DNA of 64,000 nucleotides from Candidatus Helarchaeota archaeon (GTDB lineage Archaea > Asgardarchaeota > Lokiarchaeia > Helarchaeales > RDOG01). Numbering within the stretch: position 1 is the first letter of the stretch; the number at the start of each line of letters is the position of its first letter. A model generated the notes under the pieces. It made no database searches, had not been told where the DNA came from, and saw nothing but the letters and a program-made list of their open reading frames with translations. The stretch spans positions 32,001 to 96,000 of the forward strand of contig JAHPZH010000004.1 in NCBI GenBank assembly GCA_019058315.1, in the 5' to 3' direction. The translations under genes were made by a program, and so were the position numbers. Positions 1 to 64,000 of this stretch are shown piece by piece.

Positions 1-876
1 ATAACTCTTTCATTAGGTGATGAAGGGATAGTAGGAGAACGTATTTCAATAATTCAATTCGTAAAATTTCAACTTTTAGGAATGGTTTTCCCATTTGAAG
101 TAAAAGATGAGACTTCAAGGGGAGGGGTTGTTGACTCAAATATAGTTATATTATTTAATGAGAAGTATACCTCGATTGCGTATAAATATAGTGATTTATT
201 TAATGCTCTACTAACTGAGGTTTCTAAAAAAATAAAAGAAAGTGAATTGGAGAATAAAAAAGAAGAAGTTGAATCCTTAATGATTCAACTTTATGAAAAA
301 TTACTCACAAATCTCGAATCCTTAAAAAAAGCCGAGGAGCAAGCTTTAAAACCTGCCAAGAAGAAACCTGCTTATAGATTTAAGGTTGTAGTTATCGGAG
401 ATGGTAGAGTAGGTAAAACCACCACACTTCTCCGTTATGTAGATAATGCTTTTCAAGAAACTTATTTGCCTACAATTGGAGTTAATGTATCTAACAAGGA
501 TATTTCAGTAGCTGGAAAAAAAATAAGGTTAAATTTTTATGATATTGCAGGTCAGGAAAAATTTAAACTCATGCGTAGAGTTTTTTATGAAGGTTTGAAT
601 GGAGCTGTCATAATGTTCGATGTTACATCAATTGAATCATTTCAACACCTTGAAAATTGGATTAAAGATGTAACTGAGGCATTTTCACCCAAAAAACTTA
701 AGGGAATTATAGTTGGTAATAAAATTGATTTGGAATCACAAAGATTAATTAAAAAAGAAGATGCTGAAGCTATTGCAAATAAATTTGGGTTAAATTACAT
801 CGAAACTTCTGCAAAAACGGGTGATAATATTAAAGAATCATTTAAGGTCCTTGCAGAATTAATATTAGAAAAATAA
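1..876 (+). CDS. Rab-like small GTPase with N-terminal longin/uDENN-like domain (5'-truncated by window edge)
   Basis: Frame 1 is open from base 1 (ITLSLGDEGIVGERISIIQFVKFQLLGMVF), matching the paralog's TMTLLTGEEGRVPKEVSIISFVKYQLIG, so ATG 82 is internal. G motifs: GDGRVGKT, YLPTIG, DIAGQE, NKID, ETSAK. Confidence 0.9.
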   Translation: MTLSLGDEGIVGERISIIQFVKFQLLGMVFPFEVKDETSRGGVVDSNIVILFNEKYTSIAYKYSDLFNALLTEVSKKIKESELENKKEEVESLMIQLYEKLLTNLESLKKAEEQALKPAKKKPAYRFKVVVIGDGRVGKTTTLLRYVDNAFQETYLPTIGVNVSNKDISVAGKKIRLNFYDIAGQEKFKLMRRVFYEGLNGAVIMFDVTSIESFQHLENWIKDVTEAFSPKKLKGIIVGNKIDLESQRLIKKEDAEAIANKFGLNYIETSAKTGDNIKESFKVLAELILEK

Positions 877-939
877 AAATAGTAAATCTTGATAAAAAAT
901 AAAAAGAGATTTTAAGCACCTTATTAATTAAAATAAAAT

Positions 940-1950
940 ATGGAAAATGAAAAACAAATTTTGAAGGGGATTATTTATACTATTGTGGGAGATTTAGGTC
1001 CTACAGTTAAAATTCATTATCCAGAAACTGAATTTGATCTCCCAATTTTAGAATTAGTTGCGATCAAAACTATGACACTATTAACTGGGGAAGAGGGAAG
1101 AGTTCCTAAAGAAGTATCAATTATTTCTTTTGTAAAATACCAACTGATTGGTATTGTTTACCATTTTGAATTTAAAGATGAAAAATCACGGGGAGGGGCT
1201 ATTGATTCAAATATTACTGTACTTTTTAATGAAAAATACTCCTCAATTGCTTATAAATATTCAGAACAATTTGAAAAATTACTAAAACAGGTAGCAAATG
1301 AAATTATAAAGAATGAAATTTCAAATAATGAACAAAAAATACATTTAATATTACAACAGCTTTATCAAAAACTGCTAATTAATTTAGAATCTATTAGAGA
1401 AGCAGAAAAAAAAGCTAGAGAAAGAGTTGTAGAAAAAAAACCAGATTTTAGATTCAAAGTAGTGGTTATAGGAGACGCGGGAGTAGGAAAAACAACATTA
1501 CTTTTACGTTCTGTGGATAATAGCTTTCAAGAAAGTTATCTCCCTACGATTGGAGTGAATGTATGTAACAAAAAAATTTCAATAGCTAATAAAAATATTC
1601 ATTTGAATATCTTTGATATAGCAGGCCAAGAAAAATTCTCATTGATGCGAAGAGTTTTTTATGAAGATGTAAATGGGGTCTTAATGATGTTTGATGTTAC
1701 CAATAAGGAATCTTTTGATCATCTTGATAATTGGTTTGCAGATGTTTCCCCTAATTTCTCATCAAAAAAACCTATAGGTCTGATTATTGGAAATAAGATT
1801 GATTTGAAATCAAAACGAGTAATTACTAAAAAGACTGCAGAAAGTATGGCAAAAAAGTTCGGATTAGGGTATATTGAGACTTCAGCAAAGACAGGGGAGA
1901 AAGTAAATGAAGCTTTTAAGCATGTTGCTGAAGTTTTAATCTCATTATAA
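940..1950 (+). CDS. Rab-like small GTPase with N-terminal longin/uDENN-like domain
   Basis: GDAGVGKT, PTIG, DIAGQE, NKID, ETSAK; about 165-aa N-terminal domain starting GIIYTIVGDLGP; tandem paralog of the upstream gene. Confidence 0.9.
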   Translation: MENEKQILKGIIYTIVGDLGPTVKIHYPETEFDLPILELVAIKTMTLLTGEEGRVPKEVSIISFVKYQLIGIVYHFEFKDEKSRGGAIDSNITVLFNEKYSSIAYKYSEQFEKLLKQVANEIIKNEISNNEQKIHLILQQLYQKLLINLESIREAEKKARERVVEKKPDFRFKVVVIGDAGVGKTTLLLRSVDNSFQESYLPTIGVNVCNKKISIANKNIHLNIFDIAGQEKFSLMRRVFYEDVNGVLMMFDVTNKESFDHLDNWFADVSPNFSSKKPIGLIIGNKIDLKSKRVITKKTAESMAKKFGLGYIETSAKTGEKVNEAFKHVAEVLISL

Positions 1951-1972
1951 AAGATTTAAAATAAATTTTAAA

Positions 1973-3004
1973 TTAACGTTTCTTTTCAAGGATTTTTTTA
2001 CTAATTAATTCGAATATTAAGTCAACATTATCACCAGTTCTTGCAGAGGTCTCCAGATACGTTAATCCCGTTTTCTCTGCTATTACTTGCCCAGCTTTTG
2101 AACCTATGACACGATTCTCCTTAAGATCAATCTTATTTGCTAAAATAATTCCATTCCAATCTCTATCCAAGTTTTGCTGGACGTCTTTAAACCAGCTTGC
2201 AGTATTAACGAATGTCTGTTTATTTGTAACATCAAAGACAAAAATAACTCCATCCGCTCCAGAGTAAAACATTTTTCTTAATTGATTAAATTTTTCTTGC
2301 CCCGCAATATCCCATATGATTAATTCAATATAGGCCTCTTGAGGATCCTGCAATGTTACTAGTTTTGTTGAGGTCTGAACCCCAATTGTTGGCACATATA
2401 ATTTTTTAAATGCTCTATCAACATATCGGAGTATTAAAGTAGTCTTTCCAACTGCCGGGTCGCCAACTACTATAATTTTAAATCGATATTTTGTCTTAGG
2501 GGGAGTAACAGTTAATTTAGGTGCCGGAAATTGTTCACGTTCCTCAATTTGTCGTAATTCTTTTAATTGATCCAAAATATCCAAATAAAAACTTTCAAGC
2601 GATTTCGAGAATTGTGAACTGTTTTTTTCTCTTTCTAATTTAAATATAATTTTCGAAAATTCATTCAAACGATCATTTAAATTGTTAAAATATTTATAAA
2701 TTACCGAATTATATTTATCATTAAATAGAATTGTTATCGAAGCATCTCTACGTCCACCGCGGGCTTGTGGGTCTTCGATTTCTAAATATTTTACTAATCC
2801 AGAGCGCTCTAAATTTGGAAATGGTACTACTGCTGTTGTTTCTGGAACTTCGCCTTCTTCGCCAGTTAATAAAGTAATGGATTTTAAAGAGATTAATCTT
2901 AAAGTATCATGTTTTAATTCTAAAGGAAACCAAGCTATCGGAGAAGGTCCTATATTCTCAAATTTTGAGTAAACTACACCTTTTAAAATTTCTTCTTCTA
3001 TCAT
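1973..3004 (-). CDS. Rab-like small GTPase with N-terminal longin/uDENN-like domain
   Basis: GDPAVGKT, PTIG, WDIAGQE, NKID, ETSAR; N-terminus GVVYSKFENIGPSPIAWFP; shares LLTGEEG and RGG motifs with its neighbours. Confidence 0.9.
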   Translation of the reverse strand: MIEEEILKGVVYSKFENIGPSPIAWFPLELKHDTLRLISLKSITLLTGEEGEVPETTAVVPFPNLERSGLVKYLEIEDPQARGGRRDASITILFNDKYNSVIYKYFNNLNDRLNEFSKIIFKLEREKNSSQFSKSLESFYLDILDQLKELRQIEEREQFPAPKLTVTPPKTKYRFKIIVVGDPAVGKTTLILRYVDRAFKKLYVPTIGVQTSTKLVTLQDPQEAYIELIIWDIAGQEKFNQLRKMFYSGADGVIFVFDVTNKQTFVNTASWFKDVQQNLDRDWNGIILANKIDLKENRVIGSKAGQVIAEKTGLTYLETSARTGDNVDLIFELISKKILEKKR

Positions 3005-3291
3005 TGAAGCCTTGCCTTCTGCTATACTTATTTAAAAAGAATTATGATTTTGATATGTAAGTATTATAATTATAAACTTTCTTATTGCGGATCAATTTAA
3101 GCCAATTTTATTAAATGTTTGGATTCCAATTTTTATCCTCTTTAATTTTAGAGAATCTTATTTGAAAAACAAATCAAAATAATTATGATAAAATTTATGA
3201 TTTGAAATGAGAGAAAAATTATTTTAAAAAAATGCAACAAAATTATATTTTATAATCTAATGTTACAAAAAGTTTTAAGCGAGGAATTAAT

Positions 3292-4131
3292 ATGGTTGTT
3301 CTTCTTAGTGATTTTATTTGGCTTTCCGGAGTAATATTGTTTATTGCTTTTATTAGTATTTTAATTCTTTTCTCAATTTATTTTATTAAAAAAGCTCGTA
3401 AAACTTCCCTTGAAATGGAACGAAGAGATATTTATGGATATTGTATTGCGCTTTTTTATTTAATTATAGGTATTACATACTTTATTCGCCTCTATTTTAT
3501 GTTCTATTTACCCCCAGATCAGATATTATTCGTTTTTAATCTTGTTTCTACTGCGCGTCTAGACCCTGGAATTCGATTATTTTGGCAAATTCATATGTCA
3601 ATCGCGTTCTTAGGAATTAGTATTCTTATGATTGGAGTCGAAACCCAAGTATATACAAAATTTCATTATATAATATCCGCAATAACCTTGATCTTTACCC
3701 CCATTTTAGTCCTAGTTCCATATGATTTATCCCATGCTCTATATCTCCTTCCAATGGGAACTCCAATCGTCATTATAATAATCTATATCTATGTTGGATT
3801 TCAAAATCCTGGTTCAATTCGAAAAAATTCATCTGCAATAGTAATAGGATGGTTAATTTTTATATTAGGTATTTTTTTAAACTCAACAACTATGAGAAAT
3901 ACATTTAATCTTGGAACTTTTACAACCTTTAAGTTTGGAAATTTTTCTACTGATCCTTATGGAACAATGGCAATTTTGTATTCTCAATTTGAGCTTAATG
4001 GTGTGATATTCTATGTTTTCAATATATTAAATTCTGAATATACAGCAATTGTTCCCGTAATACTTGCTCCGATTTCTCTTATAACCGGATTCTTAATTCA
4101 AGCTGCAGGTTATTCCCGGAAGTTTGATTAA
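3292..4131 (+). CDS. Multi-pass membrane protein, unknown function
   Basis: 279-aa ORF, about 7 hydrophobic segments, GAGG RBS upstream. Confidence 0.75.
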   Translation: MVVLLSDFIWLSGVILFIAFISILILFSIYFIKKARKTSLEMERRDIYGYCIALFYLIIGITYFIRLYFMFYLPPDQILFVFNLVSTARLDPGIRLFWQIHMSIAFLGISILMIGVETQVYTKFHYIISAITLIFTPILVLVPYDLSHALYLLPMGTPIVIIIIYIYVGFQNPGSIRKNSSAIVIGWLIFILGIFLNSTTMRNTFNLGTFTTFKFGNFSTDPYGTMAILYSQFELNGVIFYVFNILNSEYTAIVPVILAPISLITGFLIQAAGYSRKFD

Positions 4132-4175
4132 TATCTATTTAATCCAATTTAATTTGATATAAAAACAAATTTAGG

Positions 4176-5561
4176 CTATATTAACGACTTTCCAACCATA
4201 GGTTCAATTTTTTCTCCTAAAAATTTTAAGATTGTTGGTGTTATATCAGAAGTTTTTGCAAATGGTATCTCTTTTTTCCCCAATCCTTTTCCAGAAATTA
4301 TTAAAGGCACATTCATAGTGTTTCTGTGGCAAACATCATGAGAAAATAAATGATGGTAAACCGTTTTTGCATCAGTAACTGCAACTATATCATGTGAACG
4401 TTTGTTAATATTAAGAAAACGAGGAAGCTGATCGACGATTATGGGATTATCAATATGATATGTATGCTCGAGCCATTCGTCAATTGAATGAAATTGTCCA
4501 TCCAAGAGCTTGCTTGCCTTCGGATCTTTTTCATAACCAAATAAATCATTTTTTTCAAATGAATATTTTGTCTTTCCGTTATTATATTCTATAATTCCTT
4601 CTCCATTATGACTTTTTAATTGAATAATCCCTTTGTCTTTCCTACAATCTCCATCACGATAATAAATTTGCTGAACGCCATCAAGGTTCAAAATAGTTTC
4701 AAAGAGATTTACTTTTTTGGGTCCATATTTAGTCATCTTTTCGTAAGAAGCTCTTTGTCGCCAATCATTTTCTTCCTTGAAATTAAAAAATCCGACGCCT
4801 CCAAATTCTCCCCAATAATCCTTGTTGCGAATTAAACCAAATTTTTCAAGGGAGCTATTTAGATCTCTTTATACATTGGCACTATAATTTCCATGATCTG
4901 AAGTAATAACAAAAAGTGTATCATCAAAATAATTATTTTCTTCTAATTTCTTAATTATTCGACCTATTTGTCTATCTACCTTTCTTAAACTTTTAAGATA
5001 AACATCAGATTCGGAACCATATTCATGTAAAATCACATCACTATCGAAATACCAAGCTGCAGTAAATTTCGGAGCTTCATTAACTTCAAAAAATTCTTTA
5101 GGGTATAAAAAACCTTTAATTACTGCTTTATCCAAAGATGTTAAAAACTCTTGACGATTAAACCCATAATCTCTAGTTGCACCACGAAAGATGAATTCAA
5201 ATGCAGAAAAAGTGTTTCCATCTACTTTTTCATATATAGTTTTAACGTCCTTATTCAGATGGTCATTAATTTCTAAGCCAATAATACCTTTTGTATAATC
5301 AATTTCTGTTAATTCAGCATAATTTCTATCTACCCATTTGAGCAATGGGACTTCGTAACTATCTGGATATTGCCCTGTTAAAATAGTAGTGTGTGATGGG
5401 ACAGTAATTGCTGGAAATGTGCAGATACAATTTTTACAATAAAGCCCATCAGCTAAATATTTAGAGATATTTTTCAAATATCCCTTTTCAACTAAATCAA
5501 AGAATTGGTCTGCTCTTACATCATCAATAATTAATAAAATTGCATGATTAAATGTTTTCAT
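4176..5561 (-). pseudogene. Alkaline phosphatase-superfamily (type I phosphodiesterase/nucleotide pyrophosphatase) gene interrupted by one in-frame TAA at 4869-4871
   Basis: IIDDVRAD, TFPAITVPSH..ILTG, D..LHEYG and TSDHG motifs. The frame continues past TAA (SDHGNYSANV*RDLNSSLEKFGL...YEKMTKYGP) into ORF 4176-4736, which carries the C-terminal SHD..VPLIISG..DITPTIL motif. Confidence 0.8.
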
Positions 5562-5588
5562 TTTTAGTCCTTAAAATTATTTCTTTAT

Positions 5589-7016
5589 CTAAGTATTTTT
5601 ATCTAGGTATTTTCTATATTCTAACATCGCTTTAATGCACCTAACAGCTTGTTGCATCGACGAAATCACGGGAATATTAAAAGCTTCGCCCGCGCTGCGT
5701 ACTACGCTAGTTAAAAGGGGGCTTGCGAATGTGCTAATAATCTTCGGTTTATCCAATCCAAATTTAGCGATTTGTTTTGTATACATTTTAAACATCTCTC
5801 TTGATATAGATAGAGGATCTTCTTCTGATACGTTTAAAACTTGTTCTGGTATAACTATAATCTGGACTAAAGCATCCACATTTTCATCTTCTAAAACTTG
5901 TTTTATACTAAATGTCATTAATTCGGGTCCAGCTGGTCCTATATCTACTGGATTCCTTAATGCTGAAACCCAATTAAATTTAGGATACGCTTTTTTTTCT
6001 AATTTTTCAATAGTATCATCTGATAATTTTGCTAACTTTAATCCCACCCTTGAAATTTCATCACAGGTCAGAATTCCTAGACTACCGCTTGTTGTAATAA
6101 CCGCAATTCTTTCTCCTTTTGGTAATGGTTGAGCGGCAAAAACTCGTGCAAAATCAAATAATTGATAAAAATTTTCTGCACGTATTACTCCAATTTGTTT
6201 AAATAGAGCATCATAAACAATATCATTTCCAGCAATACTTCCAGTATGGCTTAATGCTGCTTTGGACCCGATATCAGATCTACCATTTTTTACAACAATA
6301 ATAGGTTTCTTTTTAGAGACTCTACTTAGAATATTTCTAAATCTAGTTTCATTTCCTATTTTAACACCCTCTAAATAGACTGCTATTACTTTTGTTCTCT
6401 CATCAGTCTCCAGATATTCTATAACATCTATTTCATCGACATCAACTTTGTTCCCTAAGGTGATGACTTTATTAAAGCCGAATCCATTCCCTCTTGCCCA
6501 ATCTATTACAATATTTCCTAATACACCACTTTGAGCAATAATAGAAATATTACCTGTTTTCGCATTAGATAAATCTGAACCAGAAGTACAGAATTTTGTA
6601 TATACATCCGTAACTCCTACACAATTGGGACCTATAATTCTAACACCAGTGTCTTTAGCAATTTTTGAAATTTTATTTTGAAGCTGTGTCTCTTCTTCAC
6701 GTCCAGTTTCTGAAAAACCAGCAGATTCTATTATTATTCCCTTTACTCCTTTTTCGATGCTCTCTAAAACAACTTGAAGAACATTTTTCATAGGTACTAA
6801 TACTAAAGAAAGTTCCACATCATCAGGAATGTCTTTAACATTTTTATATGCTTTTTGCCCGAGAATCGTTTCTTTTTTAATGTGAACTGGAAATATTTTA
6901 AATTTTCCGGATTTTATTAAATAATTAGTCTGAAAATACCCAAATTTCGGAGTATCTGTGGCTCCAATAATGGCGACGGATTTGGGGTCGAAAAAATAAC
7001 TTAAATCACTTGTCAA
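5589..7016 (-). CDS. Acyl-CoA synthetase (NDP-forming) alpha subunit / CoA-binding protein
   Basis: PKSVAIIGA, SAGFSE, RIIGPNCVG, QSG, LGNKVD, SHTGSIAG, NPVD motifs. Confidence 0.9.
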   Translation of the reverse strand: MTSDLSYFFDPKSVAIIGATDTPKFGYFQTNYLIKSGKFKIFPVHIKKETILGQKAYKNVKDIPDDVELSLVLVPMKNVLQVVLESIEKGVKGIIIESAGFSETGREEETQLQNKISKIAKDTGVRIIGPNCVGVTDVYTKFCTSGSDLSNAKTGNISIIAQSGVLGNIVIDWARGNGFGFNKVITLGNKVDVDEIDVIEYLETDERTKVIAVYLEGVKIGNETRFRNILSRVSKKKPIIVVKNGRSDIGSKAALSHTGSIAGNDIVYDALFKQIGVIRAENFYQLFDFARVFAAQPLPKGERIAVITTSGSLGILTCDEISRVGLKLAKLSDDTIEKLEKKAYPKFNWVSALRNPVDIGPAGPELMTFSIKQVLEDENVDALVQIIVIPEQVLNVSEEDPLSISREMFKMYTKQIAKFGLDKPKIISTFASPLLTSVVRSAGEAFNIPVISSMQQAVRCIKAMLEYRKYLDKNT

Positions 7017-7118
7017 TTTTATCTATATACTCTTCATTATTTTTCTTATAAAATTTAGGACATCAAATTTTTCAACAAATTTATAATAATCAGTAAGTAG
7101 AAATTTAATAAATTTGGA

Positions 7119-7970
7119 GTGAAAAAGATGGAACTAAATACTTTTCAATGGTGGATTATACTGAATTATATCTTTAAATATCCACCTGAATTCGAACAAA
7201 AGTTCTTTTGGTTCATTAAAATAACTCCTGGAATGAATGTAGACATTGGTACAATGCTCTTAACCGAAATTTTGGTATATATTGCTACAATCTTTACTTT
7301 TTATCATAGCTATAAAAAATATGGGTTTTGGAAATCATTTTTATTCCTTTCCGGGTCCTTCGTATACACCGGTCTTGAAGAAACCATTTGGGTTTATGTT
7401 GGTTTTCAAGGAAGTTGGGGAATTCCGGCATTTCTAACGGGAACTATCTATCCCCCAACATATTATTGGAATTATTATAAAGCTCTAACATGGTTCTTAG
7501 CAATTCCAGTTAATGCTTGCTTTGGTTGGTATTTTATCGCTTACGGAACCGTATATCTTGTCGAGACAGTTATTCCTAAATGGGATGTTAACACAAATAG
7601 TGGTCTTTTTAAGATATCATTGGTTGCTGGGTTATTAGCAATGAATATGGATTTGTTTATAGATCCAATTATGGTGCGTAATGAGTCTTGGTATTGGTTA
7701 ACTTCATTAGAGCAAAATTTGTACGTTTTTGGTATTCCGGTATTTAACTTCGTTGGTTGGTTTCTCTTAATATTTTTCTTCTCGTTATATTGGAATAAGT
7801 TAGTATCTTATGAAGAAAAATGGGGCCGAAAGAAGACAATTTTGGTTTTCTATGTTGGACTTGTAGGGTTGCTTTTTGCTACAATTTACTTAATTTTAAT
7901 AATTGCAGCAACACTGATTCCACTATATGGAATTAATTTATCAATACCAGGAGCAGGAGGACTTATTTAG
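7119..7970 (+). CDS. CruF/DUF422-like (carotenoid 1,2-hydratase family) membrane protein
   Basis: DLFIDP...WYW...GIPVFNFVGWF signature; multiple TM helices. Confidence 0.7.
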   Translation: MKKMELNTFQWWIILNYIFKYPPEFEQKFFWFIKITPGMNVDIGTMLLTEILVYIATIFTFYHSYKKYGFWKSFLFLSGSFVYTGLEETIWVYVGFQGSWGIPAFLTGTIYPPTYYWNYYKALTWFLAIPVNACFGWYFIAYGTVYLVETVIPKWDVNTNSGLFKISLVAGLLAMNMDLFIDPIMVRNESWYWLTSLEQNLYVFGIPVFNFVGWFLLIFFFSLYWNKLVSYEEKWGRKKTILVFYVGLVGLLFATIYLILIIAATLIPLYGINLSIPGAGGLI

Positions 7971-7981
7971 GAGGTTCAAAA

Positions 7982-8215
7982 ATGAATAGAAAATATTTGC
8001 CAATAATTAGTTTGCTATTATTTTGGATTCCAGTAGTCTTATTAAGTGGAGTTGTCGGAGGCATAGGCATGATAAATATTCATGGTTTTTTCAGAGGAGA
8101 AGTTTCAGGTGTCACCCCTTTAGATTCAAATCAAAGTCTATTTTTACTGTTGACCCAAATACCATTCTTAATCTTTGTTATATTTGCATTTAGAAAAATT
8201 AAAAACGAAGATTAA
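7982..8215 (+). CDS. Small 2-TM membrane protein
   Basis: 77 aa, GGAGG RBS, 11 nt after the CruF-like gene, T-tract downstream. Confidence 0.65.
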   Translation: MNRKYLPIISLLLFWIPVVLLSGVVGGIGMINIHGFFRGEVSGVTPLDSNQSLFLLLTQIPFLIFVIFAFRKIKNED

Positions 8216-8322
8216 TAATATTTTCAATTTTTTTTATTTCTTTTTTTTAAAATATCGTACTTTTACTGATTACACTTTAAAATGAATTCAATAAGATATT
8301 CATAAAAAGGAGAAGATGACTG

Positions 8323-9735
8323 ATGTCTGAAAAATTTGATGCATTAATAGTTGGTGGTGGTGTAGGAGGTTGCGCAATAGGAGCACTCCTTGCCTATAAT
8401 GGTTATAAAGTGAAACTTTTTGATAAAAATAAAATAATCGGTGGGAGATGTACAACCTACGATTATAAAGGATTCAAGCTGGATTTGGGAGTCCATCTAT
8501 TTGGAGTAGGTCCAAACGGTTATCTGGGTGATGTATTAAAGCGTATTGAAATGCCAGATGCGATTAAATGGGTTCTTTCTAAGGATCCAAGACCTTTGAT
8601 GAATTATTGTGGTGAAGAATTAATTTATTCCAGAAAGGCTATGAGTCAAATTGCTGAAAAATATGCACCCGGAGAATTTGATAAGGCTATGAAATTCTTT
8701 GCAGATTGTCTTTCAATACGAAAAAAGCAAATCAGAGAACTGTATTACACACCCTTTAATGAATTTTTAAATCAATACACTACAAATAAAATTATTCATA
8801 CACTACTTTCTGGAATTGTGGGACAATATTTTTGCGTTTTGCCTGAAAAAGCTTCTGCTGGAGAATTCATTAGATGTTTTCGACAAGTAGCCTCATCACG
8901 CTCCTCTGCTTATCCAATTGGTGGTTGTATTGCTATTCCTCAAGCTTATGTTGATGGGATTAAAAAATATGGGGGAGAAGTTCAATTAGATGCAAAAATT
9001 AAAAAAATTCATGTAGAAGATGATAGGGCTACAGGAATAGAATTGGAAGATGGATCAACATATGAATCAGATATAATCATTAGTAATGCTGATATTCAAA
9101 ATACAGTTTCAAATTTGGTTGGAGAGAAATATTTTCCATCAGATTATGTTGAGCGAGTAAAGAATTTAACCTATGCTCAATATTGTTTAAGTATCAAGGT
9201 TGCATTAGATGAAAAGGTGACCGACCAGAAATTAATACTATACTTACCGTATGAATATAGTGAAATTGACAGAACTACAGGAGTATTTGCTGGTGAAATA
9301 CCTGATAAAGTGGGAGGTATGATAACATCTCCAACTAATTATGATTCTAATTTGGCACCTCCAGGAAAACAATCAATTTTCTTTGGAACTGGGTGTTTAC
9401 CAGGAGAAACAATGGAACAATACAAAAAAATTGGGGAAAAATGTCTAGAGTCCTTAAAAACCGTTTTTCCTACTATAGAAGATCACATTGAATGGTATAA
9501 AACAGATACTCCCACTTTAGTTGAAAGCTATGCTGGTGAATATGGGAACATTATCGGAGTTGGTCAGACTGTAGATCAAATACATGAACGAAGACCATCT
9601 CAAATTACACCCATAAAAGGTTTATATATAGTAGGTGCAGAGGCAGGTGGTCATGGAATTGGTGCTGAATTAGCTGCAAATAGTGCAATTGAATTGGTTG
9701 ATATTCTTCTTGAAAAGACTATCCCGGCAAAATAA
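8323..9735 (+). CDS. Phytoene desaturase-family FAD-dependent oxidoreductase
   Basis: GGGVGG Rossmann motif, GGRCTT..GFKLDLG, YPIGG, IISNAD, TPIKGLYIVG. Confidence 0.85.
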   Translation: MSEKFDALIVGGGVGGCAIGALLAYNGYKVKLFDKNKIIGGRCTTYDYKGFKLDLGVHLFGVGPNGYLGDVLKRIEMPDAIKWVLSKDPRPLMNYCGEELIYSRKAMSQIAEKYAPGEFDKAMKFFADCLSIRKKQIRELYYTPFNEFLNQYTTNKIIHTLLSGIVGQYFCVLPEKASAGEFIRCFRQVASSRSSAYPIGGCIAIPQAYVDGIKKYGGEVQLDAKIKKIHVEDDRATGIELEDGSTYESDIIISNADIQNTVSNLVGEKYFPSDYVERVKNLTYAQYCLSIKVALDEKVTDQKLILYLPYEYSEIDRTTGVFAGEIPDKVGGMITSPTNYDSNLAPPGKQSIFFGTGCLPGETMEQYKKIGEKCLESLKTVFPTIEDHIEWYKTDTPTLVESYAGEYGNIIGVGQTVDQIHERRPSQITPIKGLYIVGAEAGGHGIGAELAANSAIELVDILLEKTIPAK

Positions 9736-9847
9736 AAATTTTAAAATACCAAAGTAATTCTAAAATAGCTGATATAAATTAGGTTTAAAAAAGATTTAAA
9801 AAAATAGAATAAACACAGAATATAAAAAAAAGGGGGTTATTTTCCGT

Positions 9848-10846
9848 TTATTTCTTCCATTCGTTGCCGCAATTCATACATTTGAACTTTGTTGCGTAGA
9901 CGGGAGCACCAGCAGCCATATAGAGGATTTTAGTTCTATCCTTTTCTTGTTTAAGTCTTTTTGATCCACATCTTGGACATGCATAAATTCCAGAAGCACC
10001 CCAAGGCACTGTGGTTGTTACTGTCTTTCCCGAAGCTTCTGCTTCAGCAATTTCTTCCGCAGTAGGTTCTGGTGGTCGCAACTGTTCTAATTCTTGTTCG
10101 AGTTCACCAATTCTGTTATCTGCTTCTTCTAATTTTGAATTCAATTCAGAAATTGTGTTATCTCGTTCACTTAATTGCTCAGTCATATTTTCTAGAGAAG
10201 CAAGTTTTGATTCAAGTTCAGATATTGTACTATCTTTTTCTTCAACAGCACTTGAGAGACCTTCAGATTGTCCAGCAAGTTTTTCTAATTCTGTAACTCT
10301 GGTTTCAGCAATTTCAAGTTTCTTAGCTTTTTCTTCAAGATCACTTATCTTAGTTTCCAATTCAGTAATCTTTCCGTCTTTATCTGCTAGACCTTCTGCT
10401 GATTTAGTATTTGCTTCTTCTAATTTCGAGTTTATGTCAGAGAGTTCTTGTTCTTTTTCACTAATTAATTTAGAAAGATTTTCACTATCTGCTTCTAAAG
10501 AGGTGACTTCGCTTTCTTTTGCTTTTAAATTTTCTTCAGTAGTGGCTAATTTACCTTTAACTTCCTCTAACTCGTCTCTTATATTGTTCAGAAGATTTTT
10601 AGTAGAACCAAGGTCTTCTTCAAGACCTTTATTTTTATTGATTTTATCTTCCAATTCTGTGTTTAAGGTTTCAATTCGTAATTCAGCTGAGCTTAATTTG
10701 GATTCTGTTTGCTCTTTCTCACCTTTGGTTTTTTCAAGTTCTGCTTCTAAAGTTTCTATTCTTTTTCTTGTATCCAATAAATATTGACCTACAACTTTTA
10801 CAGCTTTATCTGGCTTTTCTTCAACTTTTGCCCATTCAATTGCCAT
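9848..10846 (-). CDS. Long coiled-coil protein with C-terminal Zn ribbon
   Basis: About 230 aa of E/K/L heptads; CPRCGS...CMNCGNEW. Confidence 0.85.
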   Translation of the reverse strand: MAIEWAKVEEKPDKAVKVVGQYLLDTRKRIETLEAELEKTKGEKEQTESKLSSAELRIETLNTELEDKINKNKGLEEDLGSTKNLLNNIRDELEEVKGKLATTEENLKAKESEVTSLEADSENLSKLISEKEQELSDINSKLEEANTKSAEGLADKDGKITELETKISDLEEKAKKLEIAETRVTELEKLAGQSEGLSSAVEEKDSTISELESKLASLENMTEQLSERDNTISELNSKLEEADNRIGELEQELEQLRPPEPTAEEIAEAEASGKTVTTTVPWGASGIYACPRCGSKRLKQEKDRTKILYMAAGAPVYATKFKCMNCGNEWKK

Positions 10847-11137
10847 GCTTCAATACCTCATTTATCATAATTAAATTTTATATTAATATCAAATGAGACT
10901 TATCATACTATTTGGTTTTACAATATTTATAACTTGACAAAAATATTTCGAAAAAATATCATAAATTTTTACTCTAGTAATTTCAAATTTTGGGTAATTA
11001 ATAGTAAAAACAAATTGATTTTCATATAAAAAATAAAATTTTATTATTTTTTTTTATTCATATGAAATTAAATTAACATTTACTAAAAATAAAATAGAAA
11101 AAGAATTAAGAAACTAAAAAAAATGGGAAAATTTTAG

Positions 11138-12481
11138 TTATTTTTCTTTGGTCATATCAATTACACGATCTATTTTATGAAAAATGACTGGTAGTTCGCC
11201 TAATGTAACGAATTCAATTTTTGTTTTTACTCCAAATTCATTTTCTATTCCCTTTTCAAGTCTATGTCTTAATTCCTCAGTATCTTTTGTAGAAGTAGGG
11301 TCATATGTCGTTTTAATCCAGAGTTGATCTAATTCCCCTTTCTTATCTATAACAAATGAGAATTGACTTGTGTACATTTCAGGTATAGTCTTAAAATATT
11401 CTTCAATATCAAATGGGGTGATATGCTTCTGTTTTGCTCCTTTTACAGTTAATAGATATTTTCTTCTCGTGATTTGCCAAGCCCGTCCATGGGTTCTCCC
11501 ACAATCACATTTTTCAACCTCAATTTTGCCAATGTCATCTGTAGCAAATCTAACTAATGGCATAGCTTCATGAATTAACCCAGTCAAAGTCAACTCGCCT
11601 AATTCACCAGGACCGATTCGTTCACCTGTATTAGCGTCTAAAACTTCTGTATAAATCATATCTTCCCACCAATGGAGACCATTCATAGCTTGACACTCAT
11701 TTAAAACCCACCATAGATCTCCGAGTCCGCCATGACTATAATGTGCCCCTCCTAACTCATCTATAAAATGTTTCCTTAGTTTAGGGGTCATAATATCGCC
11801 GGTATGTGTTGTAATTCTATCAGCCATATAATCTTTTGGGTCTATTCCTCTATCTTTTAGTATTTGTTCGAGCGCCAAGCTTGCATCAACGGCTGAATAT
11901 GAATAAGATGTTGTCTCTCTCTTAAAAAAATCGATGGCATCAATCATTCGGCCAACATCTAATGGACTTGGAAAACCTGTGCCCCAACGCTTTAGACCTA
12001 ATAAATCAAATGCTCTATTTAGCCCTACTATATATGCATGCCAAGGGATAGTTAAGAGTGATGTGGTCATACCTGGACGAACACCAATTCCCCAAAGGTG
12101 TCTACAGAACATTTCAGTAATATTTTTAATATCTGTATTTGTAAATCCTATATAGGTGCTATCTCCCGAAGTTCCTGTTGAAATTCGATTCTCTATGGAA
12201 ATTTTCTCTTCTACACAAAGTGTCTGGCCCCAAGGATCGCCAGTCCTATTCCTATTTTCTCTAATTTGATCTTTGTTATTTATTGGGAATTTTATTAGAT
12301 CATCAAAATTACGAATATCGGCTGGTTTAAGAGAAGCTTCTTCCATTATTTTATGATAATAAGGAGAACGGTTATAGATTCTATTTATTTGTGCCCTTAA
12401 TAGTCTTTCTTGAATTTCAATAAGTTCTTTTTTAGGAAGTTGTTCAATTCGGGGGTTCCAAAACTCAACCATTCTCATCAC
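11138..12481 (-). CDS. Phenylacetate-CoA ligase family (PaaK-like) adenylate-forming enzyme
   Basis: STGTSG loop, ECQAMNGLH, GELTLT, MPLVRFATDD, CDCGRTH. Confidence 0.9.
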   Translation of the reverse strand: MMRMVEFWNPRIEQLPKKELIEIQERLLRAQINRIYNRSPYYHKIMEEASLKPADIRNFDDLIKFPINNKDQIRENRNRTGDPWGQTLCVEEKISIENRISTGTSGDSTYIGFTNTDIKNITEMFCRHLWGIGVRPGMTTSLLTIPWHAYIVGLNRAFDLLGLKRWGTGFPSPLDVGRMIDAIDFFKRETTSYSYSAVDASLALEQILKDRGIDPKDYMADRITTHTGDIMTPKLRKHFIDELGGAHYSHGGLGDLWWVLNECQAMNGLHWWEDMIYTEVLDANTGERIGPGELGELTLTGLIHEAMPLVRFATDDIGKIEVEKCDCGRTHGRAWQITRRKYLLTVKGAKQKHITPFDIEEYFKTIPEMYTSQFSFVIDKKGELDQLWIKTTYDPTSTKDTEELRHRLEKGIENEFGVKTKIEFVTLGELPVIFHKIDRVIDMTKEK

Positions 12482-13489
12482 CTACTTTAAAAATTTTATT
12501 CTCGCAATTGTTCTACCACAATCGCATTTTTCTACATTTTTTGAGGCATATAATGGTCTAGGGGGAGTATATCTTATACATGGACTAGCCTCTCTAGTAA
12601 TTGTAGTTACCAATAGTTGTCCTCTTTCCCCTTCAGCGACAAGCTCGTTTGTATTTTCAGGATCTACTATTTCAGCTATAAATGAATCTTGTGGATAATG
12701 CAGACCGTCGTGTTTTTCGCATTCACACGCATAAAATCCAGGAATGTTAATTTTACGAAAATTAAAGAATTCAGCGTTCTTCCACCCTTTCCTTTGTAAT
12801 TTTTCAGCCCTTTTTGTTTCCCATATTATATCATGAACCAAGACTTTTTGATAATTTAAGAAATGTGTTGCTTCATCAAAACCTGCTTTTTTAGCATGCT
12901 TGCTAGCCGCCATAAGCATTGCGAAAGGCGTAATAAGACAATTTGGTTTTAATCTCATAGAATCAACTATTCGAGGTATATCAATTTCTACGGCAAGACC
13001 ACCTAGATAACGACAACCTAGTTTTAATATTGCTTGGTAGATAGAATAAGTAATTGGATCCATTCCGAGGATAATAGCATGAACAAAATCTTCTTGTCGT
13101 ATTCCACAGCCGACTAACATACGTTTCAAAATATTAATTTCGGCTTGAAAATCATTTTCACTATACCCATAAAAAAAAGGGGATCCTTCAACATATGGAA
13201 ATTTATCATTAGAAAAGAGTTTCCAAATTTTATCCTCATCTATATTTTGCCTACCACCAAAAATATCTTTATTTTTAACAGTATTTTCTATAATAATCTC
13301 GTCAGTTAGCAATGGAAACTTTGTTAAATCCTCGATTTTTTTAATGTTCAGATCAGCTTTATTTTGATCAAATGATCTTTTATAGAGCGGACAGTTATTA
13401 TAAACCGTATTTAATTGCGTTTTTAGCCTATTTAATTGTAATTCTTGTAATTTTTCTTGAGGTAATGTTTCAATATTATTTAATATCAA
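12482..13489 (-). CDS. Degenerate PaaK-like protein (no P-loop, no C-terminal domain)
   Basis: CECEKHDGLH, GERGQLLVTT, PCIRY and CDCGRT are retained; the SGTTG loop is absent; abuts the paralog with 0-nt spacing. Confidence 0.8.
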   Translation of the reverse strand: MILNNIETLPQEKLQELQLNRLKTQLNTVYNNCPLYKRSFDQNKADLNIKKIEDLTKFPLLTDEIIIENTVKNKDIFGGRQNIDEDKIWKLFSNDKFPYVEGSPFFYGYSENDFQAEINILKRMLVGCGIRQEDFVHAIILGMDPITYSIYQAILKLGCRYLGGLAVEIDIPRIVDSMRLKPNCLITPFAMLMAASKHAKKAGFDEATHFLNYQKVLVHDIIWETKRAEKLQRKGWKNAEFFNFRKINIPGFYACECEKHDGLHYPQDSFIAEIVDPENTNELVAEGERGQLLVTTITREASPCIRYTPPRPLYASKNVEKCDCGRTIARIKFLK

Positions 13490-13660
13490 AGATTATCCCA
13501 CCATTTTACCAAATTTTTGTTTTATAATATGAAAAATTAAATTGATTTTATATTATATAGTTTTTAATTTATATTTTTTTAAAAAAATACTATTTTTCTT
13601 TTTAAAATAGAAAATAATTTCACAAAAATATTCTTATATTGGTCAAATTTATTATTAAAC

Positions 13661-13918
13661 ATGGTTAAACAGACTTCGTTATTTCCTGAAGATGATATTA
13701 GAAAGAAAATGAGTAGTAGAGCTGTAAAAAAGAAATTTAAAAAATTAGTTAAAAAAGAAGAAGAAATTAAACTTTCAGCACAATCTAAAAAGCCGAAACA
13801 AGAGATTTACAAATGTAAATGTGGCTTAAAAATGCATTGGAAAGTCGCAGAGGGAAGATCTGATGGTTGCCCCCAATGTAATAGACACATTCCGCTATCT
13901 GAAATTTTTGAGGAATAA
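13661..13918 (+). CDS. Small basic protein with C-terminal Zn finger
   Basis: CKCG...CPQC; 85 aa. Confidence 0.7.
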   Translation: MVKQTSLFPEDDIRKKMSSRAVKKKFKKLVKKEEEIKLSAQSKKPKQEIYKCKCGLKMHWKVAEGRSDGCPQCNRHIPLSEIFEE

Positions 13919-14047
13919 ATTTTTCTAGTTTATTCACATTTTGTATGCTTTAGAAAAAATCCTTAAAAATTCTTAAAACATTTAAACTTTATTGGTATTC
14001 TTTCCTAATTTAAAAATATCAAAAAAAAATTAAAATTTTAATTAAGT

Positions 14048-14410
14048 CTAATCTAATGAAAAATTTATATGACCGCAATATTCACATTTTGGTCCTTTCA
14101 ATCCTGGTGCATTGCAATACTTACAGGTATATTCTAATTCTTGTAAATTTCTCTGTAATGTAGTTTGACGTTGTTGATCTTTCAGTTTCGCTGCTTCTTC
14201 CTCTTTATCCTTTTTTCTCTGTTTTTCGGCACGTCTTTTAACCCATGGACTTCGAGGGTGTAAAAAATACCATAGTGATATACCAACAGCAACAACAATA
14301 GCTCCCACTATACCAGCAATTATGAAAAAATTAACTTCTTCTCGTTTTGCCATTTCAGCAATAATAAAATTTTTGATGTCATCTTCTGTAATATCGGTTA
14401 TTCTCGTCAC
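14048..14410 (-). CDS. Single-TM protein with C-terminal Zn ribbon (start uncertain)
   Basis: One TM helix, charged linker, CKYC...CEYCG. Confidence 0.65.
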   Translation of the reverse strand: MTRITDITEDDIKNFIIAEMAKREEVNFFIIAGIVGAIVVAVGISLWYFLHPRSPWVKRRAEKQRKKDKEEEAAKLKDQQRQTTLQRNLQELEYTCKYCNAPGLKGPKCEYCGHINFSLD

Positions 14411-14516
14411 CTAACAATTCAACTCCTTTGAAAAACATTTGTCAAGTCAATAATATGATATTAATTTACAATTTTCTTTGATTACTTTATCTTTATTTTA
14501 TAAATAAATTATTATA

Positions 14517-15077
14517 TTAAATCTTTTCCTTTTCGAATATTTTTTTAAATTTTTTTCCATTTTGGGCATATAATTGAGCCCCTAGAGACATTCTACTACT
14601 TTGCTTCTCTGTATATTTCTTCTTGGGTTTTGCAGATACTCCTCCACCAACAGCTAAGGTCCCAGGTTCAATAATAGTCTTCTCAGTGACTACGGCATTG
14701 GCTCCTACTACAGAACCATCACCGATTTCAGTGTGTGGGAGTACTGTTGCGTTGATTCCAATTGTAATTCTGTTACCGATTTTACAAGGACCATGGATCA
14801 TGCAATTATGACCTGCAATAACCTCATCACCGATTATTGCCGGGACAGTTCCTGGTTCACAGTGGATTGTAACGTTATCTTGAATGCTAGTATTTTTTCC
14901 TATTCGGATGGGGGCAAAATCTCCTCTAATTACTGCACCAAACCAAATATTTGATCCTTCACCAATTTCTACATCGCCGATTATTGTTGCATTTGGCGCA
15001 ACGAAAGCTTTCTCATGAATTTTAGGTGTTATTCCTTTTGGGTTTTTTATTATCATTTTTATCGCCTTTAATCGCAT
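14517..15077 (-). CDS. Gamma carbonic anhydrase family hexapeptide-repeat protein
   Basis: IIGDVEIG, IWFGAVIRGD, IQDNVTIH, GHNCMIHG (three metal-binding His). Confidence 0.92.
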   Translation of the reverse strand: MRLKAIKMIIKNPKGITPKIHEKAFVAPNATIIGDVEIGEGSNIWFGAVIRGDFAPIRIGKNTSIQDNVTIHCEPGTVPAIIGDEVIAGHNCMIHGPCKIGNRITIGINATVLPHTEIGDGSVVGANAVVTEKTIIEPGTLAVGGGVSAKPKKKYTEKQSSRMSLGAQLYAQNGKKFKKIFEKEKI

Positions 15078-15204
15078 TTTAATAATTTTATGATACTCAA
15101 CTACCTATAAAAAATAAACTTAAGGTAATTAGCTTTTAACTTATCCAAAAAATACAAATTTGATAAGTTTTCAGAAAAAAAAAGAATAAAAATATATTTG
15201 GTGT

Positions 15205-15453
15205 TTAATCTGCAACTAATACTATACCGCCTATTACACAAGCAGCGACTCCAGCCCATACCAGCATAAGATTACCATCTGGAACCATGAAAATTGCAAG
15301 TAGAAAACCAATACCTATGTCTCGAGAAACAAACAAAAAGATTACAGCGAAAAAGAACAATTTATCCATCTCACTATTAAAAGTGAGGATTCCAGCTGCT
15401 GCTATGGCTGCTCCAGCAAAAACTAAAATTATACCAATTGTACTTTGTTTCAT
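15205..15453 (-). CDS. Small hydrophobic membrane protein
   Basis: 82 aa, mostly hydrophobic, GAGG RBS. Confidence 0.65.
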   Translation of the reverse strand: MKQSTIGIILVFAGAAIAAAGILTFNSEMDKLFFFAVIFLFVSRDIGIGFLLAIFMVPDGNLMLVWAGVAACVIGGIVLVAD

Positions 15454-15604
15454 TTTTTAACCTCTTATAAATTTCTTAATTAGTTGTAATTATCTATTGA
15501 TAATTTATTTTTATTTTATTGTATAATTTTTAAATTTTTTTTATAAAAATAATAAAAAAAGAACTTTTAATAATAACGATATAAGCAATATTCTGATTTT
15601 ATTT

Positions 15605-16174
15605 TTATTTCCACCATTCATCGATATGGATGAGTTCAGAAGAATTTATTGTGAAATCATTTTTACCAAGATGATAAATTAATTTAGTCTTATTTAAATC
15701 ATAACCATTCTTCTCAATAGAAAATTCTTTTTTTATGTAACTATCTAGAACTTTTCCAAAAAATACGGTATGGTCTCCCGCTTTTACTTTATTGATGACT
15801 TGACATTCTAAGAATCCCACACATTCTTTAATAATTGGTGGTCGAACTTTATTTGCTCGTGATGGTGTGAGTGAAGTTGTTTCAAATTTATCGACATTTT
15901 TTCCAGAGTTTCTTCCACAGAATAAAACTTCTTTAATAATTTCTCTAGTAGGAACATTAATTACGTATTCTTCAACTTGATGCAGTAATTTATAACTATG
16001 TCGATTAGTATTAGCTATAGAAATAGCAACAATTGGGGGTTTAAATGATACATTCATGGTCCATGCCAAAGTAATAATATTAGGTTTTCCCTCATTATCA
16101 ATTGTTGTTACTAATACCACATTTCTAGGATAAATTGCCCTATAAGAGTCTATTTTTCTGGTTTCAAATTTCAT
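15605..16174 (-). CDS. Flavin reductase family (FMN-binding split barrel)
   Basis: YPRNVVLVTT, NIITLAW, SGKNVDKF, GDHTVFFG. Confidence 0.92.
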   Translation of the reverse strand: MKFETRKIDSYRAIYPRNVVLVTTIDNEGKPNIITLAWTMNVSFKPPIVAISIANTNRHSYKLLHQVEEYVINVPTREIIKEVLFCGRNSGKNVDKFETTSLTPSRANKVRPPIIKECVGFLECQVINKVKAGDHTVFFGKVLDSYIKKEFSIEKNGYDLNKTKLIYHLGKNDFTINSSELIHIDEWWK

Positions 16175-16305
16175 TAATCTTCACCTAGAGCTTTTTGGGC
16201 TACAAGAGCTATAACTTTATTTCGCATATCTTTATTTATATAACAATTTAAAAATTAAAGATTTCGAGGTCAAAAAATAAAAAATTAAAATATTAATAAA
16301 AAAAT

Positions 16306-17256
16306 TTACTTCTTTTTCGTTTCGTAGATGAGTCTGGCTAAATTCGTAAATGCATTTAAAACATTTTCTCCAGTTAGTGCAGAAGTTTCTATATATAAAT
16401 AACCTTTCTCCTTGGCGAATTTTTCAGCTTCATCTTTTTTGATTTTCCGCTGATCTACGAGGTCTATTTTGTTTCCAACCAGCAAAACTGGAATCGGTCC
16501 TACATTTGAATAAAGTTCATCAACCCATTTCGGAATATGTTCATAACTGGCAGCGTTTGTAACGTCAAAAACAACCAAACAGCCGCGAGCTTCTTTGTAA
16601 TACATCTTCCGGAGCCCTCCATACGCTTCCTGCCCTCCAGTATCCCAAACATTTAGTTTGGCAGTAATCTTTTCAACTCCTAGCATTGGATCTTCTCCGA
16701 AATAATCAAAATGAACTTCCTTTGAGCCAAAGTCTACTCCAAGAGTACTTTTTAGGTCCTTTTTAAAATAATCATCGGTAAATCTTACTTTAATCGCTGT
16801 TTTTCCTACGGTAGAGTCCCCAACTTCAATGATTTTATAATTGAAGACACTCCTTGCTACTTGTTGGGCTTCCTTTTTTGCCCATTCTTCGATTTTATCA
16901 CCTTTTATAAGATCTCCTAAATCAGCTTCCAGATTAGCAGGACTAACTATTAAAAAATACCCTTTATCATATGTTTGATCTAAATTCTTTAAAGCATCAG
17001 TGTTTATTTCCTTAATATTTCCAGAAACAGGACTATTAAGAGTTATCATTCCATTTACTATTGCAATTGAAGCAAAAGGTTTTCCTTTTTCAACTTTATT
17101 TTTAGTAAGAAATTCTATTTCTTTGGGTTTTCCAATAAAATCAATTCCTAATTCATCCAAACCGATTTTTCCATTTTCAGAATTAATATAGACATGCTGG
17201 GTTGTATAAGCTAACTCATCAGGAATTTTATATCGACCATCGCCAACAACAACCAT
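16306..17256 (-). CDS. Glycine-cleavage H-like domain fused to Rab-like small GTPase
   Basis: N-terminus PDELAYTTQHVY..KIGL..SPVSGNIKEIN..YDKGY (GcvH pattern); C-terminus GDSTVGKT, STLGVDF, WDTGGQE, NKID, ETSAL. Confidence 0.85.
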   Translation of the reverse strand: MVVVGDGRYKIPDELAYTTQHVYINSENGKIGLDELGIDFIGKPKEIEFLTKNKVEKGKPFASIAIVNGMITLNSPVSGNIKEINTDALKNLDQTYDKGYFLIVSPANLEADLGDLIKGDKIEEWAKKEAQQVARSVFNYKIIEVGDSTVGKTAIKVRFTDDYFKKDLKSTLGVDFGSKEVHFDYFGEDPMLGVEKITAKLNVWDTGGQEAYGGLRKMYYKEARGCLVVFDVTNAASYEHIPKWVDELYSNVGPIPVLLVGNKIDLVDQRKIKKDEAEKFAKEKGYLYIETSALTGENVLNAFTNLARLIYETKKK

Positions 17257-17456
17257 ATTTTCTACTCTCCGCTAATAAAATTTGGTTAATTTTTTTGTAA
17301 TTTATAGGATTTAAAATCAAGAAATTATATAAATTTTTTTTAAAAATTTAGGTTAAAAAATCCTTATAGCTTGAAATCATTAAATTTTAATAAAAATTAT
17401 TCTTAACGTTTTTTATATTTAATATTTGGCGATAAATTTAAAATATATAGGATTAT

Positions 17457-19544
17457 TTGACAATGAAAATAAAGGAGAATTTATTAAAGCTTAAAAATAT
17501 TCTTTTATTAATTGGATTGATTTTTATTGCTATTGGAGGCATTATCACACTAAATTTCAATTATGCAGAATCGCCAGCACACGAATATGATATCGATCTA
17601 TATACAATTGATCACCCAATTTATGATTTTTTACCAGTACGAATCGACTCTACTTTTTACTTCCCCAAAATGGAATATAATTGGTATTTATATTCCAAAA
17701 AAAATGATTTCAAAATGCCAGCAATAGTATTTGTTCATGGTTATGCTGCAGATAAAACTTTCTTTCGTGGACTGGCTCATGAGTTTGCAAAGCGGGGATT
17801 TTTTTGTATTTCAATTACCGCCAGAGGACATGGTGCATCAGGGGGAGTTGTCGGTTTGACTTGGGAGAATGAAACACTGACAGCCGTTGATTATCTTGAA
17901 CGATTAGCGGATTCAGGATTTCCAATTGACAAAAGTCGAATTGGTTTAATAGGGCATTCAATGGGGGCATTTTCAGTCACTCTCGCAGCAAGTATAGATC
18001 CTCGAATTAATGCCACAGTGGCAATTGGAGGACCTTTAGTAAATATAACACGTGGTTTTGGTTTTGCTGGAGTATTATCATTATGGGAACCAGAAAACAA
18101 CACCGATATAGTTCAGTTAATGAATTATTTCGATTTACGTACAATAACTTGTCTAATGCCGGGTCTTAATGTGTATATGCAATATCCTGTTTACATGAAA
18201 TGGGCTCTTGAAAATGCGGTAATTCAAGGTAGGGTAAATAGGACAAATCCAAATAATTATCTTAATATTATAGGTTCGGTTGATGAAGCTTTTTCTGTCT
18301 ATTCGGCTCAGGAAGTTTTATGGCATATGGGATTGAAGGGTCATCCTTATAACATTACCCACTATGTCCAAGTTTTACGAAACCATCTCTATGGGGATTT
18401 TAATGGGACCGCAAGAAAACTCACGGTCCTTCCTACTACAGATCATATAACAGAACATTTCCATCCGGCAAGTATCTATGAAACTCTTAACTGGATGGAG
18501 AAGTCTATGAAACTAACCCATCCCATTTATGGTGCGACAGAATATATGCTGTATCAAATTTTATTCCGTGATGCATTTGCTGAACAATTACGCTCGTCAT
18601 CACCGATATTTATGAGTCTAGGATTGATATTAACATTTATTCCGGTTTCAATTTATCTAGGGAATTGGTTAAGAAGTAAATACACAAAAGCAAAGCAAGC
18701 AAAAGAATTGGATAATAAGAAAATGTGGCTAATGTTCTTAATTTATGGTATAGCATTTTCAATAATTTCTTTACTCACAATGCCAGTTATTCAAACTTTA
18801 AATATTGTTCCTTGGACCGATTATCTCGGTTTTAACATGCTACACATGTTATTATTCGTTCAGGCAATATTATTTGCTCCAGTTTTAATTGTTCTGATGT
18901 TACTTGAACGTAAGATATTTAATGAGAATTTGGAAGATTTTGGAATGCACCCAAAAGCCTTCCCTAAAAGCGCATTATATGGAATTTTACTTGCTTTGTT
19001 CATTTTTTTAATTGCAAATTTAGGATCTACACCCACTCTGTACAACACTCTCCCAACTAGACCAGAAAGTTTCCTAGAAATCTTCCTATACATGCTGGTC
19101 GTGTTTACAGTTTTGGAAATTCTTTTCCGGGGACTCATCCAGACAAAATTATCCCGATATGAAAAAGTTGAATTAAAATACGTTTCAAAAATTCTACCCG
19201 CATGGAAAGAATTCCTCCTAAGTTCACTGGTAACCAGTATAATTCAGGGTATAGGTTTAGGAATTGTTGCTTCTATGTTTGTTGATTCATTATCTTTGAT
19301 CCCAATAAATACTCATACATTAAATCTTCTATTAGGTGGACAAACGCAATTAGTGATTCCTAATATTCCTCTTCCTTTGTTGATTATCGGTGATTGCATC
19401 GCGATATCCTTCGTACTTTCTCTTGCTATGAACTGGCTATATAGAAAATCAAGGAATGTCTTAGGCTTGATAATTTTTAGTGCTTTTATAATAAGTTGGG
19501 TTTCGACAGTTATAACACCTGTAATTTCGGGAAGCATAATTTAA
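17457..19544 (+). CDS. Membrane-anchored alpha/beta hydrolase with C-terminal multi-TM (CPBP/Abi-like) domain
   Basis: VHGY, RGHGAS, GHSMG nucleophile elbow, DE and DH residues; EILFRG in the TM domain. Confidence 0.85.
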   Translation: MTMKIKENLLKLKNILLLIGLIFIAIGGIITLNFNYAESPAHEYDIDLYTIDHPIYDFLPVRIDSTFYFPKMEYNWYLYSKKNDFKMPAIVFVHGYAADKTFFRGLAHEFAKRGFFCISITARGHGASGGVVGLTWENETLTAVDYLERLADSGFPIDKSRIGLIGHSMGAFSVTLAASIDPRINATVAIGGPLVNITRGFGFAGVLSLWEPENNTDIVQLMNYFDLRTITCLMPGLNVYMQYPVYMKWALENAVIQGRVNRTNPNNYLNIIGSVDEAFSVYSAQEVLWHMGLKGHPYNITHYVQVLRNHLYGDFNGTARKLTVLPTTDHITEHFHPASIYETLNWMEKSMKLTHPIYGATEYMLYQILFRDAFAEQLRSSSPIFMSLGLILTFIPVSIYLGNWLRSKYTKAKQAKELDNKKMWLMFLIYGIAFSIISLLTMPVIQTLNIVPWTDYLGFNMLHMLLFVQAILFAPVLIVLMLLERKIFNENLEDFGMHPKAFPKSALYGILLALFIFLIANLGSTPTLYNTLPTRPESFLEIFLYMLVVFTVLEILFRGLIQTKLSRYEKVELKYVSKILPAWKEFLLSSLVTSIIQGIGLGIVASMFVDSLSLIPINTHTLNLLLGGQTQLVIPNIPLPLLIIGDCIAISFVLSLAMNWLYRKSRNVLGLIIFSAFIISWVSTVITPVISGSII

Positions 19545-19656
19545 CTTCTACTTTTTTTGTTTCCAGAGCAATTAGTAACCATTTTCATTTTTTAAATAAA
19601 CTTTTTTAGATTGGCTTGCTTATTTATAAATACAATTTTAATAGTAGGGTGCTATT

Positions 19657-21708
19657 TTGAAAGTTCTAAGTAAAATAAAAGAGTTAAATTGGAAAAAACT
19701 CAAAGAATTAAAGAATATCTTATTAATTTTCGGAGTATTAACTCTTTGTGTCAGCGGAGCTTTAGCTCTAAAGTTCAATGTTATTGATAATCCAACTTAT
19801 GAATCAGAATGGGACCTATATACAATTGAACACCCAATTTATGATATTTTACCAGTACGTATTGATTCAAATCTATATATTCCTAAGTTTGAATATAATT
19901 GGTATTTGTATTCTGAAAAAAACGATTATAAAATGCCAGTTATCATCATGGTTCATGGTTTTTCCTGTGATAAAGAATTTTTTAAGGGGTTAGCTTTAGA
20001 ATTTGCACGTCGAGGTTTTGCAACTGTTACAATTACTGCACGAGGTCATCATGGATCCAACGGAATCTTGGGCTTGACATGGGAAAATGAAGTTATGACT
20101 GCAGTTGATTATATCGAAGGGTTAGCAGATGCTGGTATGCCATTTGACATGGGGCGAATCGGATTAATTGGACATTCTATGGGTGCATATTCAGTTACTT
20201 TAGCTGGAAAGCTTGATGAAAGAATCAATGCAACTGTTGCTATTGCTGGTCCCACAGCAAATATAACTCAAGGAACCCTTTTAGACATTCTTTCAGGTGG
20301 AGAGGTTTATGGGGGATTCAGTTCATTACCTTTTACAATGCCAGGTCTAGTGCCTTATTTACAATACCCTTTTGGATATTCTTGGGAATCATATTCTGGA
20401 AATGCGGTAATTGTTGGCAATGTATCTAAGGATGGAAAAATATACGAGTGTAATAGTTCAAATCCAAGAAATTATCTTAATATTATTGGTACTATAGATG
20501 AAGCATTCACAGTATTTTCGGCACAAGAAGTTTTGTGGGAAATGGGGTTAAAAGATCCACCGTATAATATTTCAACTTATTGGCACGTTTTACGTAATCA
20601 TCTATATGGCGATTTCAATGGAACAGCTAGAAAATTAGTGACAATTCCAATGACGGAACATGTGTTCGAGCCAAATCATCCCATCACAATTTATGAATCT
20701 ATTAATTGGATGGAAAAATCTATGAAATTGGAACATCCAATTTACGGTTCTATAGAATATTTAATGTATCAAGTCTTATTCCGGGATTCTTTTGGTGAAA
20801 TTTTGCGTGTATCAGCACCTTGGATAAATCTATTGGGAATTGCCATAATATTTCTTCCACTTTCAATTTACTTAGGAAATTGGCTAAAAAGTAAACATAC
20901 AGAGGCAAAATTCGCAAAAGAAATAGAAAATAAAAAAATGTGGAAAATGTTTTTAATATATGGTTTAGCTTTCATTCTGATATCTCTAGTAACAGTCCCA
21001 ATCATTCAATCACTTAAAATCGTACCTTGGACGGATTATCTTGGCTCCAACATGATCCATATGTTTTTAGTCGTTCAATCAGTTCTATTTCTTCCAGTTT
21101 TAATAGCTTTAATAATTTACGAACGCAAAGCATTCAATGAGGATTGGGAAGATTTTGGAATTCACCCTCGAGCGTTTCCAAAAAGTGCCCTTTTCGGAAT
21201 TTTAATGGCTTTGGTTATATTCCTTATCATTAACGTAGTAATAGCCCCGACTTATTTCAATACATGGATTCAAAGACCAGAAAGTTTCTTAGAGATTTTT
21301 ATATGCATGCTATTTGTGTTCTCCGTCACAGAAATCTTATTTAGAGGTCTTATTCAGTCTAAATTATCTAGATATAGCAATGTAAAACTAAGATTTGTTT
21401 CTAAATATTTACCTGCATGGAAAGAATTTCTCTTAAGTTCTCTCATAACAGCAATAATTCAAGGACTGGGATTAGGTTTGATGTTTTCAATATTTCTATT
21501 TAATACTTCACTCTTAAAAACTAGTTTCTCTTGGGATGTAATTGGTTTGTGCTTCGGTATCTGTTTTTCCTTGTCGCTCTTAAATAATTGGCTTTACAGA
21601 AAACAACGAAATGTCATAGGGATTATAATCTTTGCTGCCTTTATCGTCAGTTGGGTTTCCACTTTATTCCCTGCAATTTCTGCTCCATTAAGATATCTAT
21701 TCTTTTAA
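19657..21708 (+). CDS. Tandem paralog: alpha/beta hydrolase plus CPBP-like TM domain
   Basis: VHGF, GHSMG, EILFRG; long identical blocks shared with the upstream gene. Confidence 0.85.
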   Translation: MKVLSKIKELNWKKLKELKNILLIFGVLTLCVSGALALKFNVIDNPTYESEWDLYTIEHPIYDILPVRIDSNLYIPKFEYNWYLYSEKNDYKMPVIIMVHGFSCDKEFFKGLALEFARRGFATVTITARGHHGSNGILGLTWENEVMTAVDYIEGLADAGMPFDMGRIGLIGHSMGAYSVTLAGKLDERINATVAIAGPTANITQGTLLDILSGGEVYGGFSSLPFTMPGLVPYLQYPFGYSWESYSGNAVIVGNVSKDGKIYECNSSNPRNYLNIIGTIDEAFTVFSAQEVLWEMGLKDPPYNISTYWHVLRNHLYGDFNGTARKLVTIPMTEHVFEPNHPITIYESINWMEKSMKLEHPIYGSIEYLMYQVLFRDSFGEILRVSAPWINLLGIAIIFLPLSIYLGNWLKSKHTEAKFAKEIENKKMWKMFLIYGLAFILISLVTVPIIQSLKIVPWTDYLGSNMIHMFLVVQSVLFLPVLIALIIYERKAFNEDWEDFGIHPRAFPKSALFGILMALVIFLIINVVIAPTYFNTWIQRPESFLEIFICMLFVFSVTEILFRGLIQSKLSRYSNVKLRFVSKYLPAWKEFLLSSLITAIIQGLGLGLMFSIFLFNTSLLKTSFSWDVIGLCFGICFSLSLLNNWLYRKQRNVIGIIIFAAFIVSWVSTLFPAISAPLRYLFF

Positions 21709-21931
21709 ATTAATTCTTTTTCTTTTTTTTTTAGATTTTTTAAGATTTAGACACTAGACTTTTAATTTCTAAAATTAGAGTTATTTAAAAGTTAAAAAAT
21801 ATTTACTAGCTTTTTCTGCACAAAATTTTAATTAAAGAGGATTATTAAATTATATGGAATAATTAGAGGAGTAAAAACCAAATAATTATTTTCCAAATAT
21901 AATTTTCAATCAATAAATGAGAGGAATATAG

Positions 21932-23353
21932 TTGAGAAATGAATTAAAATGGGTAGTAAATTCCTTACGATTCTTTTCAATCATTTTTTTTATTGCAGGT
22001 ATGGCAATGATTCTTGGAGGGGTAAGAGATGTTCGAGCCAATATTGATGCTTCAATATTTTTTCAATTCTGGATTAGTATACTAATAGGTTTCTTTATTT
22101 TATTTCTGGTAAATATAGGAGGCATAATAAATGGCATCTATTTTGTTGGATTTGCTATTGTATTTGAAATAATCGCCATTCTTATTTATATATATGCGAC
22201 ATCTGGTAGCAATAATACCGAAAAAAAAGAACTTCAGTATGTTTCATATATTTTTGTTTTTCTATTATTCATTCTTTCATTAGTTGGAATGAATTTGGTT
22301 CATCAAGGAGCGTATGCTGTTCGTGGGTTTGTAGATTTGATAATAATTATTACTTGGTTTTATAATATGTTTTTAGGTTTCTTAATGCTATTTATGGTAA
22401 ACACAGCAGGTATCGTAGGTGGGACAGCTGTAATTGGTGCTGCTCTTGTATTTGAGATAACTGTTATGATATTAGGACTAATTCCATCTACCGATATTGA
22501 AGATATAAGAATGAGTGAAAGGATTCCAATTAAAGACACAATAAGCTATAAAAGCCAAAGAGAAATTATAGGGATTTCAAAACCAAATAAGCCACAAGCT
22601 GTTAAATATGAAGAGATGCCCATTAATCAAACATCAATTTCCCGTGAAACTATACCATCAGCAATTTTACGAGAAGGCCCCCAAAATCTATTTATAGCTA
22701 CGGAAGGCATTAGTTTTAGTAAAGGGATCTGGGATTTAAGAAATAACTATGCTGCCACTTTGATAATATATTCTAATGGGATAATAATAAAACCAATAAT
22801 TTCAATACTTTCTGATATTAATATTCAAATAAATCAAATTTCTAAAACAATTCAAGCCCCCAATATGCAAATTATTGAAATCCTGTTAAAAAATAATGAA
22901 AGATATTCTATACATTTTAATAAAATGGAACTTTTTAATCAATTTTGTAACATAATCTCTAAAATAAGAGGTGAAAGTGTTCCTGACCAATTACAAATTC
23001 GGAAACAAGAGAAAGAAGTATTATTGAAGAAACCAAAGTTAGAAGAACCACGCGACTATATAAAAAAAATTTCTGGAGTATATGATGAAATATCCTTTGA
23101 AAAACTAATAATAAAAACAAATTATAATGTTACTGAACTTGAAAATCTTATTGAAGAAATGATTATTAATGGTGAAATCCAAGCAAAAATTAAACCAAAC
23201 TCTGTAGTTTTCTTAAATAAAAATGATATTACAGAAGAACGCAAATTGAAAAAAATGAATGATTATTTAGTAAAAGTTTTGAAAATCAGATTAGCTAAGG
23301 GAGAAATAACCGAGGAAGATTATGATAGATTAGTTGAAAAGATAAAAATATGA
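21932..23353 (+). CDS. Multi-TM protein with PH-like, PCI/winged-helix-like and SHOCT domains
   Basis: About 6 N-terminal TMs; YDEISFEKL...LENLIEEMIINGEIQAKI (PCI-like); LKIRLAKGEITEEDY (SHOCT). Confidence 0.65.
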   Translation: MRNELKWVVNSLRFFSIIFFIAGMAMILGGVRDVRANIDASIFFQFWISILIGFFILFLVNIGGIINGIYFVGFAIVFEIIAILIYIYATSGSNNTEKKELQYVSYIFVFLLFILSLVGMNLVHQGAYAVRGFVDLIIIITWFYNMFLGFLMLFMVNTAGIVGGTAVIGAALVFEITVMILGLIPSTDIEDIRMSERIPIKDTISYKSQREIIGISKPNKPQAVKYEEMPINQTSISRETIPSAILREGPQNLFIATEGISFSKGIWDLRNNYAATLIIYSNGIIIKPIISILSDINIQINQISKTIQAPNMQIIEILLKNNERYSIHFNKMELFNQFCNIISKIRGESVPDQLQIRKQEKEVLLKKPKLEEPRDYIKKISGVYDEISFEKLIIKTNYNVTELENLIEEMIINGEIQAKIKPNSVVFLNKNDITEERKLKKMNDYLVKVLKIRLAKGEITEEDYDRLVEKIKI

Positions 23354-23525
23354 ACTAAATCTAAACTAATAAAATATATATTCTTTTTTTCGATCATTTA
23401 TGTTAAAAAGTGTAAATTGATTATTATAATAAAAAAAAATCCTGAGATTTAGGAATAAATTTCTCTAGCTTTTATTAAACCTCCTTTATTTTCAAAGGTA
23501 TATTTAAATATCTTTTAATATATTA

Positions 23526-23546
23526 TTGGTTGGATAATCCATCCAA
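23526..23546. promoter_or_regulatory. 21-bp near-perfect palindrome, candidate operator
   Basis: TTGGTTGGAT-A-ATCCATCCAA (one mismatched pair), between a TATA-like TATATTTAAATA and the btuF-like start. Confidence 0.55.
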
Positions 23547-23577
23547 AACTTATTTTAAAATATAACGTTGTGATCAA

Positions 23578-24558
23578 ATGGCTCAAGCAAATACGGTCTT
23601 AATTGGTGGTATAATTGCAGCAATAGGTATGGCAGCATTTATACCGATTTATCTCATTTTCCAACCTCCCAATGCACCATTACTTCCTCTTCTTTTGGAT
23701 CTTCAGAATAAAAAAATTGTTGTCGATGGTCTTGGACGACCAGTTGAAATACCTAAGAATCCTAAAAGAATAGTTTCTTTGGCTCCCTCAAATACTGAAA
23801 TTCTACATAATATATCATGTGAAAAAAGTAGAGTAGTAGGAAAATCATTCTACTGTAATTATCCTCCGGAATGGAGCGATATTATGGTAATTGGTGATTT
23901 TATTGGACCTGATATTGATTTAATCTTTAGCGTTTTTCCTGATTTAGTTCTTGGTAGAAATGTACAACAACAAATAGATTTAATCCCACAATTAGAAGCT
24001 GCTAATATTCCAATATTTATAATGCCTATTGAGGATACTGTCGAAGATATTTTTTCTAATATGAATTTAATGGGATATTTAATCAATAAAGAAACAAATG
24101 CTTCTCAAATGGTAACTAAATTAGAAAATGCTCTAGAAAAAATTACTAATTCTGTTAATGGAACTGGAAATAGTACATTACTTCCAATTCGAGTAAAAAC
24201 TTATTATGAAATCTGGAATGATCCGGTCTATATAGCAGGAGGTGGTACTTTTATTGGAGATGCACTATATAAAGCTGGTGGCATTAATTTAGGTTCTTTC
24301 TTCGCCGGATCTTGGCCTTCTTTAGATTTACCAGCTCTTGAATTGGCAGCTTTAAATCCTGAACATATTGTGATCCCAAACTGGTATAATTGGAATGATA
24401 TTGATTCACGAACAGGTTGGAGTAGTGTTCCTGCAGTAGTAAATGATAATTATACAGCGATAAATTCAGATCTAATAGAAAGACCGGGACCAAGAATAGT
24501 CGATGCAATTTATATATTAGCAAAAAATATGGTTCCAAATTTATTTCCATGGCTTTAA
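23578..24558 (+). CDS. btuF: Cobalamin/Fe-chelate ABC transporter substrate-binding protein
   Basis: DGLGRPVEIP..PKRIVSLAPSNTEIL, GGGTFI, RPGPRIVDA; N-terminal TM anchor. Confidence 0.8.
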   Translation: MAQANTVLIGGIIAAIGMAAFIPIYLIFQPPNAPLLPLLLDLQNKKIVVDGLGRPVEIPKNPKRIVSLAPSNTEILHNISCEKSRVVGKSFYCNYPPEWSDIMVIGDFIGPDIDLIFSVFPDLVLGRNVQQQIDLIPQLEAANIPIFIMPIEDTVEDIFSNMNLMGYLINKETNASQMVTKLENALEKITNSVNGTGNSTLLPIRVKTYYEIWNDPVYIAGGGTFIGDALYKAGGINLGSFFAGSWPSLDLPALELAALNPEHIVIPNWYNWNDIDSRTGWSSVPAVVNDNYTAINSDLIERPGPRIVDAIYILAKNMVPNLFPWL

Positions 24559-24632
24559 ACTAGAAAAATCCACTAAATCTTCTTTATGGGACTGAATGGA
24601 ATAAATTTTTTAACCTATTAATTTAAATTCAG

Positions 24633-26000
24633 ATGAAAATGAGTAATTCGATAGAGAATTCAGGAGAAAAGATTGAAAAAAAATACTTAAAAAGAAAAAT
24701 TGTAACAAGAATTCTTAATATTTCACTAATTTTAGCGTCTATCTTTACTTTAATTTTTTTATTATCTGTTGGGGAATTGCATATTATTCCATATGACTTA
24801 ATATGGTTATTTTTCATGTATCGTCTTGGTGTTCCATTTGCAGTGAATTTAATGGGAATGATTGCTTATTTTAACTATGAGTTTTATACTATTCTTGAAG
24901 TGATGAATGCTACAGTTTTTGATACTAGAATGCCAAGGATTCTGTTAGCATTTGCTGTTGGGATGGGTTTATCAATTACTGGAATAGTTATGCAGGGTCT
25001 CTTTAAAAACCCATTAGCCGATTCATATATTTTAGGAATTTCTTCTGGAGCTGGGTTAGGTGCCACTATTGCCATTACTTTTAATTTAGCTATGTTATTT
25101 CAAGTTTGGACCTTTACAAATATGTTGACATTTTATACTTTAGATGTGGGTTTTGCATCTTATATTTCAAATTTTATGTATAGTATAACTATTTCTTTAT
25201 GTTCTTTCTTATTTTCTTGCATAATAACTTTTCTAGTTTATTATTTAGCTAAAGGGAGAGGAGAAATTTCAGTAGAAACCCTATTACTATCAGGTATTGC
25301 TCTATCATTTATTTTTGTATCCATAACACAGCTTTTTGTTCTTCTTTCACGCGAACAAATTCATCAAACTTTCTTATGGGGAATTGGTGGGTTCAGTGGA
25401 GCAAATTGGGTAGATGTAATAATTACAGGTCCTGTGGTTATCGCAACAAGTTCAATTTTATTACTTTATGGGAATGATATTAATGTAATGGTATTTGGAG
25501 ATGATGTTGCTAAATCAATGGGAACAGATGTTCATAAATCAAGAAAAATATTAATAGTTCTGGTTTCTATAGAAACCGCGATATGTGTTGCATTTGTTGG
25601 TCCAATTGCTTTTGTTGGATTAATTTGCCCACAAATCATCCGCCTCTTAGTAGGAAATGATCATCGTAAATTGATGCCACTTGCTGCACTTTTTGGAGGA
25701 TTATTTCTTGTTTGGATGGATTTTATTGCACAAACTATTTTAGATCCAGGAAATTACTTAAATGTTTATCTTAATAATTTAGTAAAAATCCATGTTGATA
25801 ATTTAATACAGGATTATCTTAATAATATAATTAATATCCCCGTAGTTGGAGAATTATTAGCTAAAGTATTAAATAATATTATTCCTCAAAAAATAATGGG
25901 TGCAGATCTACCAGTAGGGATTATTACTTCCTTAATTGGAGGTCCATTTTTTATAATCCTTTTATTAATTAAAAGAAAAAGAATTTTTTTAGGTAGTTAA
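24633..26000 (+). CDS. btuC: BtuC/FecCD-family ABC permease
   Basis: RMPRILLA, QGLFKNPLADSYILGISSGA, GPIAFVGL, LPVGIITSLIGGPFF. Confidence 0.85.
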   Translation: MKMSNSIENSGEKIEKKYLKRKIVTRILNISLILASIFTLIFLLSVGELHIIPYDLIWLFFMYRLGVPFAVNLMGMIAYFNYEFYTILEVMNATVFDTRMPRILLAFAVGMGLSITGIVMQGLFKNPLADSYILGISSGAGLGATIAITFNLAMLFQVWTFTNMLTFYTLDVGFASYISNFMYSITISLCSFLFSCIITFLVYYLAKGRGEISVETLLLSGIALSFIFVSITQLFVLLSREQIHQTFLWGIGGFSGANWVDVIITGPVVIATSSILLLYGNDINVMVFGDDVAKSMGTDVHKSRKILIVLVSIETAICVAFVGPIAFVGLICPQIIRLLVGNDHRKLMPLAALFGGLFLVWMDFIAQTILDPGNYLNVYLNNLVKIHVDNLIQDYLNNIINIPVVGELLAKVLNNIIPQKIMGADLPVGIITSLIGGPFFIILLLIKRKRIFLGS

Positions 26001-27245
26001 ATGAGTGTTGAAATAAATAAATTAAATTTTTTTTATGGTAAGAGTCATACTTTAAAAAATATCTCTTTTCAAGTCGAAAAAGGTGAATTTATAGGTATTG
26101 TAGGACCAAATGGAAGTGGTAAAACAACTCTATTAAAAATAATTGATAGACTTTTAAAATACGAATCAGGGATAATATCGATAAATGGAAGAGACTTATA
26201 TTCATATAGTTTGAGAGAGCTAGCGCGAACTATATCTTTTGTTCCTCAGACAAGTCATTTAACATTTGATTTTACAGCTTATGAAATCGCATTAATGGGA
26301 CGCAATCCGCATATTGGAAAATTTGAAGTAGAAACAAAGGAAGATTATGAAATAATACAAAAAATTTTCGAACTTACTAACTGTATCGAACTTGCAAATC
26401 GAAATTTTAATGATCTAAGTGGTGGTGAACAACAAAAAATTATTTTTTCGCGAGCTCTAGTTCAAGAACCTGAAATTCTACTATTAGATGAACCAACCAC
26501 ACATCTAGATATCTACAACCAGATTGAATATATGGAATTACTTAAGAAATTTCAAAATGATGGGTTGACCATAATTATGGTAGTACATGATTTAAACCTA
26601 GCAGCTCAATATTGTGATAGATTAATTCTAATGTCCGAGGGTAGTATATATTCAATGGGTTCAATTGAAGAAGTTTTAACTGAAGATAATATTAAAGAAG
26701 TCTTTAATATTGATGTAATTACACATAAAAGTTACATTACAGATTCAATCCATATTGTTCCTTATTTGAAATTTATCAAAGAGACACATCCCGTTAGAAT
26801 CCATATAATCTGTGGAGGAGGGAGTGGAGCAAAGATACTTCATCTATTTAAAAATTTCAAAGTTTCAGTTGGAGTATTAAATGCGGCTGATAGTGACTAT
26901 GAAGTAGCTAAACTTTATGATTATCAGATTATTACTGAAAAACCATTTTCCCCAATCTCAAATGAATCTTATGAAGAAATATTGAGAGTTCTAGAAGATG
27001 TAAGATATATAATTTTTTGTAATTTTCCAATTGGTATAGGTAACTTAAGAAATTTAGAATGTTTGCTCGATTTAGAAAAAGAAATTATTATTTACGAAGA
27101 AACTGATATTGACCTTCGGGATTTTACAAATGGAAAAGCAAAAAAAATGTATGAGGAATTAAAAAAACACCCTAATGTTCGAGTCTTCAATGAAATAAAT
27201 GAAATTTTCAAATTCATTAAATCAGAAATTAATAAAGAGGTGTAA
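26001..27245 (+). CDS. btuD: ABC ATPase (BtuD/FepC family) with C-terminal extension
   Basis: GPNGSGKTT, LSGGEQQ, LLLDEPT, HDLNLA; extra domain beginning HIICGGGSG. Confidence 0.85.
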   Translation: MSVEINKLNFFYGKSHTLKNISFQVEKGEFIGIVGPNGSGKTTLLKIIDRLLKYESGIISINGRDLYSYSLRELARTISFVPQTSHLTFDFTAYEIALMGRNPHIGKFEVETKEDYEIIQKIFELTNCIELANRNFNDLSGGEQQKIIFSRALVQEPEILLLDEPTTHLDIYNQIEYMELLKKFQNDGLTIIMVVHDLNLAAQYCDRLILMSEGSIYSMGSIEEVLTEDNIKEVFNIDVITHKSYITDSIHIVPYLKFIKETHPVRIHIICGGGSGAKILHLFKNFKVSVGVLNAADSDYEVAKLYDYQIITEKPFSPISNESYEEILRVLEDVRYIIFCNFPIGIGNLRNLECLLDLEKEIIIYEETDIDLRDFTNGKAKKMYEELKKHPNVRVFNEINEIFKFIKSEINKEV

Positions 27246-27300
27246 GAATATTCATCATATAAATTCAAATAATATTAAAAATTTTAAGATTAATAGTAAT

Positions 27301-27978
27301 ATGGGAGCTAGAAAATTGTCAAATGAACCTTCAATTCGGACAATATTGAATAATTTTATTGAAAATAAGGCTCCCGGTCCTAAATCAAATATATTTGTCT
27401 TTCATCTCGAGCAAGCATTAAGATTCATTGCAGAAGGAGATATTAATCGTAAAAACAAGCCAATAGGTCGTCAAAAATTGGCAAACATCCTTGGCTTAGG
27501 TGCAGGAAGTATAAGAAGCTTATTAAAATTATTAAAAAAAGAAAATTTGATTCAAACTTCTAAATCAGGAAATGAAATTTCAAAAAAAGGTGAAAATTAC
27601 TTAAAAAAATTAAAAAAAGTAATCCCAAATACCGAAATGGAAATTAAATCAGCAAATGATTTGACAAATTCTACAAACAATTTTGCTCTACTAATAAAAG
27701 ACTGTTCAGAAAAAATTGAAACTGGAATGGTTCAGCGGGATGCTGCAATAAAAATTGGAGCAACTGGTGCTATTACGATTATACTTAAAGATGGAAAATA
27801 TAGTATTCCACAAATCAAAGGTTTTAATGATCTCCAGAATGAATATCCCCAATTTGTTAAAGAATTAGAGACCAAACTACAAATCGAGGAAAACGATATT
27901 ATTATAATTGGAACAGCTGATGATTCAATTAAAGCAAGAACAGGAGTTTGGGCTGCAGCTTATTCCCTGATATTATAA
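27301..27978 (+). CDS. Winged-HTH protein with DUF4443-like C-terminal domain, putative regulator
   Basis: IGRQKLANILGLGAGSIRSLL HTH; QRDAAIKIGATGA; ATG 27301 preferred because it avoids overlap with btuD. Confidence 0.7.
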   Translation: MGARKLSNEPSIRTILNNFIENKAPGPKSNIFVFHLEQALRFIAEGDINRKNKPIGRQKLANILGLGAGSIRSLLKLLKKENLIQTSKSGNEISKKGENYLKKLKKVIPNTEMEIKSANDLTNSTNNFALLIKDCSEKIETGMVQRDAAIKIGATGAITIILKDGKYSIPQIKGFNDLQNEYPQFVKELETKLQIEENDIIIIGTADDSIKARTGVWAAAYSLIL

Positions 27979-28037
27979 TAGAATAAAGAAGTAAGTTTTT
28001 AATTTTTATATTTACAGAATTTTGAATATAATTGAAT

Positions 28038-28496
28038 TTATTCCCCTAATCGCTCACCAATTTCAATACATTTTTGAACATCTTTTTGTGATGCTTTGGG
28101 TCCTGTCCATAAACTTCCTGGGGCTCCAGCTAGAATAGCAATTTTATCAACTCTTATATTAGAGTTTTTTTCCTTTAACATCTTCTCCATAATATCAATA
28201 GCACGATTACCTCCGACACCTGCATAGCAAGTAACAAGTCCAATTCGTTTATTATTTAAATCATCTGGAGTAAAATTTTTAATAAAATCTGAAATCTTTC
28301 TAGCGGGACCCCACATATGCGTTGGAGAACCGATTACCAAAATTTCATATTGCGAGAAATCTATATTATTGTGTTTTATTTCTCTCACATTAAAAATTTC
28401 AAATTCCACCTCTCTTTTTTCTAATCCTTTTGAAATATTTTCAACTGCTTGCTTTGTGTGATTTGTTATAGTATAATATATTAAAATTGCTCTCAT
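28038..28496 (-). CDS. Flavodoxin family protein
   Basis: YYTITNHTK, VIGSPT, flavodoxin-like length. Confidence 0.8.
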   Translation of the reverse strand: MRAILIYYTITNHTKQAVENISKGLEKREVEFEIFNVREIKHNNIDFSQYEILVIGSPTHMWGPARKISDFIKNFTPDDLNNKRIGLVTCYAGVGGNRAIDIMEKMLKEKNSNIRVDKIAILAGAPGSLWTGPKASQKDVQKCIEIGERLGE

Positions 28497-28571
28497 TTTA
28501 CCACTTCGATTTTAAATGTTTTTTCATATAATATTAAAAGTGTCTTAACTTAAATGAATGGATAGAAAATC

Positions 28572-30035
28572 ATGCCGATGCCCTTTTTAGGAAAAAATCA
28601 TCTATATTGGTGCAATAACTGTAATATTCCCATATTAGAAAAAAATAACTGCAGTATTTGCAATTTTTCCACTGAAAAAGTTCCTATAACCGCTCCATAT
28701 GATGTTAGACCTGCATTTGATAAAGATTTGGAATTAATTAGAAGAACAATCGATAATCAATTTGGAAAAGGTTTGGGTCTAAAAGTTATTGAAGATCATA
28801 AAATAATCTTGTTGAATAAAGCACCTTACTTTGATCGTATGGATGAGATTATTTTAGATGGAAAAATTCTAGGAACTATTAGATATAATATTGAAAGGGC
28901 TCAACCAATATGGGAATTTATCCCCAGAATTGAGGGTGCAAAACGACTAGCAAAATTTGGATGTAAAAAATGGGTTAAAGTTGATGAGGACGCTGTAAAA
29001 TTCATTCGTCAAGCTGCTAATGTGTTAGCTCCCGGTGTTATTGATAATGATAATTCTATAGAATATGATGAATATGTTATTGTAATTAATCCAAATTCAG
29101 AAGCGATTGGAATAGGTGTTAGTAGAGCTACGGGGAAAGAAATCCCAAAAAAGAAAAAAGGGATGGTTGTTAAAACAAAACGAGGAATTCAAGATGCAAC
29201 ATTAAACATCTTACCTTCAGGACAAACTTGGGATTTAGTGCTTGAAGCAAATAGTAAAATGTTAGAAAATAAAGAAAAACACGCTTTGAATTTAATTAAA
29301 AACGTTATTAAAAGGTATGATCTGCCAAAATTGGTCTCTTTTTCCGGTGGAAAGGATTCAATTTGTACTTTAATGTTGGTGCTTGAGAGTGGTATTGATT
29401 TTAAAGTTTTTTATTTAGATACTGGGATAGAGTTTGAAGAAACACTAAATTATGTTAATGAAATTATCCGAGATTTTAAACTAAACGATTCATTTATTTT
29501 GTGTAAAACTGATGAAGACTTCTTTAAAAATATTGAAACACAAGGAGTTCCTGGTAAAGATTATCGATGGTGTAATAGATTATTAAAATTAAATGTTATT
29601 ATCCAGATGATAGAACAAAATTTTCCAGAAGGTATTATCACATTTGTTGGGTCTCGGAAGTATGAAAGTTTTTCAAGATATCAAGATTCTCTTAAAGGGC
29701 ACATTGTTAAGAGTAAATTAATTAATAAACAGATTAACGTTAATCTAATAATAAACTGGACTGCCTTACATGTGTGGTTATATATTTTTTCAAAAAAAGT
29801 TAAATACAACCCTCTTTACAAATTGGGTTACGAAAGAATCGGCTGTATGTATTGTCCTGCAAACAAACTTGCAGATTTGGAAATTTTAAAAGAAATTCAC
29901 CCCGAATTATATGAGAAATGGCATAAAATTCTTGAAAATCAAGCCAAAAAGTTCAATTATCCACAAGAATGGATTACAAAGGGGTTTTGGAGATATAATA
30001 ATAAAGAAAAATGGAGATTAAACACTGATTATTGA
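28572..30035 (+). CDS. PAPS reductase family protein with N-terminal Zn ribbon and PUA domain
   Basis: WCNNCN..CSIC, PUA-like NVLAPGV, SFSGGKDS, RWC, ES..R, YNPLY..GYERIGCMYCP. Confidence 0.88.
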   Translation: MPMPFLGKNHLYWCNNCNIPILEKNNCSICNFSTEKVPITAPYDVRPAFDKDLELIRRTIDNQFGKGLGLKVIEDHKIILLNKAPYFDRMDEIILDGKILGTIRYNIERAQPIWEFIPRIEGAKRLAKFGCKKWVKVDEDAVKFIRQAANVLAPGVIDNDNSIEYDEYVIVINPNSEAIGIGVSRATGKEIPKKKKGMVVKTKRGIQDATLNILPSGQTWDLVLEANSKMLENKEKHALNLIKNVIKRYDLPKLVSFSGGKDSICTLMLVLESGIDFKVFYLDTGIEFEETLNYVNEIIRDFKLNDSFILCKTDEDFFKNIETQGVPGKDYRWCNRLLKLNVIIQMIEQNFPEGIITFVGSRKYESFSRYQDSLKGHIVKSKLINKQINVNLIINWTALHVWLYIFSKKVKYNPLYKLGYERIGCMYCPANKLADLEILKEIHPELYEKWHKILENQAKKFNYPQEWITKGFWRYNNKEKWRLNTDY

Positions 30036-30118
30036 ATATTTTATTAAAAAATTATTCTCTAACATATTTTTTTTATGTCTCTAATTTAAGTTGATCCAAT
30101 TATTTTGTACAATAGGGA

Positions 30119-30241
30119 ATGAGTTCAGTAAGTAAAAACAGAAAATTATACAAAAAAAAGTTAGACAAATCTAGAGCAAGATTTGGTAGAAGAATTTACA
30201 GGTTAAAAATGACTTTCAAAAAAAATAAGTCTAAAACTTAA
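30119..30241 (+). CDS. Putative 40-aa highly basic small protein (below ORF-track cutoff)
   Basis: MSSVSKNRKLYKKKLDKSRARFGRRIYRLKMTFKKNKSKT*, followed by a T8 tract. Confidence 0.35.
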   Translation: MSSVSKNRKLYKKKLDKSRARFGRRIYRLKMTFKKNKSKT

Positions 30242-30319
30242 TTTTTTTTAGCCAGATTATATGTTCATTTCCATATTAACATATTATTCTTAAAAAAAAA
30301 GATTTTAGAATTAATGGAT

Positions 30320-31912
30320 TTATTTTTTTTTCTTATCCATAGAAGTTTTTGAAGTCTTTATAACCGTTGATTTACTCAATTTTTTAGAAATCAAGATTGT
30401 AATTAATATATTTAATGCAAAAATGGCACCAATAACTCCCAGACCAATGGGTGTTAATAAAAGGCGTAAAATGTCTCCTTCTCCTTGTGTAATTGGAATT
30501 AGAAATGGTTCCGTTGGTGCTTCTGGCTGAGTAATAGGTTTGTACGTATATAATCCCGCTAATCCCGTGTTATTCATGCCATGGTGAAACATCGGCCAGG
30601 GAAAAAGCGTACTATTGAGGTAACCTGCAAATTTAAATGCATGAATATTACCATCAAGCGATCCGATAACAACCTCAACCAATCCATCGTTGTCAATGTC
30701 ACCGAGCGCGGGAGAAGAAAGCTCTACCTGGCTTCCTATGTTTATGGGCCACCCCGGCACGTTCGTCCCATCATTATTGAGAGCATAAATAAAATTATCC
30801 CAAGAACCGACCACAACTTCCACCTGTCCATCTCCATCAATGTCGCCAAGCGCGGGAGAAGAATCCACCCAACTTCCTGTGGTTACAGACCACCCTTTTA
30901 CATTCGTTCCGTTACTATTAAACGCCGAAATGTTAAAATTATCTGATCCAACTACGACATCTAGCTCCCCATCCCCATTAATATCGCCGAGTGCTGGAGA
31001 AGAATATACAGAAGCTCCAGTGGATACAGGCCACCCTGGAACGTTCGATCCGTTGGCGTTTAACGCCCAAATTTGATTATTACTTGATCCAACTACAACT
31101 TCCAATTCTCCATCTGCATCAATATTACCAAGTGCGGGAGAAGAAACTACATTACCTCCAGTAGATACAGGCCACCCCGTCACGTTCGTCCCGTTACTAT
31201 TAAACGCCCAAATGTTAAAATCATCTGAACCAACCACGATTTCCAGCTCTCCATCCTCATCAATATCGCCAAGTGCGGGGGAAGACCGCACACTATCTCC
31301 TGTGGTTACTGGCCACCCTGTCACGTTTGTCCCATCATGGTTTAAAGCCCAGATTTTATTATCTTCTGATCCGACAACAATTTCAAGCCGTCCATCTCCA
31401 TCAATATCACCAAGTGTGGGGGAAGACCGAACTACTCCATTTGTACTCACTGGCCATCCCGACACGAGTGTCCCGTCGTGGTTCAAAGCCCAAATCTTAT
31501 TATCATATGATCCGACAACAACTTCCAGCCGTCCATCCCCATCAATGTCTCCGAGCGCAGGAGAAGAGAGGACATCATCTCCTGTCGTTACGGGCCACCC
31601 GTTCACGTTCGTACCATCATGGTTCAACGCCCAAATCTTATTATCATATGATCCGATCACGATCTCTAACTCCGCGTCCCCATCAATGTCCCCGAGTACA
31701 GGAGAAGAAAATACAAAATTACCTGTGGTTACGGGAAACCCGGGCATATTTATTGTATTTGTAAGAATTGGGTATTCAGGGATTGCTATTTTTATGCTAA
31801 AGGTGTTTGATTGTGGTAATTGAATCAAAGGAGACGAATTATCCCTATATAATCCTACTGAAATGATGAAAGTTGTTAAAATTAATAAATGAGTGATTCT
31901 ATTTGTTTTCAT
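30320..31912 (-). CDS. Cell-surface FG-GAP/VCBS-repeat beta-propeller protein, C-terminally anchored
   Basis: N-terminal hydrophobic signal, 8 repeats SSPALGDIDGDG.LE.VVGS.D..IWA.N..G..V.GWPV, C-terminal TM plus basic tail. Confidence 0.9.
   Translation of the reverse strand: MKTNRITHLLILTTFIISVGLYRDNSSPLIQLPQSNTFSIKIAIPEYPILTNTINMPGFPVTTGNFVFSSPVLGDIDGDAELEIVIGSYDNKIWALNHDGTNVNGWPVTTGDDVLSSPALGDIDGDGRLEVVVGSYDNKIWALNHDGTLVSGWPVSTNGVVRSSPTLGDIDGDGRLEIVVGSEDNKIWALNHDGTNVTGWPVTTGDSVRSSPALGDIDEDGELEIVVGSDDFNIWAFNSNGTNVTGWPVSTGGNVVSSPALGNIDADGELEVVVGSSNNQIWALNANGSNVPGWPVSTGASVYSSPALGDINGDGELDVVVGSDNFNISAFNSNGTNVKGWSVTTGSWVDSSPALGDIDGDGQVEVVVGSWDNFIYALNNDGTNVPGWPINIGSQVELSSPALGDIDNDGLVEVVIGSLDGNIHAFKFAGYLNSTLFPWPMFHHGMNNTGLAGLYTYKPITQPEAPTEPFLIPITQGEGDILRLLLTPIGLGVIGAIFALNILITILISKKLSKSTVIKTSKTSMDKKKK
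30630..31750 (-). repeat. Eight approximately 141-nt (47-aa) tandem coding repeats
   Basis: Recurring GAAGA, GGCCACCC and AACGCCCAAAT blocks at about 141-nt spacing; visibly higher GC than the flanks; boundaries approximate. Confidence 0.85.
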
Positions 31913-32035
31913 GAGTTTATTCTATCATCATTTTATAAATAAATTTTGTAGTCTTTGAGTTCTAATATCATTTGAATCTTTAAAAAAATCATTTTATAAT
32001 AAGAAGGGTAAATAGGATATGAATAATTAAATTGG

Positions 32036-32974
32036 GTGAAGAAAATTTCTGATGATAAAATTATGAGCATGTCTAAAGCGATTAAGAAATTCATAAAAGA
32101 TGGTGATTTGGTTTTTTTAGGTGGATTCGGAAATGGTGTCACATATTCTGCAGCTCATGAAATGATAAGACAGAAAAAACGGAACTTAAAAGTCTGTAAA
32201 TGCGGTGGAGGAATACTTTTTGACCAATTAATAGGTGCTGGGGTGACCAATTATATAATAACCAGCCACTGTTGGAATGGAATAGGGCCACAACCAACAT
32301 GGAATTTTAAACGTGCAATGGAGAAAGGAATACCCCAAAAAATAATCTATAATGAGCAATCGCTTTTTATGATAAATATGTCTTTTTTTGCAGGTTATAT
32401 GGGTATTCCCTTTATGCCAATTCGTTCCATTATAGGGACTGACATATATAATCACCCAAAAGAAGTTGGTTTAAAGGCATCTAAGGTAAAATGTCCTTTT
32501 ACTGGTGAAGATATATGTGTAGTTCCAGCGATAACTCCTGATGTTGGAGTAATTCAAGTACAACGTGCTGATAAAAATGGAAATGCTCAAATGTGGGGGC
32601 TTATTGGGGATACAAAATTTGGAGTTAATGCATGTAAAAGAATTATTGTTGCCGCAGAAGAAATTGTAGACAAAAAAGTTATAATGGAATCGCCTGAACG
32701 GACCATAGTATCTGGACATAAAGTTGATGCGGTAGTGCATGAACCTTGGGGTGGGCATCCTAGCAATATGCAAGGATTTTATTATACCGATTTAGAATAT
32801 GCATTTAATTACACAAAAGAAACAAAAACAATTGAAGATTGGGAGCGATGGCTTGAAAAATGGGTAACTGGAGTAAATAATCGGCAAGAGTATTTGAAAG
32901 TTCTAGGAGAAGAAAAAATCGAGAAATTAAGAGCAAAAAGTATTATTCAAGGGGCTGTTGATTATGGATATTAA
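32036..32974 (+). CDS. CoA-transferase subunit A (glutaconate CoA-transferase-like)
   Basis: IKDGDLVFLGGF, DQLIGAG, GIPFMP, PDVGVIQVQRADKNGN, VDAVV.EPWGGHP. Confidence 0.9.
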   Translation: MKKISDDKIMSMSKAIKKFIKDGDLVFLGGFGNGVTYSAAHEMIRQKKRNLKVCKCGGGILFDQLIGAGVTNYIITSHCWNGIGPQPTWNFKRAMEKGIPQKIIYNEQSLFMINMSFFAGYMGIPFMPIRSIIGTDIYNHPKEVGLKASKVKCPFTGEDICVVPAITPDVGVIQVQRADKNGNAQMWGLIGDTKFGVNACKRIIVAAEEIVDKKVIMESPERTIVSGHKVDAVVHEPWGGHPSNMQGFYYTDLEYAFNYTKETKTIEDWERWLEKWVTGVNNRQEYLKVLGEEKIEKLRAKSIIQGAVDYGY

Positions 32975-33800
32975 TAAAAAGGAATATTGTGAAGAGTTTA
33001 CTGGCTTCGAAATGATGTTAGTTTCTGCATGCAGACAAATTAGAAACAATGATATAGTATTTAATGCCATTCAATGGCCTTTTCTTGCTGTTCATATGGC
33101 AAAATTACTTCATGCCCCTGATTTGCTGATGGTAATGGAGGTTGGTATAATCCAAGATGAACTTTCACAACCTAATATTGTACCCTTTTCTATTGTAGAT
33201 CCTGTATTGATTCCGAACTCATTATTTGTTGGCGATTCTCCAGATGCGCTATCAGTCCTTCAACGAGGTGAAATAACTCTTTCATTACTAAGTACATCAA
33301 TAGTAGATAAATATGGTAATTGCAATACAACTGTTATTGGTCCTTATGAAAAACCAATTTATCGTTTACCGGGTGGGGGAGGTGCTACAGAAATTGCAGG
33401 TTTATCAAAGAGATTAATCTGGCTTATTGATGAGCATTCCAAACGCAGGTTAGTTGAAAAAGTAGATTTTATTACAGATCCTGGATATCTTACTGGGGGA
33501 GATAGCAGAATTAAAGCCGGATATCCTTCTGATACTGGTCCAGAAGCGATTATTACGCCTCTATGTATTATGAAATTTGATCCAGTTACCAAAGAAGCAT
33601 ATTTAGATGCACTTCATCCAAATGCGACTATAGAACAAGTAAAAGAAAAGACTGGGTGGGATTTAAAAATCGCCAAAGAAGTTAAACAAATTGAACCACC
33701 GACTATGAAAGAAATCGAGATATGTAGAAAGACCATTAGGGAAGCTATTGACCAATTTTATATATTAAAACCCGAATGGATCACGTATATAAATAAATAA
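32958..33800 (+). CDS. CoA-transferase subunit B
   Basis: MEVG, VDKYGNCNTT, RLPGGGGA, VDFITDPG, GPEAIITP. Confidence 0.9.
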   Translation: MIMDINKKEYCEEFTGFEMMLVSACRQIRNNDIVFNAIQWPFLAVHMAKLLHAPDLLMVMEVGIIQDELSQPNIVPFSIVDPVLIPNSLFVGDSPDALSVLQRGEITLSLLSTSIVDKYGNCNTTVIGPYEKPIYRLPGGGGATEIAGLSKRLIWLIDEHSKRRLVEKVDFITDPGYLTGGDSRIKAGYPSDTGPEAIITPLCIMKFDPVTKEAYLDALHPNATIEQVKEKTGWDLKIAKEVKQIEPPTMKEIEICRKTIREAIDQFYILKPEWITYINK

Positions 33801-33910
33801 TATTATCTTTTTTTGTCAATTAACAAAAAGGTTGCAAAATTTAACAAAATCATTTTATTTTTCTTTGAATATTGTATATTAATATTCTTTTTATATTTTG
33901 GTGGATTTCT

Positions 33911-35125
33911 ATGTCTAAACCAAAAAAAGACAATCTAAAAAGTCAGCTTAAAGGTCACCTAATTCTAAACTTGAAAAAATTTATCATATTTATAATTATT
34001 TTACTACCTCTCACTGGACTTTTGTTTTTCAATAATTATGGTCCTTGGCTAGATCCACTTTTTTCAAAACCCCCCCATCTTTCATGGAATCGTGATCCCC
34101 AGACTTCAATTGGTATTACTTGGGAAACTCCAATTCCAACTGATACTATAGTAAGATATGGTGTTACTCCTGATTGTAAAAATACTGTATCAGATTCAAC
34201 TTTTTCTATGTTACATTTTATTAATTTGACTAATTTGGAACCAAATACAACTTATTATTATCAAGTAGGATGCTCATTTCCCTTTTTACCTTACATGATT
34301 TTTACATATACCTTTGAAACTGCCCCTGCTGGAACACAACCATTTAAATTTGCTATTATTAGCGATACACAACAAGATGATTTTGGTATTTGTCAACATC
34401 AAAAAGTAATTAGTAGTATTACAACTATGAATCCTGATTTCTTGATTCATACTGGTGATATTGTAGCAGATTCAGGTAGATTGGATCAATGGAATCGGAT
34501 CTTTTATGAAATGACTTTCTTAACTTGTAATAAACCGATTATGCCTTGTCTAGGCAATCATGATTACAAATATGCTTGGATTGCAGCACTTCCATATCTT
34601 TATTATTTTAACCTTCCTAATAATGAGTTATTCTATTCATATAATTATAGTAATGCTCATTTCATCTCTCTATGTGTCGGATATAATGATGGCTTATGGT
34701 CTTTAATAGGCGATCAACGTGAATGGTTGGAAAATGATTTAGAAATTGCATCCCAAAGTAATGAAATAGACTGGATTTTTGTCTATTTTCATGCACCAAT
34801 GTTTAGTTCCGGTGGTTTTGGTATGCAACCAGATTTAACAGTGCAATTTTGGGATTTATTTGAAAAATATAATGTAGATGTAATTTTCAATGGTCATGAT
34901 CATGTCTATGAGCGAATGTATATATGGGGCAATCCTGGAATTCATAATATCGTATTTGGTGGAGGCGGAGGAGCGCTTGACGTACAAATAGGTTCAAATC
35001 CTTGGACTGTAGCCTCTACACTAAGTTATGGATTTGGATTTGTACAAGTTGATAATAAAACTTTAACTTATCAAGCAATAAACACGGAAGGGCAAGTAAT
35101 CGATTGGTTTACTTGGAGTAAATAG
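33911..35125 (+). CDS. Purple acid phosphatase-type metallophosphoesterase with FN3-like domain, membrane anchored
   Basis: SDTQ, HTGDIV, LGNHD, FHAP, NGHDHVYER; NLEPNTTYYYQV; ATG 33911 chosen as start. Confidence 0.88.
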   Translation: MSKPKKDNLKSQLKGHLILNLKKFIIFIIILLPLTGLLFFNNYGPWLDPLFSKPPHLSWNRDPQTSIGITWETPIPTDTIVRYGVTPDCKNTVSDSTFSMLHFINLTNLEPNTTYYYQVGCSFPFLPYMIFTYTFETAPAGTQPFKFAIISDTQQDDFGICQHQKVISSITTMNPDFLIHTGDIVADSGRLDQWNRIFYEMTFLTCNKPIMPCLGNHDYKYAWIAALPYLYYFNLPNNELFYSYNYSNAHFISLCVGYNDGLWSLIGDQREWLENDLEIASQSNEIDWIFVYFHAPMFSSGGFGMQPDLTVQFWDLFEKYNVDVIFNGHDHVYERMYIWGNPGIHNIVFGGGGGALDVQIGSNPWTVASTLSYGFGFVQVDNKTLTYQAINTEGQVIDWFTWSK

Positions 35126-35137
35126 GAGTAAAAATAA

Positions 35138-35749
35138 ATGTACGAAATAAATCTAACATATTTTCTTTTTGGGACATTGATTTTTACACTAATACGTTTG
35201 ATCGACATGCTAAAAATGTTTAACCCCGATTTTGAAGCAACAAGTAGTTACCAGAAAGTGTTTTATCTGTTAATGGGATTAATTTTTTTATTAAGTGGTA
35301 TAAATGGAATTATTTTTCAATTAAAACTTGAAAAGATTATCCCAATTATATTTATACTGATCGTATCCGGGTTGTTCATTTCTGATACATTTGTTAAGCC
35401 ATCAAAAAACTATTTGATATCCATTTGTTTAGGAATTGGTACAGGAGCTCCCTTAGTTGTTCCATTTTTTCATTTATTTCAAGATTTAAGATTACAAATA
35501 AACATACCATATCTTAGCCTCGTAGGAATAGGAATCAGTTTTCTTATTGGATTGGCAGTAGGGATATTTACTTATATTCTGCTTTATTATAAATATCAAA
35601 ATGGTCTTGAAGAATTTTGGGACGGTACTAGGGTTTGGCGAATTCTTAATAATAAGATATTTATTCTCATTCTATGGATTCTAATCATTATCGAAACATA
35701 TCTTCAACTTCATATAACATCTTTACTATCCATGTTTTACCAATTTTAA
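35138..35749 (+). CDS. Multi-pass membrane protein
   Basis: About 6 TMs, GGAG RBS, 12 nt after the phosphoesterase gene. Confidence 0.7.
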   Translation: MYEINLTYFLFGTLIFTLIRLIDMLKMFNPDFEATSSYQKVFYLLMGLIFLLSGINGIIFQLKLEKIIPIIFILIVSGLFISDTFVKPSKNYLISICLGIGTGAPLVVPFFHLFQDLRLQINIPYLSLVGIGISFLIGLAVGIFTYILLYYKYQNGLEEFWDGTRVWRILNNKIFILILWILIIIETYLQLHITSLLSMFYQF

Positions 35750-35940
35750 GCCTTTTTACAATTATTTCATATAAAAAAGGTTAATGTCATATAATTATCA
35801 TTTTTAGATTAAATAGCTCCTAATTCCCCCAGAAATTGGAATAAATATACAAGCCTTATAAGTCTGACAATTAATTTTATTTATCAATTATGTATAGGTT
35901 ACATAAGATTCTATTTTTTAATTCAATTAAGGTGAAAATA

Positions 35941-37092
35941 ATGGCAAGTGAAGCAGCTGAACAAGCTTATGATAAATTAAGAAATATTGTTATGCTACCA
36001 AAGAACAAAAATTCAATAGATATTTTGAAAATTTGGTATACTGATGAAGATGCTAAAATTTTAACTGCAGGTCCTTTTAGAACCGTTACATTAGATAGGT
36101 ATACTATCGAAAAATATGCAAAAAGGGCAAAACTTCCTGAAGAAAAAGTGAGAGAAACTTTTGAACGTTTAGCACATAGAGGGGTACTATTTTGGTATTA
36201 TAGTAGAAAGGATGGGAAAAAAAATTACTATATTCCTCCACTATTCCCAGGCTTAGTAGAAGCCTTCATTATTAATCCTAATGTAAGTATAGATGAACGC
36301 AGAGCATTTCTTAAAAAGTTTCATTCAATGGAAGGAGAAGGTTTTCTAATGAACTTCGCTTCGGATTATAGCGTTTTTAGAATAGTTCCTGCTCTCAAAC
36401 CAGAAGCTGAGGGTAGATTAATCCAAGTAGATGAGGCTTTAGAAGTTGATAAATCCCAAGTATTAACTTATCAAGATGTGACTAAAATAATCGAATCAAC
36501 CTATGATATTGCTGTAATGCCTTGTACCTGTCGAATGATGTCTATGATGTTAAAGACCTCTCCCGAATGTGAACGATCTGTTGAGGTGTGCATGGTTTTT
36601 GGCTCCGCAGCTAAATATTTTGTTGAAGAAAATTTTGGTCGTCATATTACTAAGGAAGAAGCTCTGGACATTTTAAAACAATCAGAAAAGGAAGGTTTAA
36701 TTCACTGCACACAGAACACAAAATTCAAACATGGATTTATCTGTAATTGTTGTACTTGTTGTTGTGGTGTCATTAGCACTGCAATAAAAATGAACTATCC
36801 GGAATTATTTCAAAAGTCTGATTATGTCCCTATTATTGACAATGAAAGTTGTAAACTCTGTAAAAAATGTGTAAACCTCTGTCCATTTCATGCATTATTT
36901 TATAAAATTGGTCCTAAAGAAGATAAATCAGAAGATAAAATTGTCGTGAGAGAACAGTCTTGTGTAGGATGCGGATTATGTGCATCAAATTGTCCACAAG
37001 AAGCCATAAATCTTAAAAAAATTAGAGATAATGTGCCTGCTGATACATTCATGGATGCGATCCAGCAGATGATGCAAGATAGAAAGATATAA
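35941..37092 (+). CDS. 4Fe-4S dicluster protein with N-terminal HTH-like region and Cys-rich central domain
   Basis: CTCR, CNCCTCCC, two CxxCxxCxxxCP motifs; GGTGA RBS before ATG 35941. Confidence 0.85.
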   Translation: MASEAAEQAYDKLRNIVMLPKNKNSIDILKIWYTDEDAKILTAGPFRTVTLDRYTIEKYAKRAKLPEEKVRETFERLAHRGVLFWYYSRKDGKKNYYIPPLFPGLVEAFIINPNVSIDERRAFLKKFHSMEGEGFLMNFASDYSVFRIVPALKPEAEGRLIQVDEALEVDKSQVLTYQDVTKIIESTYDIAVMPCTCRMMSMMLKTSPECERSVEVCMVFGSAAKYFVEENFGRHITKEEALDILKQSEKEGLIHCTQNTKFKHGFICNCCTCCCGVISTAIKMNYPELFQKSDYVPIIDNESCKLCKKCVNLCPFHALFYKIGPKEDKSEDKIVVREQSCVGCGLCASNCPQEAINLKKIRDNVPADTFMDAIQQMMQDRKI

Positions 37093-37127
37093 ATGATTTA
37101 TATTAAACCTATATTCTATTCTTTTTT

Positions 37128-38255
37128 TTAACTCATTATTAGCTCAGTGAAAGTCTTATTTCCAATTTTAAGCTCTTCTGGAGGGACATCATTCCGGACT
37201 TTCTTCATTTTTATTGCGTTTTTTGCACAATTTGAAGCACAAACACCACATCCAATACATGCTTCGGTTCTTATAATGATTTTATCATCAGAAGAATCTG
37301 TTTCAAGCGGAAATTGATGATAAATAGCTTCCATTGGACATTTATTTACACAGACTTCACATTTTACGCATAGCTCATTATCAATAACTGGTTCATAATT
37401 ACTTTTTTTAGTCACTGGAAGACCATATTGCTTCGTAGGACCTAATATTCCGCAATGACAACTACAGCAATTACAAATAAACATGTAGGATTCTGGACCA
37501 GTACAATATGTTGTGTTATGAACGAGTCCTGCCTTCTCTGTCTTTTTAAGGTATTCAATGGCTTCTTCTTTATTTAATGCTCTCCCCATACCTGTTTCTG
37601 CCATATATTGTGCACCTATTCCAGCAATAAAACAACCATCCTCCGCCTTTGCTAGTTTACATGGTTCATCATTTAATTCAGCAACAAGTCGACATTGACA
37701 AGTAATAACTGCAAATTGATTATGATTATTAATTAAGCGTTCAACTAATTCATATGGAAGGACTTGTGAAGAAGATTCAATATTTTCGTCTATTTCAATT
37801 AGTTTTTGTTTAGCTTCAATTGGAAGTAGAGGGCGTAAGAATGAAAAACCATGTTCAATAAATCGAAATGATAAGGATTTATCCATGAAATAACTCATTA
37901 TTTTAGCAGCTTTCTTTAGATTTTCCACGGTGTCTTGACGGGCACTAAAATATGCCTCAAAGATACCTGGTGCAAGTGGTAATAGTCCATATTTAGAACC
38001 ACTCTTACAGATAACCCTCTTTTTATGCATATTTTTAAGCATTTTTTTAACTTCTTGCTTTGGAAGGTTCGATTTTTTCACTAATTCTTTTAGAGGAATG
38101 AACTTATCGGCGGTTGGAAAATGGGAAAGAAGTTTAATCTCATCCTCATTCCAAAATATCTTAAGTAATTCAATTACTTTTGGATGTTTGGGAGCCGATA
38201 AAGGTCCCAATGTTAATTTTTGCCTAACAATTTCGTAATAATCGTCAATATTCAT
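37128..38255 (-). CDS. Convergent paralog: 4Fe-4S dicluster protein
   Basis: CQCR, CNCCSCHC, two CxxCxxCxxxC motifs. Confidence 0.85.
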   Translation of the reverse strand: MNIDDYYEIVRQKLTLGPLSAPKHPKVIELLKIFWNEDEIKLLSHFPTADKFIPLKELVKKSNLPKQEVKKMLKNMHKKRVICKSGSKYGLLPLAPGIFEAYFSARQDTVENLKKAAKIMSYFMDKSLSFRFIEHGFSFLRPLLPIEAKQKLIEIDENIESSSQVLPYELVERLINNHNQFAVITCQCRLVAELNDEPCKLAKAEDGCFIAGIGAQYMAETGMGRALNKEEAIEYLKKTEKAGLVHNTTYCTGPESYMFICNCCSCHCGILGPTKQYGLPVTKKSNYEPVIDNELCVKCEVCVNKCPMEAIYHQFPLETDSSDDKIIIRTEACIGCGVCASNCAKNAIKMKKVRNDVPPEELKIGNKTFTELIMS

Positions 38256-38378
38256 TTTAAATCCTCAATTCTTTGAATTTTACATTTAAAAAGTATAATT
38301 ATTTAATTTAATAAAATTCATTTTATTATTTATTTATATCATTGAAATCGTTGGAGTTTAAGTTTTTTATAATCAAAG

Positions 38379-39542
38379 GTGTATAATATGGGAAAATTAA
38401 AGGGATTAAAACCTCTATTGATACTTGTCACATTAGGAATTTTCGCCCTTATTGTTTTTATTCTTAATAGTTTGTTAGGTAATAATTCTTCATTATTTAT
38501 AGATAATAAAAACAGTCTTTATGTAGGAGGAAAAATTTGGGTTAGATTTGGAATTTTTTTGATAGTATTATTTGCATGGATTGCAATTTCTGTTCTATTA
38601 GGAATGATAGGACCAGGAAAATATAAATATCGTCTTGAAGATTGGGCAAATGAAAATTTATTTTATAAGGTTGATTATAACAAAGAAAAATGGAATGTGG
38701 TTTTAGACACACATTGTCATACAAGAAGAAGTGACGGGAAATTAACGCTTGAAAAAAATGTATTCTATCATCTGAGCGTTGGCTTTAATGCTTTTGTTAT
38801 TACTGATCATAATAGAATGCCAAATGTTAAAGAAATAAAAAGATTGAATGAAAAATATAAAGGAAAAATGGTCATTATTCCAGGTTTTGAATACACAACT
38901 TTAAGGTTCCATATGTGTATAATAGGCATTACTGATTGGGGAAAAAAAATCCACCTTTATCCTACAGATGAGCAAATTAAAGAGGTTATTGAAGAAGCAC
39001 ATAGAAAAGGAGGCATTTGTGTGATTGCTCACTATCCTTGGTCAACATGGGGTGAATATCCTAAGTGTCCTGATCATCCAACGCGAGAACAAATGTATAA
39101 TTGGGGAGTTGACTTAATTGAATGTGCAAATTGGGATGATGATAAAGCTCTTATTGATTATACTAGTTATGAATTTGCAAAGGCAAATCCAAATATTGGT
39201 TTATGTTGCGGGACTGATATGCATGAACCATTTAAGGATCCTCTATGTGGTTGGACCGTTTTAAAAGCAAAAGATTTTACTGCAGATGCTATTATAGAGG
39301 AATTAAAAAAACATAACACTGATGTAATTCTTCGAAATGAACCTGCAAGATATCTAATCAAACATAAAGAAAGTTTTTGGTATAAAATTCTTCGGCCATT
39401 TATTATGTTTGGTGAAAAATTTGAATCAATTTATTTAGGAGGAAAGATTTCAAATCTTGATTTTGCCGCGTTTAATGCTTGGCTTTCATATTTTTTCATA
39501 ATATTTGTTCTAATAGAAATTGTTCGTTATATAGGATTCTGA
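38379..39542 (+). CDS. Membrane-anchored PHP-domain metallohydrolase
   Basis: DTHCHT..SDG, ITDHN, IPGFE, AHYP, GTDMH; N- and C-terminal TMs. Confidence 0.85.
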   Translation: MYNMGKLKGLKPLLILVTLGIFALIVFILNSLLGNNSSLFIDNKNSLYVGGKIWVRFGIFLIVLFAWIAISVLLGMIGPGKYKYRLEDWANENLFYKVDYNKEKWNVVLDTHCHTRRSDGKLTLEKNVFYHLSVGFNAFVITDHNRMPNVKEIKRLNEKYKGKMVIIPGFEYTTLRFHMCIIGITDWGKKIHLYPTDEQIKEVIEEAHRKGGICVIAHYPWSTWGEYPKCPDHPTREQMYNWGVDLIECANWDDDKALIDYTSYEFAKANPNIGLCCGTDMHEPFKDPLCGWTVLKAKDFTADAIIEELKKHNTDVILRNEPARYLIKHKESFWYKILRPFIMFGEKFESIYLGGKISNLDFAAFNAWLSYFFIIFVLIEIVRYIGF

Positions 39543-39550
39543 AAAATTAA

Positions 39551-40603
39551 TTATTGAAAATGTGGAATAATTTCATTAGCAAATAATTCTAGGGATTCCC
39601 AATATTTTCCTAAAAATTCAATTGCAAAATGTTCCACACCTGCTTTTACAAATCTATCCAATTGTTCAATAACGTCCTCTGGACTACCAGCAGCTGTAAC
39701 ATTAAAAACTGCTTCCTCAGGAATTGTTTTATACATTTCTATCATTTCTTGTTGAACCTTTGCCATTTCCTCGATTGATAGTCGAAGACCATGTTCAAAA
39801 CTCATATTTTCATCAAATGGAATTTTATATTCTTCAAAAATTTCTTTTTTCATAGTTAGAACTGTTCCCATTGGTCTAATTACATTTTTAGCCCATTCAG
39901 GATTTTTTTTATCTATAACCATAAAAATTTCGTAAGCTTTTTCAATTTGATCAAATCTTCCGAATTTTTTCATATTTTCAAGTCGTTTTTTATAGAGTTT
40001 GGGGGTGCAACCAGTCGGTATCCAACCATCTCCATATTTTGCAGTTAATTCTATAGTTCTAGGAGAATTTGCTCCCAACCAAAGTGATGGCATATGGGGA
40101 CTTTCAAGTGGAAATTGTAAATATGCATTTGAAAGGTTAAAGTAAGAACCTTCAAAATTTACTTTGTTTTTAGGATTAGAACTCCACAATTTTTTAATTA
40201 CTTGAATAGCTTCCTCGAGACGAGTTACTGGTTTATCCCATGGAACATTAAAATTGACTATATTCATTCCTTCACCTGCACCAATGCAGCAAATTGCTTT
40301 ATCATTAGTCAATCTATGTAATGTCGCCATTTCTAAAGCGATTTGAGCTGGATGTCTTCTATGGGGCTCTGTAACAAGGGGTCCAACTCTTAAATTATTT
40401 ACTTTTGTCGCAATGGCACCTAATAACGTGAAAACTCCAGGTACTTCAGCTCGATGTGGAAACATATTGAGATGATCCATTAAAAAAGTGCTTTGATAAC
40501 CCAATTTATCAACTAATTCAACTGATTTTAAAATATCTTCAACTTTATAACGTAAAAAAGAGAAATTTGTTCCATGTTGAATTCCAAAACTTATCTTGTC
40601 CAT
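39551..40603 (-). CDS. LLM-class flavin/F420-dependent oxidoreductase
   Basis: MDHL, RRHPAQIA, GAGE, F.G.YF.L, LWLGANSP, YGDGWIP, AGSPEDV. Confidence 0.9.
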   Translation of the reverse strand: MDKISFGIQHGTNFSFLRYKVEDILKSVELVDKLGYQSTFLMDHLNMFPHRAEVPGVFTLLGAIATKVNNLRVGPLVTEPHRRHPAQIALEMATLHRLTNDKAICCIGAGEGMNIVNFNVPWDKPVTRLEEAIQVIKKLWSSNPKNKVNFEGSYFNLSNAYLQFPLESPHMPSLWLGANSPRTIELTAKYGDGWIPTGCTPKLYKKRLENMKKFGRFDQIEKAYEIFMVIDKKNPEWAKNVIRPMGTVLTMKKEIFEEYKIPFDENMSFEHGLRLSIEEMAKVQQEMIEMYKTIPEEAVFNVTAAGSPEDVIEQLDRFVKAGVEHFAIEFLGKYWESLELFANEIIPHFQ

Positions 40604-40739
40604 GAGATTTACTCCACTAAAATCTATGATCGATTAAAATCAAGAATAAATTAAATTTTTAAGTGATAACGAGTATGATTTAAACTAATTTTCAATGTTA
40701 TATTATAGAAATAATAAATTATACAGGTGTTAATAAAAA

Positions 40740-40970
40740 ATGATAACAGCAGAACAAGTTCAGAAAGAATTAGATAAAATTAGGCCGAGTCTTCAGATGG
40801 ACGGTGGAGATGTAGAATTAATAGATGTAGAAGATGGAGTAGTTAAAGTCAAATTACAAGGCGCATGTGCTGGTTGTGCTTTTTCTCAGATGACTTTGAA
40901 AAATGGTATAGAAAGATTTTTAAAGGAAAAACTCCCTGAAGTAAAAGGAGTCGTTTCTGTCCCTCAATGA
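40740..40970 (+). CDS. NifU/Nfu-type Fe-S carrier domain protein
   Basis: [29 protein letters not shown]. Confidence 0.92.
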
Positions 40971-41152
40971 TTCATAATTTAAAAGTTAATTCAATTCTGG
41001 ACAAAAAAATTGGTTAAAACTACTTTTCTTTTTCTTTAATTTTAGCTAATTACTGTACATTACCATTTTTTCTTTTTTTAGAATTTATATCTTATACTAT
41101 CAATTTTTTAAAATTTTAAACCAGATTATTTCATGTATTTGTATTAAAAATT

Positions 41153-42871
41153 GTGATTAATATGTCCCAAATTTATATTACTAAAATAAATGGTGACTTA
41201 AAAAATGCAGCTTTAAAATGTTTTGATGCTTTTGGAGGAGTTTCAAAATATATTCCAAAAGATGGGAAGATTTTTATCAAAATAAATGGCGTTCATTTTA
41301 CTAAAAACTGCCATACTACCCCTGAATTCTTAGCGGTCATATTAGATCTATTGATTGATAATGGGGCTAATCCAAAGGATATTTACGTGGTCGAAAATTG
41401 TACTTCGGGTTTATTTACGCGATTAGTAATGAATGTTACTGGTATAACATCCGTCATTAAAGAAAAAGGAGCAAATTTCGTCTACATGGATGAAGATGAA
41501 CCTATCATTATTCAGCTAGGGAAAGATAAATATGACGTGCAAGTAGCAAAAATAGCTTATGATGCACTAATTAAAAATAGGAAGAAAAATGTATTAATTC
41601 ATTTACCAGTTTTTAAAACTCATTGGGCTACTAAAATCACATTAACGATAAAACTATCTTTGGGATATCTTTATGATGATTCCAAAGCCTTTAAACATCA
41701 TTATTATCATCGTGATAGGCTTGTAGATATTTTTGAGAAATTTACTCCTGATATTTCTATTGTTGAAGGAAAATATGGGGTTGAAACTGGTCCTTGTCCC
41801 CCGGACCGCTGCAGTTGGAGTAAAGAATTTATTTATGATTATGACATTTTATTCGCAGGAACTGATGGGGTGGCATTAGATGCAGTTGGAGCAAAATTAT
41901 TAGGATTAGATAATTTAGAAGTCGATACAACACGAATAGCTCATGAAAGAGGTCTCGGGATGGGTGATTTCAATAAAATCGATATCATATATGATGGTAA
42001 TGTCGATGATTTAGTTCAAAAAGTTCCTTGGCAATTTTATTACCTTCGAAACAAAGAACGTTGCGTCCCTCCTAATGTTAAATGGGTTACTGGGCTAAAT
42101 GAACATGGAAAAGATGTTAAAATAGTATGTCATGATGGATGTTTTGGATTAACATTAGTCTCTCAAGAATTATTTTATCAAGATTATGGTGGAAAAGGAA
42201 ATTATACACTCATTTTTGGAAAAGATATTAAAAAAGAAGAGCTTGAAAATCTAACTGAACCGATCCTTTTAATGGGAACATGTGCTTCAGAAAATCTTGG
42301 AACTTATCTAAAAGAAAAATATAAAGAAGTTTGGGATTACGATTCTTGTGCTAAATTAGGCGATTATGCTGAAGCAATTTTAAAAGCAAATGAGATTGAT
42401 CCCCTTTCTACATTACCATTTGATCCCAATATTGCCCTATTTCACTTAATGATGGCATCTACTCACGGAATTAGAGAAAAAGCTATCATAGCAATAGATG
42501 TACCATTAGAAAACCTTATTGATATCATTGCTGGGAGCACAAATAATCTGCCTGATGAATATTTTGAGGATAAAGAATTTGAAGACGCCTTAAAAGGATT
42601 TATTAACCACGAAAACCCAAAAATAAGAGCTAATGCACAAAACTTGCTTACTAGTGTAATAAATAACAAAAAATTGGCAAAATTTAATAATCTATTCAAC
42701 ATAGGCTTAGCTGATAATAATAAAAAAGTAATAAAATCATCTTTAAAAGCTATAAAATCTCTAAAAGATAAGAAAATAATAGAATCATTTGTTCAAAAAA
42801 TCCAAGAGCTTTCCAAAAGTCAGGAATCTTCTATTCAAAAATTAGCAACTAAAGTCCTAGAAAAAATATAG
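41153..42871 (+). CDS. DUF362-family Fe-S protein with C-terminal HEAT-like helical repeats
   Basis: IKING, T.PE, LPVFKTH, GP, D.VALDAV; C-terminal HENPKIRANA / DNNKKVIKSS repeats. Confidence 0.75.
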   Translation: MINMSQIYITKINGDLKNAALKCFDAFGGVSKYIPKDGKIFIKINGVHFTKNCHTTPEFLAVILDLLIDNGANPKDIYVVENCTSGLFTRLVMNVTGITSVIKEKGANFVYMDEDEPIIIQLGKDKYDVQVAKIAYDALIKNRKKNVLIHLPVFKTHWATKITLTIKLSLGYLYDDSKAFKHHYYHRDRLVDIFEKFTPDISIVEGKYGVETGPCPPDRCSWSKEFIYDYDILFAGTDGVALDAVGAKLLGLDNLEVDTTRIAHERGLGMGDFNKIDIIYDGNVDDLVQKVPWQFYYLRNKERCVPPNVKWVTGLNEHGKDVKIVCHDGCFGLTLVSQELFYQDYGGKGNYTLIFGKDIKKEELENLTEPILLMGTCASENLGTYLKEKYKEVWDYDSCAKLGDYAEAILKANEIDPLSTLPFDPNIALFHLMMASTHGIREKAIIAIDVPLENLIDIIAGSTNNLPDEYFEDKEFEDALKGFINHENPKIRANAQNLLTSVINNKKLAKFNNLFNIGLADNNKKVIKSSLKAIKSLKDKKIIESFVQKIQELSKSQESSIQKLATKVLEKI

Positions 42872-42879
42872 GGATAAAC

Positions 42880-43587
42880 TTGGACTTCAGACTAAAAGTA
42901 AAGGAAGCATACGATCGAATTTCGGAAAAATATGACCAAATTAGACGCCAACCCTGGAAAGATTTAATTAAATTCATTGAAGAAAATCAATTTCTAGCGG
43001 ATTGTGGTATCTTATTAGATTTAGCATGTGGAAATGGGCGACATACAAATTTATTAGCTGATGCATGTGGTCTCTCTATAGGATTAGAATTATCTGGTGA
43101 ATTATTAAAAATTGCAAAATCAAATTATAAGACTCATAATACATGTTTTATTAATGCGGATGCACTTTATTTGCCGTTTAGAGATAGATCTTTTTCTAAT
43201 ATCATCTATATAGCTGCCATCCACCATCTTTCCAATACAACACATCGTGAGAAGTCTCTCTTAGAGCTTAAACGAGTTCTCAATCCAACTGGAAAAGCTA
43301 TTATCACAGCTTGGAGGCGTTTTCAAGAAGAATTCATTATTATTTTTTTAATTGACCTCCTATTTTTGAACTTTAAGATGCGAGGATTGGAATTCGGAGA
43401 TATATTCATCCCTTGGCATGGACAAGACAAAAAAGTGATTGCAAACCGTTTTTACCACCTTTTTACAATGAGAGAGATGAAAAAAATCTTAAATAAATCT
43501 AAATTGAAAATATTAGAATGTAAATACTTTAGTGGTAAAACTGGAGTAAATAACATTATTACAATGTTCGAAAAAAAAATTAAATAA
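42880..43587 (+). CDS. Class I SAM-dependent methyltransferase (Trm9/ALKBH8-like)
   Basis: LDLACGNGRH, DALYLPFR, IAAIHHL, IPW...RFYHLF. Confidence 0.8.
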   Translation: MDFRLKVKEAYDRISEKYDQIRRQPWKDLIKFIEENQFLADCGILLDLACGNGRHTNLLADACGLSIGLELSGELLKIAKSNYKTHNTCFINADALYLPFRDRSFSNIIYIAAIHHLSNTTHREKSLLELKRVLNPTGKAIITAWRRFQEEFIIIFLIDLLFLNFKMRGLEFGDIFIPWHGQDKKVIANRFYHLFTMREMKKILNKSKLKILECKYFSGKTGVNNIITMFEKKIK

Positions 43588-43643
43588 TAAAAAAATTGAA
43601 AGTCTAGTTCTAAATATTATATGGTTTTTGAGAGGTAAGAAAA

Positions 43644-44093
43644 TTGTCGATTCAAGACCCGCTACAAGAGCTTTTTCAACTAATTAGGAACCTCAAATCT
43701 TTTACTAATGTAGATACTGATCCTATATTAGAAAAAATTAAATCTCTCCTTGAAAGAATTTATGATCTTTTCTTAGGTCTTCAAGGATTTAATCGGAAAA
43801 AGCAATTAGCGATTTTAAGACTTGCACATTTATTTCCTGAGACTTTGACCACTGTTGAATTACGAGAAATTATGGAATACTCCGATAAAACTTCTTTATC
43901 CTATGTTCGTAACGAATTAAAAGATTTGGAAACTGCAAACCTTATTGTGGTAAAAAAATATGCTGATAAAAAACTTCCATATCAAATTCAAATAAACCAT
44001 AAACATCCATTAATGAGTGTTTTAATTTCACTTAGTAATTTTGGGAAAGGTTATAAGGATTTAATTAAGGATATGGTGAAGAAAGATGAGTGA
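43644..44093 (+). CDS. Hypothetical protein, probable winged helix
   Basis: LTTVELREIM..SLSYVRNELKDLE..NLI pattern. Confidence 0.6.
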   Translation: MSIQDPLQELFQLIRNLKSFTNVDTDPILEKIKSLLERIYDLFLGLQGFNRKKQLAILRLAHLFPETLTTVELREIMEYSDKTSLSYVRNELKDLETANLIVVKKYADKKLPYQIQINHKHPLMSVLISLSNFGKGYKDLIKDMVKKDE

Positions 44094-44781
44094 AGACCCA
44101 GAACTCAAACTATTTCCACGAAAAATTCGAAATTATCTCATTATGCGTGTCACTATAATATATATTATCGTGGGGGGAGTAAGTATATTAATGGGTTTTG
44201 CTTTTGACGATTTAATTTCTACTTCATTTGATCCTAACATAGGACCACTTGTATTAACTCTAATTATTATTGGTTTTGTGTTTGGGATTAACTTATCACT
44301 CCAAGCATGGACTCAATTTTACCCATTTCCAAAAGAACTCGAAGATTTGATTAAAAGAGCAGGTCTAAAAGTAAGAAAAAAGAAATTTTATCAATTTGGT
44401 TTTTTTAGAAGAACACGTATTTATCCTACAGAAAATACGTTTATAAAAATTGGATTAGAAGTAAAATATTTTCCTTTTTTAGAATTAAGGAAAGGAACAT
44501 GTAAAATAAACATGATAACACAAAAATTGTGCGATGCAAGTGATCCAATTTGTAGCAGAATAGTCCAAGACATTGCAGAAAAAAATTTATTAGCTTGGAA
44601 AAATCCAAATGAAATCCGCAAAGCTCGAGTTGTTAATAAATTAGGAGAATTACATTTCAAAACCTCTTGTAGCCCTGAAGAGGCTATAAGTCGTTTATTC
44701 CAAATGAGTAAAGCGATCAAGGAATGGGAAGCAGCAATATCAAAAATAAGCAAACTAGTGACTAGTTCTGATATTATTTAA
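44086..44781 (+). CDS. 2-TM membrane protein
   Basis: Overlaps the upstream stop; two hydrophobic helices. Confidence 0.65.
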   Translation: MSEDPELKLFPRKIRNYLIMRVTIIYIIVGGVSILMGFAFDDLISTSFDPNIGPLVLTLIIIGFVFGINLSLQAWTQFYPFPKELEDLIKRAGLKVRKKKFYQFGFFRRTRIYPTENTFIKIGLEVKYFPFLELRKGTCKINMITQKLCDASDPICSRIVQDIAEKNLLAWKNPNEIRKARVVNKLGELHFKTSCSPEEAISRLFQMSKAIKEWEAAISKISKLVTSSDII

Positions 44782-44799
44782 TCTTTTTTTGGATCCTAA

Positions 44800-45435
44800 T
44801 TATTTTAAATTTTCCAAAACATTTTCAATATTATTAAATATTTCCTCGATTTTCCCAATCCCATTGATTTCTTCCAATAATTTTTTTTTCTTGTAGTAAT
44901 TTATAAGTGGTTCTGTTTGTTCATGATAGGTATTAATTCGTTTTATAACAATTTCTTCTTTATCATCTTCCCTATGAATTAAAGAAGTTCCACAAATATC
45001 ACAAATACCCTTTTTTTTAGGGGGTACAAATACTAAATTATATAATTTTCCACACTTGGGGCAATTTCTCCTACTAGATAGTCTATTTACTAATTCTTTG
45101 AAAGGTACATTAATATATAAAACTATATTAATTACGTCCAATTTATCTAATTCAAATGCTTGAATTAATGTTCTAGGAAAACCATCAAAGACATAACCAT
45201 TCTTATAGTCAGATTTTTCTAATAATTCTTTTATTATAGCGATTACTATATCATCTGGAGCTAATTTTCCATCATTAATATATTCCTTTACTTTTTCCCC
45301 TATCTTAGTTCTTTCTCTAATTTCCTTTCTTAATATATCACCAGTTGATATTAGTGGAATATCATATTTCTTTGATATTTTCTTTGCTTGCGTACCTTTG
45401 CCAGCGCCTGGTGGTCCTAGCATGATAATTTTCAA
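44800..45435 (-). CDS. adk: Adenylate kinase (bacterial-type, Zn-LID)
   Basis: GPPGAGKGTQ, STGDILR, DGFPRT, CPKC...CDIC, REDD. Confidence 0.93.
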   Translation of the reverse strand: MKIIMLGPPGAGKGTQAKKISKKYDIPLISTGDILRKEIRERTKIGEKVKEYINDGKLAPDDIVIAIIKELLEKSDYKNGYVFDGFPRTLIQAFELDKLDVINIVLYINVPFKELVNRLSSRRNCPKCGKLYNLVFVPPKKKGICDICGTSLIHREDDKEEIVIKRINTYHEQTEPLINYYKKKKLLEEINGIGKIEEIFNNIENVLENLK

Positions 45436-45490
45436 ATTAATTTACTCTTTAAGTTGATTTTTTCTATTTAAAAATATTAAAAAAAGTGAA

Positions 45491-46138
45491 TTAATTCAAT
45501 CTGTCAAGAGCTTTTGATATATCACTGGCTATTATGTCAATGCTTCCTGTACCATTAATATCTTGTAATAAATTCTTCGTTCTATAATATTTTATTAGTG
45601 GTTCAGACTGATTTTGATATGTTTTAATTCTATTTCTTACGACGAGCTCTTGATCATCATCCCTTTGAACTAATATATTCATACATGAATCGCATATCCA
45701 GTTACCTTGAACTTTCTTGTTCGGTGGTGTATATTTCAAATTATAAACTGCTCCACATTTAGGGCAACTCCAGCGACCAGCAAGTCTATGCACAAGTTCC
45801 TCAAATGGAACATCGATGAAAATGACTATGTCAATCTTCTCAATTTTATTTAATGCTTCTGCTTGATGTATAGTGCGAGGAAATCCATCCAAAATATATC
45901 CATTTTTACAATCCGGTTGATCTAATCGTTCTTTTATAATCCCAATTACCAATTCATCAGGGACTAACTGTCCTGATTCCATATAACCTTTTGCCGTTTT
46001 TCCTAATTCTGTTCCTTCTCTAACAGCTTGGCGTAGCATATCTCCTGTAGATAAATGAACAACATTATAGTTTTCAACTATTTTTCTTGCTTGAGTCCCC
46101 TTTCCAGCTCCAGGTGGTCCGAGTAATATAATTTTCAT
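45491..46138 (-). CDS. adk: Adenylate kinase (bacterial-type, Zn-LID), tandem paralog
   Basis: GPPGAGKGTQ, STGDMLR, G.LVPD, DGFPRT, CPKC...CDSC, QRDDD. Confidence 0.93.
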   Translation of the reverse strand: MKIILLGPPGAGKGTQARKIVENYNVVHLSTGDMLRQAVREGTELGKTAKGYMESGQLVPDELVIGIIKERLDQPDCKNGYILDGFPRTIHQAEALNKIEKIDIVIFIDVPFEELVHRLAGRWSCPKCGAVYNLKYTPPNKKVQGNWICDSCMNILVQRDDDQELVVRNRIKTYQNQSEPLIKYYRTKNLLQDINGTGSIDIIASDISKALDRLN

Positions 46139-46240
46139 TTGAAATCCTCTTTTTTTATAGTAAATTAATTAAATTTATATAATCAGATGAAAATAACAAA
46201 ATAAATTTTAAAAATCTTTGTTTCTAACAAGGTAATTTAC

Positions 46241-46756
46241 GTGGAAATTTTTGCTCATCTATTATGGACATACATCATTCTATATCAGCCAGATTGGAAA
46301 TTATTACTTTTATTGGAATTTTTTGGTATATTTCCTGATTTAATCACATTTTTCCCTATTGCAATTGATGATATTTCAAAAAGGAAAACTCGTACAAAAA
46401 TCGATTTATCAGATCCTTCAGAAGTTCCTAATTTTTTCTTTACATTATATAATATATCCCATAGTTTTGTTACTTTTGGAATTTGCTTCTTGATATTGTA
46501 CATTTTTTTTGGTAACCTTGCATTCATTATAAGTTCTTGGGGAATGCATATTCTTTTTGACATGTTCTCCCACAGCATACCTAAAGATATTGTCCAAACA
46601 AAATTTTTGTACCCTATTACTCACTTTTCGTTTAAGGGTTATAGTTGGCAACACCGAAATGCTCTAATCATTAATTATTCCCTTATAGCAATTGGCTTAA
46701 TTCTTCGAATATTCTTTGTTAAAAACTATATTGACTTTGGAATATGTCTATCTTAA
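46241..46756 (+). CDS. Membrane-bound metal-dependent hydrolase (YdjM-like)
   Basis: AH, FPDL, SHS, HILFDMFSH, LYP motifs. Confidence 0.75.
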   Translation: MEIFAHLLWTYIILYQPDWKLLLLLEFFGIFPDLITFFPIAIDDISKRKTRTKIDLSDPSEVPNFFFTLYNISHSFVTFGICFLILYIFFGNLAFIISSWGMHILFDMFSHSIPKDIVQTKFLYPITHFSFKGYSWQHRNALIINYSLIAIGLILRIFFVKNYIDFGICLS

Positions 46757-46795
46757 AAGCAAGGATATTAAAAAAAAAGAAAAAAATGGCATTTA

Positions 46796-47602
46796 TTATT
46801 CTGATTCCTTGAGGAAACATAACGCATTAATAACATTGATTATTCCAAGAGGAAGTAAACCAAGAAGAATATATAAATTATAGATATCACCGATTTCTGG
46901 GTCGATAAATAACCAATCTATACCAGTAAGAACAGTTCCTGTTGAGAAACCAAAGAAGGAAGGTGCATCACTTAATCCAGAAATAGAGAGATATGCTCTT
47001 TTCATTGAAAACGATAATTGTGCAGCCCTTGCATTCCAATAGATAGCAAAAGTTAAAACAAAAAGAATAATAGCTACTATTGTTAATAATCCCGCAATAA
47101 AAGATAGTTGTTCGTTGCTTTTCTCACTTTTTTTCCATATAGAATTAAAACCAAGAGTTGTAAAAACTATAGTAACAAAAATTGCTGAGATTCCAAAAGT
47201 ACCATGAATGCTAAAATTTATTTCGGTATATTTAAACCCAAAAATCTTTCCAATGGGTTTAAGTGTTTCACTTACGTAACCCACATAAGATAACAACAAA
47301 TGGCTTGCCATATTCCATAATCTTAGAGCATTATAGGAAAGTAATAAAACAACAGTTACTATAGAAACAATAAAAATGCCCCAAGCAACAATTTGATTGA
47401 TGTCTTTATAGTAATCATAAAGTCCGATTCCCATTAGTATAAAACCAACACCGATTAATATGAATTGAAGAATAACCATTGGGATACTTGTTCCTGCTCC
47501 GAGAAATACAAATTCAACTAAGACGGCTAGAATTAAGTAAGCAGAAATTAAAAAACATCCAATTGCAGCGAGAAATAATTTATTTTTTAATTTTTCAGCC
47601 AT
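46796..47602 (-). CDS. Multi-pass membrane protein
   Basis: About 6 TMs, 268 aa. Confidence 0.7.
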   Translation of the reverse strand: MAEKLKNKLFLAAIGCFLISAYLILAVLVEFVFLGAGTSIPMVILQFILIGVGFILMGIGLYDYYKDINQIVAWGIFIVSIVTVVLLLSYNALRLWNMASHLLLSYVGYVSETLKPIGKIFGFKYTEINFSIHGTFGISAIFVTIVFTTLGFNSIWKKSEKSNEQLSFIAGLLTIVAIILFVLTFAIYWNARAAQLSFSMKRAYLSISGLSDAPSFFGFSTGTVLTGIDWLFIDPEIGDIYNLYILLGLLPLGIINVINALCFLKESE

Positions 47603-47703
47603 TATAATACACCCAAAGATATATTTGTTTAATTTATATTAGGGAAATTTTATTTAAAATATTGTAGTTTTATCAAATATTATACAAAATTTGGAGTTCA
47701 GCT

Positions 47704-48915
47704 GTGTCAGACCAAAAATTCTCTGATTGGGATTTTAAAGGAGTAGATACTAAATATTCTACCCACGGAATTCATTATTACCCAGCCAGGATGATCCCAC
47801 AAATAGCTAACCGTCTGATATGTAATTATTCAAAACCTTATGATTTAATCCTTGATCCATTTTGTGGATCAGGGACTGTATTATTAGAATGTAAATTATT
47901 AAATCGAAATTCAATTGGATTTGATATCAATCCACTTGCTTATTTGTTGTCCAGTGTCAAAATAACTCCTCTGACCAATTTTGATTCAAAATTTCCAGAA
48001 TCTATTTTTAAGAAATTAAAAATTAGAATCCCAGAGAGAGAAATGAATAAATTTTTACCTAAATTTAAAAATTTAAAGTACTGGTTCACCGAAAAATCAA
48101 TAAAAGCTCTGTTAATTATTAAATATTTCTTATTTACTGAAAGTTTACCAAGAAAAATTTTAAATTTTCTCAAAATATGTTTTTCCAAGACTGTCCAAGA
48201 GGTTTCTAAAGGTGTATTCGATGGGAGCTCTACTCATTTAAAGAAAAATTTACAGAATTTTTCTCCAAATGTATTTGAAGTTTTTAAGAAAAATATGATT
48301 GAAACGCTAGAAAAGATGAAAGAATTAAAGGAATTAAATAATTCATTGGAAACTTTAGCACTATCTTGTGATTCAAGGAATATTCCTTTAAAAGAAGATT
48401 CAACGGATTGCATAATTACTTCACCTCCTTATGGAGAAGAACAAAATACAATTGGTTATATGAGATGGACGAAATTTTCGTTATATTGGTTAGACTATAC
48501 TCCAGATGAATTACAAAAATTGAAAAAAAAGACGTTAGGATCAAGGAGCAATAATGAGATTTTAGTTAGATCTAAATACCTGCTTGATTATATTAACACT
48601 CTTAAAATATCCGAAAAAAGAATGGAATATGTTAAATCTTTTTTCTTTGATTATTTATTATGTCTAACGGAAATGTTTCGTACATTAAAACCTAATAAAT
48701 TTTGTTGCATTGTTATCGGGAACAGAACAATTGCTAAAAAACCATTATTTTTAGATAGAATAACCCTTGACTTGACTGCTAGTATCGGGTTTGAACATGT
48801 GAATACATATTTCAGACAAATTCCTACAAAAGCAATTCCTTGGAAAGGAATTTCTGGCAAAACAATTAAAAAAGAAAACATAATAATTCTAAAAAAACCA
48901 AAGAGAATCGATTAA
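47704..48915 (+). CDS. DNA methyltransferase (N4-C/N6-A type), apparently orphan
   Basis: THGIHYYPARMIPQI, DPFCGSGT (motif I), TSPPY (motif IV). Confidence 0.85.
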   Translation: MSDQKFSDWDFKGVDTKYSTHGIHYYPARMIPQIANRLICNYSKPYDLILDPFCGSGTVLLECKLLNRNSIGFDINPLAYLLSSVKITPLTNFDSKFPESIFKKLKIRIPEREMNKFLPKFKNLKYWFTEKSIKALLIIKYFLFTESLPRKILNFLKICFSKTVQEVSKGVFDGSSTHLKKNLQNFSPNVFEVFKKNMIETLEKMKELKELNNSLETLALSCDSRNIPLKEDSTDCIITSPPYGEEQNTIGYMRWTKFSLYWLDYTPDELQKLKKKTLGSRSNNEILVRSKYLLDYINTLKISEKRMEYVKSFFFDYLLCLTEMFRTLKPNKFCCIVIGNRTIAKKPLFLDRITLDLTASIGFEHVNTYFRQIPTKAIPWKGISGKTIKKENIIILKKPKRID

Positions 48916-48927
48916 AATTATAAATTA

Positions 48928-49548
48928 TTAAAGAGCTTTTTTTAATTTAATATACCCTTGTTTTTGATATTGGCGAATAATTTGATTTACATACAATCGA
49001 GTCTTGTTACTCTCTTTCATTATATATTCAACATCATTTTCCCCATTACATAAATTCAAAACAGTGGCATGTTCAATTGGGATTTTTATTTCACCTAAAT
49101 CTTTTACTAATAAGGGCACAAATTTACTTTTTTTCTTTTTAACTTCCACTTGTTCTTTTACTGGAGCTTTTTCAATTTCCTCTTCAATAGGCTTTTTAAT
49201 ATCGCCAATACTTGAATCAATTTTGGGGATATACTTATGCATAATAGGTTTAAATGCTAGAAGTTGTCCTAATGCTCCTTTTTTGGTATGTAGAATAACC
49301 ATCGCCTTTTCACTGATTTTAAAAAAAATCATATTTATTCCACTTAGTGGGACTGAATGATCCCCTACTTTGAGCATTGGATAAGTCGTAGCCAAAAAAT
49401 CTTTAATTAAATCCGTATATTCCCCCAATTCAGAATCAATGTAACATATTTCTCCATTTGCATTCACGATAGCACAATATGGTCTTACAGTTAATAATGC
49501 ACCTAATTCTGAAGCAATTTCCCTTGAAATCTTGTAAAATTCTGACAT
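48928..49548 (-). CDS. Hypothetical protein with C-terminal winged-helix-like region
   Basis: 206 aa; VLNLCNG...VNQIIRQYQKQGYIKL. Confidence 0.65.
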   Translation of the reverse strand: MSEFYKISREIASELGALLTVRPYCAIVNANGEICYIDSELGEYTDLIKDFLATTYPMLKVGDHSVPLSGINMIFFKISEKAMVILHTKKGALGQLLAFKPIMHKYIPKIDSSIGDIKKPIEEEIEKAPVKEQVEVKKKKSKFVPLLVKDLGEIKIPIEHATVLNLCNGENDVEYIMKESNKTRLYVNQIIRQYQKQGYIKLKKAL

Positions 49549-49680
49549 TTACCAATCGTCAAATAAATGAGTTTAAATTTATTAAAATAATGAAAACTAA
49601 TTGATATATGAATTTTTATAATCTTAAATTAAAATTTCACTTTATTAATTTTGCAAGAATATTAGGTTTGGTTGGAAATA

Positions 49681-50426
49681 ATGAATGTAAAAATAATAAT
49701 GAAAGAAGAAATCCAGTTTAAAGATTGCATATTTATTACTGGTTTCTATGGCCTTGGCGCTACAGGATATAAATAGTTTTTCTGTTTACTTGAAATATCG
49801 CCATCCGTCATATGGTCGAAGCCTTAGATGTAAAAAGTATTGGGTATATGGAAACTGATCAGCTTCCAAGTTTCGTTAGCCTTGAAAATAATCGCCTCTC
49901 TTTGCCATTTGAATTTTTTAAATATGAAAATTTGGTGATTTTTCTTGCAAAGGTTCAACCTGCCCAATCGGAAATTAATGAAATAACCAAAACACTTGTC
50001 AATTGGGTTGTTACAAATAAATTTTCTGAAAGTATCTTAATTGGTGGTTTGGATTCTAAATTAAAAGAAGAGGATGATGAAACGCATAAAATTGTGCCTA
50101 CAAAAACATTCTCAAATCCCGAGAGGATAGGGTCTAACTTAGATAAAGGATTATTTGTAACTGGTCCACTAGCTCTTATGCTCATATATTTTGAAATGAT
50201 GAATTTTCCTGCATGTGCAATATTACCCTACTGTGAACGTGAACGGCCAGACCCTCGAGCAGCAGCAACCGCAATTCAAATATTAAACAAGCTATATCCA
50301 AAATTGAAAATCGATTTGGAAAAATTATATGGCGATGCTAAAAAGATTGAAGAAGAAATTGGATTAATACTTAAACAAGAGCGAGAAATGAGAGAACGTG
50401 AAGAACCTGGTGGGATGTACGTATAA
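49681..50426 (+). CDS. PAC2-family proteasome assembly chaperone/activator, join(49681..49768,49795..50426), 239 aa after splicing
   Basis: Joined N-terminus FITGFYGLGATGYIAIRHMVEAL fits the PAC2 GF.G.G..G.IA..H pattern; IGGL, PDPRAA; C-terminal MYV is an HbYX motif. Confidence 0.85.
49769..49794 (+). other. 26-nt bulge-helix-bulge (tRNA-type) intron in protein-coding gene
   Basis: Central helix CAGG/CUUG, 3-nt bulges AUA and AAA, inner stem UAAAUAG/CUGUUUA with U5 loop, exon-exon stems UA/UA, UGGCG/CGCCA and UAUGGC/GUCAUA; excision removes an in-frame TAG and the frameshift. Confidence 0.85.
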
Positions 50427-50492
50427 ACAAAAATTTTTTTAATTTGTAAATTATTAAGAAATAAGAAATGAAATTATTTAGGATATGATTTA

Positions 50493-51953
50493 ATGGAAGG
50501 AAAAAAAAAGCGGGTTACCAGATCTAAAATTGTGTGCACTATAGGACCCGCTAGTAATTCTGAACAGATGATTCGTGAATTAATTAACGCTGGCATGGAT
50601 GTAGCTAGATTAAATTTATCCCATGGAACACATGAAAGCCATACAGAAACTTTTAATAGAATTAGGAATGTATCAGAGAAAATTGCCATTTTATTTGATA
50701 TTCAAGGTCCTAAAATTCGTATTGGAGATATTAAGGACAAAAAAACCTACTTTTTAAAATTAGGTGACCAATTTACACTAACATCGAGAGATATTGAAGG
50801 GAATAACGAAATTGTTTCAGTAAGTTATAAGAAATTACCTGCAGAAGTTGACCCTGGAGATTTACTTTATATTAATGATGGGCTAGTTGGTCTTAAAGTT
50901 TTAGAAGTTACTAATGGAACTGATATTAAATGTGAAGTTATAACAGGTGGGGAGATATCAAGCCATAAAGGTATTAATGCTCCAAACGTTAAAATTACTG
51001 CAAAGGTTCCTACTGAAAAAGATATCGCAGATTTAAAATTAGCTGCTAGGTTAAAACCGGATTATATAGCTGCTTCCTTTGTTTCATCAGCAAATGATGT
51101 CGAAAATGTTAAAAAAGTGATACTTGAGGAAGGGATTAGTGTTCCTATAATAAGTAAAATTGAACGCCCTATTGCAGTAAAAGATTTTGATTCCATTTTA
51201 GAGGCTTCTGATGGAATTATGGTTGCTCGTGGCGATTTAGGAGTGGAGGTGCAAAGCGAAAATGTTCCTGGTCTCCAAAAAAATATGATAAGGAAATGTA
51301 ATCGAGTCGGAAAACCTGTAATATGCGCAACACAAATGTTGGACTCAATGCAATGGAACCCTATACCTACCCGGGCTGAAGCTAGTGATGTCTTCAACGC
51401 CATTTTCGATGGTGCAGACGCCGTTATGCTTTCTGGAGAAACAGCGGTCGGAGATTATCCTTTAGAATCAATTAAAATGATGGAAAAGATTATTATCAAT
51501 GCCGAAAATTCCATGCCTCCACTAGATTTATATCAATATGATTCTAAAAGCCCATCAAATTCTGAAATTCTTGCCCATGCAGGATTAGTAATATTAAGAC
51601 TAATTGAACATCATAGAAAATCAAAATTAGACGCCATAGTTGTCATAACTCGTTCGGGCCATACTGCAAAAATGATTTCGAAATTTAGACCTAATACTCC
51701 TATTTTCGCTGTAACATTTGATAAAGCAATTTACAGAAAATTATTTTTGCTGTGGGGTGTTGAGGCTTTCATTATCAAACAGTTATCGGATTTAGATTCC
51801 ATTAATAAATCTGCTGTCGAAACGGTATATAATCAAGGATATGTTTCAATGGACGATACTATATTAATTTCATCCGGATCAGACTTAGTTCCACATATGC
51901 AGACTACTTCTATTAGTCTATTTTCTGTAAAAGATATAATCTCTAAAGAATAA
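50493..51953 (+). CDS. pyk: Pyruvate kinase
   Basis: KIVCTIGPAS, ARLNLSHG, DIQGPKIR, SKIE, MVARGDLGVE, ATQMLDSM, PTRAE, VMLSGETA. Confidence 0.97.
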   Translation: MEGKKKRVTRSKIVCTIGPASNSEQMIRELINAGMDVARLNLSHGTHESHTETFNRIRNVSEKIAILFDIQGPKIRIGDIKDKKTYFLKLGDQFTLTSRDIEGNNEIVSVSYKKLPAEVDPGDLLYINDGLVGLKVLEVTNGTDIKCEVITGGEISSHKGINAPNVKITAKVPTEKDIADLKLAARLKPDYIAASFVSSANDVENVKKVILEEGISVPIISKIERPIAVKDFDSILEASDGIMVARGDLGVEVQSENVPGLQKNMIRKCNRVGKPVICATQMLDSMQWNPIPTRAEASDVFNAIFDGADAVMLSGETAVGDYPLESIKMMEKIIINAENSMPPLDLYQYDSKSPSNSEILAHAGLVILRLIEHHRKSKLDAIVVITRSGHTAKMISKFRPNTPIFAVTFDKAIYRKLFLLWGVEAFIIKQLSDLDSINKSAVETVYNQGYVSMDDTILISSGSDLVPHMQTTSISLFSVKDIISKE

Positions 51954-52001
51954 ATAGAATACAAAATTATTTTTTAAATCTTCAAATTTCGTAAATATAC
52001 A

Positions 52002-52619
52002 TTAGCCTGGTCCATAAATTCTTTCAGTTTCCTCTTTCAAATATCTTTTTATAATTTCATAAAATTTTATCGAAGCTTCTATTATATCTATTCTTATTAT
52101 CCCAGGAACAGCGACAATACCCCTATTTTCTCTAAGAAAATCACATATTTTATCGTATATTCCAATCTCCTTATTAGTGAGTTTTATTACCTCTTCTTTA
52201 GTTGGGATTCCTGATTTTAATATTTCGTCATAGGTCTCCCCTGTCCCCTGTAATACATGATAATCATTAAAGACTTTGTGTCTAAAAGTGTCTTTTAGTA
52301 ATTGTTTAGCCTCCTCAAATTTCCTGTGACGTTTTCGAAAATTTGTATAATTTCCATCACTTTTTAGATATGCTTTAAAGTTCTCCTCAATTAATGGGTC
52401 AAATGTCCCTTCGGAACCATCCCACTGGGAGGCAACATTAAGGATAAGTTCTTTTTGTTTCATGATTTTTGCCTCAGTATCTGGTCCTATTATTATTTTA
52501 AAGATTTGATCTAATGGCAATATATCGCTTTTTTTCCTAAAGAAATCTTCAAGTTCTTTCATAATTTTTTTTAATAAGTTCGCATAAAAATTTACGATTA
52601 TTCGGATTTTATCTTCCAT
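52002..52619 (-). CDS. Helical hypothetical protein (paralog of 52813-53427)
   Basis: Shared IF..IIGP, GTG, VPG.IR.DII motifs. Confidence 0.75.
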   Translation of the reverse strand: MEDKIRIIVNFYANLLKKIMKELEDFFRKKSDILPLDQIFKIIIGPDTEAKIMKQKELILNVASQWDGSEGTFDPLIEENFKAYLKSDGNYTNFRKRHRKFEEAKQLLKDTFRHKVFNDYHVLQGTGETYDEILKSGIPTKEEVIKLTNKEIGIYDKICDFLRENRGIVAVPGIIRIDIIEASIKFYEIIKRYLKEETERIYGPG

Positions 52620-52812
52620 TATATCTACTCCATTCTCAAGAGAAATTAGTATTTTTTGATTTGATGAATTATAGAATAAAAAATAGTAACAATCATATTT
52701 ATTTTATTTCATCAACTTTTCTAAAAAAAATTTAAGTAAAAAAGAACAGAGAAGACAAATAAAGGAGTAAAATTAGCTAAATCACAGTTTTTTCGTTCTA
52801 ATTCTCTATTTT

Positions 52813-53427
52813 TTAGAACACAATTTCAGGAATACTTAATAGGTTTTTTTTGGTGTAATCTTGAATAAAAACCATCGCATCAATAATATCTGCTCGAATA
52901 AGGCCGGGAACATTTATTAAACGTCTATTTTTTTTAATTAGTTCCTTTAAATTTTCTAAAGCCTCAATTTCGGGTTTTAAATTATCGATCAGATTTCCTT
53001 TATCGTTAAAAGCAGTCCTATATAATTCTTTCCAGTTGGTTCCAGTTCCATTCATTAATATATTATAAAATTTTATTCTATTCCTATAAGAATCCTTTAA
53101 GAAACTTATTGCTTCTTCATGAACTTTTGAGCTTTTTCTCAAAACTTGATATATCGGATCTAGACTTAAGACTTCATCAAGTCTATCTTCAATATTTTCA
53201 AAATTTCCTGTAAATTCTTTAGAGAAGCTTAATATTTTATCGAGCATTTCTATAGTCTTTCTGGTTTGTTCGGGACCAATTAAAAGTCTAAAAATAGGTT
53301 CAATCAACGCACCAATAAAGGTGCTTTTAAAATGATCAGATAATTCATTATTTGCGTTTGTTATGGTCTCATTTAGATAGTCTTTTACAATATTAACATT
53401 TTTATCAAGTTCGCTCATTTTCAACAT
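52813..53427 (-). CDS. Helical hypothetical protein (paralog of 52002-52619)
   Basis: IFRLLIGP, NGTG, VPGLIRADII; start overlaps or abuts the regulator stop. Confidence 0.75.
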   Translation of the reverse strand: MLKMSELDKNVNIVKDYLNETITNANNELSDHFKSTFIGALIEPIFRLLIGPEQTRKTIEMLDKILSFSKEFTGNFENIEDRLDEVLSLDPIYQVLRKSSKVHEEAISFLKDSYRNRIKFYNILMNGTGTNWKELYRTAFNDKGNLIDNLKPEIEALENLKELIKKNRRLINVPGLIRADIIDAMVFIQDYTKKNLLSIPEIVF

Positions 53428-54100
53428 CTATTTTAGTAATCAGATATTTACAAGAAGGATGATTATCGCATTTACATTCAACTTCTTTAACATCTACTTC
53501 TTCAGGTGCTATAAATTTATCTATAACTCCTTTGAGCAACCCAACTTGAATTTCACATATTGATCGATAGTCTTTATTACCATCACAAATGCAATTTTGA
53601 ATTTCTAAAAAGAAACTATTCTTGATTTCAGGATTTAAGGCAACCTTTGCTTCAACATTTGCAATTGGATACGTAATTTCCACTGCTAAGGCTGCAAGAT
53701 GAGTGATATTTTCAAAATTTAGTTCAACAGATTGAAACTGTTTGGCGTATAAGTCTGAAGCACCATTTTTAGCCATATCTAACCCAATTTCCCTTGCTAT
53801 TTTTTGATCTTTTAGATATTTTCTAAAAAAGGCAGAATGAAGTAATTGGTAGAATTGAACCATGTATAGATTACGTTCTTCAAAATTTTTTGATTTTCGT
53901 GCAGGATAAAACAATTTGGAAGTTGGTCCCTTCTCAATTTTATAAATCAAATCTTTTTCTGCCAGTTCTTCTAAATATCTCGCTGTTGAATTTCTATTAA
54001 GGTTGATTTTTTCAGCAATCTGTGAAATTGTCAACCCTAAGCTTTCTGTTTCTAGCAGATTAAGTATTTTAAATTTCTGTCTTGAAGATCTTACATTCAA
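53405..54100 (-). CDS. HTH transcription regulator with C-terminal V4R (4-vinyl reductase) domain
   Basis: GLTISQIAEKINLNRNSTARYLEEL HTH; NCIC..ICE..G..G..EVECKC..C.Y V4R pattern; GGTGA RBS. Confidence 0.85.
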   Translation of the reverse strand: MNVRSSRQKFKILNLLETESLGLTISQIAEKINLNRNSTARYLEELAEKDLIYKIEKGPTSKLFYPARKSKNFEERNLYMVQFYQLLHSAFFRKYLKDQKIAREIGLDMAKNGASDLYAKQFQSVELNFENITHLAALAVEITYPIANVEAKVALNPEIKNSFFLEIQNCICDGNKDYRSICEIQVGLLKGVIDKFIAPEEVDVKEVECKCDNHPSCKYLITKIDVENERT

Positions 54101-54116
54101 AAATATTCACCAAATA

Positions 54117-54185
54117 AGGGTCATTTTTTTGACCCTCTAAGTGTTTTTTTTTGTTTATCACGTTTTTTCTTGTTTATCACGTTTT
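54117..54185. promoter_or_regulatory. Inverted repeat plus 16-bp direct repeat in a divergent promoter region
   Basis: AGGGTCA-T6-TGACCCT (54117-54136); TTGTTTATCACGTTTT at 54151-54166 and 54170-54185. Confidence 0.5.
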
Positions 54186-54463
54186 ACTTTAAGATTTTAA
54201 AAATATAATTTAATAACTTAAAAGTATTTTAAAATCATAAAATATTTCTTAAATAATTAATAGCAAATTTGGAGGGTAGTTTTGCTAGTAAGTAAGATTT
54301 TTAAGGCTATAGTTGTCTTTTTTTAACTAATTTGAAAAAATCATTTGATATTTATAATTATAAAATATTAATTTTTATAAATTCAATCCAAAGAGGAAAA
54401 ATATTAATAATTTTGGCAAATATGCAATAATTCGATTAATAGAAAATTTGCTATAATTCTAAA

Positions 54464-57094
54464 ATGAAAATGAAGGGATGTTTTTTGACAGCAGTTGAAG
54501 AGTTTTTTAACGGAAAAAATAAAATTTCAGATCGTGTTCATAATTCTAAGATTATTATAGAGCGAATGGAAGAAATAAACGGTACTTCCCAATTTTTTGC
54601 TGATAGATTGGATAGAAGAATTAAAAAATCAGCAGTTAATTCTCTTCCCGTAGTCGATACTTTCCTCGATTTCTTCCAAATTTCAATTTTAGAGACAATT
54701 TTACAATTTTTTGATCTTCGAGTTAAAGAAATAATCGTAGGCATGGAAAGAATCCCTGAGGAGGCTGTAATTTTTGCTCCTAATCATGAGACCGAAACAG
54801 AGCATCTATATCTTGCTCGTGCTTGTTGCGAAAGGAGGGATTTAGATTATCCTTTTAGAATTTTAAAATTTCTAAATCCTAAGCAAATCGCAAGGAAAAA
54901 ACAGGTTCCAATCTTTTTTGCAAAATATCAATTATTTAACTTGCCGATAGTCAGCACTCTTTTTTCATCTACTGCTTTCCCTGTGGAACGGGAAATAAAG
55001 GATACTAGATCATTAGAAATTGGCAGTAGATTTCTCCAAAGGGGGTCTAATATTCTAATTTATCCCGAAGGAACAAGAAATTTGGAGAAAAAAGCAAAAC
55101 CAAAATCTGGAGCGGTTCGTCTTGCCATTCAAAACAAAGTTCCAATTATTCCAGTTGGACATGTTGGCTTATATGAGCTAACTAAAGGTAGTTTCGTTCC
55201 GAGTAGAAACGGGTACTGGCATTGTGAGTTCGGTGAGCCAATATATTACGACAAATATTACAATCAAGAGGTTGATTACTTAACCTTAAGAGAATTAACC
55301 GACGAACTTATGGATGAAATAGAAAAACTAAAAGAAAATGGTAGGAGAAAAATAAAGGAATTAAATGAAATAAAAGACAATAAAGCATATAGTGGTCATA
55401 TTAATGAAGTGGTGGTACATAAATTTAATAAATTGAATAAGGTTCCAAACAACCCAATTGATTCTTTATTTCGGAGTTTCATGAATTTCACTTCAAAAAT
55501 CCCCATTATTGGAGAACGAGTTGATTCCTTTTTTCATTTCTTAGTTCGTTTGGGTGTTGATTCTTTAATAAATCCGTTAACTTTTGACGTCAAAATTAAT
55601 GGTAAGGAAAACCTAGAAGGTGTAAAACCCGCTGTAATTTGTTCTAATCATGAATCTTTTCTAGAAATTGGACTATATGGTTTGTATTTAATTGATCCTA
55701 AAATGACAAATTATTATGGTTATCTACTACCTGGAGATAATAATAGCATAGATAAAACTTGGTTTATGATGAAGAAGGAACTTGCAGAAATGCCAATTGT
55801 TTCCAGTTGGACTCTTTCTGCTGGTGGTTTTCCGGTAAGAAGAGGGGAAAGTGACAAAGAAGCAATGCGAGTTGCAGAAGAATTAATTAAACGAAATAGA
55901 AATGTGGTAATGTTTCCTCAACAGACTACTTATCCTGAAATTGACGTAGATTCCGGAAAAACTGGAGCAGTGCGCTTAGCAATTGATGCTAAGAGACCAG
56001 TGATTCCAGTATCTATTAAGGGATCACACAATGCTATGAAAAGAGGAGTTTTACAACTTCTTTTCCCACCCAAAGCATTTCCTATTGAAATTAATATTGG
56101 AAAACCGATTTATTATGAAGAATATTATGATAAGGAACCCACATATGAAGAATTGAAGACATTAACTAGAGATTTAATGATTAAAATAAAAGATATGCAA
56201 GATAAGAAAATCGTTGAATATAAGGAAAATAATAATAGAATTCATTCACCAGTAGATTGGATATTTAAAAGTATAGGAAATTTAGTGGGATTACCAAGAA
56301 GAAATTTGCAGGATTCGACTAGAAAACTCCCTTTTGAAAAAATTGTAAATAAAATAACTGATTCAGCAGGAATTACAAGCACAGTTAGTAAAAAAGACAA
56401 GTCAAAAGAACCAGTTTCATTAAATATGATTGATTCATACTTAATGCGTTTGAAGAAACAAGGAGAAAAATTAGGATTATTTCCATTCTTAGACGATCTT
56501 TTTTATTCTTTTACAAAACGTTCATTGGATTTACTAATAAAGAATCTATATAATTTCAAAGTTGAGGGTGCTGAAAATATACCTACTAACGGAGACGTAG
56601 GAGTAATCCTTCTAGCCCAAAGTGGGTCTCAACTTGATTTTGTTATGGGAAGTTGTATTATTCCTGAAAAAGTTCACTTTATGATTGATTCTAAAACTTA
56701 CAAAATGCCTGTTGTATCGACGCTTCTTCAATCTCTTGGGTTTTTTCGTCAATCCGTCTCACAGACAGATTTTGGACCACTTTTACATGTTAGAGATCTG
56801 TTAAAAAGCAAGAAGATTGTTGGAATTTTTCCTCAAATTAAAGGAAAAGAAAACATGATTAAATACATTGCAGGCATTTTAAAAATGGCAATTGATGGGA
56901 AACCGACTATTATCGTTCCACTAGCAATTAAAGGGACAGACACACCAATTCCACCTGTCAATATTAATGTGGCGATAGGTAAACCAATAGGACCATTCAA
57001 AAGAATGAAACGAGAGAAAAGGTACGAACTTGCAGAAGAAATATATAATAATATCAAAGATGTGAAAACTCAAGCCTATGAGATGAGAAAATAA
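54464..57094 (+). CDS. Triple-domain PlsC/LPLAT-family lysophospholipid acyltransferase
   Basis: Domain 1 NHETETE/FAK/FPVER/YPEGTR/VPIIPV; domain 2 NHESFLE/FPVRR/FPQQT/PVIPV; domain 3 degenerate QSGSQLD/GIFPQ/IVPL. Confidence 0.88.
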   Translation: MKMKGCFLTAVEEFFNGKNKISDRVHNSKIIIERMEEINGTSQFFADRLDRRIKKSAVNSLPVVDTFLDFFQISILETILQFFDLRVKEIIVGMERIPEEAVIFAPNHETETEHLYLARACCERRDLDYPFRILKFLNPKQIARKKQVPIFFAKYQLFNLPIVSTLFSSTAFPVEREIKDTRSLEIGSRFLQRGSNILIYPEGTRNLEKKAKPKSGAVRLAIQNKVPIIPVGHVGLYELTKGSFVPSRNGYWHCEFGEPIYYDKYYNQEVDYLTLRELTDELMDEIEKLKENGRRKIKELNEIKDNKAYSGHINEVVVHKFNKLNKVPNNPIDSLFRSFMNFTSKIPIIGERVDSFFHFLVRLGVDSLINPLTFDVKINGKENLEGVKPAVICSNHESFLEIGLYGLYLIDPKMTNYYGYLLPGDNNSIDKTWFMMKKELAEMPIVSSWTLSAGGFPVRRGESDKEAMRVAEELIKRNRNVVMFPQQTTYPEIDVDSGKTGAVRLAIDAKRPVIPVSIKGSHNAMKRGVLQLLFPPKAFPIEINIGKPIYYEEYYDKEPTYEELKTLTRDLMIKIKDMQDKKIVEYKENNNRIHSPVDWIFKSIGNLVGLPRRNLQDSTRKLPFEKIVNKITDSAGITSTVSKKDKSKEPVSLNMIDSYLMRLKKQGEKLGLFPFLDDLFYSFTKRSLDLLIKNLYNFKVEGAENIPTNGDVGVILLAQSGSQLDFVMGSCIIPEKVHFMIDSKTYKMPVVSTLLQSLGFFRQSVSQTDFGPLLHVRDLLKSKKIVGIFPQIKGKENMIKYIAGILKMAIDGKPTIIVPLAIKGTDTPIPPVNINVAIGKPIGPFKRMKREKRYELAEEIYNNIKDVKTQAYEMRK

Positions 57095-57109
57095 TTAGAG
57101 GATAGTTTA

Positions 57110-58486
57110 TTGACGGAATTCACAGAACCAATTCATGCAAAGGAATATGAAAATTTGCCATCCGAGCAAAAAAAGCAAGTAATTAGTCTAAATTACGGTA
57201 AGAAAATGTTACAATTAAAGATTCCAAAACATAATTTTAATGGTCTTATTGAACCAACCGAATTAAAACAAACAAATTCAGATAATCTAAAAATGCTAAA
57301 TAATGCATTAGATAATCCACATAATTGTAATTTGGAAGAATTAATTAAAAATAAGAAAGTATGTATTCTTTTAGAAGATGGAACTAGAAAATCACAACAT
57401 GAATTAATAATTGATGTTGTGACTAACAGATTACAATCTGCAAATAAAATCTCTTATGTAATAACTACTGGGTCTCATGATCCAGATACGGATGAGAATG
57501 AAAAGATAACTGACGCTATTATGGTAGCTGTTGAAAAACATCTAATTCCAAATGTTGAAATTTTAATCCATGATTGCTTCAAACATGAATATATCGATGT
57601 GGGTACAACTAGTTTTGGAACTAAAGTACTAATAAATAAGTTTGCATCCAATTATGATGTTTATTTTGTAATTTCTGATATGAAAACTCATTATTTTGCT
57701 GGATATTCAAATCCAATTAAGAATTTTCTTCCTGGAATTTGTGCTTATGAGACAATTGAAAAAAATCATTCATTAGCACTAGATGATTATTCAACTTTTT
57801 GCAGACACCCTTTACATCCCGAAAAAAACAAAAAAAGACAACCTTTAGCAGAAGATATGCTTGAAGCTGTTTATTTGATGACAAAAAATGCCAATATATT
57901 TGTTTTAGGATTAATTTCTTTAAAAAACAAGATAATATGGTGTGAAGCTGGAGATTTAGCAACTGTTACGGCTAATGGGATTCAAAAAGTAAATCAAATT
58001 GGAAGTTTCGTTTTAGAAGAAAAATCTGATTTTATTATAGTTTCTGCTGGGGGATATCCTTATGATGGTAGTCTTTATGATTCTCAAAGGGCTTTAGAAT
58101 TAACTAAAAATGCTCTAAAAGACGGAGGGGAAATTCTGTTCTTAGCCGAATGTGGAATTGGAGATGGCATCGCACCAAATGAGAAGGCTAAGAAATTTTT
58201 CTATGATGAATTATCAAAACCGTTAGATGAGGTTTTAAGAGGTATAGAAAAAGAATATAAATTATATACTCATAAAGCATATAAATTTGCTAAATTATTA
58301 AAAAATTCAAAAATTTGGGTTAAATCAGGTTTAAATAAAGAAATTTTAGAAAATATTCACTTAAATCCAATCATTGATAATCCTCAAAAAATTATTGATA
58401 ATTGGATAAATCAAAAACCAAATGCCAAAATTACTGCATTTAATCATGGCAGCAAATTGGCTATTTATATTAATAATGGAGGTTGA
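57110..58486 (+). CDS. LarA-family (nickel-pincer) racemase/epimerase
   Basis: DGTR, TGSH, HD, GTTSFGT, HYFAGYS..K..LPG, NHS, GGYPYD..LY, AEC. Confidence 0.85.
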   Translation: MTEFTEPIHAKEYENLPSEQKKQVISLNYGKKMLQLKIPKHNFNGLIEPTELKQTNSDNLKMLNNALDNPHNCNLEELIKNKKVCILLEDGTRKSQHELIIDVVTNRLQSANKISYVITTGSHDPDTDENEKITDAIMVAVEKHLIPNVEILIHDCFKHEYIDVGTTSFGTKVLINKFASNYDVYFVISDMKTHYFAGYSNPIKNFLPGICAYETIEKNHSLALDDYSTFCRHPLHPEKNKKRQPLAEDMLEAVYLMTKNANIFVLGLISLKNKIIWCEAGDLATVTANGIQKVNQIGSFVLEEKSDFIIVSAGGYPYDGSLYDSQRALELTKNALKDGGEILFLAECGIGDGIAPNEKAKKFFYDELSKPLDEVLRGIEKEYKLYTHKAYKFAKLLKNSKIWVKSGLNKEILENIHLNPIIDNPQKIIDNWINQKPNAKITAFNHGSKLAIYINNGG

Positions 58487-58489
58487 AAC

Positions 58490-59956
58490 ATGGCAATAAT
58501 AACAAATGAAGACGTAAATTTAAATGAAAAGAAAGCAATAATATTCGACTGGGATGGAACGCTGTTCAACAGCTTTCCAGCAATTAAAACAGCAACCAAA
58601 GATGTATTAGAAAGATTTGATATTGACTATCCCGTTGATGATGCAGTCATACAATTTTTAAATCTAATGGAAGAAATCAATACAAGTACTCTTTCAGAAA
58701 TAGTATTAAATTCATATAAAATATTAAATAAAATAACATTTATCAAAAATCTATCATATACAAAGAAATTACAATTACTATTTCTGATATATTCAACATA
58801 TAAAAAATACAATGAACAATCTCAATTATTTAAGGGAACTGTCGAGTTATTAAACAATCTATCTAAAAAATTTGATTTGGCAATCTTTACAAGTTCAAAG
58901 AGAAAGGTTATTTTAGAATTATTAGAAAAATTCGGTATTAAAGAATATTTCAAATCCGTCTTAAGTATGGATGATGTTAACAACCCAAAACCAAACCCAG
59001 AAGGTATATTGAAAGCAATATCAGAATTAAATCATGGCCCCGATAACATAATTTATGTAGGCGATTTAAAAACAGACATTTTAGCTGCTAGAGCTGCAAA
59101 TATCAGTTCTATAGCCGTATATAATGGTCTAGTTCAAAGGGAAGAAATTTTAAATCAACAGCCAGATTTATTCTGTGAGCATATAACAGAACTCTCAAAA
59201 TTCTTTGATTTCCCAGAAATCCAAGTTGACCCAAAGGCTGATTTTGAAGCAGATATAGAGTTCCATGCAAAAAAGATAAAAACATATGTTAGAGAAGAAT
59301 TTAATATATTCGAATTATTAGATAACGTTGTTCCAAAAAATTTGGAAACAGAACATGTTATTAAAATAGTAGGCGATCCCTTAGGTTTCATTGGAGCAAT
59401 TGTTGAGGATGTTATTACTAATTATACCCATGGGGAATTTGAAATGAGTTCTGAACTCGATGTATTTACAGGTTTAGAAGAAGATTTATTGCGATCATTA
59501 GGTCTAATTATCATCCATTTTGTTAATGAACGATCCAACAATATGATTAAAAGAATCGTTGAAAATGAATTACTTCGTATTCCATCTAATATTATGCTAG
59601 GTCTTCTAAAGATATCATTAAAAAATTTATATCCAGAAGGATATAAAGAAAATTTTAAAACATTTTTCTTAGGATTATTCCAAAGAATTATTCCACAAGA
59701 TATTTATGATGAGCTAGAGACACTAGATCCACATGAATTTTCAAATCACGTTCTAGAAGGATGCGAACTTGCTTTAATCGATTTAGGATTAAAAAAATCA
59801 GGAGAATTTAATATTCCTATGAATGAACTAGCTTTTAGACCGTTCAATTTCGTCCTTAAATTCATAAATCAAACATTTGGAAGGATGTTCGAACGCTATA
59901 GGAAAATTGCATTGGATATTTTAGAAAATGATTTCAGACGTCTACCAACGAATTAA
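58490..59956 (+). CDS. HAD-superfamily phosphatase with about 250-aa C-terminal helical extension
   Basis: FDWDGTL, FTSS, KPNPE, VGDLKTD; GGAGG RBS. Confidence 0.88.
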   Translation: MAIITNEDVNLNEKKAIIFDWDGTLFNSFPAIKTATKDVLERFDIDYPVDDAVIQFLNLMEEINTSTLSEIVLNSYKILNKITFIKNLSYTKKLQLLFLIYSTYKKYNEQSQLFKGTVELLNNLSKKFDLAIFTSSKRKVILELLEKFGIKEYFKSVLSMDDVNNPKPNPEGILKAISELNHGPDNIIYVGDLKTDILAARAANISSIAVYNGLVQREEILNQQPDLFCEHITELSKFFDFPEIQVDPKADFEADIEFHAKKIKTYVREEFNIFELLDNVVPKNLETEHVIKIVGDPLGFIGAIVEDVITNYTHGEFEMSSELDVFTGLEEDLLRSLGLIIIHFVNERSNNMIKRIVENELLRIPSNIMLGLLKISLKNLYPEGYKENFKTFFLGLFQRIIPQDIYDELETLDPHEFSNHVLEGCELALIDLGLKKSGEFNIPMNELAFRPFNFVLKFINQTFGRMFERYRKIALDILENDFRRLPTN

Positions 59957-59968
59957 CAGGTGATGTAA

Positions 59969-60997
59969 ATTAAAAAGAAGATCGGTATTCCTAGAAGTTT
60001 ATTGTATTATAAATATTATCCCATATGGAAGGCATTTTTTGAAGAACTGGACTTTGAAGTAGTTTTAAGTGATAAAACTAATAATAAAATCATGGATGAA
60101 GGGAGCAGATACGCTATAGACGAAATCTGTATTCCTTTAAAACTCTACTACGGTCATGTTCTTAATTTAATTCGAAAAGAAATTGATTATCTATTCGTTC
60201 CACGATATATTTCCACCACTTTCGGCACATATATGTGCCCAAAGTTTTTAGGTCTACCAGATATGGTAAGAGGAACTCTAGATAACCTTCCAACGATTAT
60301 AGAACTTGAAATTGATTTGAGAAAAAAGCCGAATTTTTATTCTGCTTACGAAACTGGGAGACAATTGAATAGACCTGTCTCTAAAATAATGAAGGCATTC
60401 AATAAATCAATTAAAATATATAAGTTTTTTAGAGAAATAATGGAAAGAGGATTTACATTTCAACAAGCTCTTGCTCTAATAAATAAAAATCCTTCAGAAA
60501 TACCACAAAAAGCAGAGGAAAATAATGCAGAAGCTACTATAGCAATAATAGGGCACGGATATAATATTCATGAACCCTTTATTAACATGGATTTGTTAAA
60601 AAAACTGAAAAAAATGAATGTAAAAGTAATAACATTGGAGAATTTGCCTATAGATATTTTCAAAAAACGAACTATAATCACAAACACCCTAAAAAATTAT
60701 TGGGGTAACGAAGAAGAAATTCTATCCGCAATGAATTATTTATTTGAACAGAAAGATATTGACGGGATAATCTTCATTTGTAGCTTTTGTTGTGGTCCTG
60801 ATTCGTTAATTGATGAAATAATTACAAGAGATGCAAAAAAAATTAATCTTCCATACATCTGCCTTGTTTTAGATGAGCATTCAGGACAAGCTGGAGTAAT
60901 AACAAGGATTGAAGCATTTGTTGATATGATAATTCGTAAGAAGAAAACATTGAAATTAGAAAAAATAGAAAAAATAAAACTAAAAACACCAGATTAA
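59969..60997 (+). CDS. DUF2229 / acyl-CoA dehydratase-activase-related reductase subunit (PlsA/PlsR-like); probable ATT start
   Basis: The frame extends upstream of TTG 60002 to IKKKIGIPRSLLYY (conserved IGIPR); CIPLK..GHV, CPKFLGLPD, GHGYN, FCCGPD, DEHSGQAG..TRIEAF. Confidence 0.85.
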   Translation: MKKKIGIPRSLLYYKYYPIWKAFFEELDFEVVLSDKTNNKIMDEGSRYAIDEICIPLKLYYGHVLNLIRKEIDYLFVPRYISTTFGTYMCPKFLGLPDMVRGTLDNLPTIIELEIDLRKKPNFYSAYETGRQLNRPVSKIMKAFNKSIKIYKFFREIMERGFTFQQALALINKNPSEIPQKAEENNAEATIAIIGHGYNIHEPFINMDLLKKLKKMNVKVITLENLPIDIFKKRTIITNTLKNYWGNEEEILSAMNYLFEQKDIDGIIFICSFCCGPDSLIDEIITRDAKKINLPYICLVLDEHSGQAGVITRIEAFVDMIIRKKKTLKLEKIEKIKLKTPD

Positions 60998-61023
60998 CGA
61001 ATATAAATCGGTGAATACAGTAA

Positions 61024-62139
61024 ATGTTAGTGACTTTCCCTCATATGGGCAATTGTTGGCCTGCTTTCAAAAGCCTTTGCGAAAATATGGGTGCAGATGT
61101 CTATTTACCCAATGAAAATAACACTCAACAGTTAAAAGTAGGATTAAAACATTCCCCTGAATGGGTTTGTTTTCCATTTAAAGTCACACTTTCAAATTTT
61201 GTTGAATGTCTTGAGAATAACGTGAATAAAATAGTAATGGCCACAGATTGCGGACCATGTAGATTCGGATTCTATTATGCTGTCCAAGAGCGCATTTTAA
61301 AAGATTTAGGCTATGAATTTGATATGTATCATCTCCCTCAAGGAGATCTTTTAACTTTAGAATGGGCGGATTTCCTCAGATCAATTTGTGAAGATAAATC
61401 CTATGCTACAACATTAAACATCTATAGGACAGCAAGGGTTTATTTAATGAAATGTCAATTAATTCAAATCACAGAAAAATTAGAAGGTAAAACTAGGTGT
61501 TATGAAAAAAATAAAGGAGATACAACTAGATGCCTTAAACGTTGCGTTAGAATGATTGACGATGCTAAAACTTACTCTCAATTGAGAAAAACAAGATGGA
61601 AAATTAAGGAAGAATTTAAGAAGATTGATCAACACAAACACAATGGTCAAGCTCTTAAAGTAGGTTTAACTGGGGAGATTCAAGTAACTTTGGATCCTTT
61701 TGTTAACCACGATATTAAACGAAAATTGGGAGAATTGGGATGCGAAGTCCATATGGACTTGAGTCTATATGATTGGATGAAGCACAAATTCCATATTAAT
61801 TTCCATAGAAAATATGTTGAATATTTAAGTAAAACACATAAAAAAATCGGGGGAATTCAATTGGATATTGGAGGAGAGGCATACTGGGTTTTAGGCGAAT
61901 ACATAAATTGGGCTCATAAGGGGTTTGATGGATTTGTACATATTTATCCATTTACTTGTATGCCTGAAATAACCGCGAAATCCATTATAACGAAATGGTA
62001 TGGCGACGAACGCTTTCAACTCCCTCCAGCATTTTTCGGATTTGACGAACACGCTGGAGAAGCCGGTTTAGTTACCCGACTGGAGGCATATACCGATTTA
62101 TTAAAAGCAAAAAAGGAGAAAAAAAATGGTAATAGTTGA
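61024..62139 (+). CDS. 2-hydroxyacyl-CoA dehydratase-like reductase subunit (PlsR-like)
   Basis: VTFPHMG, SPEWVCFPFK, GPCRFG.Y, GEI, PFTCMPE, DEHAGEAG..TRLEA. Confidence 0.85.
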   Translation: MLVTFPHMGNCWPAFKSLCENMGADVYLPNENNTQQLKVGLKHSPEWVCFPFKVTLSNFVECLENNVNKIVMATDCGPCRFGFYYAVQERILKDLGYEFDMYHLPQGDLLTLEWADFLRSICEDKSYATTLNIYRTARVYLMKCQLIQITEKLEGKTRCYEKNKGDTTRCLKRCVRMIDDAKTYSQLRKTRWKIKEEFKKIDQHKHNGQALKVGLTGEIQVTLDPFVNHDIKRKLGELGCEVHMDLSLYDWMKHKFHINFHRKYVEYLSKTHKKIGGIQLDIGGEAYWVLGEYINWAHKGFDGFVHIYPFTCMPEITAKSIITKWYGDERFQLPPAFFGFDEHAGEAGLVTRLEAYTDLLKAKKEKKNGNS

Positions 62140-63130
62140 AGAAAAAGTATCTGATAAAAAAACTTTTGGTGATTTATACTTAGGCATTGATGTAGGAAGT
62201 GTTTCTACAAAATTTGCAATAATTGATGACAATATGGAGCTGAAATATGCCACTTGGGCAAGATCTAAAGGCTCACCTATTACCTCTATCCAAGAAGGAT
62301 TTGATAGTTTAAGAAAAAGTCTATCTGATGAAATGGAATCACGGATTAAAGGAGTAGGAACCACAGGATCTGCAAGATACTTAACTAAAGCACTTGTGGG
62401 TGCAGATATTGCAAAAACTGAAATTATTGCTCATGCAGTGGCAGCATCTTACTATATTCCTGGCGTTAGAACCATCTTGGAAATTGGAGGTCAAGATAGT
62501 AAAGTAATACTGCTGAAAGATGGAATTATAACCGATTTTGCCATGAATTCTATTTGTGCAGCAGGAACTGGTTCATTTCTTGATCATCAAGCACACAGGT
62601 TGGGAATAGCTATAGAAGAATTTGGTGAGATGGCAGCTAAATCAAAAGTAGGGGTAGTTATTGCTGGTAGATGCACTGTTTTTGCAGAATCAGACATGAT
62701 ACATAAACAACAGATGGGACATTCTAAAGAAGATATAATAAAAGGACTTTGTGAAGCATTGGTTCGAAATTATTTGAATAATGTTTGTAAAGGAAAGAAA
62801 TTAGAACCACCAATCACTTTTCAAGGTGGAGTTGCTGCAAATTCGGGAATAAAAACAGCCTTTGAAAAGGAACTAGGGCATGATATTATAATTCATGATT
62901 ATTTCCTTACGATGGGAGCAATAGGAGCTGCAATGTTAGCAAGAGAGCATATTTTAGGTGAAAATACAACAACTAGCTTTCGTGGATTTAAAGTTAGTGA
63001 TATGAAATTTACACCAAAAGCTTTCAATTGTTCTGATTGTCCCAACCAATGTGAAGTCACTTATGTTGAGAAGGATGGCGGAGATATTATTGCTCGTTGG
63101 GGCGATAGATGTGGTAAATGGACTATGTAG
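62126..63130 (+). CDS. ATP-dependent acyl-CoA dehydratase activase (BcrAD/BadFG ASKHA family)
   Basis: GIDVGSVSTK, TTGSAR, EIGGQDSK, MNSICAAGTGSFL, RCTVFAESD, QGGVA; C-terminal FNCSDCPNQC...RC. Confidence 0.93.
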   Translation: MVIVEEKVSDKKTFGDLYLGIDVGSVSTKFAIIDDNMELKYATWARSKGSPITSIQEGFDSLRKSLSDEMESRIKGVGTTGSARYLTKALVGADIAKTEIIAHAVAASYYIPGVRTILEIGGQDSKVILLKDGIITDFAMNSICAAGTGSFLDHQAHRLGIAIEEFGEMAAKSKVGVVIAGRCTVFAESDMIHKQQMGHSKEDIIKGLCEALVRNYLNNVCKGKKLEPPITFQGGVAANSGIKTAFEKELGHDIIIHDYFLTMGAIGAAMLAREHILGENTTTSFRGFKVSDMKFTPKAFNCSDCPNQCEVTYVEKDGGDIIARWGDRCGKWTM

Positions 63131-63138
63131 GTGATTTT

Positions 63139-63324
63139 ATGGCGTATGTTATTAGAAAAACCCTAGATGTCCTTATTAATCGCTTTATTTTTGAAGATCG
63201 TGTTAGAATTTCGGAATTTGTAGATATGATAACAGATAATTTATATAAGATTCTGCCAAAAAATTTGGTAAGACCTGTTCATGAAATATTAGATGCTTTT
63301 GTCGACGAACTCATGTGGAGTTAA
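63139..63324 (+). CDS. Small hypothetical protein (61 aa), last gene of the putative operon
   Basis: AGGTGA RBS before ATG 63139; T-rich tract after the stop. Confidence 0.55.
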   Translation: MAYVIRKTLDVLINRFIFEDRVRISEFVDMITDNLYKILPKNLVRPVHEILDAFVDELMWS

Positions 63325-63504
63325 TGTATTTTTATTTTTTATAATTTATACTGTCCTTTTTTCAGAAAAAAGAAAAATATTATAAGACCATTAAATAGGT
63401 TTTTATAAGTTATTTTTCAGACTAATAAGCGATAGAATATTATTTAGCACAAATTTTACTATTACATTAAATTAAAATTATTTGTAAATGGAGCGATTTT
63501 AAAA

Positions 63505-64000
63505 TTGGTTACCAGTTCTATAATTAAAACTACACAAAGTTTATGTCCAGAATGTAAAAAGGTTATTGATGCACAGATAGTGGAAGAAAATGGCAAAGTA
63601 ATGATGTATAAAAAATGTGAAGAACACGGAAATTTCTCGGATATATTATCTATTAATCCAGCCCACTTTAGATGGAGCCAACAATTTATGATTAATGGAC
63701 AAAAACCAGATAATCCATGTACTTCAACCAAAAAAGGCTGTCCATACGATTGTGGAGCTTGCGAGAAACATAAAAGCTCTCCAGCCATTGCAATTGTTGA
63801 TGTAACATATCGATGTAATTTAAAATGTCCAATCTGTTTTGCTAATGCAGAGGCTCGTGGGCTTAATTATGAACCTTCATTTGAAGAATTAGTTAGAATA
63901 TTTAAACATTTTAGAAATATAACTCCTCAACCTCCAGTTTGTGCAATGTATGCTGGTGGTGAACCCACTATGCGAAATGATTTACCTGAGTTGTTGGCTG
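63505..64000 (+). CDS. tes: Tetraether lipid synthase (Tes/GDGT-MAS, MJ0619-family) radical SAM enzyme, 3'-truncated
   Basis: Manual translation from TTG 63505: TQSLCPEC...KCEEHG...GCPYDCGACEKH...IVDVTYRCNLKCPICFANA...YEPSFEE...GGEPT; absent from the ORF track because it runs off the edge. Confidence 0.8.
   Translation, partial: MVTSSIIKTTQSLCPECKKVIDAQIVEENGKVMMYKKCEEHGNFSDILSINPAHFRWSQQFMINGQKPDNPCTSTKKGCPYDCGACEKHKSSPAIAIVDVTYRCNLKCPICFANAEARGLNYEPSFEELVRIFKHFRNITPQPPVCAMYAGGEPTMRNDLPELLA

What the first reader, a model, noticed from the sequence alone, without database searches (positions are those of the whole stretch)
49747..49812. Canonical bulge-helix-bulge intron inside a protein-coding gene (PAC2 proteasome chaperone) of an Asgard-like archaeon
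Seen: the gene starts at ATG 49681 and reads ...GFYGLGATGY, then hits AAA TAG, while the conserved continuation IAIRHMVEAL resumes 26 nt later in another frame. The RNA folds as UAUGGC-CU-UGGCG-C-UA-[CAGG]-(AUA)-UAAAUAG-UUUUU-CUGUUUA-[CUUG]-(AAA)-UA-U-CGCCA-UCC-GUCAUA. That is a 4-bp helix flanked by two 3-nt bulges on opposite strands, closed by an intron hairpin and long exon-exon stems. Known: the archaeal splicing endonuclease EndA cuts after the second nucleotide of each bulge and RtcB ligates; the well-established archaeal mRNA intron of this type is in crenarchaeal cbf5. Applying that rule excises exactly 49769-49794 and yields ACA GGA UAU AUC GCC, a full 239-aa protein. A random indel is very unlikely to satisfy both the structure and the frame. 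Inference: mRNA splicing by the tRNA machinery in the lineage closest to eukaryotes. Gene callers would miss it and report a truncated ORF, so more such introns may be hidden genome-wide.
Basis: partly seen in the sequence, partly recalled or inferred. Interest (0 to 1): 0.95.

Follow-up and report, generated by a model that had tools for sequence, protein, structure and literature searches.

The report
tRNA-type intron inside PAC2 chaperone gene
A proteasome-assembly chaperone gene of an Asgard (Helarchaeota-like) archaeon is interrupted by a 26-base intron of the kind normally cut out of tRNAs, which matters because such introns in protein-coding genes were documented only for one crenarchaeal gene (cbf5); no RNA data exist yet to show the splicing.

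Summary
The PAC2 gene starts at ATG 49681 and hits TAG at 49774. It resumes in another frame at 49795. The RNA 49747-49812 folds by minimum free energy into exactly the strict bulge-helix-bulge motif described. Cutting after the second base of each bulge removes 49769-49794 and gives a 239-aa PAC2 protein. Its junction, GATGY|IAIRH, matches intron-less orthologues without any gap.

Seven further metagenomic relatives (71-88% protein identity) carry an intron at the same site. Their lengths are 26, 28 or 29 nt, and the same rule restores the frame in every one. Intron stems are 94% conserved, against 52% for the loop and 63% for exon third codon positions. One central-helix pair changes on both sides (A-U to U-A). 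A close relative (L117) lacks the intron, and its DNA reads exactly as the predicted junction.

Independent DNA assemblies contain the 26 nt. The genome encodes two splicing-endonuclease (EndA) subunits and the RNA ligase RtcB. The same rule re-finds introns in its EF-2, rrp41 and RNase Z genes. This scan had already reported the rrp41 intron on another piece of this genome.

Splicing itself is inferred, because no RNA run was available. I class it as a new member of a known kind (cbf5-type mRNA intron).

The parts
49681..49768 (+). Exon 1 of the PAC2 gene: ATG start, 29 codons plus the first base of the split Tyr codon (phase-1 intron).
   Evidence: The start aligns with ATG/TTG starts of the relatives. 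It is 69% identical to the N-terminus of intron-less P0009. Pairwise codon differences are 170 synonymous to 174 nonsynonymous in this frame, against 50:303 and 21:326 in the other two frames.
49769..49794 (+). 26-nt BHB intron. It runs from the third base of the 5' bulge to the second base of the 3' bulge and contains the in-frame TAG 49774-49776.
   Evidence: It is present in independent DNA contigs without indels. It is absent, at exactly these borders, from L117 and from more distant orthologues.
49795..50426 (+). Exon 2: the last two bases of the Tyr codon, 209 codons and the stop TAA 50424-50426.
   Evidence: Pfam PAC2 (PF09754), E = 2.4e-28. The match starts at the first exon-2 residue and at profile position 14. 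Intron-less P0009 and P0010 match from profile position 1.
49747..49812 (+). The whole folded element: exon-exon stems, the BHB core and the intron hairpin.
   Evidence: The MFE and centroid structures are identical to the proposed structure. The same core is kept when 121 nt are folded.
49763..49766 (+). 5' strand of the central 4-bp helix (CAGG, exon 1). It pairs with 49789-49792.
   Evidence: This helix is paired in 100% of cells across 8 loci, with one change on both sides (A-U to U-A in L007).
49789..49792 (+). 3' strand of the central 4-bp helix (CUUG, intron).
   Evidence: Pairwise identity is 93.8% although the strand is non-coding.
49767..49769 (+). 5' bulge (AUA). The predicted cut lies between 49768 and 49769.
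   Evidence: The cut rule, between the 2nd and 3rd bulge residues, is as stated in PMC2738675.
49793..49795 (+). 3' bulge (AAA). The predicted cut lies between 49794 and 49795.
49770..49788 (+). Intron hairpin (inner helix h'): 7-bp stem 49770-76 / 49782-88 and loop 49777-81.
   Evidence: The stem is 94% conserved and the loop 52% across the 8 loci. The strain variant 49784 G>A in run X3 turns the U.G pair into U-A.
49755..49762 (+). 5' strand of the outer helix h. Bases 49761-62 pair with 49796-97. After a C/U mismatch, 49755-59 pair with 49799-49803.
   Evidence: The 2-bp UA/UA step is invariant in 8 loci, and the 5-bp extension is paired in most.
49796..49803 (+). 3' strand of the outer helix h (exon 2).

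Best explanation
The 26 nt at 49769-49794 are a bulge-helix-bulge (BHB) intron in the pre-mRNA of a PAC2-family (PbaA/PbaB-type) proteasome assembly chaperone.

Proposed mechanism:
- The transcript folds so that exon 1 bases CAGG pair with intron bases CUUG. A 3-nt bulge lies on each strand, an intron hairpin on the inside and exon-exon pairing on the outside.
- The genome's heteromeric (alpha-beta)2 splicing endonuclease EndA cuts between the second and third base of each bulge.
- RtcB joins the exons and probably circularises the 26-mer.
- The joined mRNA reads ...ACA GGA U|AU AUC GCC... and is translated into the full 239-aa protein.
- Unspliced RNA can only give a 31-aa peptide, because it stops at TAG 49774.

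Shown here: the motif, the exact frame restoration, conservation of the motif across eight diverged genomes, selection on both exons and on the intron stems, a precise intron-less relative, and the presence of the enzymes. Inferred: cleavage and ligation in vivo.

The intron is confined to a genus-level clade. It is therefore a recent gain, or has been lost in places. It is probably a tolerated insertion rather than a part the protein needs.
For: 1. Structure. The MFE fold equals a strict hBHBh' motif, z = -3.17.
2. Product. Excision gives 239 aa. The junction GATGY|IAIRH aligns without a gap to intron-less orthologues, which read GAAGYIAIRH or GATGYITIRH. Exon 2 begins at Pfam PAC2 profile position 14, and intron-less relatives begin at position 1.
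3. Conservation. Eight distinct loci have an intron at the same site, of 26, 28 or 29 nt. All carry an in-frame TAG, and all are restored by the same cut rule. Because the lengths differ modulo 3, no single ribosomal frameshift can explain them.
4. Selection. Exon 1 shows 170 synonymous to 174 nonsynonymous differences in the claimed frame, against 50:303 and 21:326 in the other frames. Exon 2 behaves likewise. The stretch between the intron and the first Met is conserved as protein, but the Met or start position is not. Intron stems are 94% identical and the central-helix intron strand 93.8%, against 52% for the loop and 63% for exon third positions. The central helix is paired in 100% of cells, with one compensatory A-U to U-A change.
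5. Presence/absence. L117 (79% aa identity, inside the same clade at 100/99 support) lacks the intron. Its DNA reads ACAGGATATATTGCC, exactly the predicted junction.
6. Not an assembly artefact. Contigs of a second study contain the 26 nt without indels.
7. Machinery. There are two EndA-domain genes and one RtcB. One EndA gene has the catalytic His context and one lacks it, read by eye. Asgard archaea are reported to have (alpha-beta)2 EndA with the L1 loop (PMC5829648).
8. Same rule elsewhere in this genome. It restores DTPGH^VDL in EF-2, FDCGE^GTQ in RNase Z and the RNase PH domain of rrp41, where the Pfam halves are contiguous. It also restores canonical T-arms in three tRNA genes.
Against: - There is no RNA evidence of any kind, so cleavage and ligation are inferred.
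- Statistical covariation is weak because the eight sequences are close. There is one double change, and 116 of 500 shuffles reach that count.
- Part of the outer helix is coding sequence (GLGA / IAI), whose conservation may be due to the protein. It is broken in L008 and L010.
- MFE folding on its own draws the complete motif only for the window and L001. In five other loci it keeps the central helix, the 5' bulge and the hairpin but pairs the outer part differently. In L003 it does not recover the central helix, and L003 has an A/G mismatch in the hairpin.
Confidence: 0.88

Rival explanations
1. Translational recoding. The ribosome passes the 26 nt by programmed frameshifting or by hopping, as in phage T4 gene 60. 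The hairpin would then be a recoding signal rather than a splicing signal.
For: A stop codon lies directly after the take-off region (TAG 49774), followed by a stable hairpin. This superficially recalls the T4 gene 60 bypass. That comparison rests on my own knowledge, not on a tool.
Against: Intron lengths are 26, 28 and 29 nt. They equal 2, 1 and 2 modulo 3, so no single frameshift direction works. For hopping, the landing codon must match the take-off codon UAU. The landing triplet is AAU in the window, CAU in L007 and GAU in L008, and UAU only in L004 and L010. What is conserved is the exact BHB geometry, including the 3' bulge and the intron-exon 4-bp helix, which recoding does not need. 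The same geometry removes tRNA introns in this genome.
Confidence: 0.03
2. The gene is expressed in pieces. Only the downstream ORF is translated, from Met 49812 or a later start, giving a shortened PAC2. The BHB would be either an RNA cleavage site without ligation or of no consequence.
For: Gene callers find a 204-aa ORF with an ATG at 49812. BHB motifs are also used for cleavage and processing that is not intron removal, for example in rRNA precursors (abstracts).
Against: The start position is not conserved. The first Met is 12 codons further downstream in most relatives, and L007 has only a TTG there. Yet the residues between the intron and those starts are conserved as protein. Exon 1 is under frame-specific purifying selection. 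It encodes PAC2 profile positions 1-13, including the invariant TGFYGLGATGY. The intron-less relative L117 encodes both parts as one continuous ORF.
Confidence: 0.05
3. The gene is a pseudogene or carries an insertion scar: a 26-nt insertion or assembly error has inactivated it.
For: Short repeats flank the insert (GGATAT... / ...GAAATAT). The genome has a second, distant PAC2 paralogue at C3:480346-480948.
Against: The insert is kept at the same site in eight genomes that differ by up to 29% in protein sequence, while both exons stay under purifying selection. The intron stems are more conserved than synonymous sites. Independent assemblies agree. The second PAC2 copy is only 22% identical, and relatives carry it too, so it is a different paralogue and not a replacement.
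Confidence: 0.02

Closest known systems
cbf5 pre-mRNA intron of Crenarchaeota (Desulfurococcales and Sulfolobales; Watanabe 2002, Yoshinari 2006, Yokobori 2009 = PMC2738675)
   Same: A short intron inside a protein-coding sequence, defined by a BHB motif and cut between the 2nd and 3rd bulge residues. It occurs in organisms with a hetero-oligomeric (alpha-beta)2 EndA. It has a patchy presence/absence among close relatives, with gain and loss discussed.
   Different: The gene is different (a PAC2 proteasome chaperone, not a pseudouridine synthase) and so is the phylum (Asgard/Helarchaeota-like, not Crenarchaeota). The motif here is a strict canonical hBHBh', whereas cbf5 introns are often relaxed or unconventional. 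In this genome it is one of at least four interrupted protein genes. cbf5 splicing was shown by cDNA and in vitro cleavage. Here nothing has been shown at the RNA level.
Archaeal tRNA (and rRNA) BHB introns
   Same: The motif geometry and cut rule are identical. The same scan and rule restore canonical T-arms in three tRNA genes of this genome, with introns of 30-35 nt. The size class and the AT-rich inner hairpin are similar.
   Different: The host is an mRNA. The intron must therefore be removed in competition with, or before, translation, and its borders are constrained by a reading frame (phase 1 inside a Tyr codon).
Unconventional cytoplasmic mRNA splicing of HAC1/XBP1 (Ire1 endonuclease plus tRNA ligase/RtcB)
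   Same: A protein enzyme excises a short (26-nt in XBP1) intron from an mRNA at stem-loop-defined sites. A tRNA-type ligase then joins the exons, which changes the reading frame. This rests on my own knowledge; the XBP1-RtcB link is mentioned in the PMC8718801 abstract.
   Different: The endonuclease is different (Ire1, not EndA) and so is the RNA signal (two 7-nt loops, not a BHB). XBP1 splicing is a regulated stress switch. No regulation is shown here.

Membership tests
Archaeal BHB (EndA-dependent) intron | Central helix of exactly 4 bp | tested here: met
   49763-66 pairs with 49789-92 (C-G, A-U, G-U, G-C) in the MFE fold. It is paired in 100% of cells in 8 loci, with one compensatory change.
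Archaeal BHB (EndA-dependent) intron | Two 3-nt bulges on opposite strands, each lying 3' of its central-helix strand | tested here: met
   The bulges are 49767-69 and 49793-95. All 8 loci have the same lengths and positions.
Archaeal BHB (EndA-dependent) intron | Flanking helices h (exon-exon) and h' (intron) of at least 2 bp, as in the strict hBHBh' form | tested here: met
   The inner hairpin has 7-8 bp and is 96.8% paired. The outer helix has an invariant 2 bp plus a 5-bp extension and is 87.5% paired.
Archaeal BHB (EndA-dependent) intron | Cutting between the 2nd and 3rd bulge residues yields the functional mature sequence | tested here: met
   The product is a 239-aa PAC2 that aligns to orthologues without gaps. 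It is identical in register to the natural intron-less DNA of L117. The rule is as stated in PMC2738675.
Archaeal BHB (EndA-dependent) intron | The genome encodes the splicing endonuclease EndA and the RNA ligase RtcB | tested here: met
   PF01974 matches at C12:5422-5676 (103 bits) and C1:331438-331698 (78 bits). PF01139 matches at C5:272272-273576 (582 bits).
Archaeal BHB (EndA-dependent) intron | Spliced RNA and excised intron observed, or cleavage by EndA shown in vitro | not testable with these tools
   No RNA holder was listed for this stretch. This needs RT-PCR, a metatranscriptome or an enzyme assay.
Programmed translational bypass (T4 gene 60 type) | Matching take-off and landing codons | tested here: not met
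   The take-off codon is UAU. The landing triplet is AAU, CAU or GAU in 6 of 8 loci.
Programmed ribosomal frameshift | One conserved shift direction and size at a slippery site | tested here: not met
   The insert lengths of 26, 28 and 29 nt would need shifts of different sign or size. An in-frame TAG is present in every locus.
PAC2 family (PF09754) proteasome assembly chaperone | Full-length match to the Pfam profile above the gathering score | tested here: met
   Exon 2 alone scores 99.8 bits (cut-off 25.8) over profile positions 14-211. Exon 1 supplies the residues that occupy profile positions 1-13 in P0009. Chaperone activity itself was not tested.

The most novel reading that the evidence does not exclude
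This Helarchaeota-like genus carries a dynamic population of EndA/RtcB-dependent micro-introns (about 16-32 nt by the scan's notes; 26-32 nt in the four checked here) in the coding sequences of core genes. The four verified at sequence level here are PAC2, EF-2, the exosome subunit Rrp41 and RNase Z. These introns are gained and lost on a genus time-scale, as the precise intron-less PAC2 allele in L117 shows. Expression of essential proteins in an Asgard archaeon would then routinely depend on mRNA splicing by the tRNA machinery. Standard gene calling would systematically truncate these genes.
Probability: 0.6. Interest if true: 0.88.

Novelty: new member of a known kind. Interest (0 to 1): 0.78.

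Why it matters
In the literature I could search, cbf5 of Crenarchaeota is still the only cited case of a BHB intron inside an archaeal protein-coding sequence. It is cited alone as late as 2025, and no paper on Asgard mRNA introns was found.

A strict, conserved BHB intron in a proteasome-chaperone gene, together with others in EF-2, rrp41 and RNase Z of the same genome, would show that mRNA splicing by the tRNA machinery is not a crenarchaeal oddity. It would be a recurring feature in an Asgard lineage.

This makes several questions testable:
- how translation and splicing are ordered in a cell without a nucleus
- how such introns spread into coding DNA and are lost again
- how many Asgard proteins in databases are truncated by gene callers, given that all eight intron-bearing PAC2 entries are

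It does not bear directly on the origin of spliceosomal introns.

Tried and rejected
- RNA evidence. No RNA holder was listed for the stretch, so the junction could not be looked for. Only DNA contigs could be laid.
- More relatives. The metagenome-contig scan with the window's protein returned only distant relatives at 35-38% identity. The genome-contig scan returned nothing above 56%. In the GTDB order (7 genomes) only the window's own genome has the intron.
- Genome-wide ORF-merging statistic. With a loose BHB definition (9 required pairs, 324,436 hits), true cut sites were not clearly enriched over frame-shifted ones. For example, 74 loci passed against 70-79 in the strict-quality class, and 628 against 513-561 in the loose 25-35-nt class. 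Adjacent genes and gene ends dominate the background in this 31% GC genome. Only the MFE-verified subset separated: 4 loci against 0-1, or 2 against 0 at the stricter level.
- Covariation statistics were weak: one double change, and shuffles reach it 116 times in 500.
- Rfam: no family matches 49000-50600.
- Gain versus loss of the intron. The free DNA tree nests intron-less L117 among intron-bearing rows, but monophyly of the intron-bearing rows is not rejected (AU p = 0.3). This stays unresolved.
- ARAGORN finds only 27 tRNA genes in 5.8 Mb, so it was of little use as a catalogue of tRNA introns.
- The spliced protein could not be sent to the structure or representative-search tools, because it is not a letter-for-letter translation of the window.

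Full report
**1. The observation**

The window at 49600-50500 and its ORF list show three things:
- A frame opens at ATG 49681, reads MNVKIIMKEEIQFKDCIFITGFYGLGATGYK and stops at TAG 49774-76.
- A second frame is open from 49794 (after TGA 49791-93) and runs to TAA 50424-26. Gene callers would start it at ATG 49812, giving 204 aa.
- The two frames are offset so that removing 26 nt joins them.

The energy is -17.2 kcal/mol and the z-score is -3.17 against dinucleotide shuffles; 1 of 200 shuffles folds as well. The structure consists of:
- a 4-bp helix, 49763-66 with 49789-92
- two 3-nt bulges, 49767-69 and 49793-95, each 3' of its helix strand, which is the topology of tRNA BHB motifs
- a 7-bp intron hairpin
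- exon-exon stems of 2, 5 and 6 bp

The core survives when 121 nt are folded.

The cut rule, between the second and third bulge residues, is stated for cbf5 in PMC2738675. Applying it removes 49769-49794. The result is a 720-nt CDS of 239 aa.

**2. The product is the right protein**

Exon 2 alone matches Pfam PAC2 (PF09754) with E = 2.4e-28. The match begins at its very first residue and at profile position 14. Intron-less relatives P0009 and P0010 match from profile position 1. The 13 residues before position 14 in P0009 are FITGFYGLGVTGY, the counterpart of the end of exon 1.

In the alignment with 12 full-length orthologues, the junction ...GATGY|IAIRH... lines up without a gap with ...GAAGYIAIRH... 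and ...GATGYITIRH.... Their DNA is uninterrupted at that point, for example GGA TAT ATT GCA.

**3. Comparative evidence**

The eight closest database proteins (71-99% identity) are all called as truncated proteins of 192-204 aa. Everything below 60% identity is full length, at 237-263 aa.

I fetched the contigs that encode them. The neighbourhood is syntenic: a DNA methyltransferase gene, a hypothetical gene, PAC2, then pyruvate kinase. Seven further distinct loci (L001, L003, L004, L007, L008, L009, L010) have an insert at exactly the same site.

| Feature in the 8 intron-bearing loci | Result |
|---|---|
| Insert length | 26, 28 or 29 nt |
| In-frame stop | TAG in every one |
| Product after applying the cut rule | ...TGFYGLGATGY-IA(I/L)RH... 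|

Because the lengths differ modulo 3, a ribosomal frameshift cannot be the common explanation.

On the 8-sequence alignment, the given structure is paired in 92.9% of cells, against 32-53% when partners are slid. The central helix is paired in 100% of cells. One of its pairs changes on both sides: in L007 a synonymous ACA-to-ACU change in exon 1 is matched by CUUG-to-CUAG in the intron. Formal covariation is weak, because the sequences are close.

The pattern of conservation is informative:

| Region | Pairwise identity |
|---|---|
| Intron stem positions | 94% |
| Intron strand of the central helix | 93.8% |
| Hairpin loop (also varies in length) | 52% |
| Exon third codon positions | 63% |

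A non-coding stretch that is more conserved than synonymous sites, and only where it pairs, is under selection for its structure.

Both exons are under purifying selection in their own frames:

| Region | Claimed frame (syn:nonsyn) | Other two frames |
|---|---|---|
| Exon 1 (22 codons) | 170:174 | 50:303 and 21:326 |
| Exon 2 (first 30 codons) | 278:197 | 61:389 and 32:431 |

The stretch between the intron and the first downstream Met is conserved as protein, while the Met or start position itself is not. This argues against independent translation of the downstream ORF.

**4. A precise intron-less relative**

P0009 (L117) is 79% identical and lies inside the same 9-row clade (100/99 support). 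It is one continuous ORF. Its DNA reads GTT ACA GGA TAT ATT GCC ATA CGC. The window's predicted spliced sequence is GCT ACA GGA TAT ATC GCC ATC CGT. Nature therefore provides the intron-less form with exactly the borders predicted by the BHB rule.

Whether this reflects a gain after L117 branched off or a precise loss in L117 is unresolved. The free tree nests L117, but monophyly of the intron-bearing rows is not rejected (AU p = 0.3). The family-level relative G006 is the same sequence as Candidatus Helarchaeota archaeon Meg19_1012_Bin_504. G006 and all other members of the GTDB order lack the intron.

**5. Not an artefact**

Contigs from three runs of a different study cover 49600-49998 (the third from 49620) at 95-99% identity, with no indel and no joint. 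One of them carries 49784 G>A, which turns the single U.G pair of the intron hairpin into the U-A pair seen in all relatives.

**6. Machinery**

The genome is 5.79 Mb in 12 contigs. It has two EndA-domain genes:
- a 184-aa protein with the ...DHAPF... catalytic His context
- a 201-aa protein without that context, which I read by eye as a structural beta subunit

It also has one RtcB. This fits the report that Asgard archaea carry the (alpha-beta)2 EndA with the L1 loop that confers broad specificity (PMC5829648). It also fits the earlier link between archaeal pre-mRNA splicing and hetero-oligomeric EndA (Yoshinari 2006, cited).

**7. Genome-wide context**

I scanned both strands of the genome for BHB geometry: 4 central pairs, 2 outer pairs and 3 inner pairs, for introns of 14-117 nt. 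This gave 324,436 hits.

A simple test asked whether excision joins two open frames. It is swamped by adjacent genes and is not enriched over frame-shifted control cuts.

Requiring that RNAfold itself draws the motif leaves 17 of the 99,444 candidates of 45 nt or less. Combined with ORF restoration, 4 loci pass with true cuts and 0-1 with shifted cuts. At the stricter level the count is 2 against 0.

The two robust loci are this PAC2 intron and a 31-nt intron in EF-2 (C6:81229-81259) that restores the G-domain motif DTPGH^VDL. The quality-filtered list adds:
- rrp41: C10:138945-138976, 32 nt
- RNase Z: C6:64108-64136, 29 nt, restoring FDCGE^GTQ

Pfam confirms that the halves are contiguous parts of one domain. 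For EF-2 they cover GTP_EFTU positions 2-79 and 82-151. For rrp41 they cover RNase_PH positions 1-59 and 64-129.

The same rule also restores canonical GGTTCGAATCC-type T-arms in three tRNA genes, which serve as an internal positive control.

Earlier notes of this scan had flagged rrp41, EF-2 and rnz on other pieces of this genome. I re-found them independently.

**8. Comparison with what is known**

The closest known case is the cbf5 pre-mRNA intron of Desulfurococcales and Sulfolobales (PMC2738675). It shares the mechanism, the heteromeric EndA and a patchy distribution with gain and loss.

The present case differs in four ways:
- the gene is different
- the phylum is different (Asgard)
- the motif is strict rather than relaxed
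- at least three other protein genes of the same genome are also interrupted

Full-text searches found no report of BHB introns in Asgard protein-coding genes. A 2026 preprint on Asgard tRNA introns does not mention mRNAs. A 2025 paper on EndA structure still cites only the cbf5 papers for pre-mRNA splicing.

**9. Verdict**

The sequence-level case is about as strong as it can be without RNA data. The missing step is direct demonstration of the spliced mRNA. I put the probability that this is a genuine EndA/RtcB-spliced mRNA intron at 0.88.

It is a new member of a known kind. Its interest is raised because it lies in an Asgard lineage, is one of several in core genes, and shows a precise presence/absence polymorphism.

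Noticed in passing
G000 C6:81229-81259 (- strand; locus L114): A 31-nt strict BHB intron lies in the EF-2 gene. Excision restores the G-domain motif DTPGH^VDL. The Pfam GTP_EFTU match is split into positions 2-79 (exon 1) and 82-151 (exon 2).
   Followed up: partly
G000 C6:64108-64136 (+; L115) and C10:138945-138976 (-; L116): There is a 29-nt BHB intron in RNase Z, restoring FDCGE^GTQ, and a 32-nt BHB intron in rrp41, where RNase_PH profile positions 1-59 and 64-129 fall on the two sides.
   Followed up: partly
G000 C5:113962-113996 (+), C6:79243-79273 (-), C10:130026-130055 (-): BHB introns of 30-35 nt sit inside tRNA T-loops. Removal restores GGTTCGAATCC-type T-arms. ARAGORN finds only 27 tRNA genes in the whole 5.8-Mb genome, 12 of them with introns, so most tRNA genes are probably too interrupted to be detected.
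   Followed up: partly
window 49784: A strain variant G>A in one independent sediment run (X3) converts the only U.G pair of the intron hairpin into U-A, the state seen in all seven related loci.
   Followed up: yes
L117:690-720: The intron-less relative's contig departs from the PAC2 sequence right after ...RPDP (TGA TAG follows) near the contig end. The cause may be a chimeric contig end or a truncated gene. It does not affect the intron site.
   Followed up: no
G000 C3:480346-480948 (-; L109): A second, uninterrupted PAC2-family paralogue is present, 22% identical to the first. Relatives in the order also carry two paralogues, consistent with a PbaA/PbaB-like pair.
   Followed up: no
window 47704-48915 (+), 48928-49548 (-), 50493-51953 (+): The conserved neighbourhood of the PAC2 gene is an N6/N4 DNA methyltransferase gene, a 206-aa hypothetical protein on the opposite strand, and pyruvate kinase. 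The same order is seen in L003, L004 and L010.
   Followed up: no
window 51004-51032 (G000 C1:83004-83032): A BHB-like fold lies inside the intact pyruvate kinase ORF. RNAfold draws it with only one of three flank lengths. The ORF is uninterrupted, so I judged it a chance motif.
   Followed up: yes

Follow-up and report, generated by a model that had tools for sequence, protein, structure and literature searches.

In bacteria, two systems have been described that reduce ester lipids to ethers, PlsA/PlsR and Ger (PMC12838417, PMC13159169). The anaerobic plasmalogen synthase is PlsA/PlsR in C. perfringens (CPE1194/1195) and a single-gene PlsA in E. faecalis, L. cremoris, and B. longum (PMC12838417). 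The glycerol ester reductase Ger is known from T. maritima (Tmari_0479) and D. alkenivorans (SHJ90043), and Ger and MSL-synthase homologues in Lokiarchaeota have already been published (PMC13159169). In the literature searched, PlsC and Ger homologues are listed separately for Lokiarchaeota, and an operon forming one conserved unit is not described.

The window analyzed here is a stretch of 64,000 nucleotides from a Candidatus Helarchaeota archaeon; the source organism stems from a sediment metagenome. ORF analysis together with Pfam and NCBIfam profile searches revealed seven tightly packed genes of one orientation at positions 54464-63324, and a Tes-like radical SAM gene starts 180 nt downstream, which bears out the arrangement claimed in an earlier note on this DNA. 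The acyltransferase gene is separated from the LarA gene by 15 nt, and the latter from the HAD gene by 3 nt. The next gaps are 12 nt between HAD and Da (45 nt if Da starts at the first TTG) and 26 nt between Da and Db; Db overlaps the activase gene by 14 nt, and the latter overlaps the small ORF by 13 nt. A winged-helix regulator with an IclR/MarR/TrmB-like HTH (53405-54100, minus strand; Pfam HTH_IclR, HTH_24, MarR) is transcribed divergently from the operon. This divergent position is kept in five other Helarchaeales loci (60-82% identity), and relatives gave a weak match to the V4R ligand domain.

The window cluster is the Helarchaeales form of an operon that is conserved across Lokiarchaeia, with a divergent HTH regulator. 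The conserved core comprises HAD, the PlsC domains (two active-looking, one His-less), Da, Db, the activase, and the small protein. As this core is present again in most of 151 related genomes, the arrangement goes far beyond what chance would produce. In the class Lokiarchaeia, Da was detected in 126 of the 151 genomes (38 of the 40 high-quality genomes) and PlsC in 137. Among the best 27 two-domain PlsC matches, 21 were located within about 600 nt of Da. The gene order was the same at the fetched loci from five families, and acyltransferase and reductase stay linked in different Lokiarchaeia families even where Da identity falls to about 40%. PlsC is missing in one close relative that otherwise carries the reductase trio and the small protein. 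Class-wide conservation was seen for the PlsC-reductase core and does not extend to LarA and Tes.

The first gene of the reductase trio, Da (59969-60997, plus strand; PF09989), encodes the first subunit with DUF2229/HGD-D fold, which corresponds to Red1. Its PF09989 match reached 2e-53 when the N-terminus was included. No ATG, GTG, or TTG is present upstream of the conserved N-terminal motif, and the gene probably starts at the ATT at position 59969. The match of Da to HGD-D (PF06050) was weak, i.e., 34 bits over part of the model. Db (61024-62139, plus strand), which corresponds to Red2, encodes a divergent paralogous subunit with about 20% identity to Da, a weak DUF2229 match, and no PF06050 match. 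Three cysteines are invariant in each subunit, namely Cys54, Cys90, and Cys275 in Da (alignment A3) and Cys49, Cys79, and Cys312 in Db (alignment A4). The third gene (62126-63130, plus strand) encodes a BcrAD_BadFG-type activase ATPase of 334 aa (PF01869 7e-49; TIGR00241 197 bits) with two cluster-bridging cysteine motifs, CAAGTG and RCTVFAES. The cluster has a single copy of it, whereas two tandem activation domains (BB or Act1-Act2) are seen in fused relatives.

The earlier note had equated this domain set with PlsA/PlsR and Ger and had regarded the CxxCxNxC tail of the activase as typical of that group, and both points were supported. The entire Db could be aligned to the C-terminal third of at least 50 fused bacterial proteins of about 1400 aa, which have the order Act-Act-Da-Db. 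The window activase likewise aligned to its matching part, which constitutes Rosetta-stone evidence. The tail CxxCxNxC...RC was present in 100 of the 100 DUF2229-linked activase tails examined, and the CxxCxNxC tail is missing in the four other activase paralogues of the genome. Taken together, Da, Db, and the activase were shown, at the level of aligned sequences, to be homologous part for part to Red1, Red2, and Act of PlsA/Ger-type enzymes. The structures most similar to a model of Da (pLDDT 87.9) were those of HadBC beta, DCCP, and Bzd/Mbd subunits (12-16% identity), with 3O3N_B, 7YYL, 6ENO, 9G87, and 8S02 as top Foldseek matches. As modeled, the catalytic-subunit fold of Da is that of the BCR/HAD/DCCP superfamily.

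The profile and PDB matches of the trio supported the earlier assignment in one respect, i.e., it is not a true 2-hydroxyacyl-CoA dehydratase, but in the phylogenetic tree it was placed outside of the fused PlsA/Ger-type clade. This fused clade, in which C. sporogenes and Thermodesulfatator homologues served as stand-ins for the experimentally tested PlsA/Ger sequences, had a support of 100/99, and the window trio was found in a separate "split" clade together with trios from Clostridia. The identity of Da to the fused PlsA/Ger-type Da domains is about 25-33%, and in the tree the Da/Db duplication is older than the divergence of split and fused forms. Fused Ger-type copies are also present in some Lokiarchaeia (L015-L017), and their clade is distinct from the genes of the window. 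No acyltransferase was found within about 7 kb of the Clostridia split trios, the neighbors of which are varied and non-lipid; one of these trios adjoins a D-2-hydroxyacid dehydrogenase.

The last gene of the cluster (63118-63324, plus strand) encodes a helical protein of 68 aa. It had previously been read as 61 aa, and the length was corrected because the ATG at 63118 lies within the 3' end of the activase gene, an overlap that the genes called in relatives also show. Every Asgard locus examined has the protein conserved 3' of the activase, also the one with the trio and no PlsC. A small gene after the activase was not found at the Clostridia loci, and it was seen with Asgard systems only. 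A model of the complex with Db had an ipSAE of 0.83, compared with 0.01 for the best control, a partner pLDDT of at least 72, and a contact agreement between runs of at least 83%. According to this model, the 68-aa protein is likely a fourth subunit that docks on Db.

The first gene of the cluster (54464-57094, plus strand) encodes an 876-aa triple PlsC/LPLAT-type acyltransferase fusion with three PF01553 stretches, and the genome has no PF01553 domains besides these three. The NCBIfam scores were 139.7 bits for TIGR00530 and 36.9, at a cut-off of 501, for the PlsC equivalog. Domain d1 has the motifs H-x4-E and PEGTR, d2 has H-x4-E and PQQTT, and d3 is without the catalytic His; on these motifs, d1 and d2 are active-looking. 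The Glu in place of the motif Asp occurs in d1 in all Helarchaeales loci examined, but in d2 only in this window, the relatives having H-x4-D in d2. Separate genes for d1-d2 and for d3 flank the reductase genes in other Lokiarchaeia. The HAD gene (58490-59956, plus strand; HAD_2 1.3e-35) encodes a HAD-IA phosphatase with a DxDxT motif. Among the NCBIfam models, those of phosphoglycolate and sugar-phosphate phosphatases came closest, all with scores below the respective cut-off. A C-terminal extension of about 240 aa is Helarchaeales-specific, and neither a family match nor a look-alike was found for it in the search; other Lokiarchaeia have a HAD of 258-265 aa without the extension at the equivalent position. 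Membrane helices were not predicted in any of the cluster proteins. Neither PlsY, GpsA, nor a clear type-II fatty-acid synthase was found in the genome, which carries more than 20 acyl-CoA-ligase-like (AMP-binding) genes.

Between the acyltransferase and HAD genes lies a homologue of the LarA family of 2-hydroxyacid racemases/epimerases (57110-58486, plus strand; Lar_N and LarA_C). Its best NCBIfam score was 232 bits, and with cut-offs of 460-540 no equivalog cut-off was reached. Alignment with the malate racemase Mar2 (6D6Z) revealed that the H-x9-K-x15-H spacing and an upstream His are kept. The catalytic His, the cofactor-binding Lys, and the Ni-binding His, i.e., the features of a nickel-pincer racemase, are present. 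LarA is linked to the cluster in five of the eight assessable Helarchaeales loci, and it is absent at the other three and at all other Lokiarchaeia loci examined. Many loci without LarA retain the rest of the cluster, of which LarA is an accessory member.

The Tes-family radical SAM paralogue (63505-64000, plus strand, continuing past the window; Zn_ribbon_HMPTM and Radical_SAM) has 539 aa in the genome copy and ends at the window-equivalent position 65124. It aligned over the full length with GDGT-MAS 7TOL (2.7e-105). Its NF045702 score of 429.5 bits was below the NCBIfam cut-off of 450, while the copy on contig C3 passed with 568.8. The neighbor is a paralogue and not the canonical Tes; including it, the genome has three Tes paralogues besides a canonical Tes elsewhere. 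The adjacency to the cluster at about 180 nt was found in three assemblies (78-93% identity) and an independent strain contig, and it recurs only in L125, L126, and this strain contig from run X2. None of the 150 other genomes of the class has a Tes-like gene within 10 kb of the trio, the nearest distance being 25 kb. At the locus, the gene is missing from a genome of the same family as well as from families f2 and f3, and in family f5 the cluster is present and no close TesA-type gene was found. The link between Tes and the cluster is real in this sub-lineage and was found only there; elsewhere, tes is distributed independently. The 180-nt gap is AT-rich, and the Tes-like gene probably has its own promoter. 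In a Pirellulales genome, a Tes above the NCBIfam cut-off comes immediately after a fused Ger-like gene.

Of the possible readings of these results, ester-to-ether lipid chemistry has the best support. From the gene content, we infer that the operon may be a conserved route to fatty-acid-derived ether lipids via ester-to-ether reduction, and we rate the chance of this as not quite even. Domains d1 and d2 would esterify a glycerol-phosphate-type backbone. The acyl donor would probably be acyl-CoA; the genome has numerous acyl-CoA-ligase-like genes and neither PlsY nor a clear type-II fatty-acid synthase. The HAD enzyme would then remove the phosphate. A homodimer of the activase would replace the fused Act1-Act2, and ATP would be used to drive an electron of low potential onto the Fe-S centres of Da/Db. 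The Da/Db heterodimer, carrying the 68-aa protein on Db, would reduce the ester carbonyl to an alk-1-enyl or alkyl ether, as do PlsA/PlsR and Ger in bacteria. LarA may be an optional add-on, which probably epimerises a 2-hydroxy compound that feeds or modifies the pathway.

Several observations stand against this route. The acyltransferase is lacking near the closest bacterial relatives, the Clostridia split trios, as well as in the close relative with trio and small protein. The identity to the fused Da domains is only 25-33%, the cluster proteins are without a predicted membrane helix, and the acyltransferase motifs are changed (Glu in d1 throughout the Helarchaeales examined, Glu in d2 here, no His in d3). 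In addition, a lipid analysis of a cultured Lokiarchaeon reportedly revealed archaeal lipids only, although the method may have missed esters (as stated in PMC13400652). It is conceivable, though rather unlikely, that the split Da/Db/activase acts on a substrate other than a membrane ester lipid, e.g., a small molecule (acylated or 2-hydroxy) or a derivative of acyl-CoA. The role of PlsC and HAD would then be to make or process this non-membrane compound, for instance a product for storage, signalling, or detoxification, and the likeness to PlsA/Ger would stop at the ATP-driven Fe-S radical machinery. The separation of the split from the fused clade (100/99), the varied non-lipid contexts in Clostridia including the D-2-hydroxyacid dehydrogenase, a locus with the trio alone, and the lack of membrane helices agree with this. 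An inducible function, and not a housekeeping one, is suggested by the dedicated regulator and the ligand-binding domain seen in relatives, and the families of LarA and the phosphoglycolate-phosphatase-like HAD both act on small hydroxy acids. However, the great majority of PF01553 enzymes acylate glycerolipids or lysolipids, the acyltransferase and reductase genes remain linked in Lokiarchaeia families with a Da identity as low as about 40%, and the conserved core has neither a CoA-transferase nor an acyl-CoA dehydrogenase. An involvement of LarA and the dehydratase-like trio in 2-hydroxy-acid fermentation with an incidental acyltransferase linkage, the alternative offered in the earlier note, would fit the kept catalytic residues of LarA and the Clostridia trio beside the dehydrogenase. 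It is disfavoured, and hardly to be expected, in view of the PF06050 match, weak on Da and absent on Db (they are not of the HgdAB type), the missing CoA-transferase, and a PlsC link that is constant while LarA is variable.

Two other readings also involve ester-to-ether chemistry. The operon could scavenge or remodel exogenous bacterial ester lipids, i.e., re-acylate, dephosphorylate, and reduce sediment-derived lipids under the control of the regulator. The many acyl-CoA ligases without a clear fatty-acid synthase or PlsY, the dedicated regulator, and the sediment-metagenome origin are in line with this, but a lipase, phospholipase, or transporter is missing in the conserved core, and we consider it improbable. 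Because the chemistry would still be ester-to-ether reduction, it is a variant of the main reading and not its opposite. A pathway that builds on the original proposal goes further: Lokiarchaeia would make fatty-acyl-derived ether glycerolipids via the operon, LarA would set the backbone stereochemistry by supplying the backbone or head-group stereoisomer needed by the acyltransferases, and in this sub-lineage the Tes paralogue would couple the tails to branched-GDGT-like or hybrid tetraethers. Its membrane-spanning and stereo-inversion parts are speculative, and the pathway as a whole is quite improbable, although, if true, it would represent a living archaeal intermediate across the lipid divide. 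It could draw on the Tes-like gene at about 180 nt in three assemblies and the strain contig, the independent Ger-like/Tes pairing in Pirellulales, the three extra Tes paralogues, and the missing GpsA as a source of G3P. Against it, the trio has no Tes-like gene closer than 10 kb in 150 other genomes of the class, Tes is missing at the locus in the same family, f2, and f3 and not close in f5, and LarA is missing at three of eight Helarchaeales loci and all other Lokiarchaeia loci examined. Furthermore, characterised LarA enzymes use 2-hydroxy carboxylates and not glycerol phosphates.

It is an open problem how an archaeal host with isoprenoid ether membranes led to eukaryotes, the membranes of which consist of fatty-acyl esters. 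With respect to the preferred ester-to-ether route, the operon offers a concrete gene set to express and a lipid class to seek in cultured Asgard strains, and the links to LarA and the Tes paralogue are lineage-specific additions and not a demonstrated pathway. It also delineates a "split" subfamily of PlsA/Ger enzymes that spans both domains and in which a likely extra subunit was seen in Asgard only.

Compared with known systems, the neighbor of the cluster has the Zn ribbon and radical SAM domains in common with Tes/GDGT-MAS (7TOL; PMC8941075), but in contrast to canonical Tes it is an extra paralogue below the NCBIfam equivalog cut-off. The acyltransferase and the PlsC lysophosphatidate acyltransferase of T. 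maritima (5KYM) both have the PF01553 fold with blocks I-IV; the sole match to 5KYM covers d2 (E 1e-6), and the window enzyme differs in having three domains in one chain, changed motifs (Glu for the motif Asp in d1 and d2, no His in d3), and no membrane helix. The plant sn-2 GPAT4/6 enzymes are bifunctional, with HAD and acyltransferase. The pairing of acyltransferase and HAD phosphatase is found here as well, but with three acyltransferase domains in one chain.

The reductase has the catalytic fold (Foldseek E 8e-11 to 1e-6, TM about 0.5-0.57) and the ATP-dependent activation by a BcrAD-type ATPase in common with HadBC ((R)-2-hydroxyisocaproyl-CoA dehydratase), DCCP, and the class I benzoyl-CoA reductases Bzd/Mbd. 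These differ by the low identity of 12-16%, the missing DUF2229 signature, and substrates that are CoA-thioesters or small molecules. The 2-hydroxyacyl-CoA dehydratases (HgdAB/HadBC/LcdAB) were rejected as a counterpart, as the PDB matches of Da had E-values of 0.008-0.02, Db had no hit, and the cluster contains no CoA-transferase. The split trios of Clostridia and other anaerobes form the sister clade and have the gene order, the single activase, and the ARWGDRCGKW tail in common with the window (35-44% identity for Da, 50-61% for the activase), but they occur in varied contexts without PlsC/HAD neighbors and without a small fourth gene. Ger has the same B (PF01869), D (PF09989), and H (PF06050) domains, arranged as BBD+HD in a single chain of about 1400 aa, while the window genes are split. 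With PlsA/PlsR, the window trio has in common the activation ATPase, two reduction/dehydration domains of DUF2229/HGD-D fold with Fe-S cysteine ligands, the activase tail motif, and the oxygen-sensitive machinery of the BCR/HAD family. In contrast to PlsA/PlsR, the window system, the activity of which is predicted only, belongs to a different clade and consists of three separate genes with one activase in place of Act1-Act2, and it adds a likely 68-aa subunit and an operon with acyltransferase and HAD genes.

The earlier note had described a tight lipid gene cluster, and this arrangement was confirmed. Seven co-oriented genes with spacings of 3-26 nt or slight overlaps occupy positions 54464-63324; separated from them by an AT-rich gap of 180 nt, a Tes-like gene begins at 63505. 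Pfam and NCBIfam assigned an acyltransferase of 876 aa with three PF01553 domains (54464-57094), a LarA-family protein (57110-58486), a HAD-IA phosphatase (58490-59956), the DUF2229/HGD-D protein Da (59969-60997), and a BcrAD_BadFG activase (62126-63130). Between the last two lies Db (61024-62139), which is weakly DUF2229-like and about 20% identical to Da, and a small ORF is the last of the seven genes. The phosphatase has a C-terminal extension of about 240 aa without a match, and an Atlas search with residues 245-488 also gave no usable match. Upstream of the cluster lies a divergently oriented gene for a winged-helix regulator, and the genes downstream of the Tes-like gene switch to the opposite strand. 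The intergenic region between regulator and acyltransferase contains two copies of the direct repeat GTTTATCACGTTTT, 19 nt apart (54153-54186), and within the window the repeat is confined to this site. It may represent a candidate operator; it was not kept at the divergent promoter of five other Helarchaeales loci. A scan for promoters and terminators stayed at the level of shuffled sequences, with models that are bacterial and not applicable to an archaeon. The genome has a size of 5.8 Mb and a G+C content of 30%, and the nearest protein relatives of the window carry the labels Helarchaeota or Lokiarchaeota.

Synteny analysis revealed that the core of acyltransferase, HAD enzyme and reductase is kept across the class. 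Da was present in 126 of the 151 genomes of the same class (38 of 40 among the high-quality ones), and PlsC-like matches were found in 137 of the 151. When the coordinates of the best two-domain PlsC matches were compared, 21 of 27 were at most about 600 nt away from Da, two had Da on the same contig at a distance of 3-7 kb, and four were from genomes without a Da match. At loci of five families the gene order was HAD, PlsC (d1-d2), Da, Db, activase, small ORF, PlsC (d3), or a subset thereof, d1 to d3 being the three PF01553 domains. In the Helarchaeales the 876-aa protein is a fusion of both acyltransferases, and the extension of the HAD enzyme is present. Split-type Da, i.e., Da encoded separately from Db and the activase, occurs in the phylum mostly in Lokiarchaeia and elsewhere only in two or three families, and none was found in more than 20 other sampled families.

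Several variants were seen in two other Lokiarchaeia. A second Da-activase-Db system is inserted into the cluster at L014:8238-13095 and L018:8781-18338, and its Da carries an N-terminal FAD_binding_4 fusion (833-846 aa). An additional fused Act-Act-Da copy lies beside the second system of L018. Selenocysteine was considered for several paralogues of about 800 aa in other genomes that were flagged with one TGA, but was dropped, as the one that was translated had a frame without internal stop. The cluster at L014 also includes an ORF of 1049 aa with LAGLIDADG endonuclease domains (13509-16658) and a Db copy with an in-frame stop (17451-18563).

The start codon of Da is unusual. The conserved N-terminal motif KIGIPRSL lies 5' of any ATG, GTG or TTG. 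A conserved ribosome-binding-like sequence GGTG(A) is present in seven Helarchaeales loci and is followed by ATT, or in one of the seven by ATA; the start sites are at 59958-59971 in the window, at L012:8899-8913, and at L125, L002, L010, L011 and L013. The GTG of GGTG is separated from the ATT by an in-frame TAA both in the window and in L012. The lack of a standard upstream start, the conserved GGTG(A)-ATT and the intervening TAA make it likely that translation begins at AUU.

The acyltransferase was analyzed domain by domain. In every Helarchaeales locus examined, d1 carries the motifs H-x4-E and PEGTR, while d2 has PQQTT together with H-x4-E in the window versus H-x4-D in relatives. In other Lokiarchaeia, d1 and d2 have the canonical H-x4-D and PEGT motifs, and the histidine of the d3-type domain is missing everywhere examined. 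Judged from these motifs, two probably active domains and one degenerate domain make up the class-wide pattern. The cluster domains are the only PF01553 domains of the genome; among the control genomes, the family was detected in each of the ten from bacteria but in no archaeal genome out of four. The search of the genome revealed no PlsY, no GpsA C-terminal domain and no clear type-II ketoacyl synthase, and PP-binding gave a single weak match. A likely G1P dehydrogenase is encoded, as are more than 20 AMP-binding, acyl-CoA-ligase-like proteins, several of them in tandem (e.g., C3:1217705-1220769 and C11:536908-541601). As a clear ketoacyl synthase is missing and the ligases are numerous, this gene content makes acyl-CoA the likely acyl donor.

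Two of the genes that the earlier note had included in the pathway turned out to be less firmly attached. An alignment with the malate racemase Mar2 showed that the LarA protein has retained the catalytic residues and those that bind the cofactor; the protein stays below every equivalog cut-off. Its gene is in line at four Helarchaeales loci and divergent upstream at a fifth, but it is absent from three other Helarchaeales loci and from all non-Helarchaeales loci examined. LarA is thus an accessory gene and not a fixed member of the cluster, and a role in stereo-inversion of the backbone is speculation.

Four radical SAM genes of the Tes family are present in the genome, i.e., one canonical gene and three paralogues with about 430-435 bits; Helarchaeales genomes generally have two to four copies. 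The three outside the cluster are L005:10177-11808 (contig C5), L006:10095-11786 (C2) and L007:10028-11614 (C3). Only the C3 copy passed the NCBIfam cut-off of 450 bits (NF045702), with 568.8 bits, versus 429.5 bits for the cluster neighbour; another copy in the genome is 76% identical to the latter. The other paralogues have no lipid genes among their neighbours. An independent study yielded a contig of 1.9 kb that runs from the activase through the small ORF into the beginning of the Tes-like gene with about 98% identity; because it spans the junction, the adjacency is genuine and not an assembly artefact. The same adjacency was found in two more Helarchaeales assemblies (Tes identity 93% and 81%). 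In one of these assemblies (L125:12337-14917), the Tes-like gene is succeeded by co-oriented genes for an acyl-CoA dehydrogenase and an HMGL-like protein. The proposed Tes linkage is real in three assemblies and one strain contig, but none of 150 other class genomes had a Tes-like gene within 10 kb of the trio of Da, Db and activase. A genome of the same family lacks the gene at this locus, as do families f2 and f3 and another long Helarchaeota contig; family f5 has the cluster and lacks a close TesA-type gene. A compact group of MarR, a fused Ger/PlsA-like protein (1511 aa) and Tes, in this order, was observed in a planctomycete, a Pirellulales MAG (L060:3-6786). This Tes reaches 501.8 bits, above the cut-off, and the group is a candidate for a bacterial cassette that makes ether and membrane-spanning lipids. 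Given this independent pairing, Tes and the cluster may be functionally linked.

The small ORF encodes a protein of 68 aa, a likely fourth subunit of the reductase, and the start codon (ATG at 63118) overlaps the stop codon of the activase gene. All Asgard loci examined have this ORF behind the activase, even one with the trio and no PlsC, and it keeps invariant positions of Ser, Asp and Pro. Nothing comparable was found after the Clostridia activases examined. In a three-chain model the protein docks on Db, at its helical middle section, with a score of 0.83 (best control 0.01); 58 of 80 solved complexes attained the score mark, as did two of 110 mismatched pairs. The pLDDT of the partners was at least 72, and contact agreement between runs at least 83%. 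As no DUF2229 structure has been solved, it is unlikely that the model recalls a known complex, and the modelling supports binding of the 68-aa protein to Db.

By sequence, the match of Da to dehydratases of solved structure was marginal (E about 0.01), and Db had zero matches to solved structures at E up to 1. A confident structure model of Da showed the HadBC/DCCP/Bzd fold at 12-16% identity. Therefore, the trio belongs to the DUF2229 branch of the BCR/HAD superfamily, and a true 2-hydroxyacyl-CoA dehydratase is excluded. Three Cys in Da and three in Db are invariant in Asgard and Clostridia sequences. The tail CxxCxNxC...RC, regarded before as typical of the group, was indeed present in 100 of 100 extracted DUF2229-linked activase tails and missing from the four other activases of the genome. 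The closer kinship with PlsA/PlsR and Ger that had been suggested was not recovered. The Da tree was rooted with Db; in place of the experimentally characterized T. maritima Ger, D. alkenivorans Ger and C. perfringens PlsA/PlsR, it used fused homologues from named genomes. The fused forms, from bacteria including Clostridium sporogenes, Thermodesulfatator and Bacteroidales together with a few Asgard copies, formed a clade (100/99) apart from the split forms. The split clade unites Asgard sequences (100/98) and Clostridia trios (96/86), the union being weaker (87/61). The Clostridia trios have the order Da-Db-activase as in the window, their Da is 35-44% identical to that of the window versus 25-33% for fused forms, and the activase tail ARWGDRCGKW is common to both. 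By these sequence comparisons the window trio is a member of the split subfamily. Around ten Clostridia trios no PlsC-like ORF was found within about 7 kb with an Asgard-built HMM, which a very divergent bacterial PlsC could escape; Pfam detected no PlsC in ten immediate neighbours, and the neighbour genes are varied. The case for lipid chemistry is thus based on the acyltransferase linkage conserved in Asgard and not on orthology to a tested enzyme.

Taken together, the ether-lipid interpretation was partly supported. The best reading, with somewhat less than even confidence, is a conserved acyltransferase-phosphatase-reductase module that would serve acyl-derived ether lipids, LarA and the Tes paralogue being lineage-specific additions. 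PlsC and PlsY homologues in Lokiarchaeota have been published (PMC6737245, PMC13400652), as have Ger and MSL-synthase homologues (PMC13159169); no description of the operon itself was found in the literature, a 2026 review included. Searching with the Da alignment retrieved bacterial homologues that are about 1400 aa long and have the order Act-Act-Da-Db. The entire window Db can be aligned to the last third of these proteins, and the window activase to their second Act domain, tail included. For Ger a BBD plus H/D domains have been published (PMC13159169), and for PlsA the domains Act1, Act2, Red1 and Red2 (PMC12838417). These published architectures agree with the Act-Act-Da-Db order of the bacterial homologues that match the window Db and activase.
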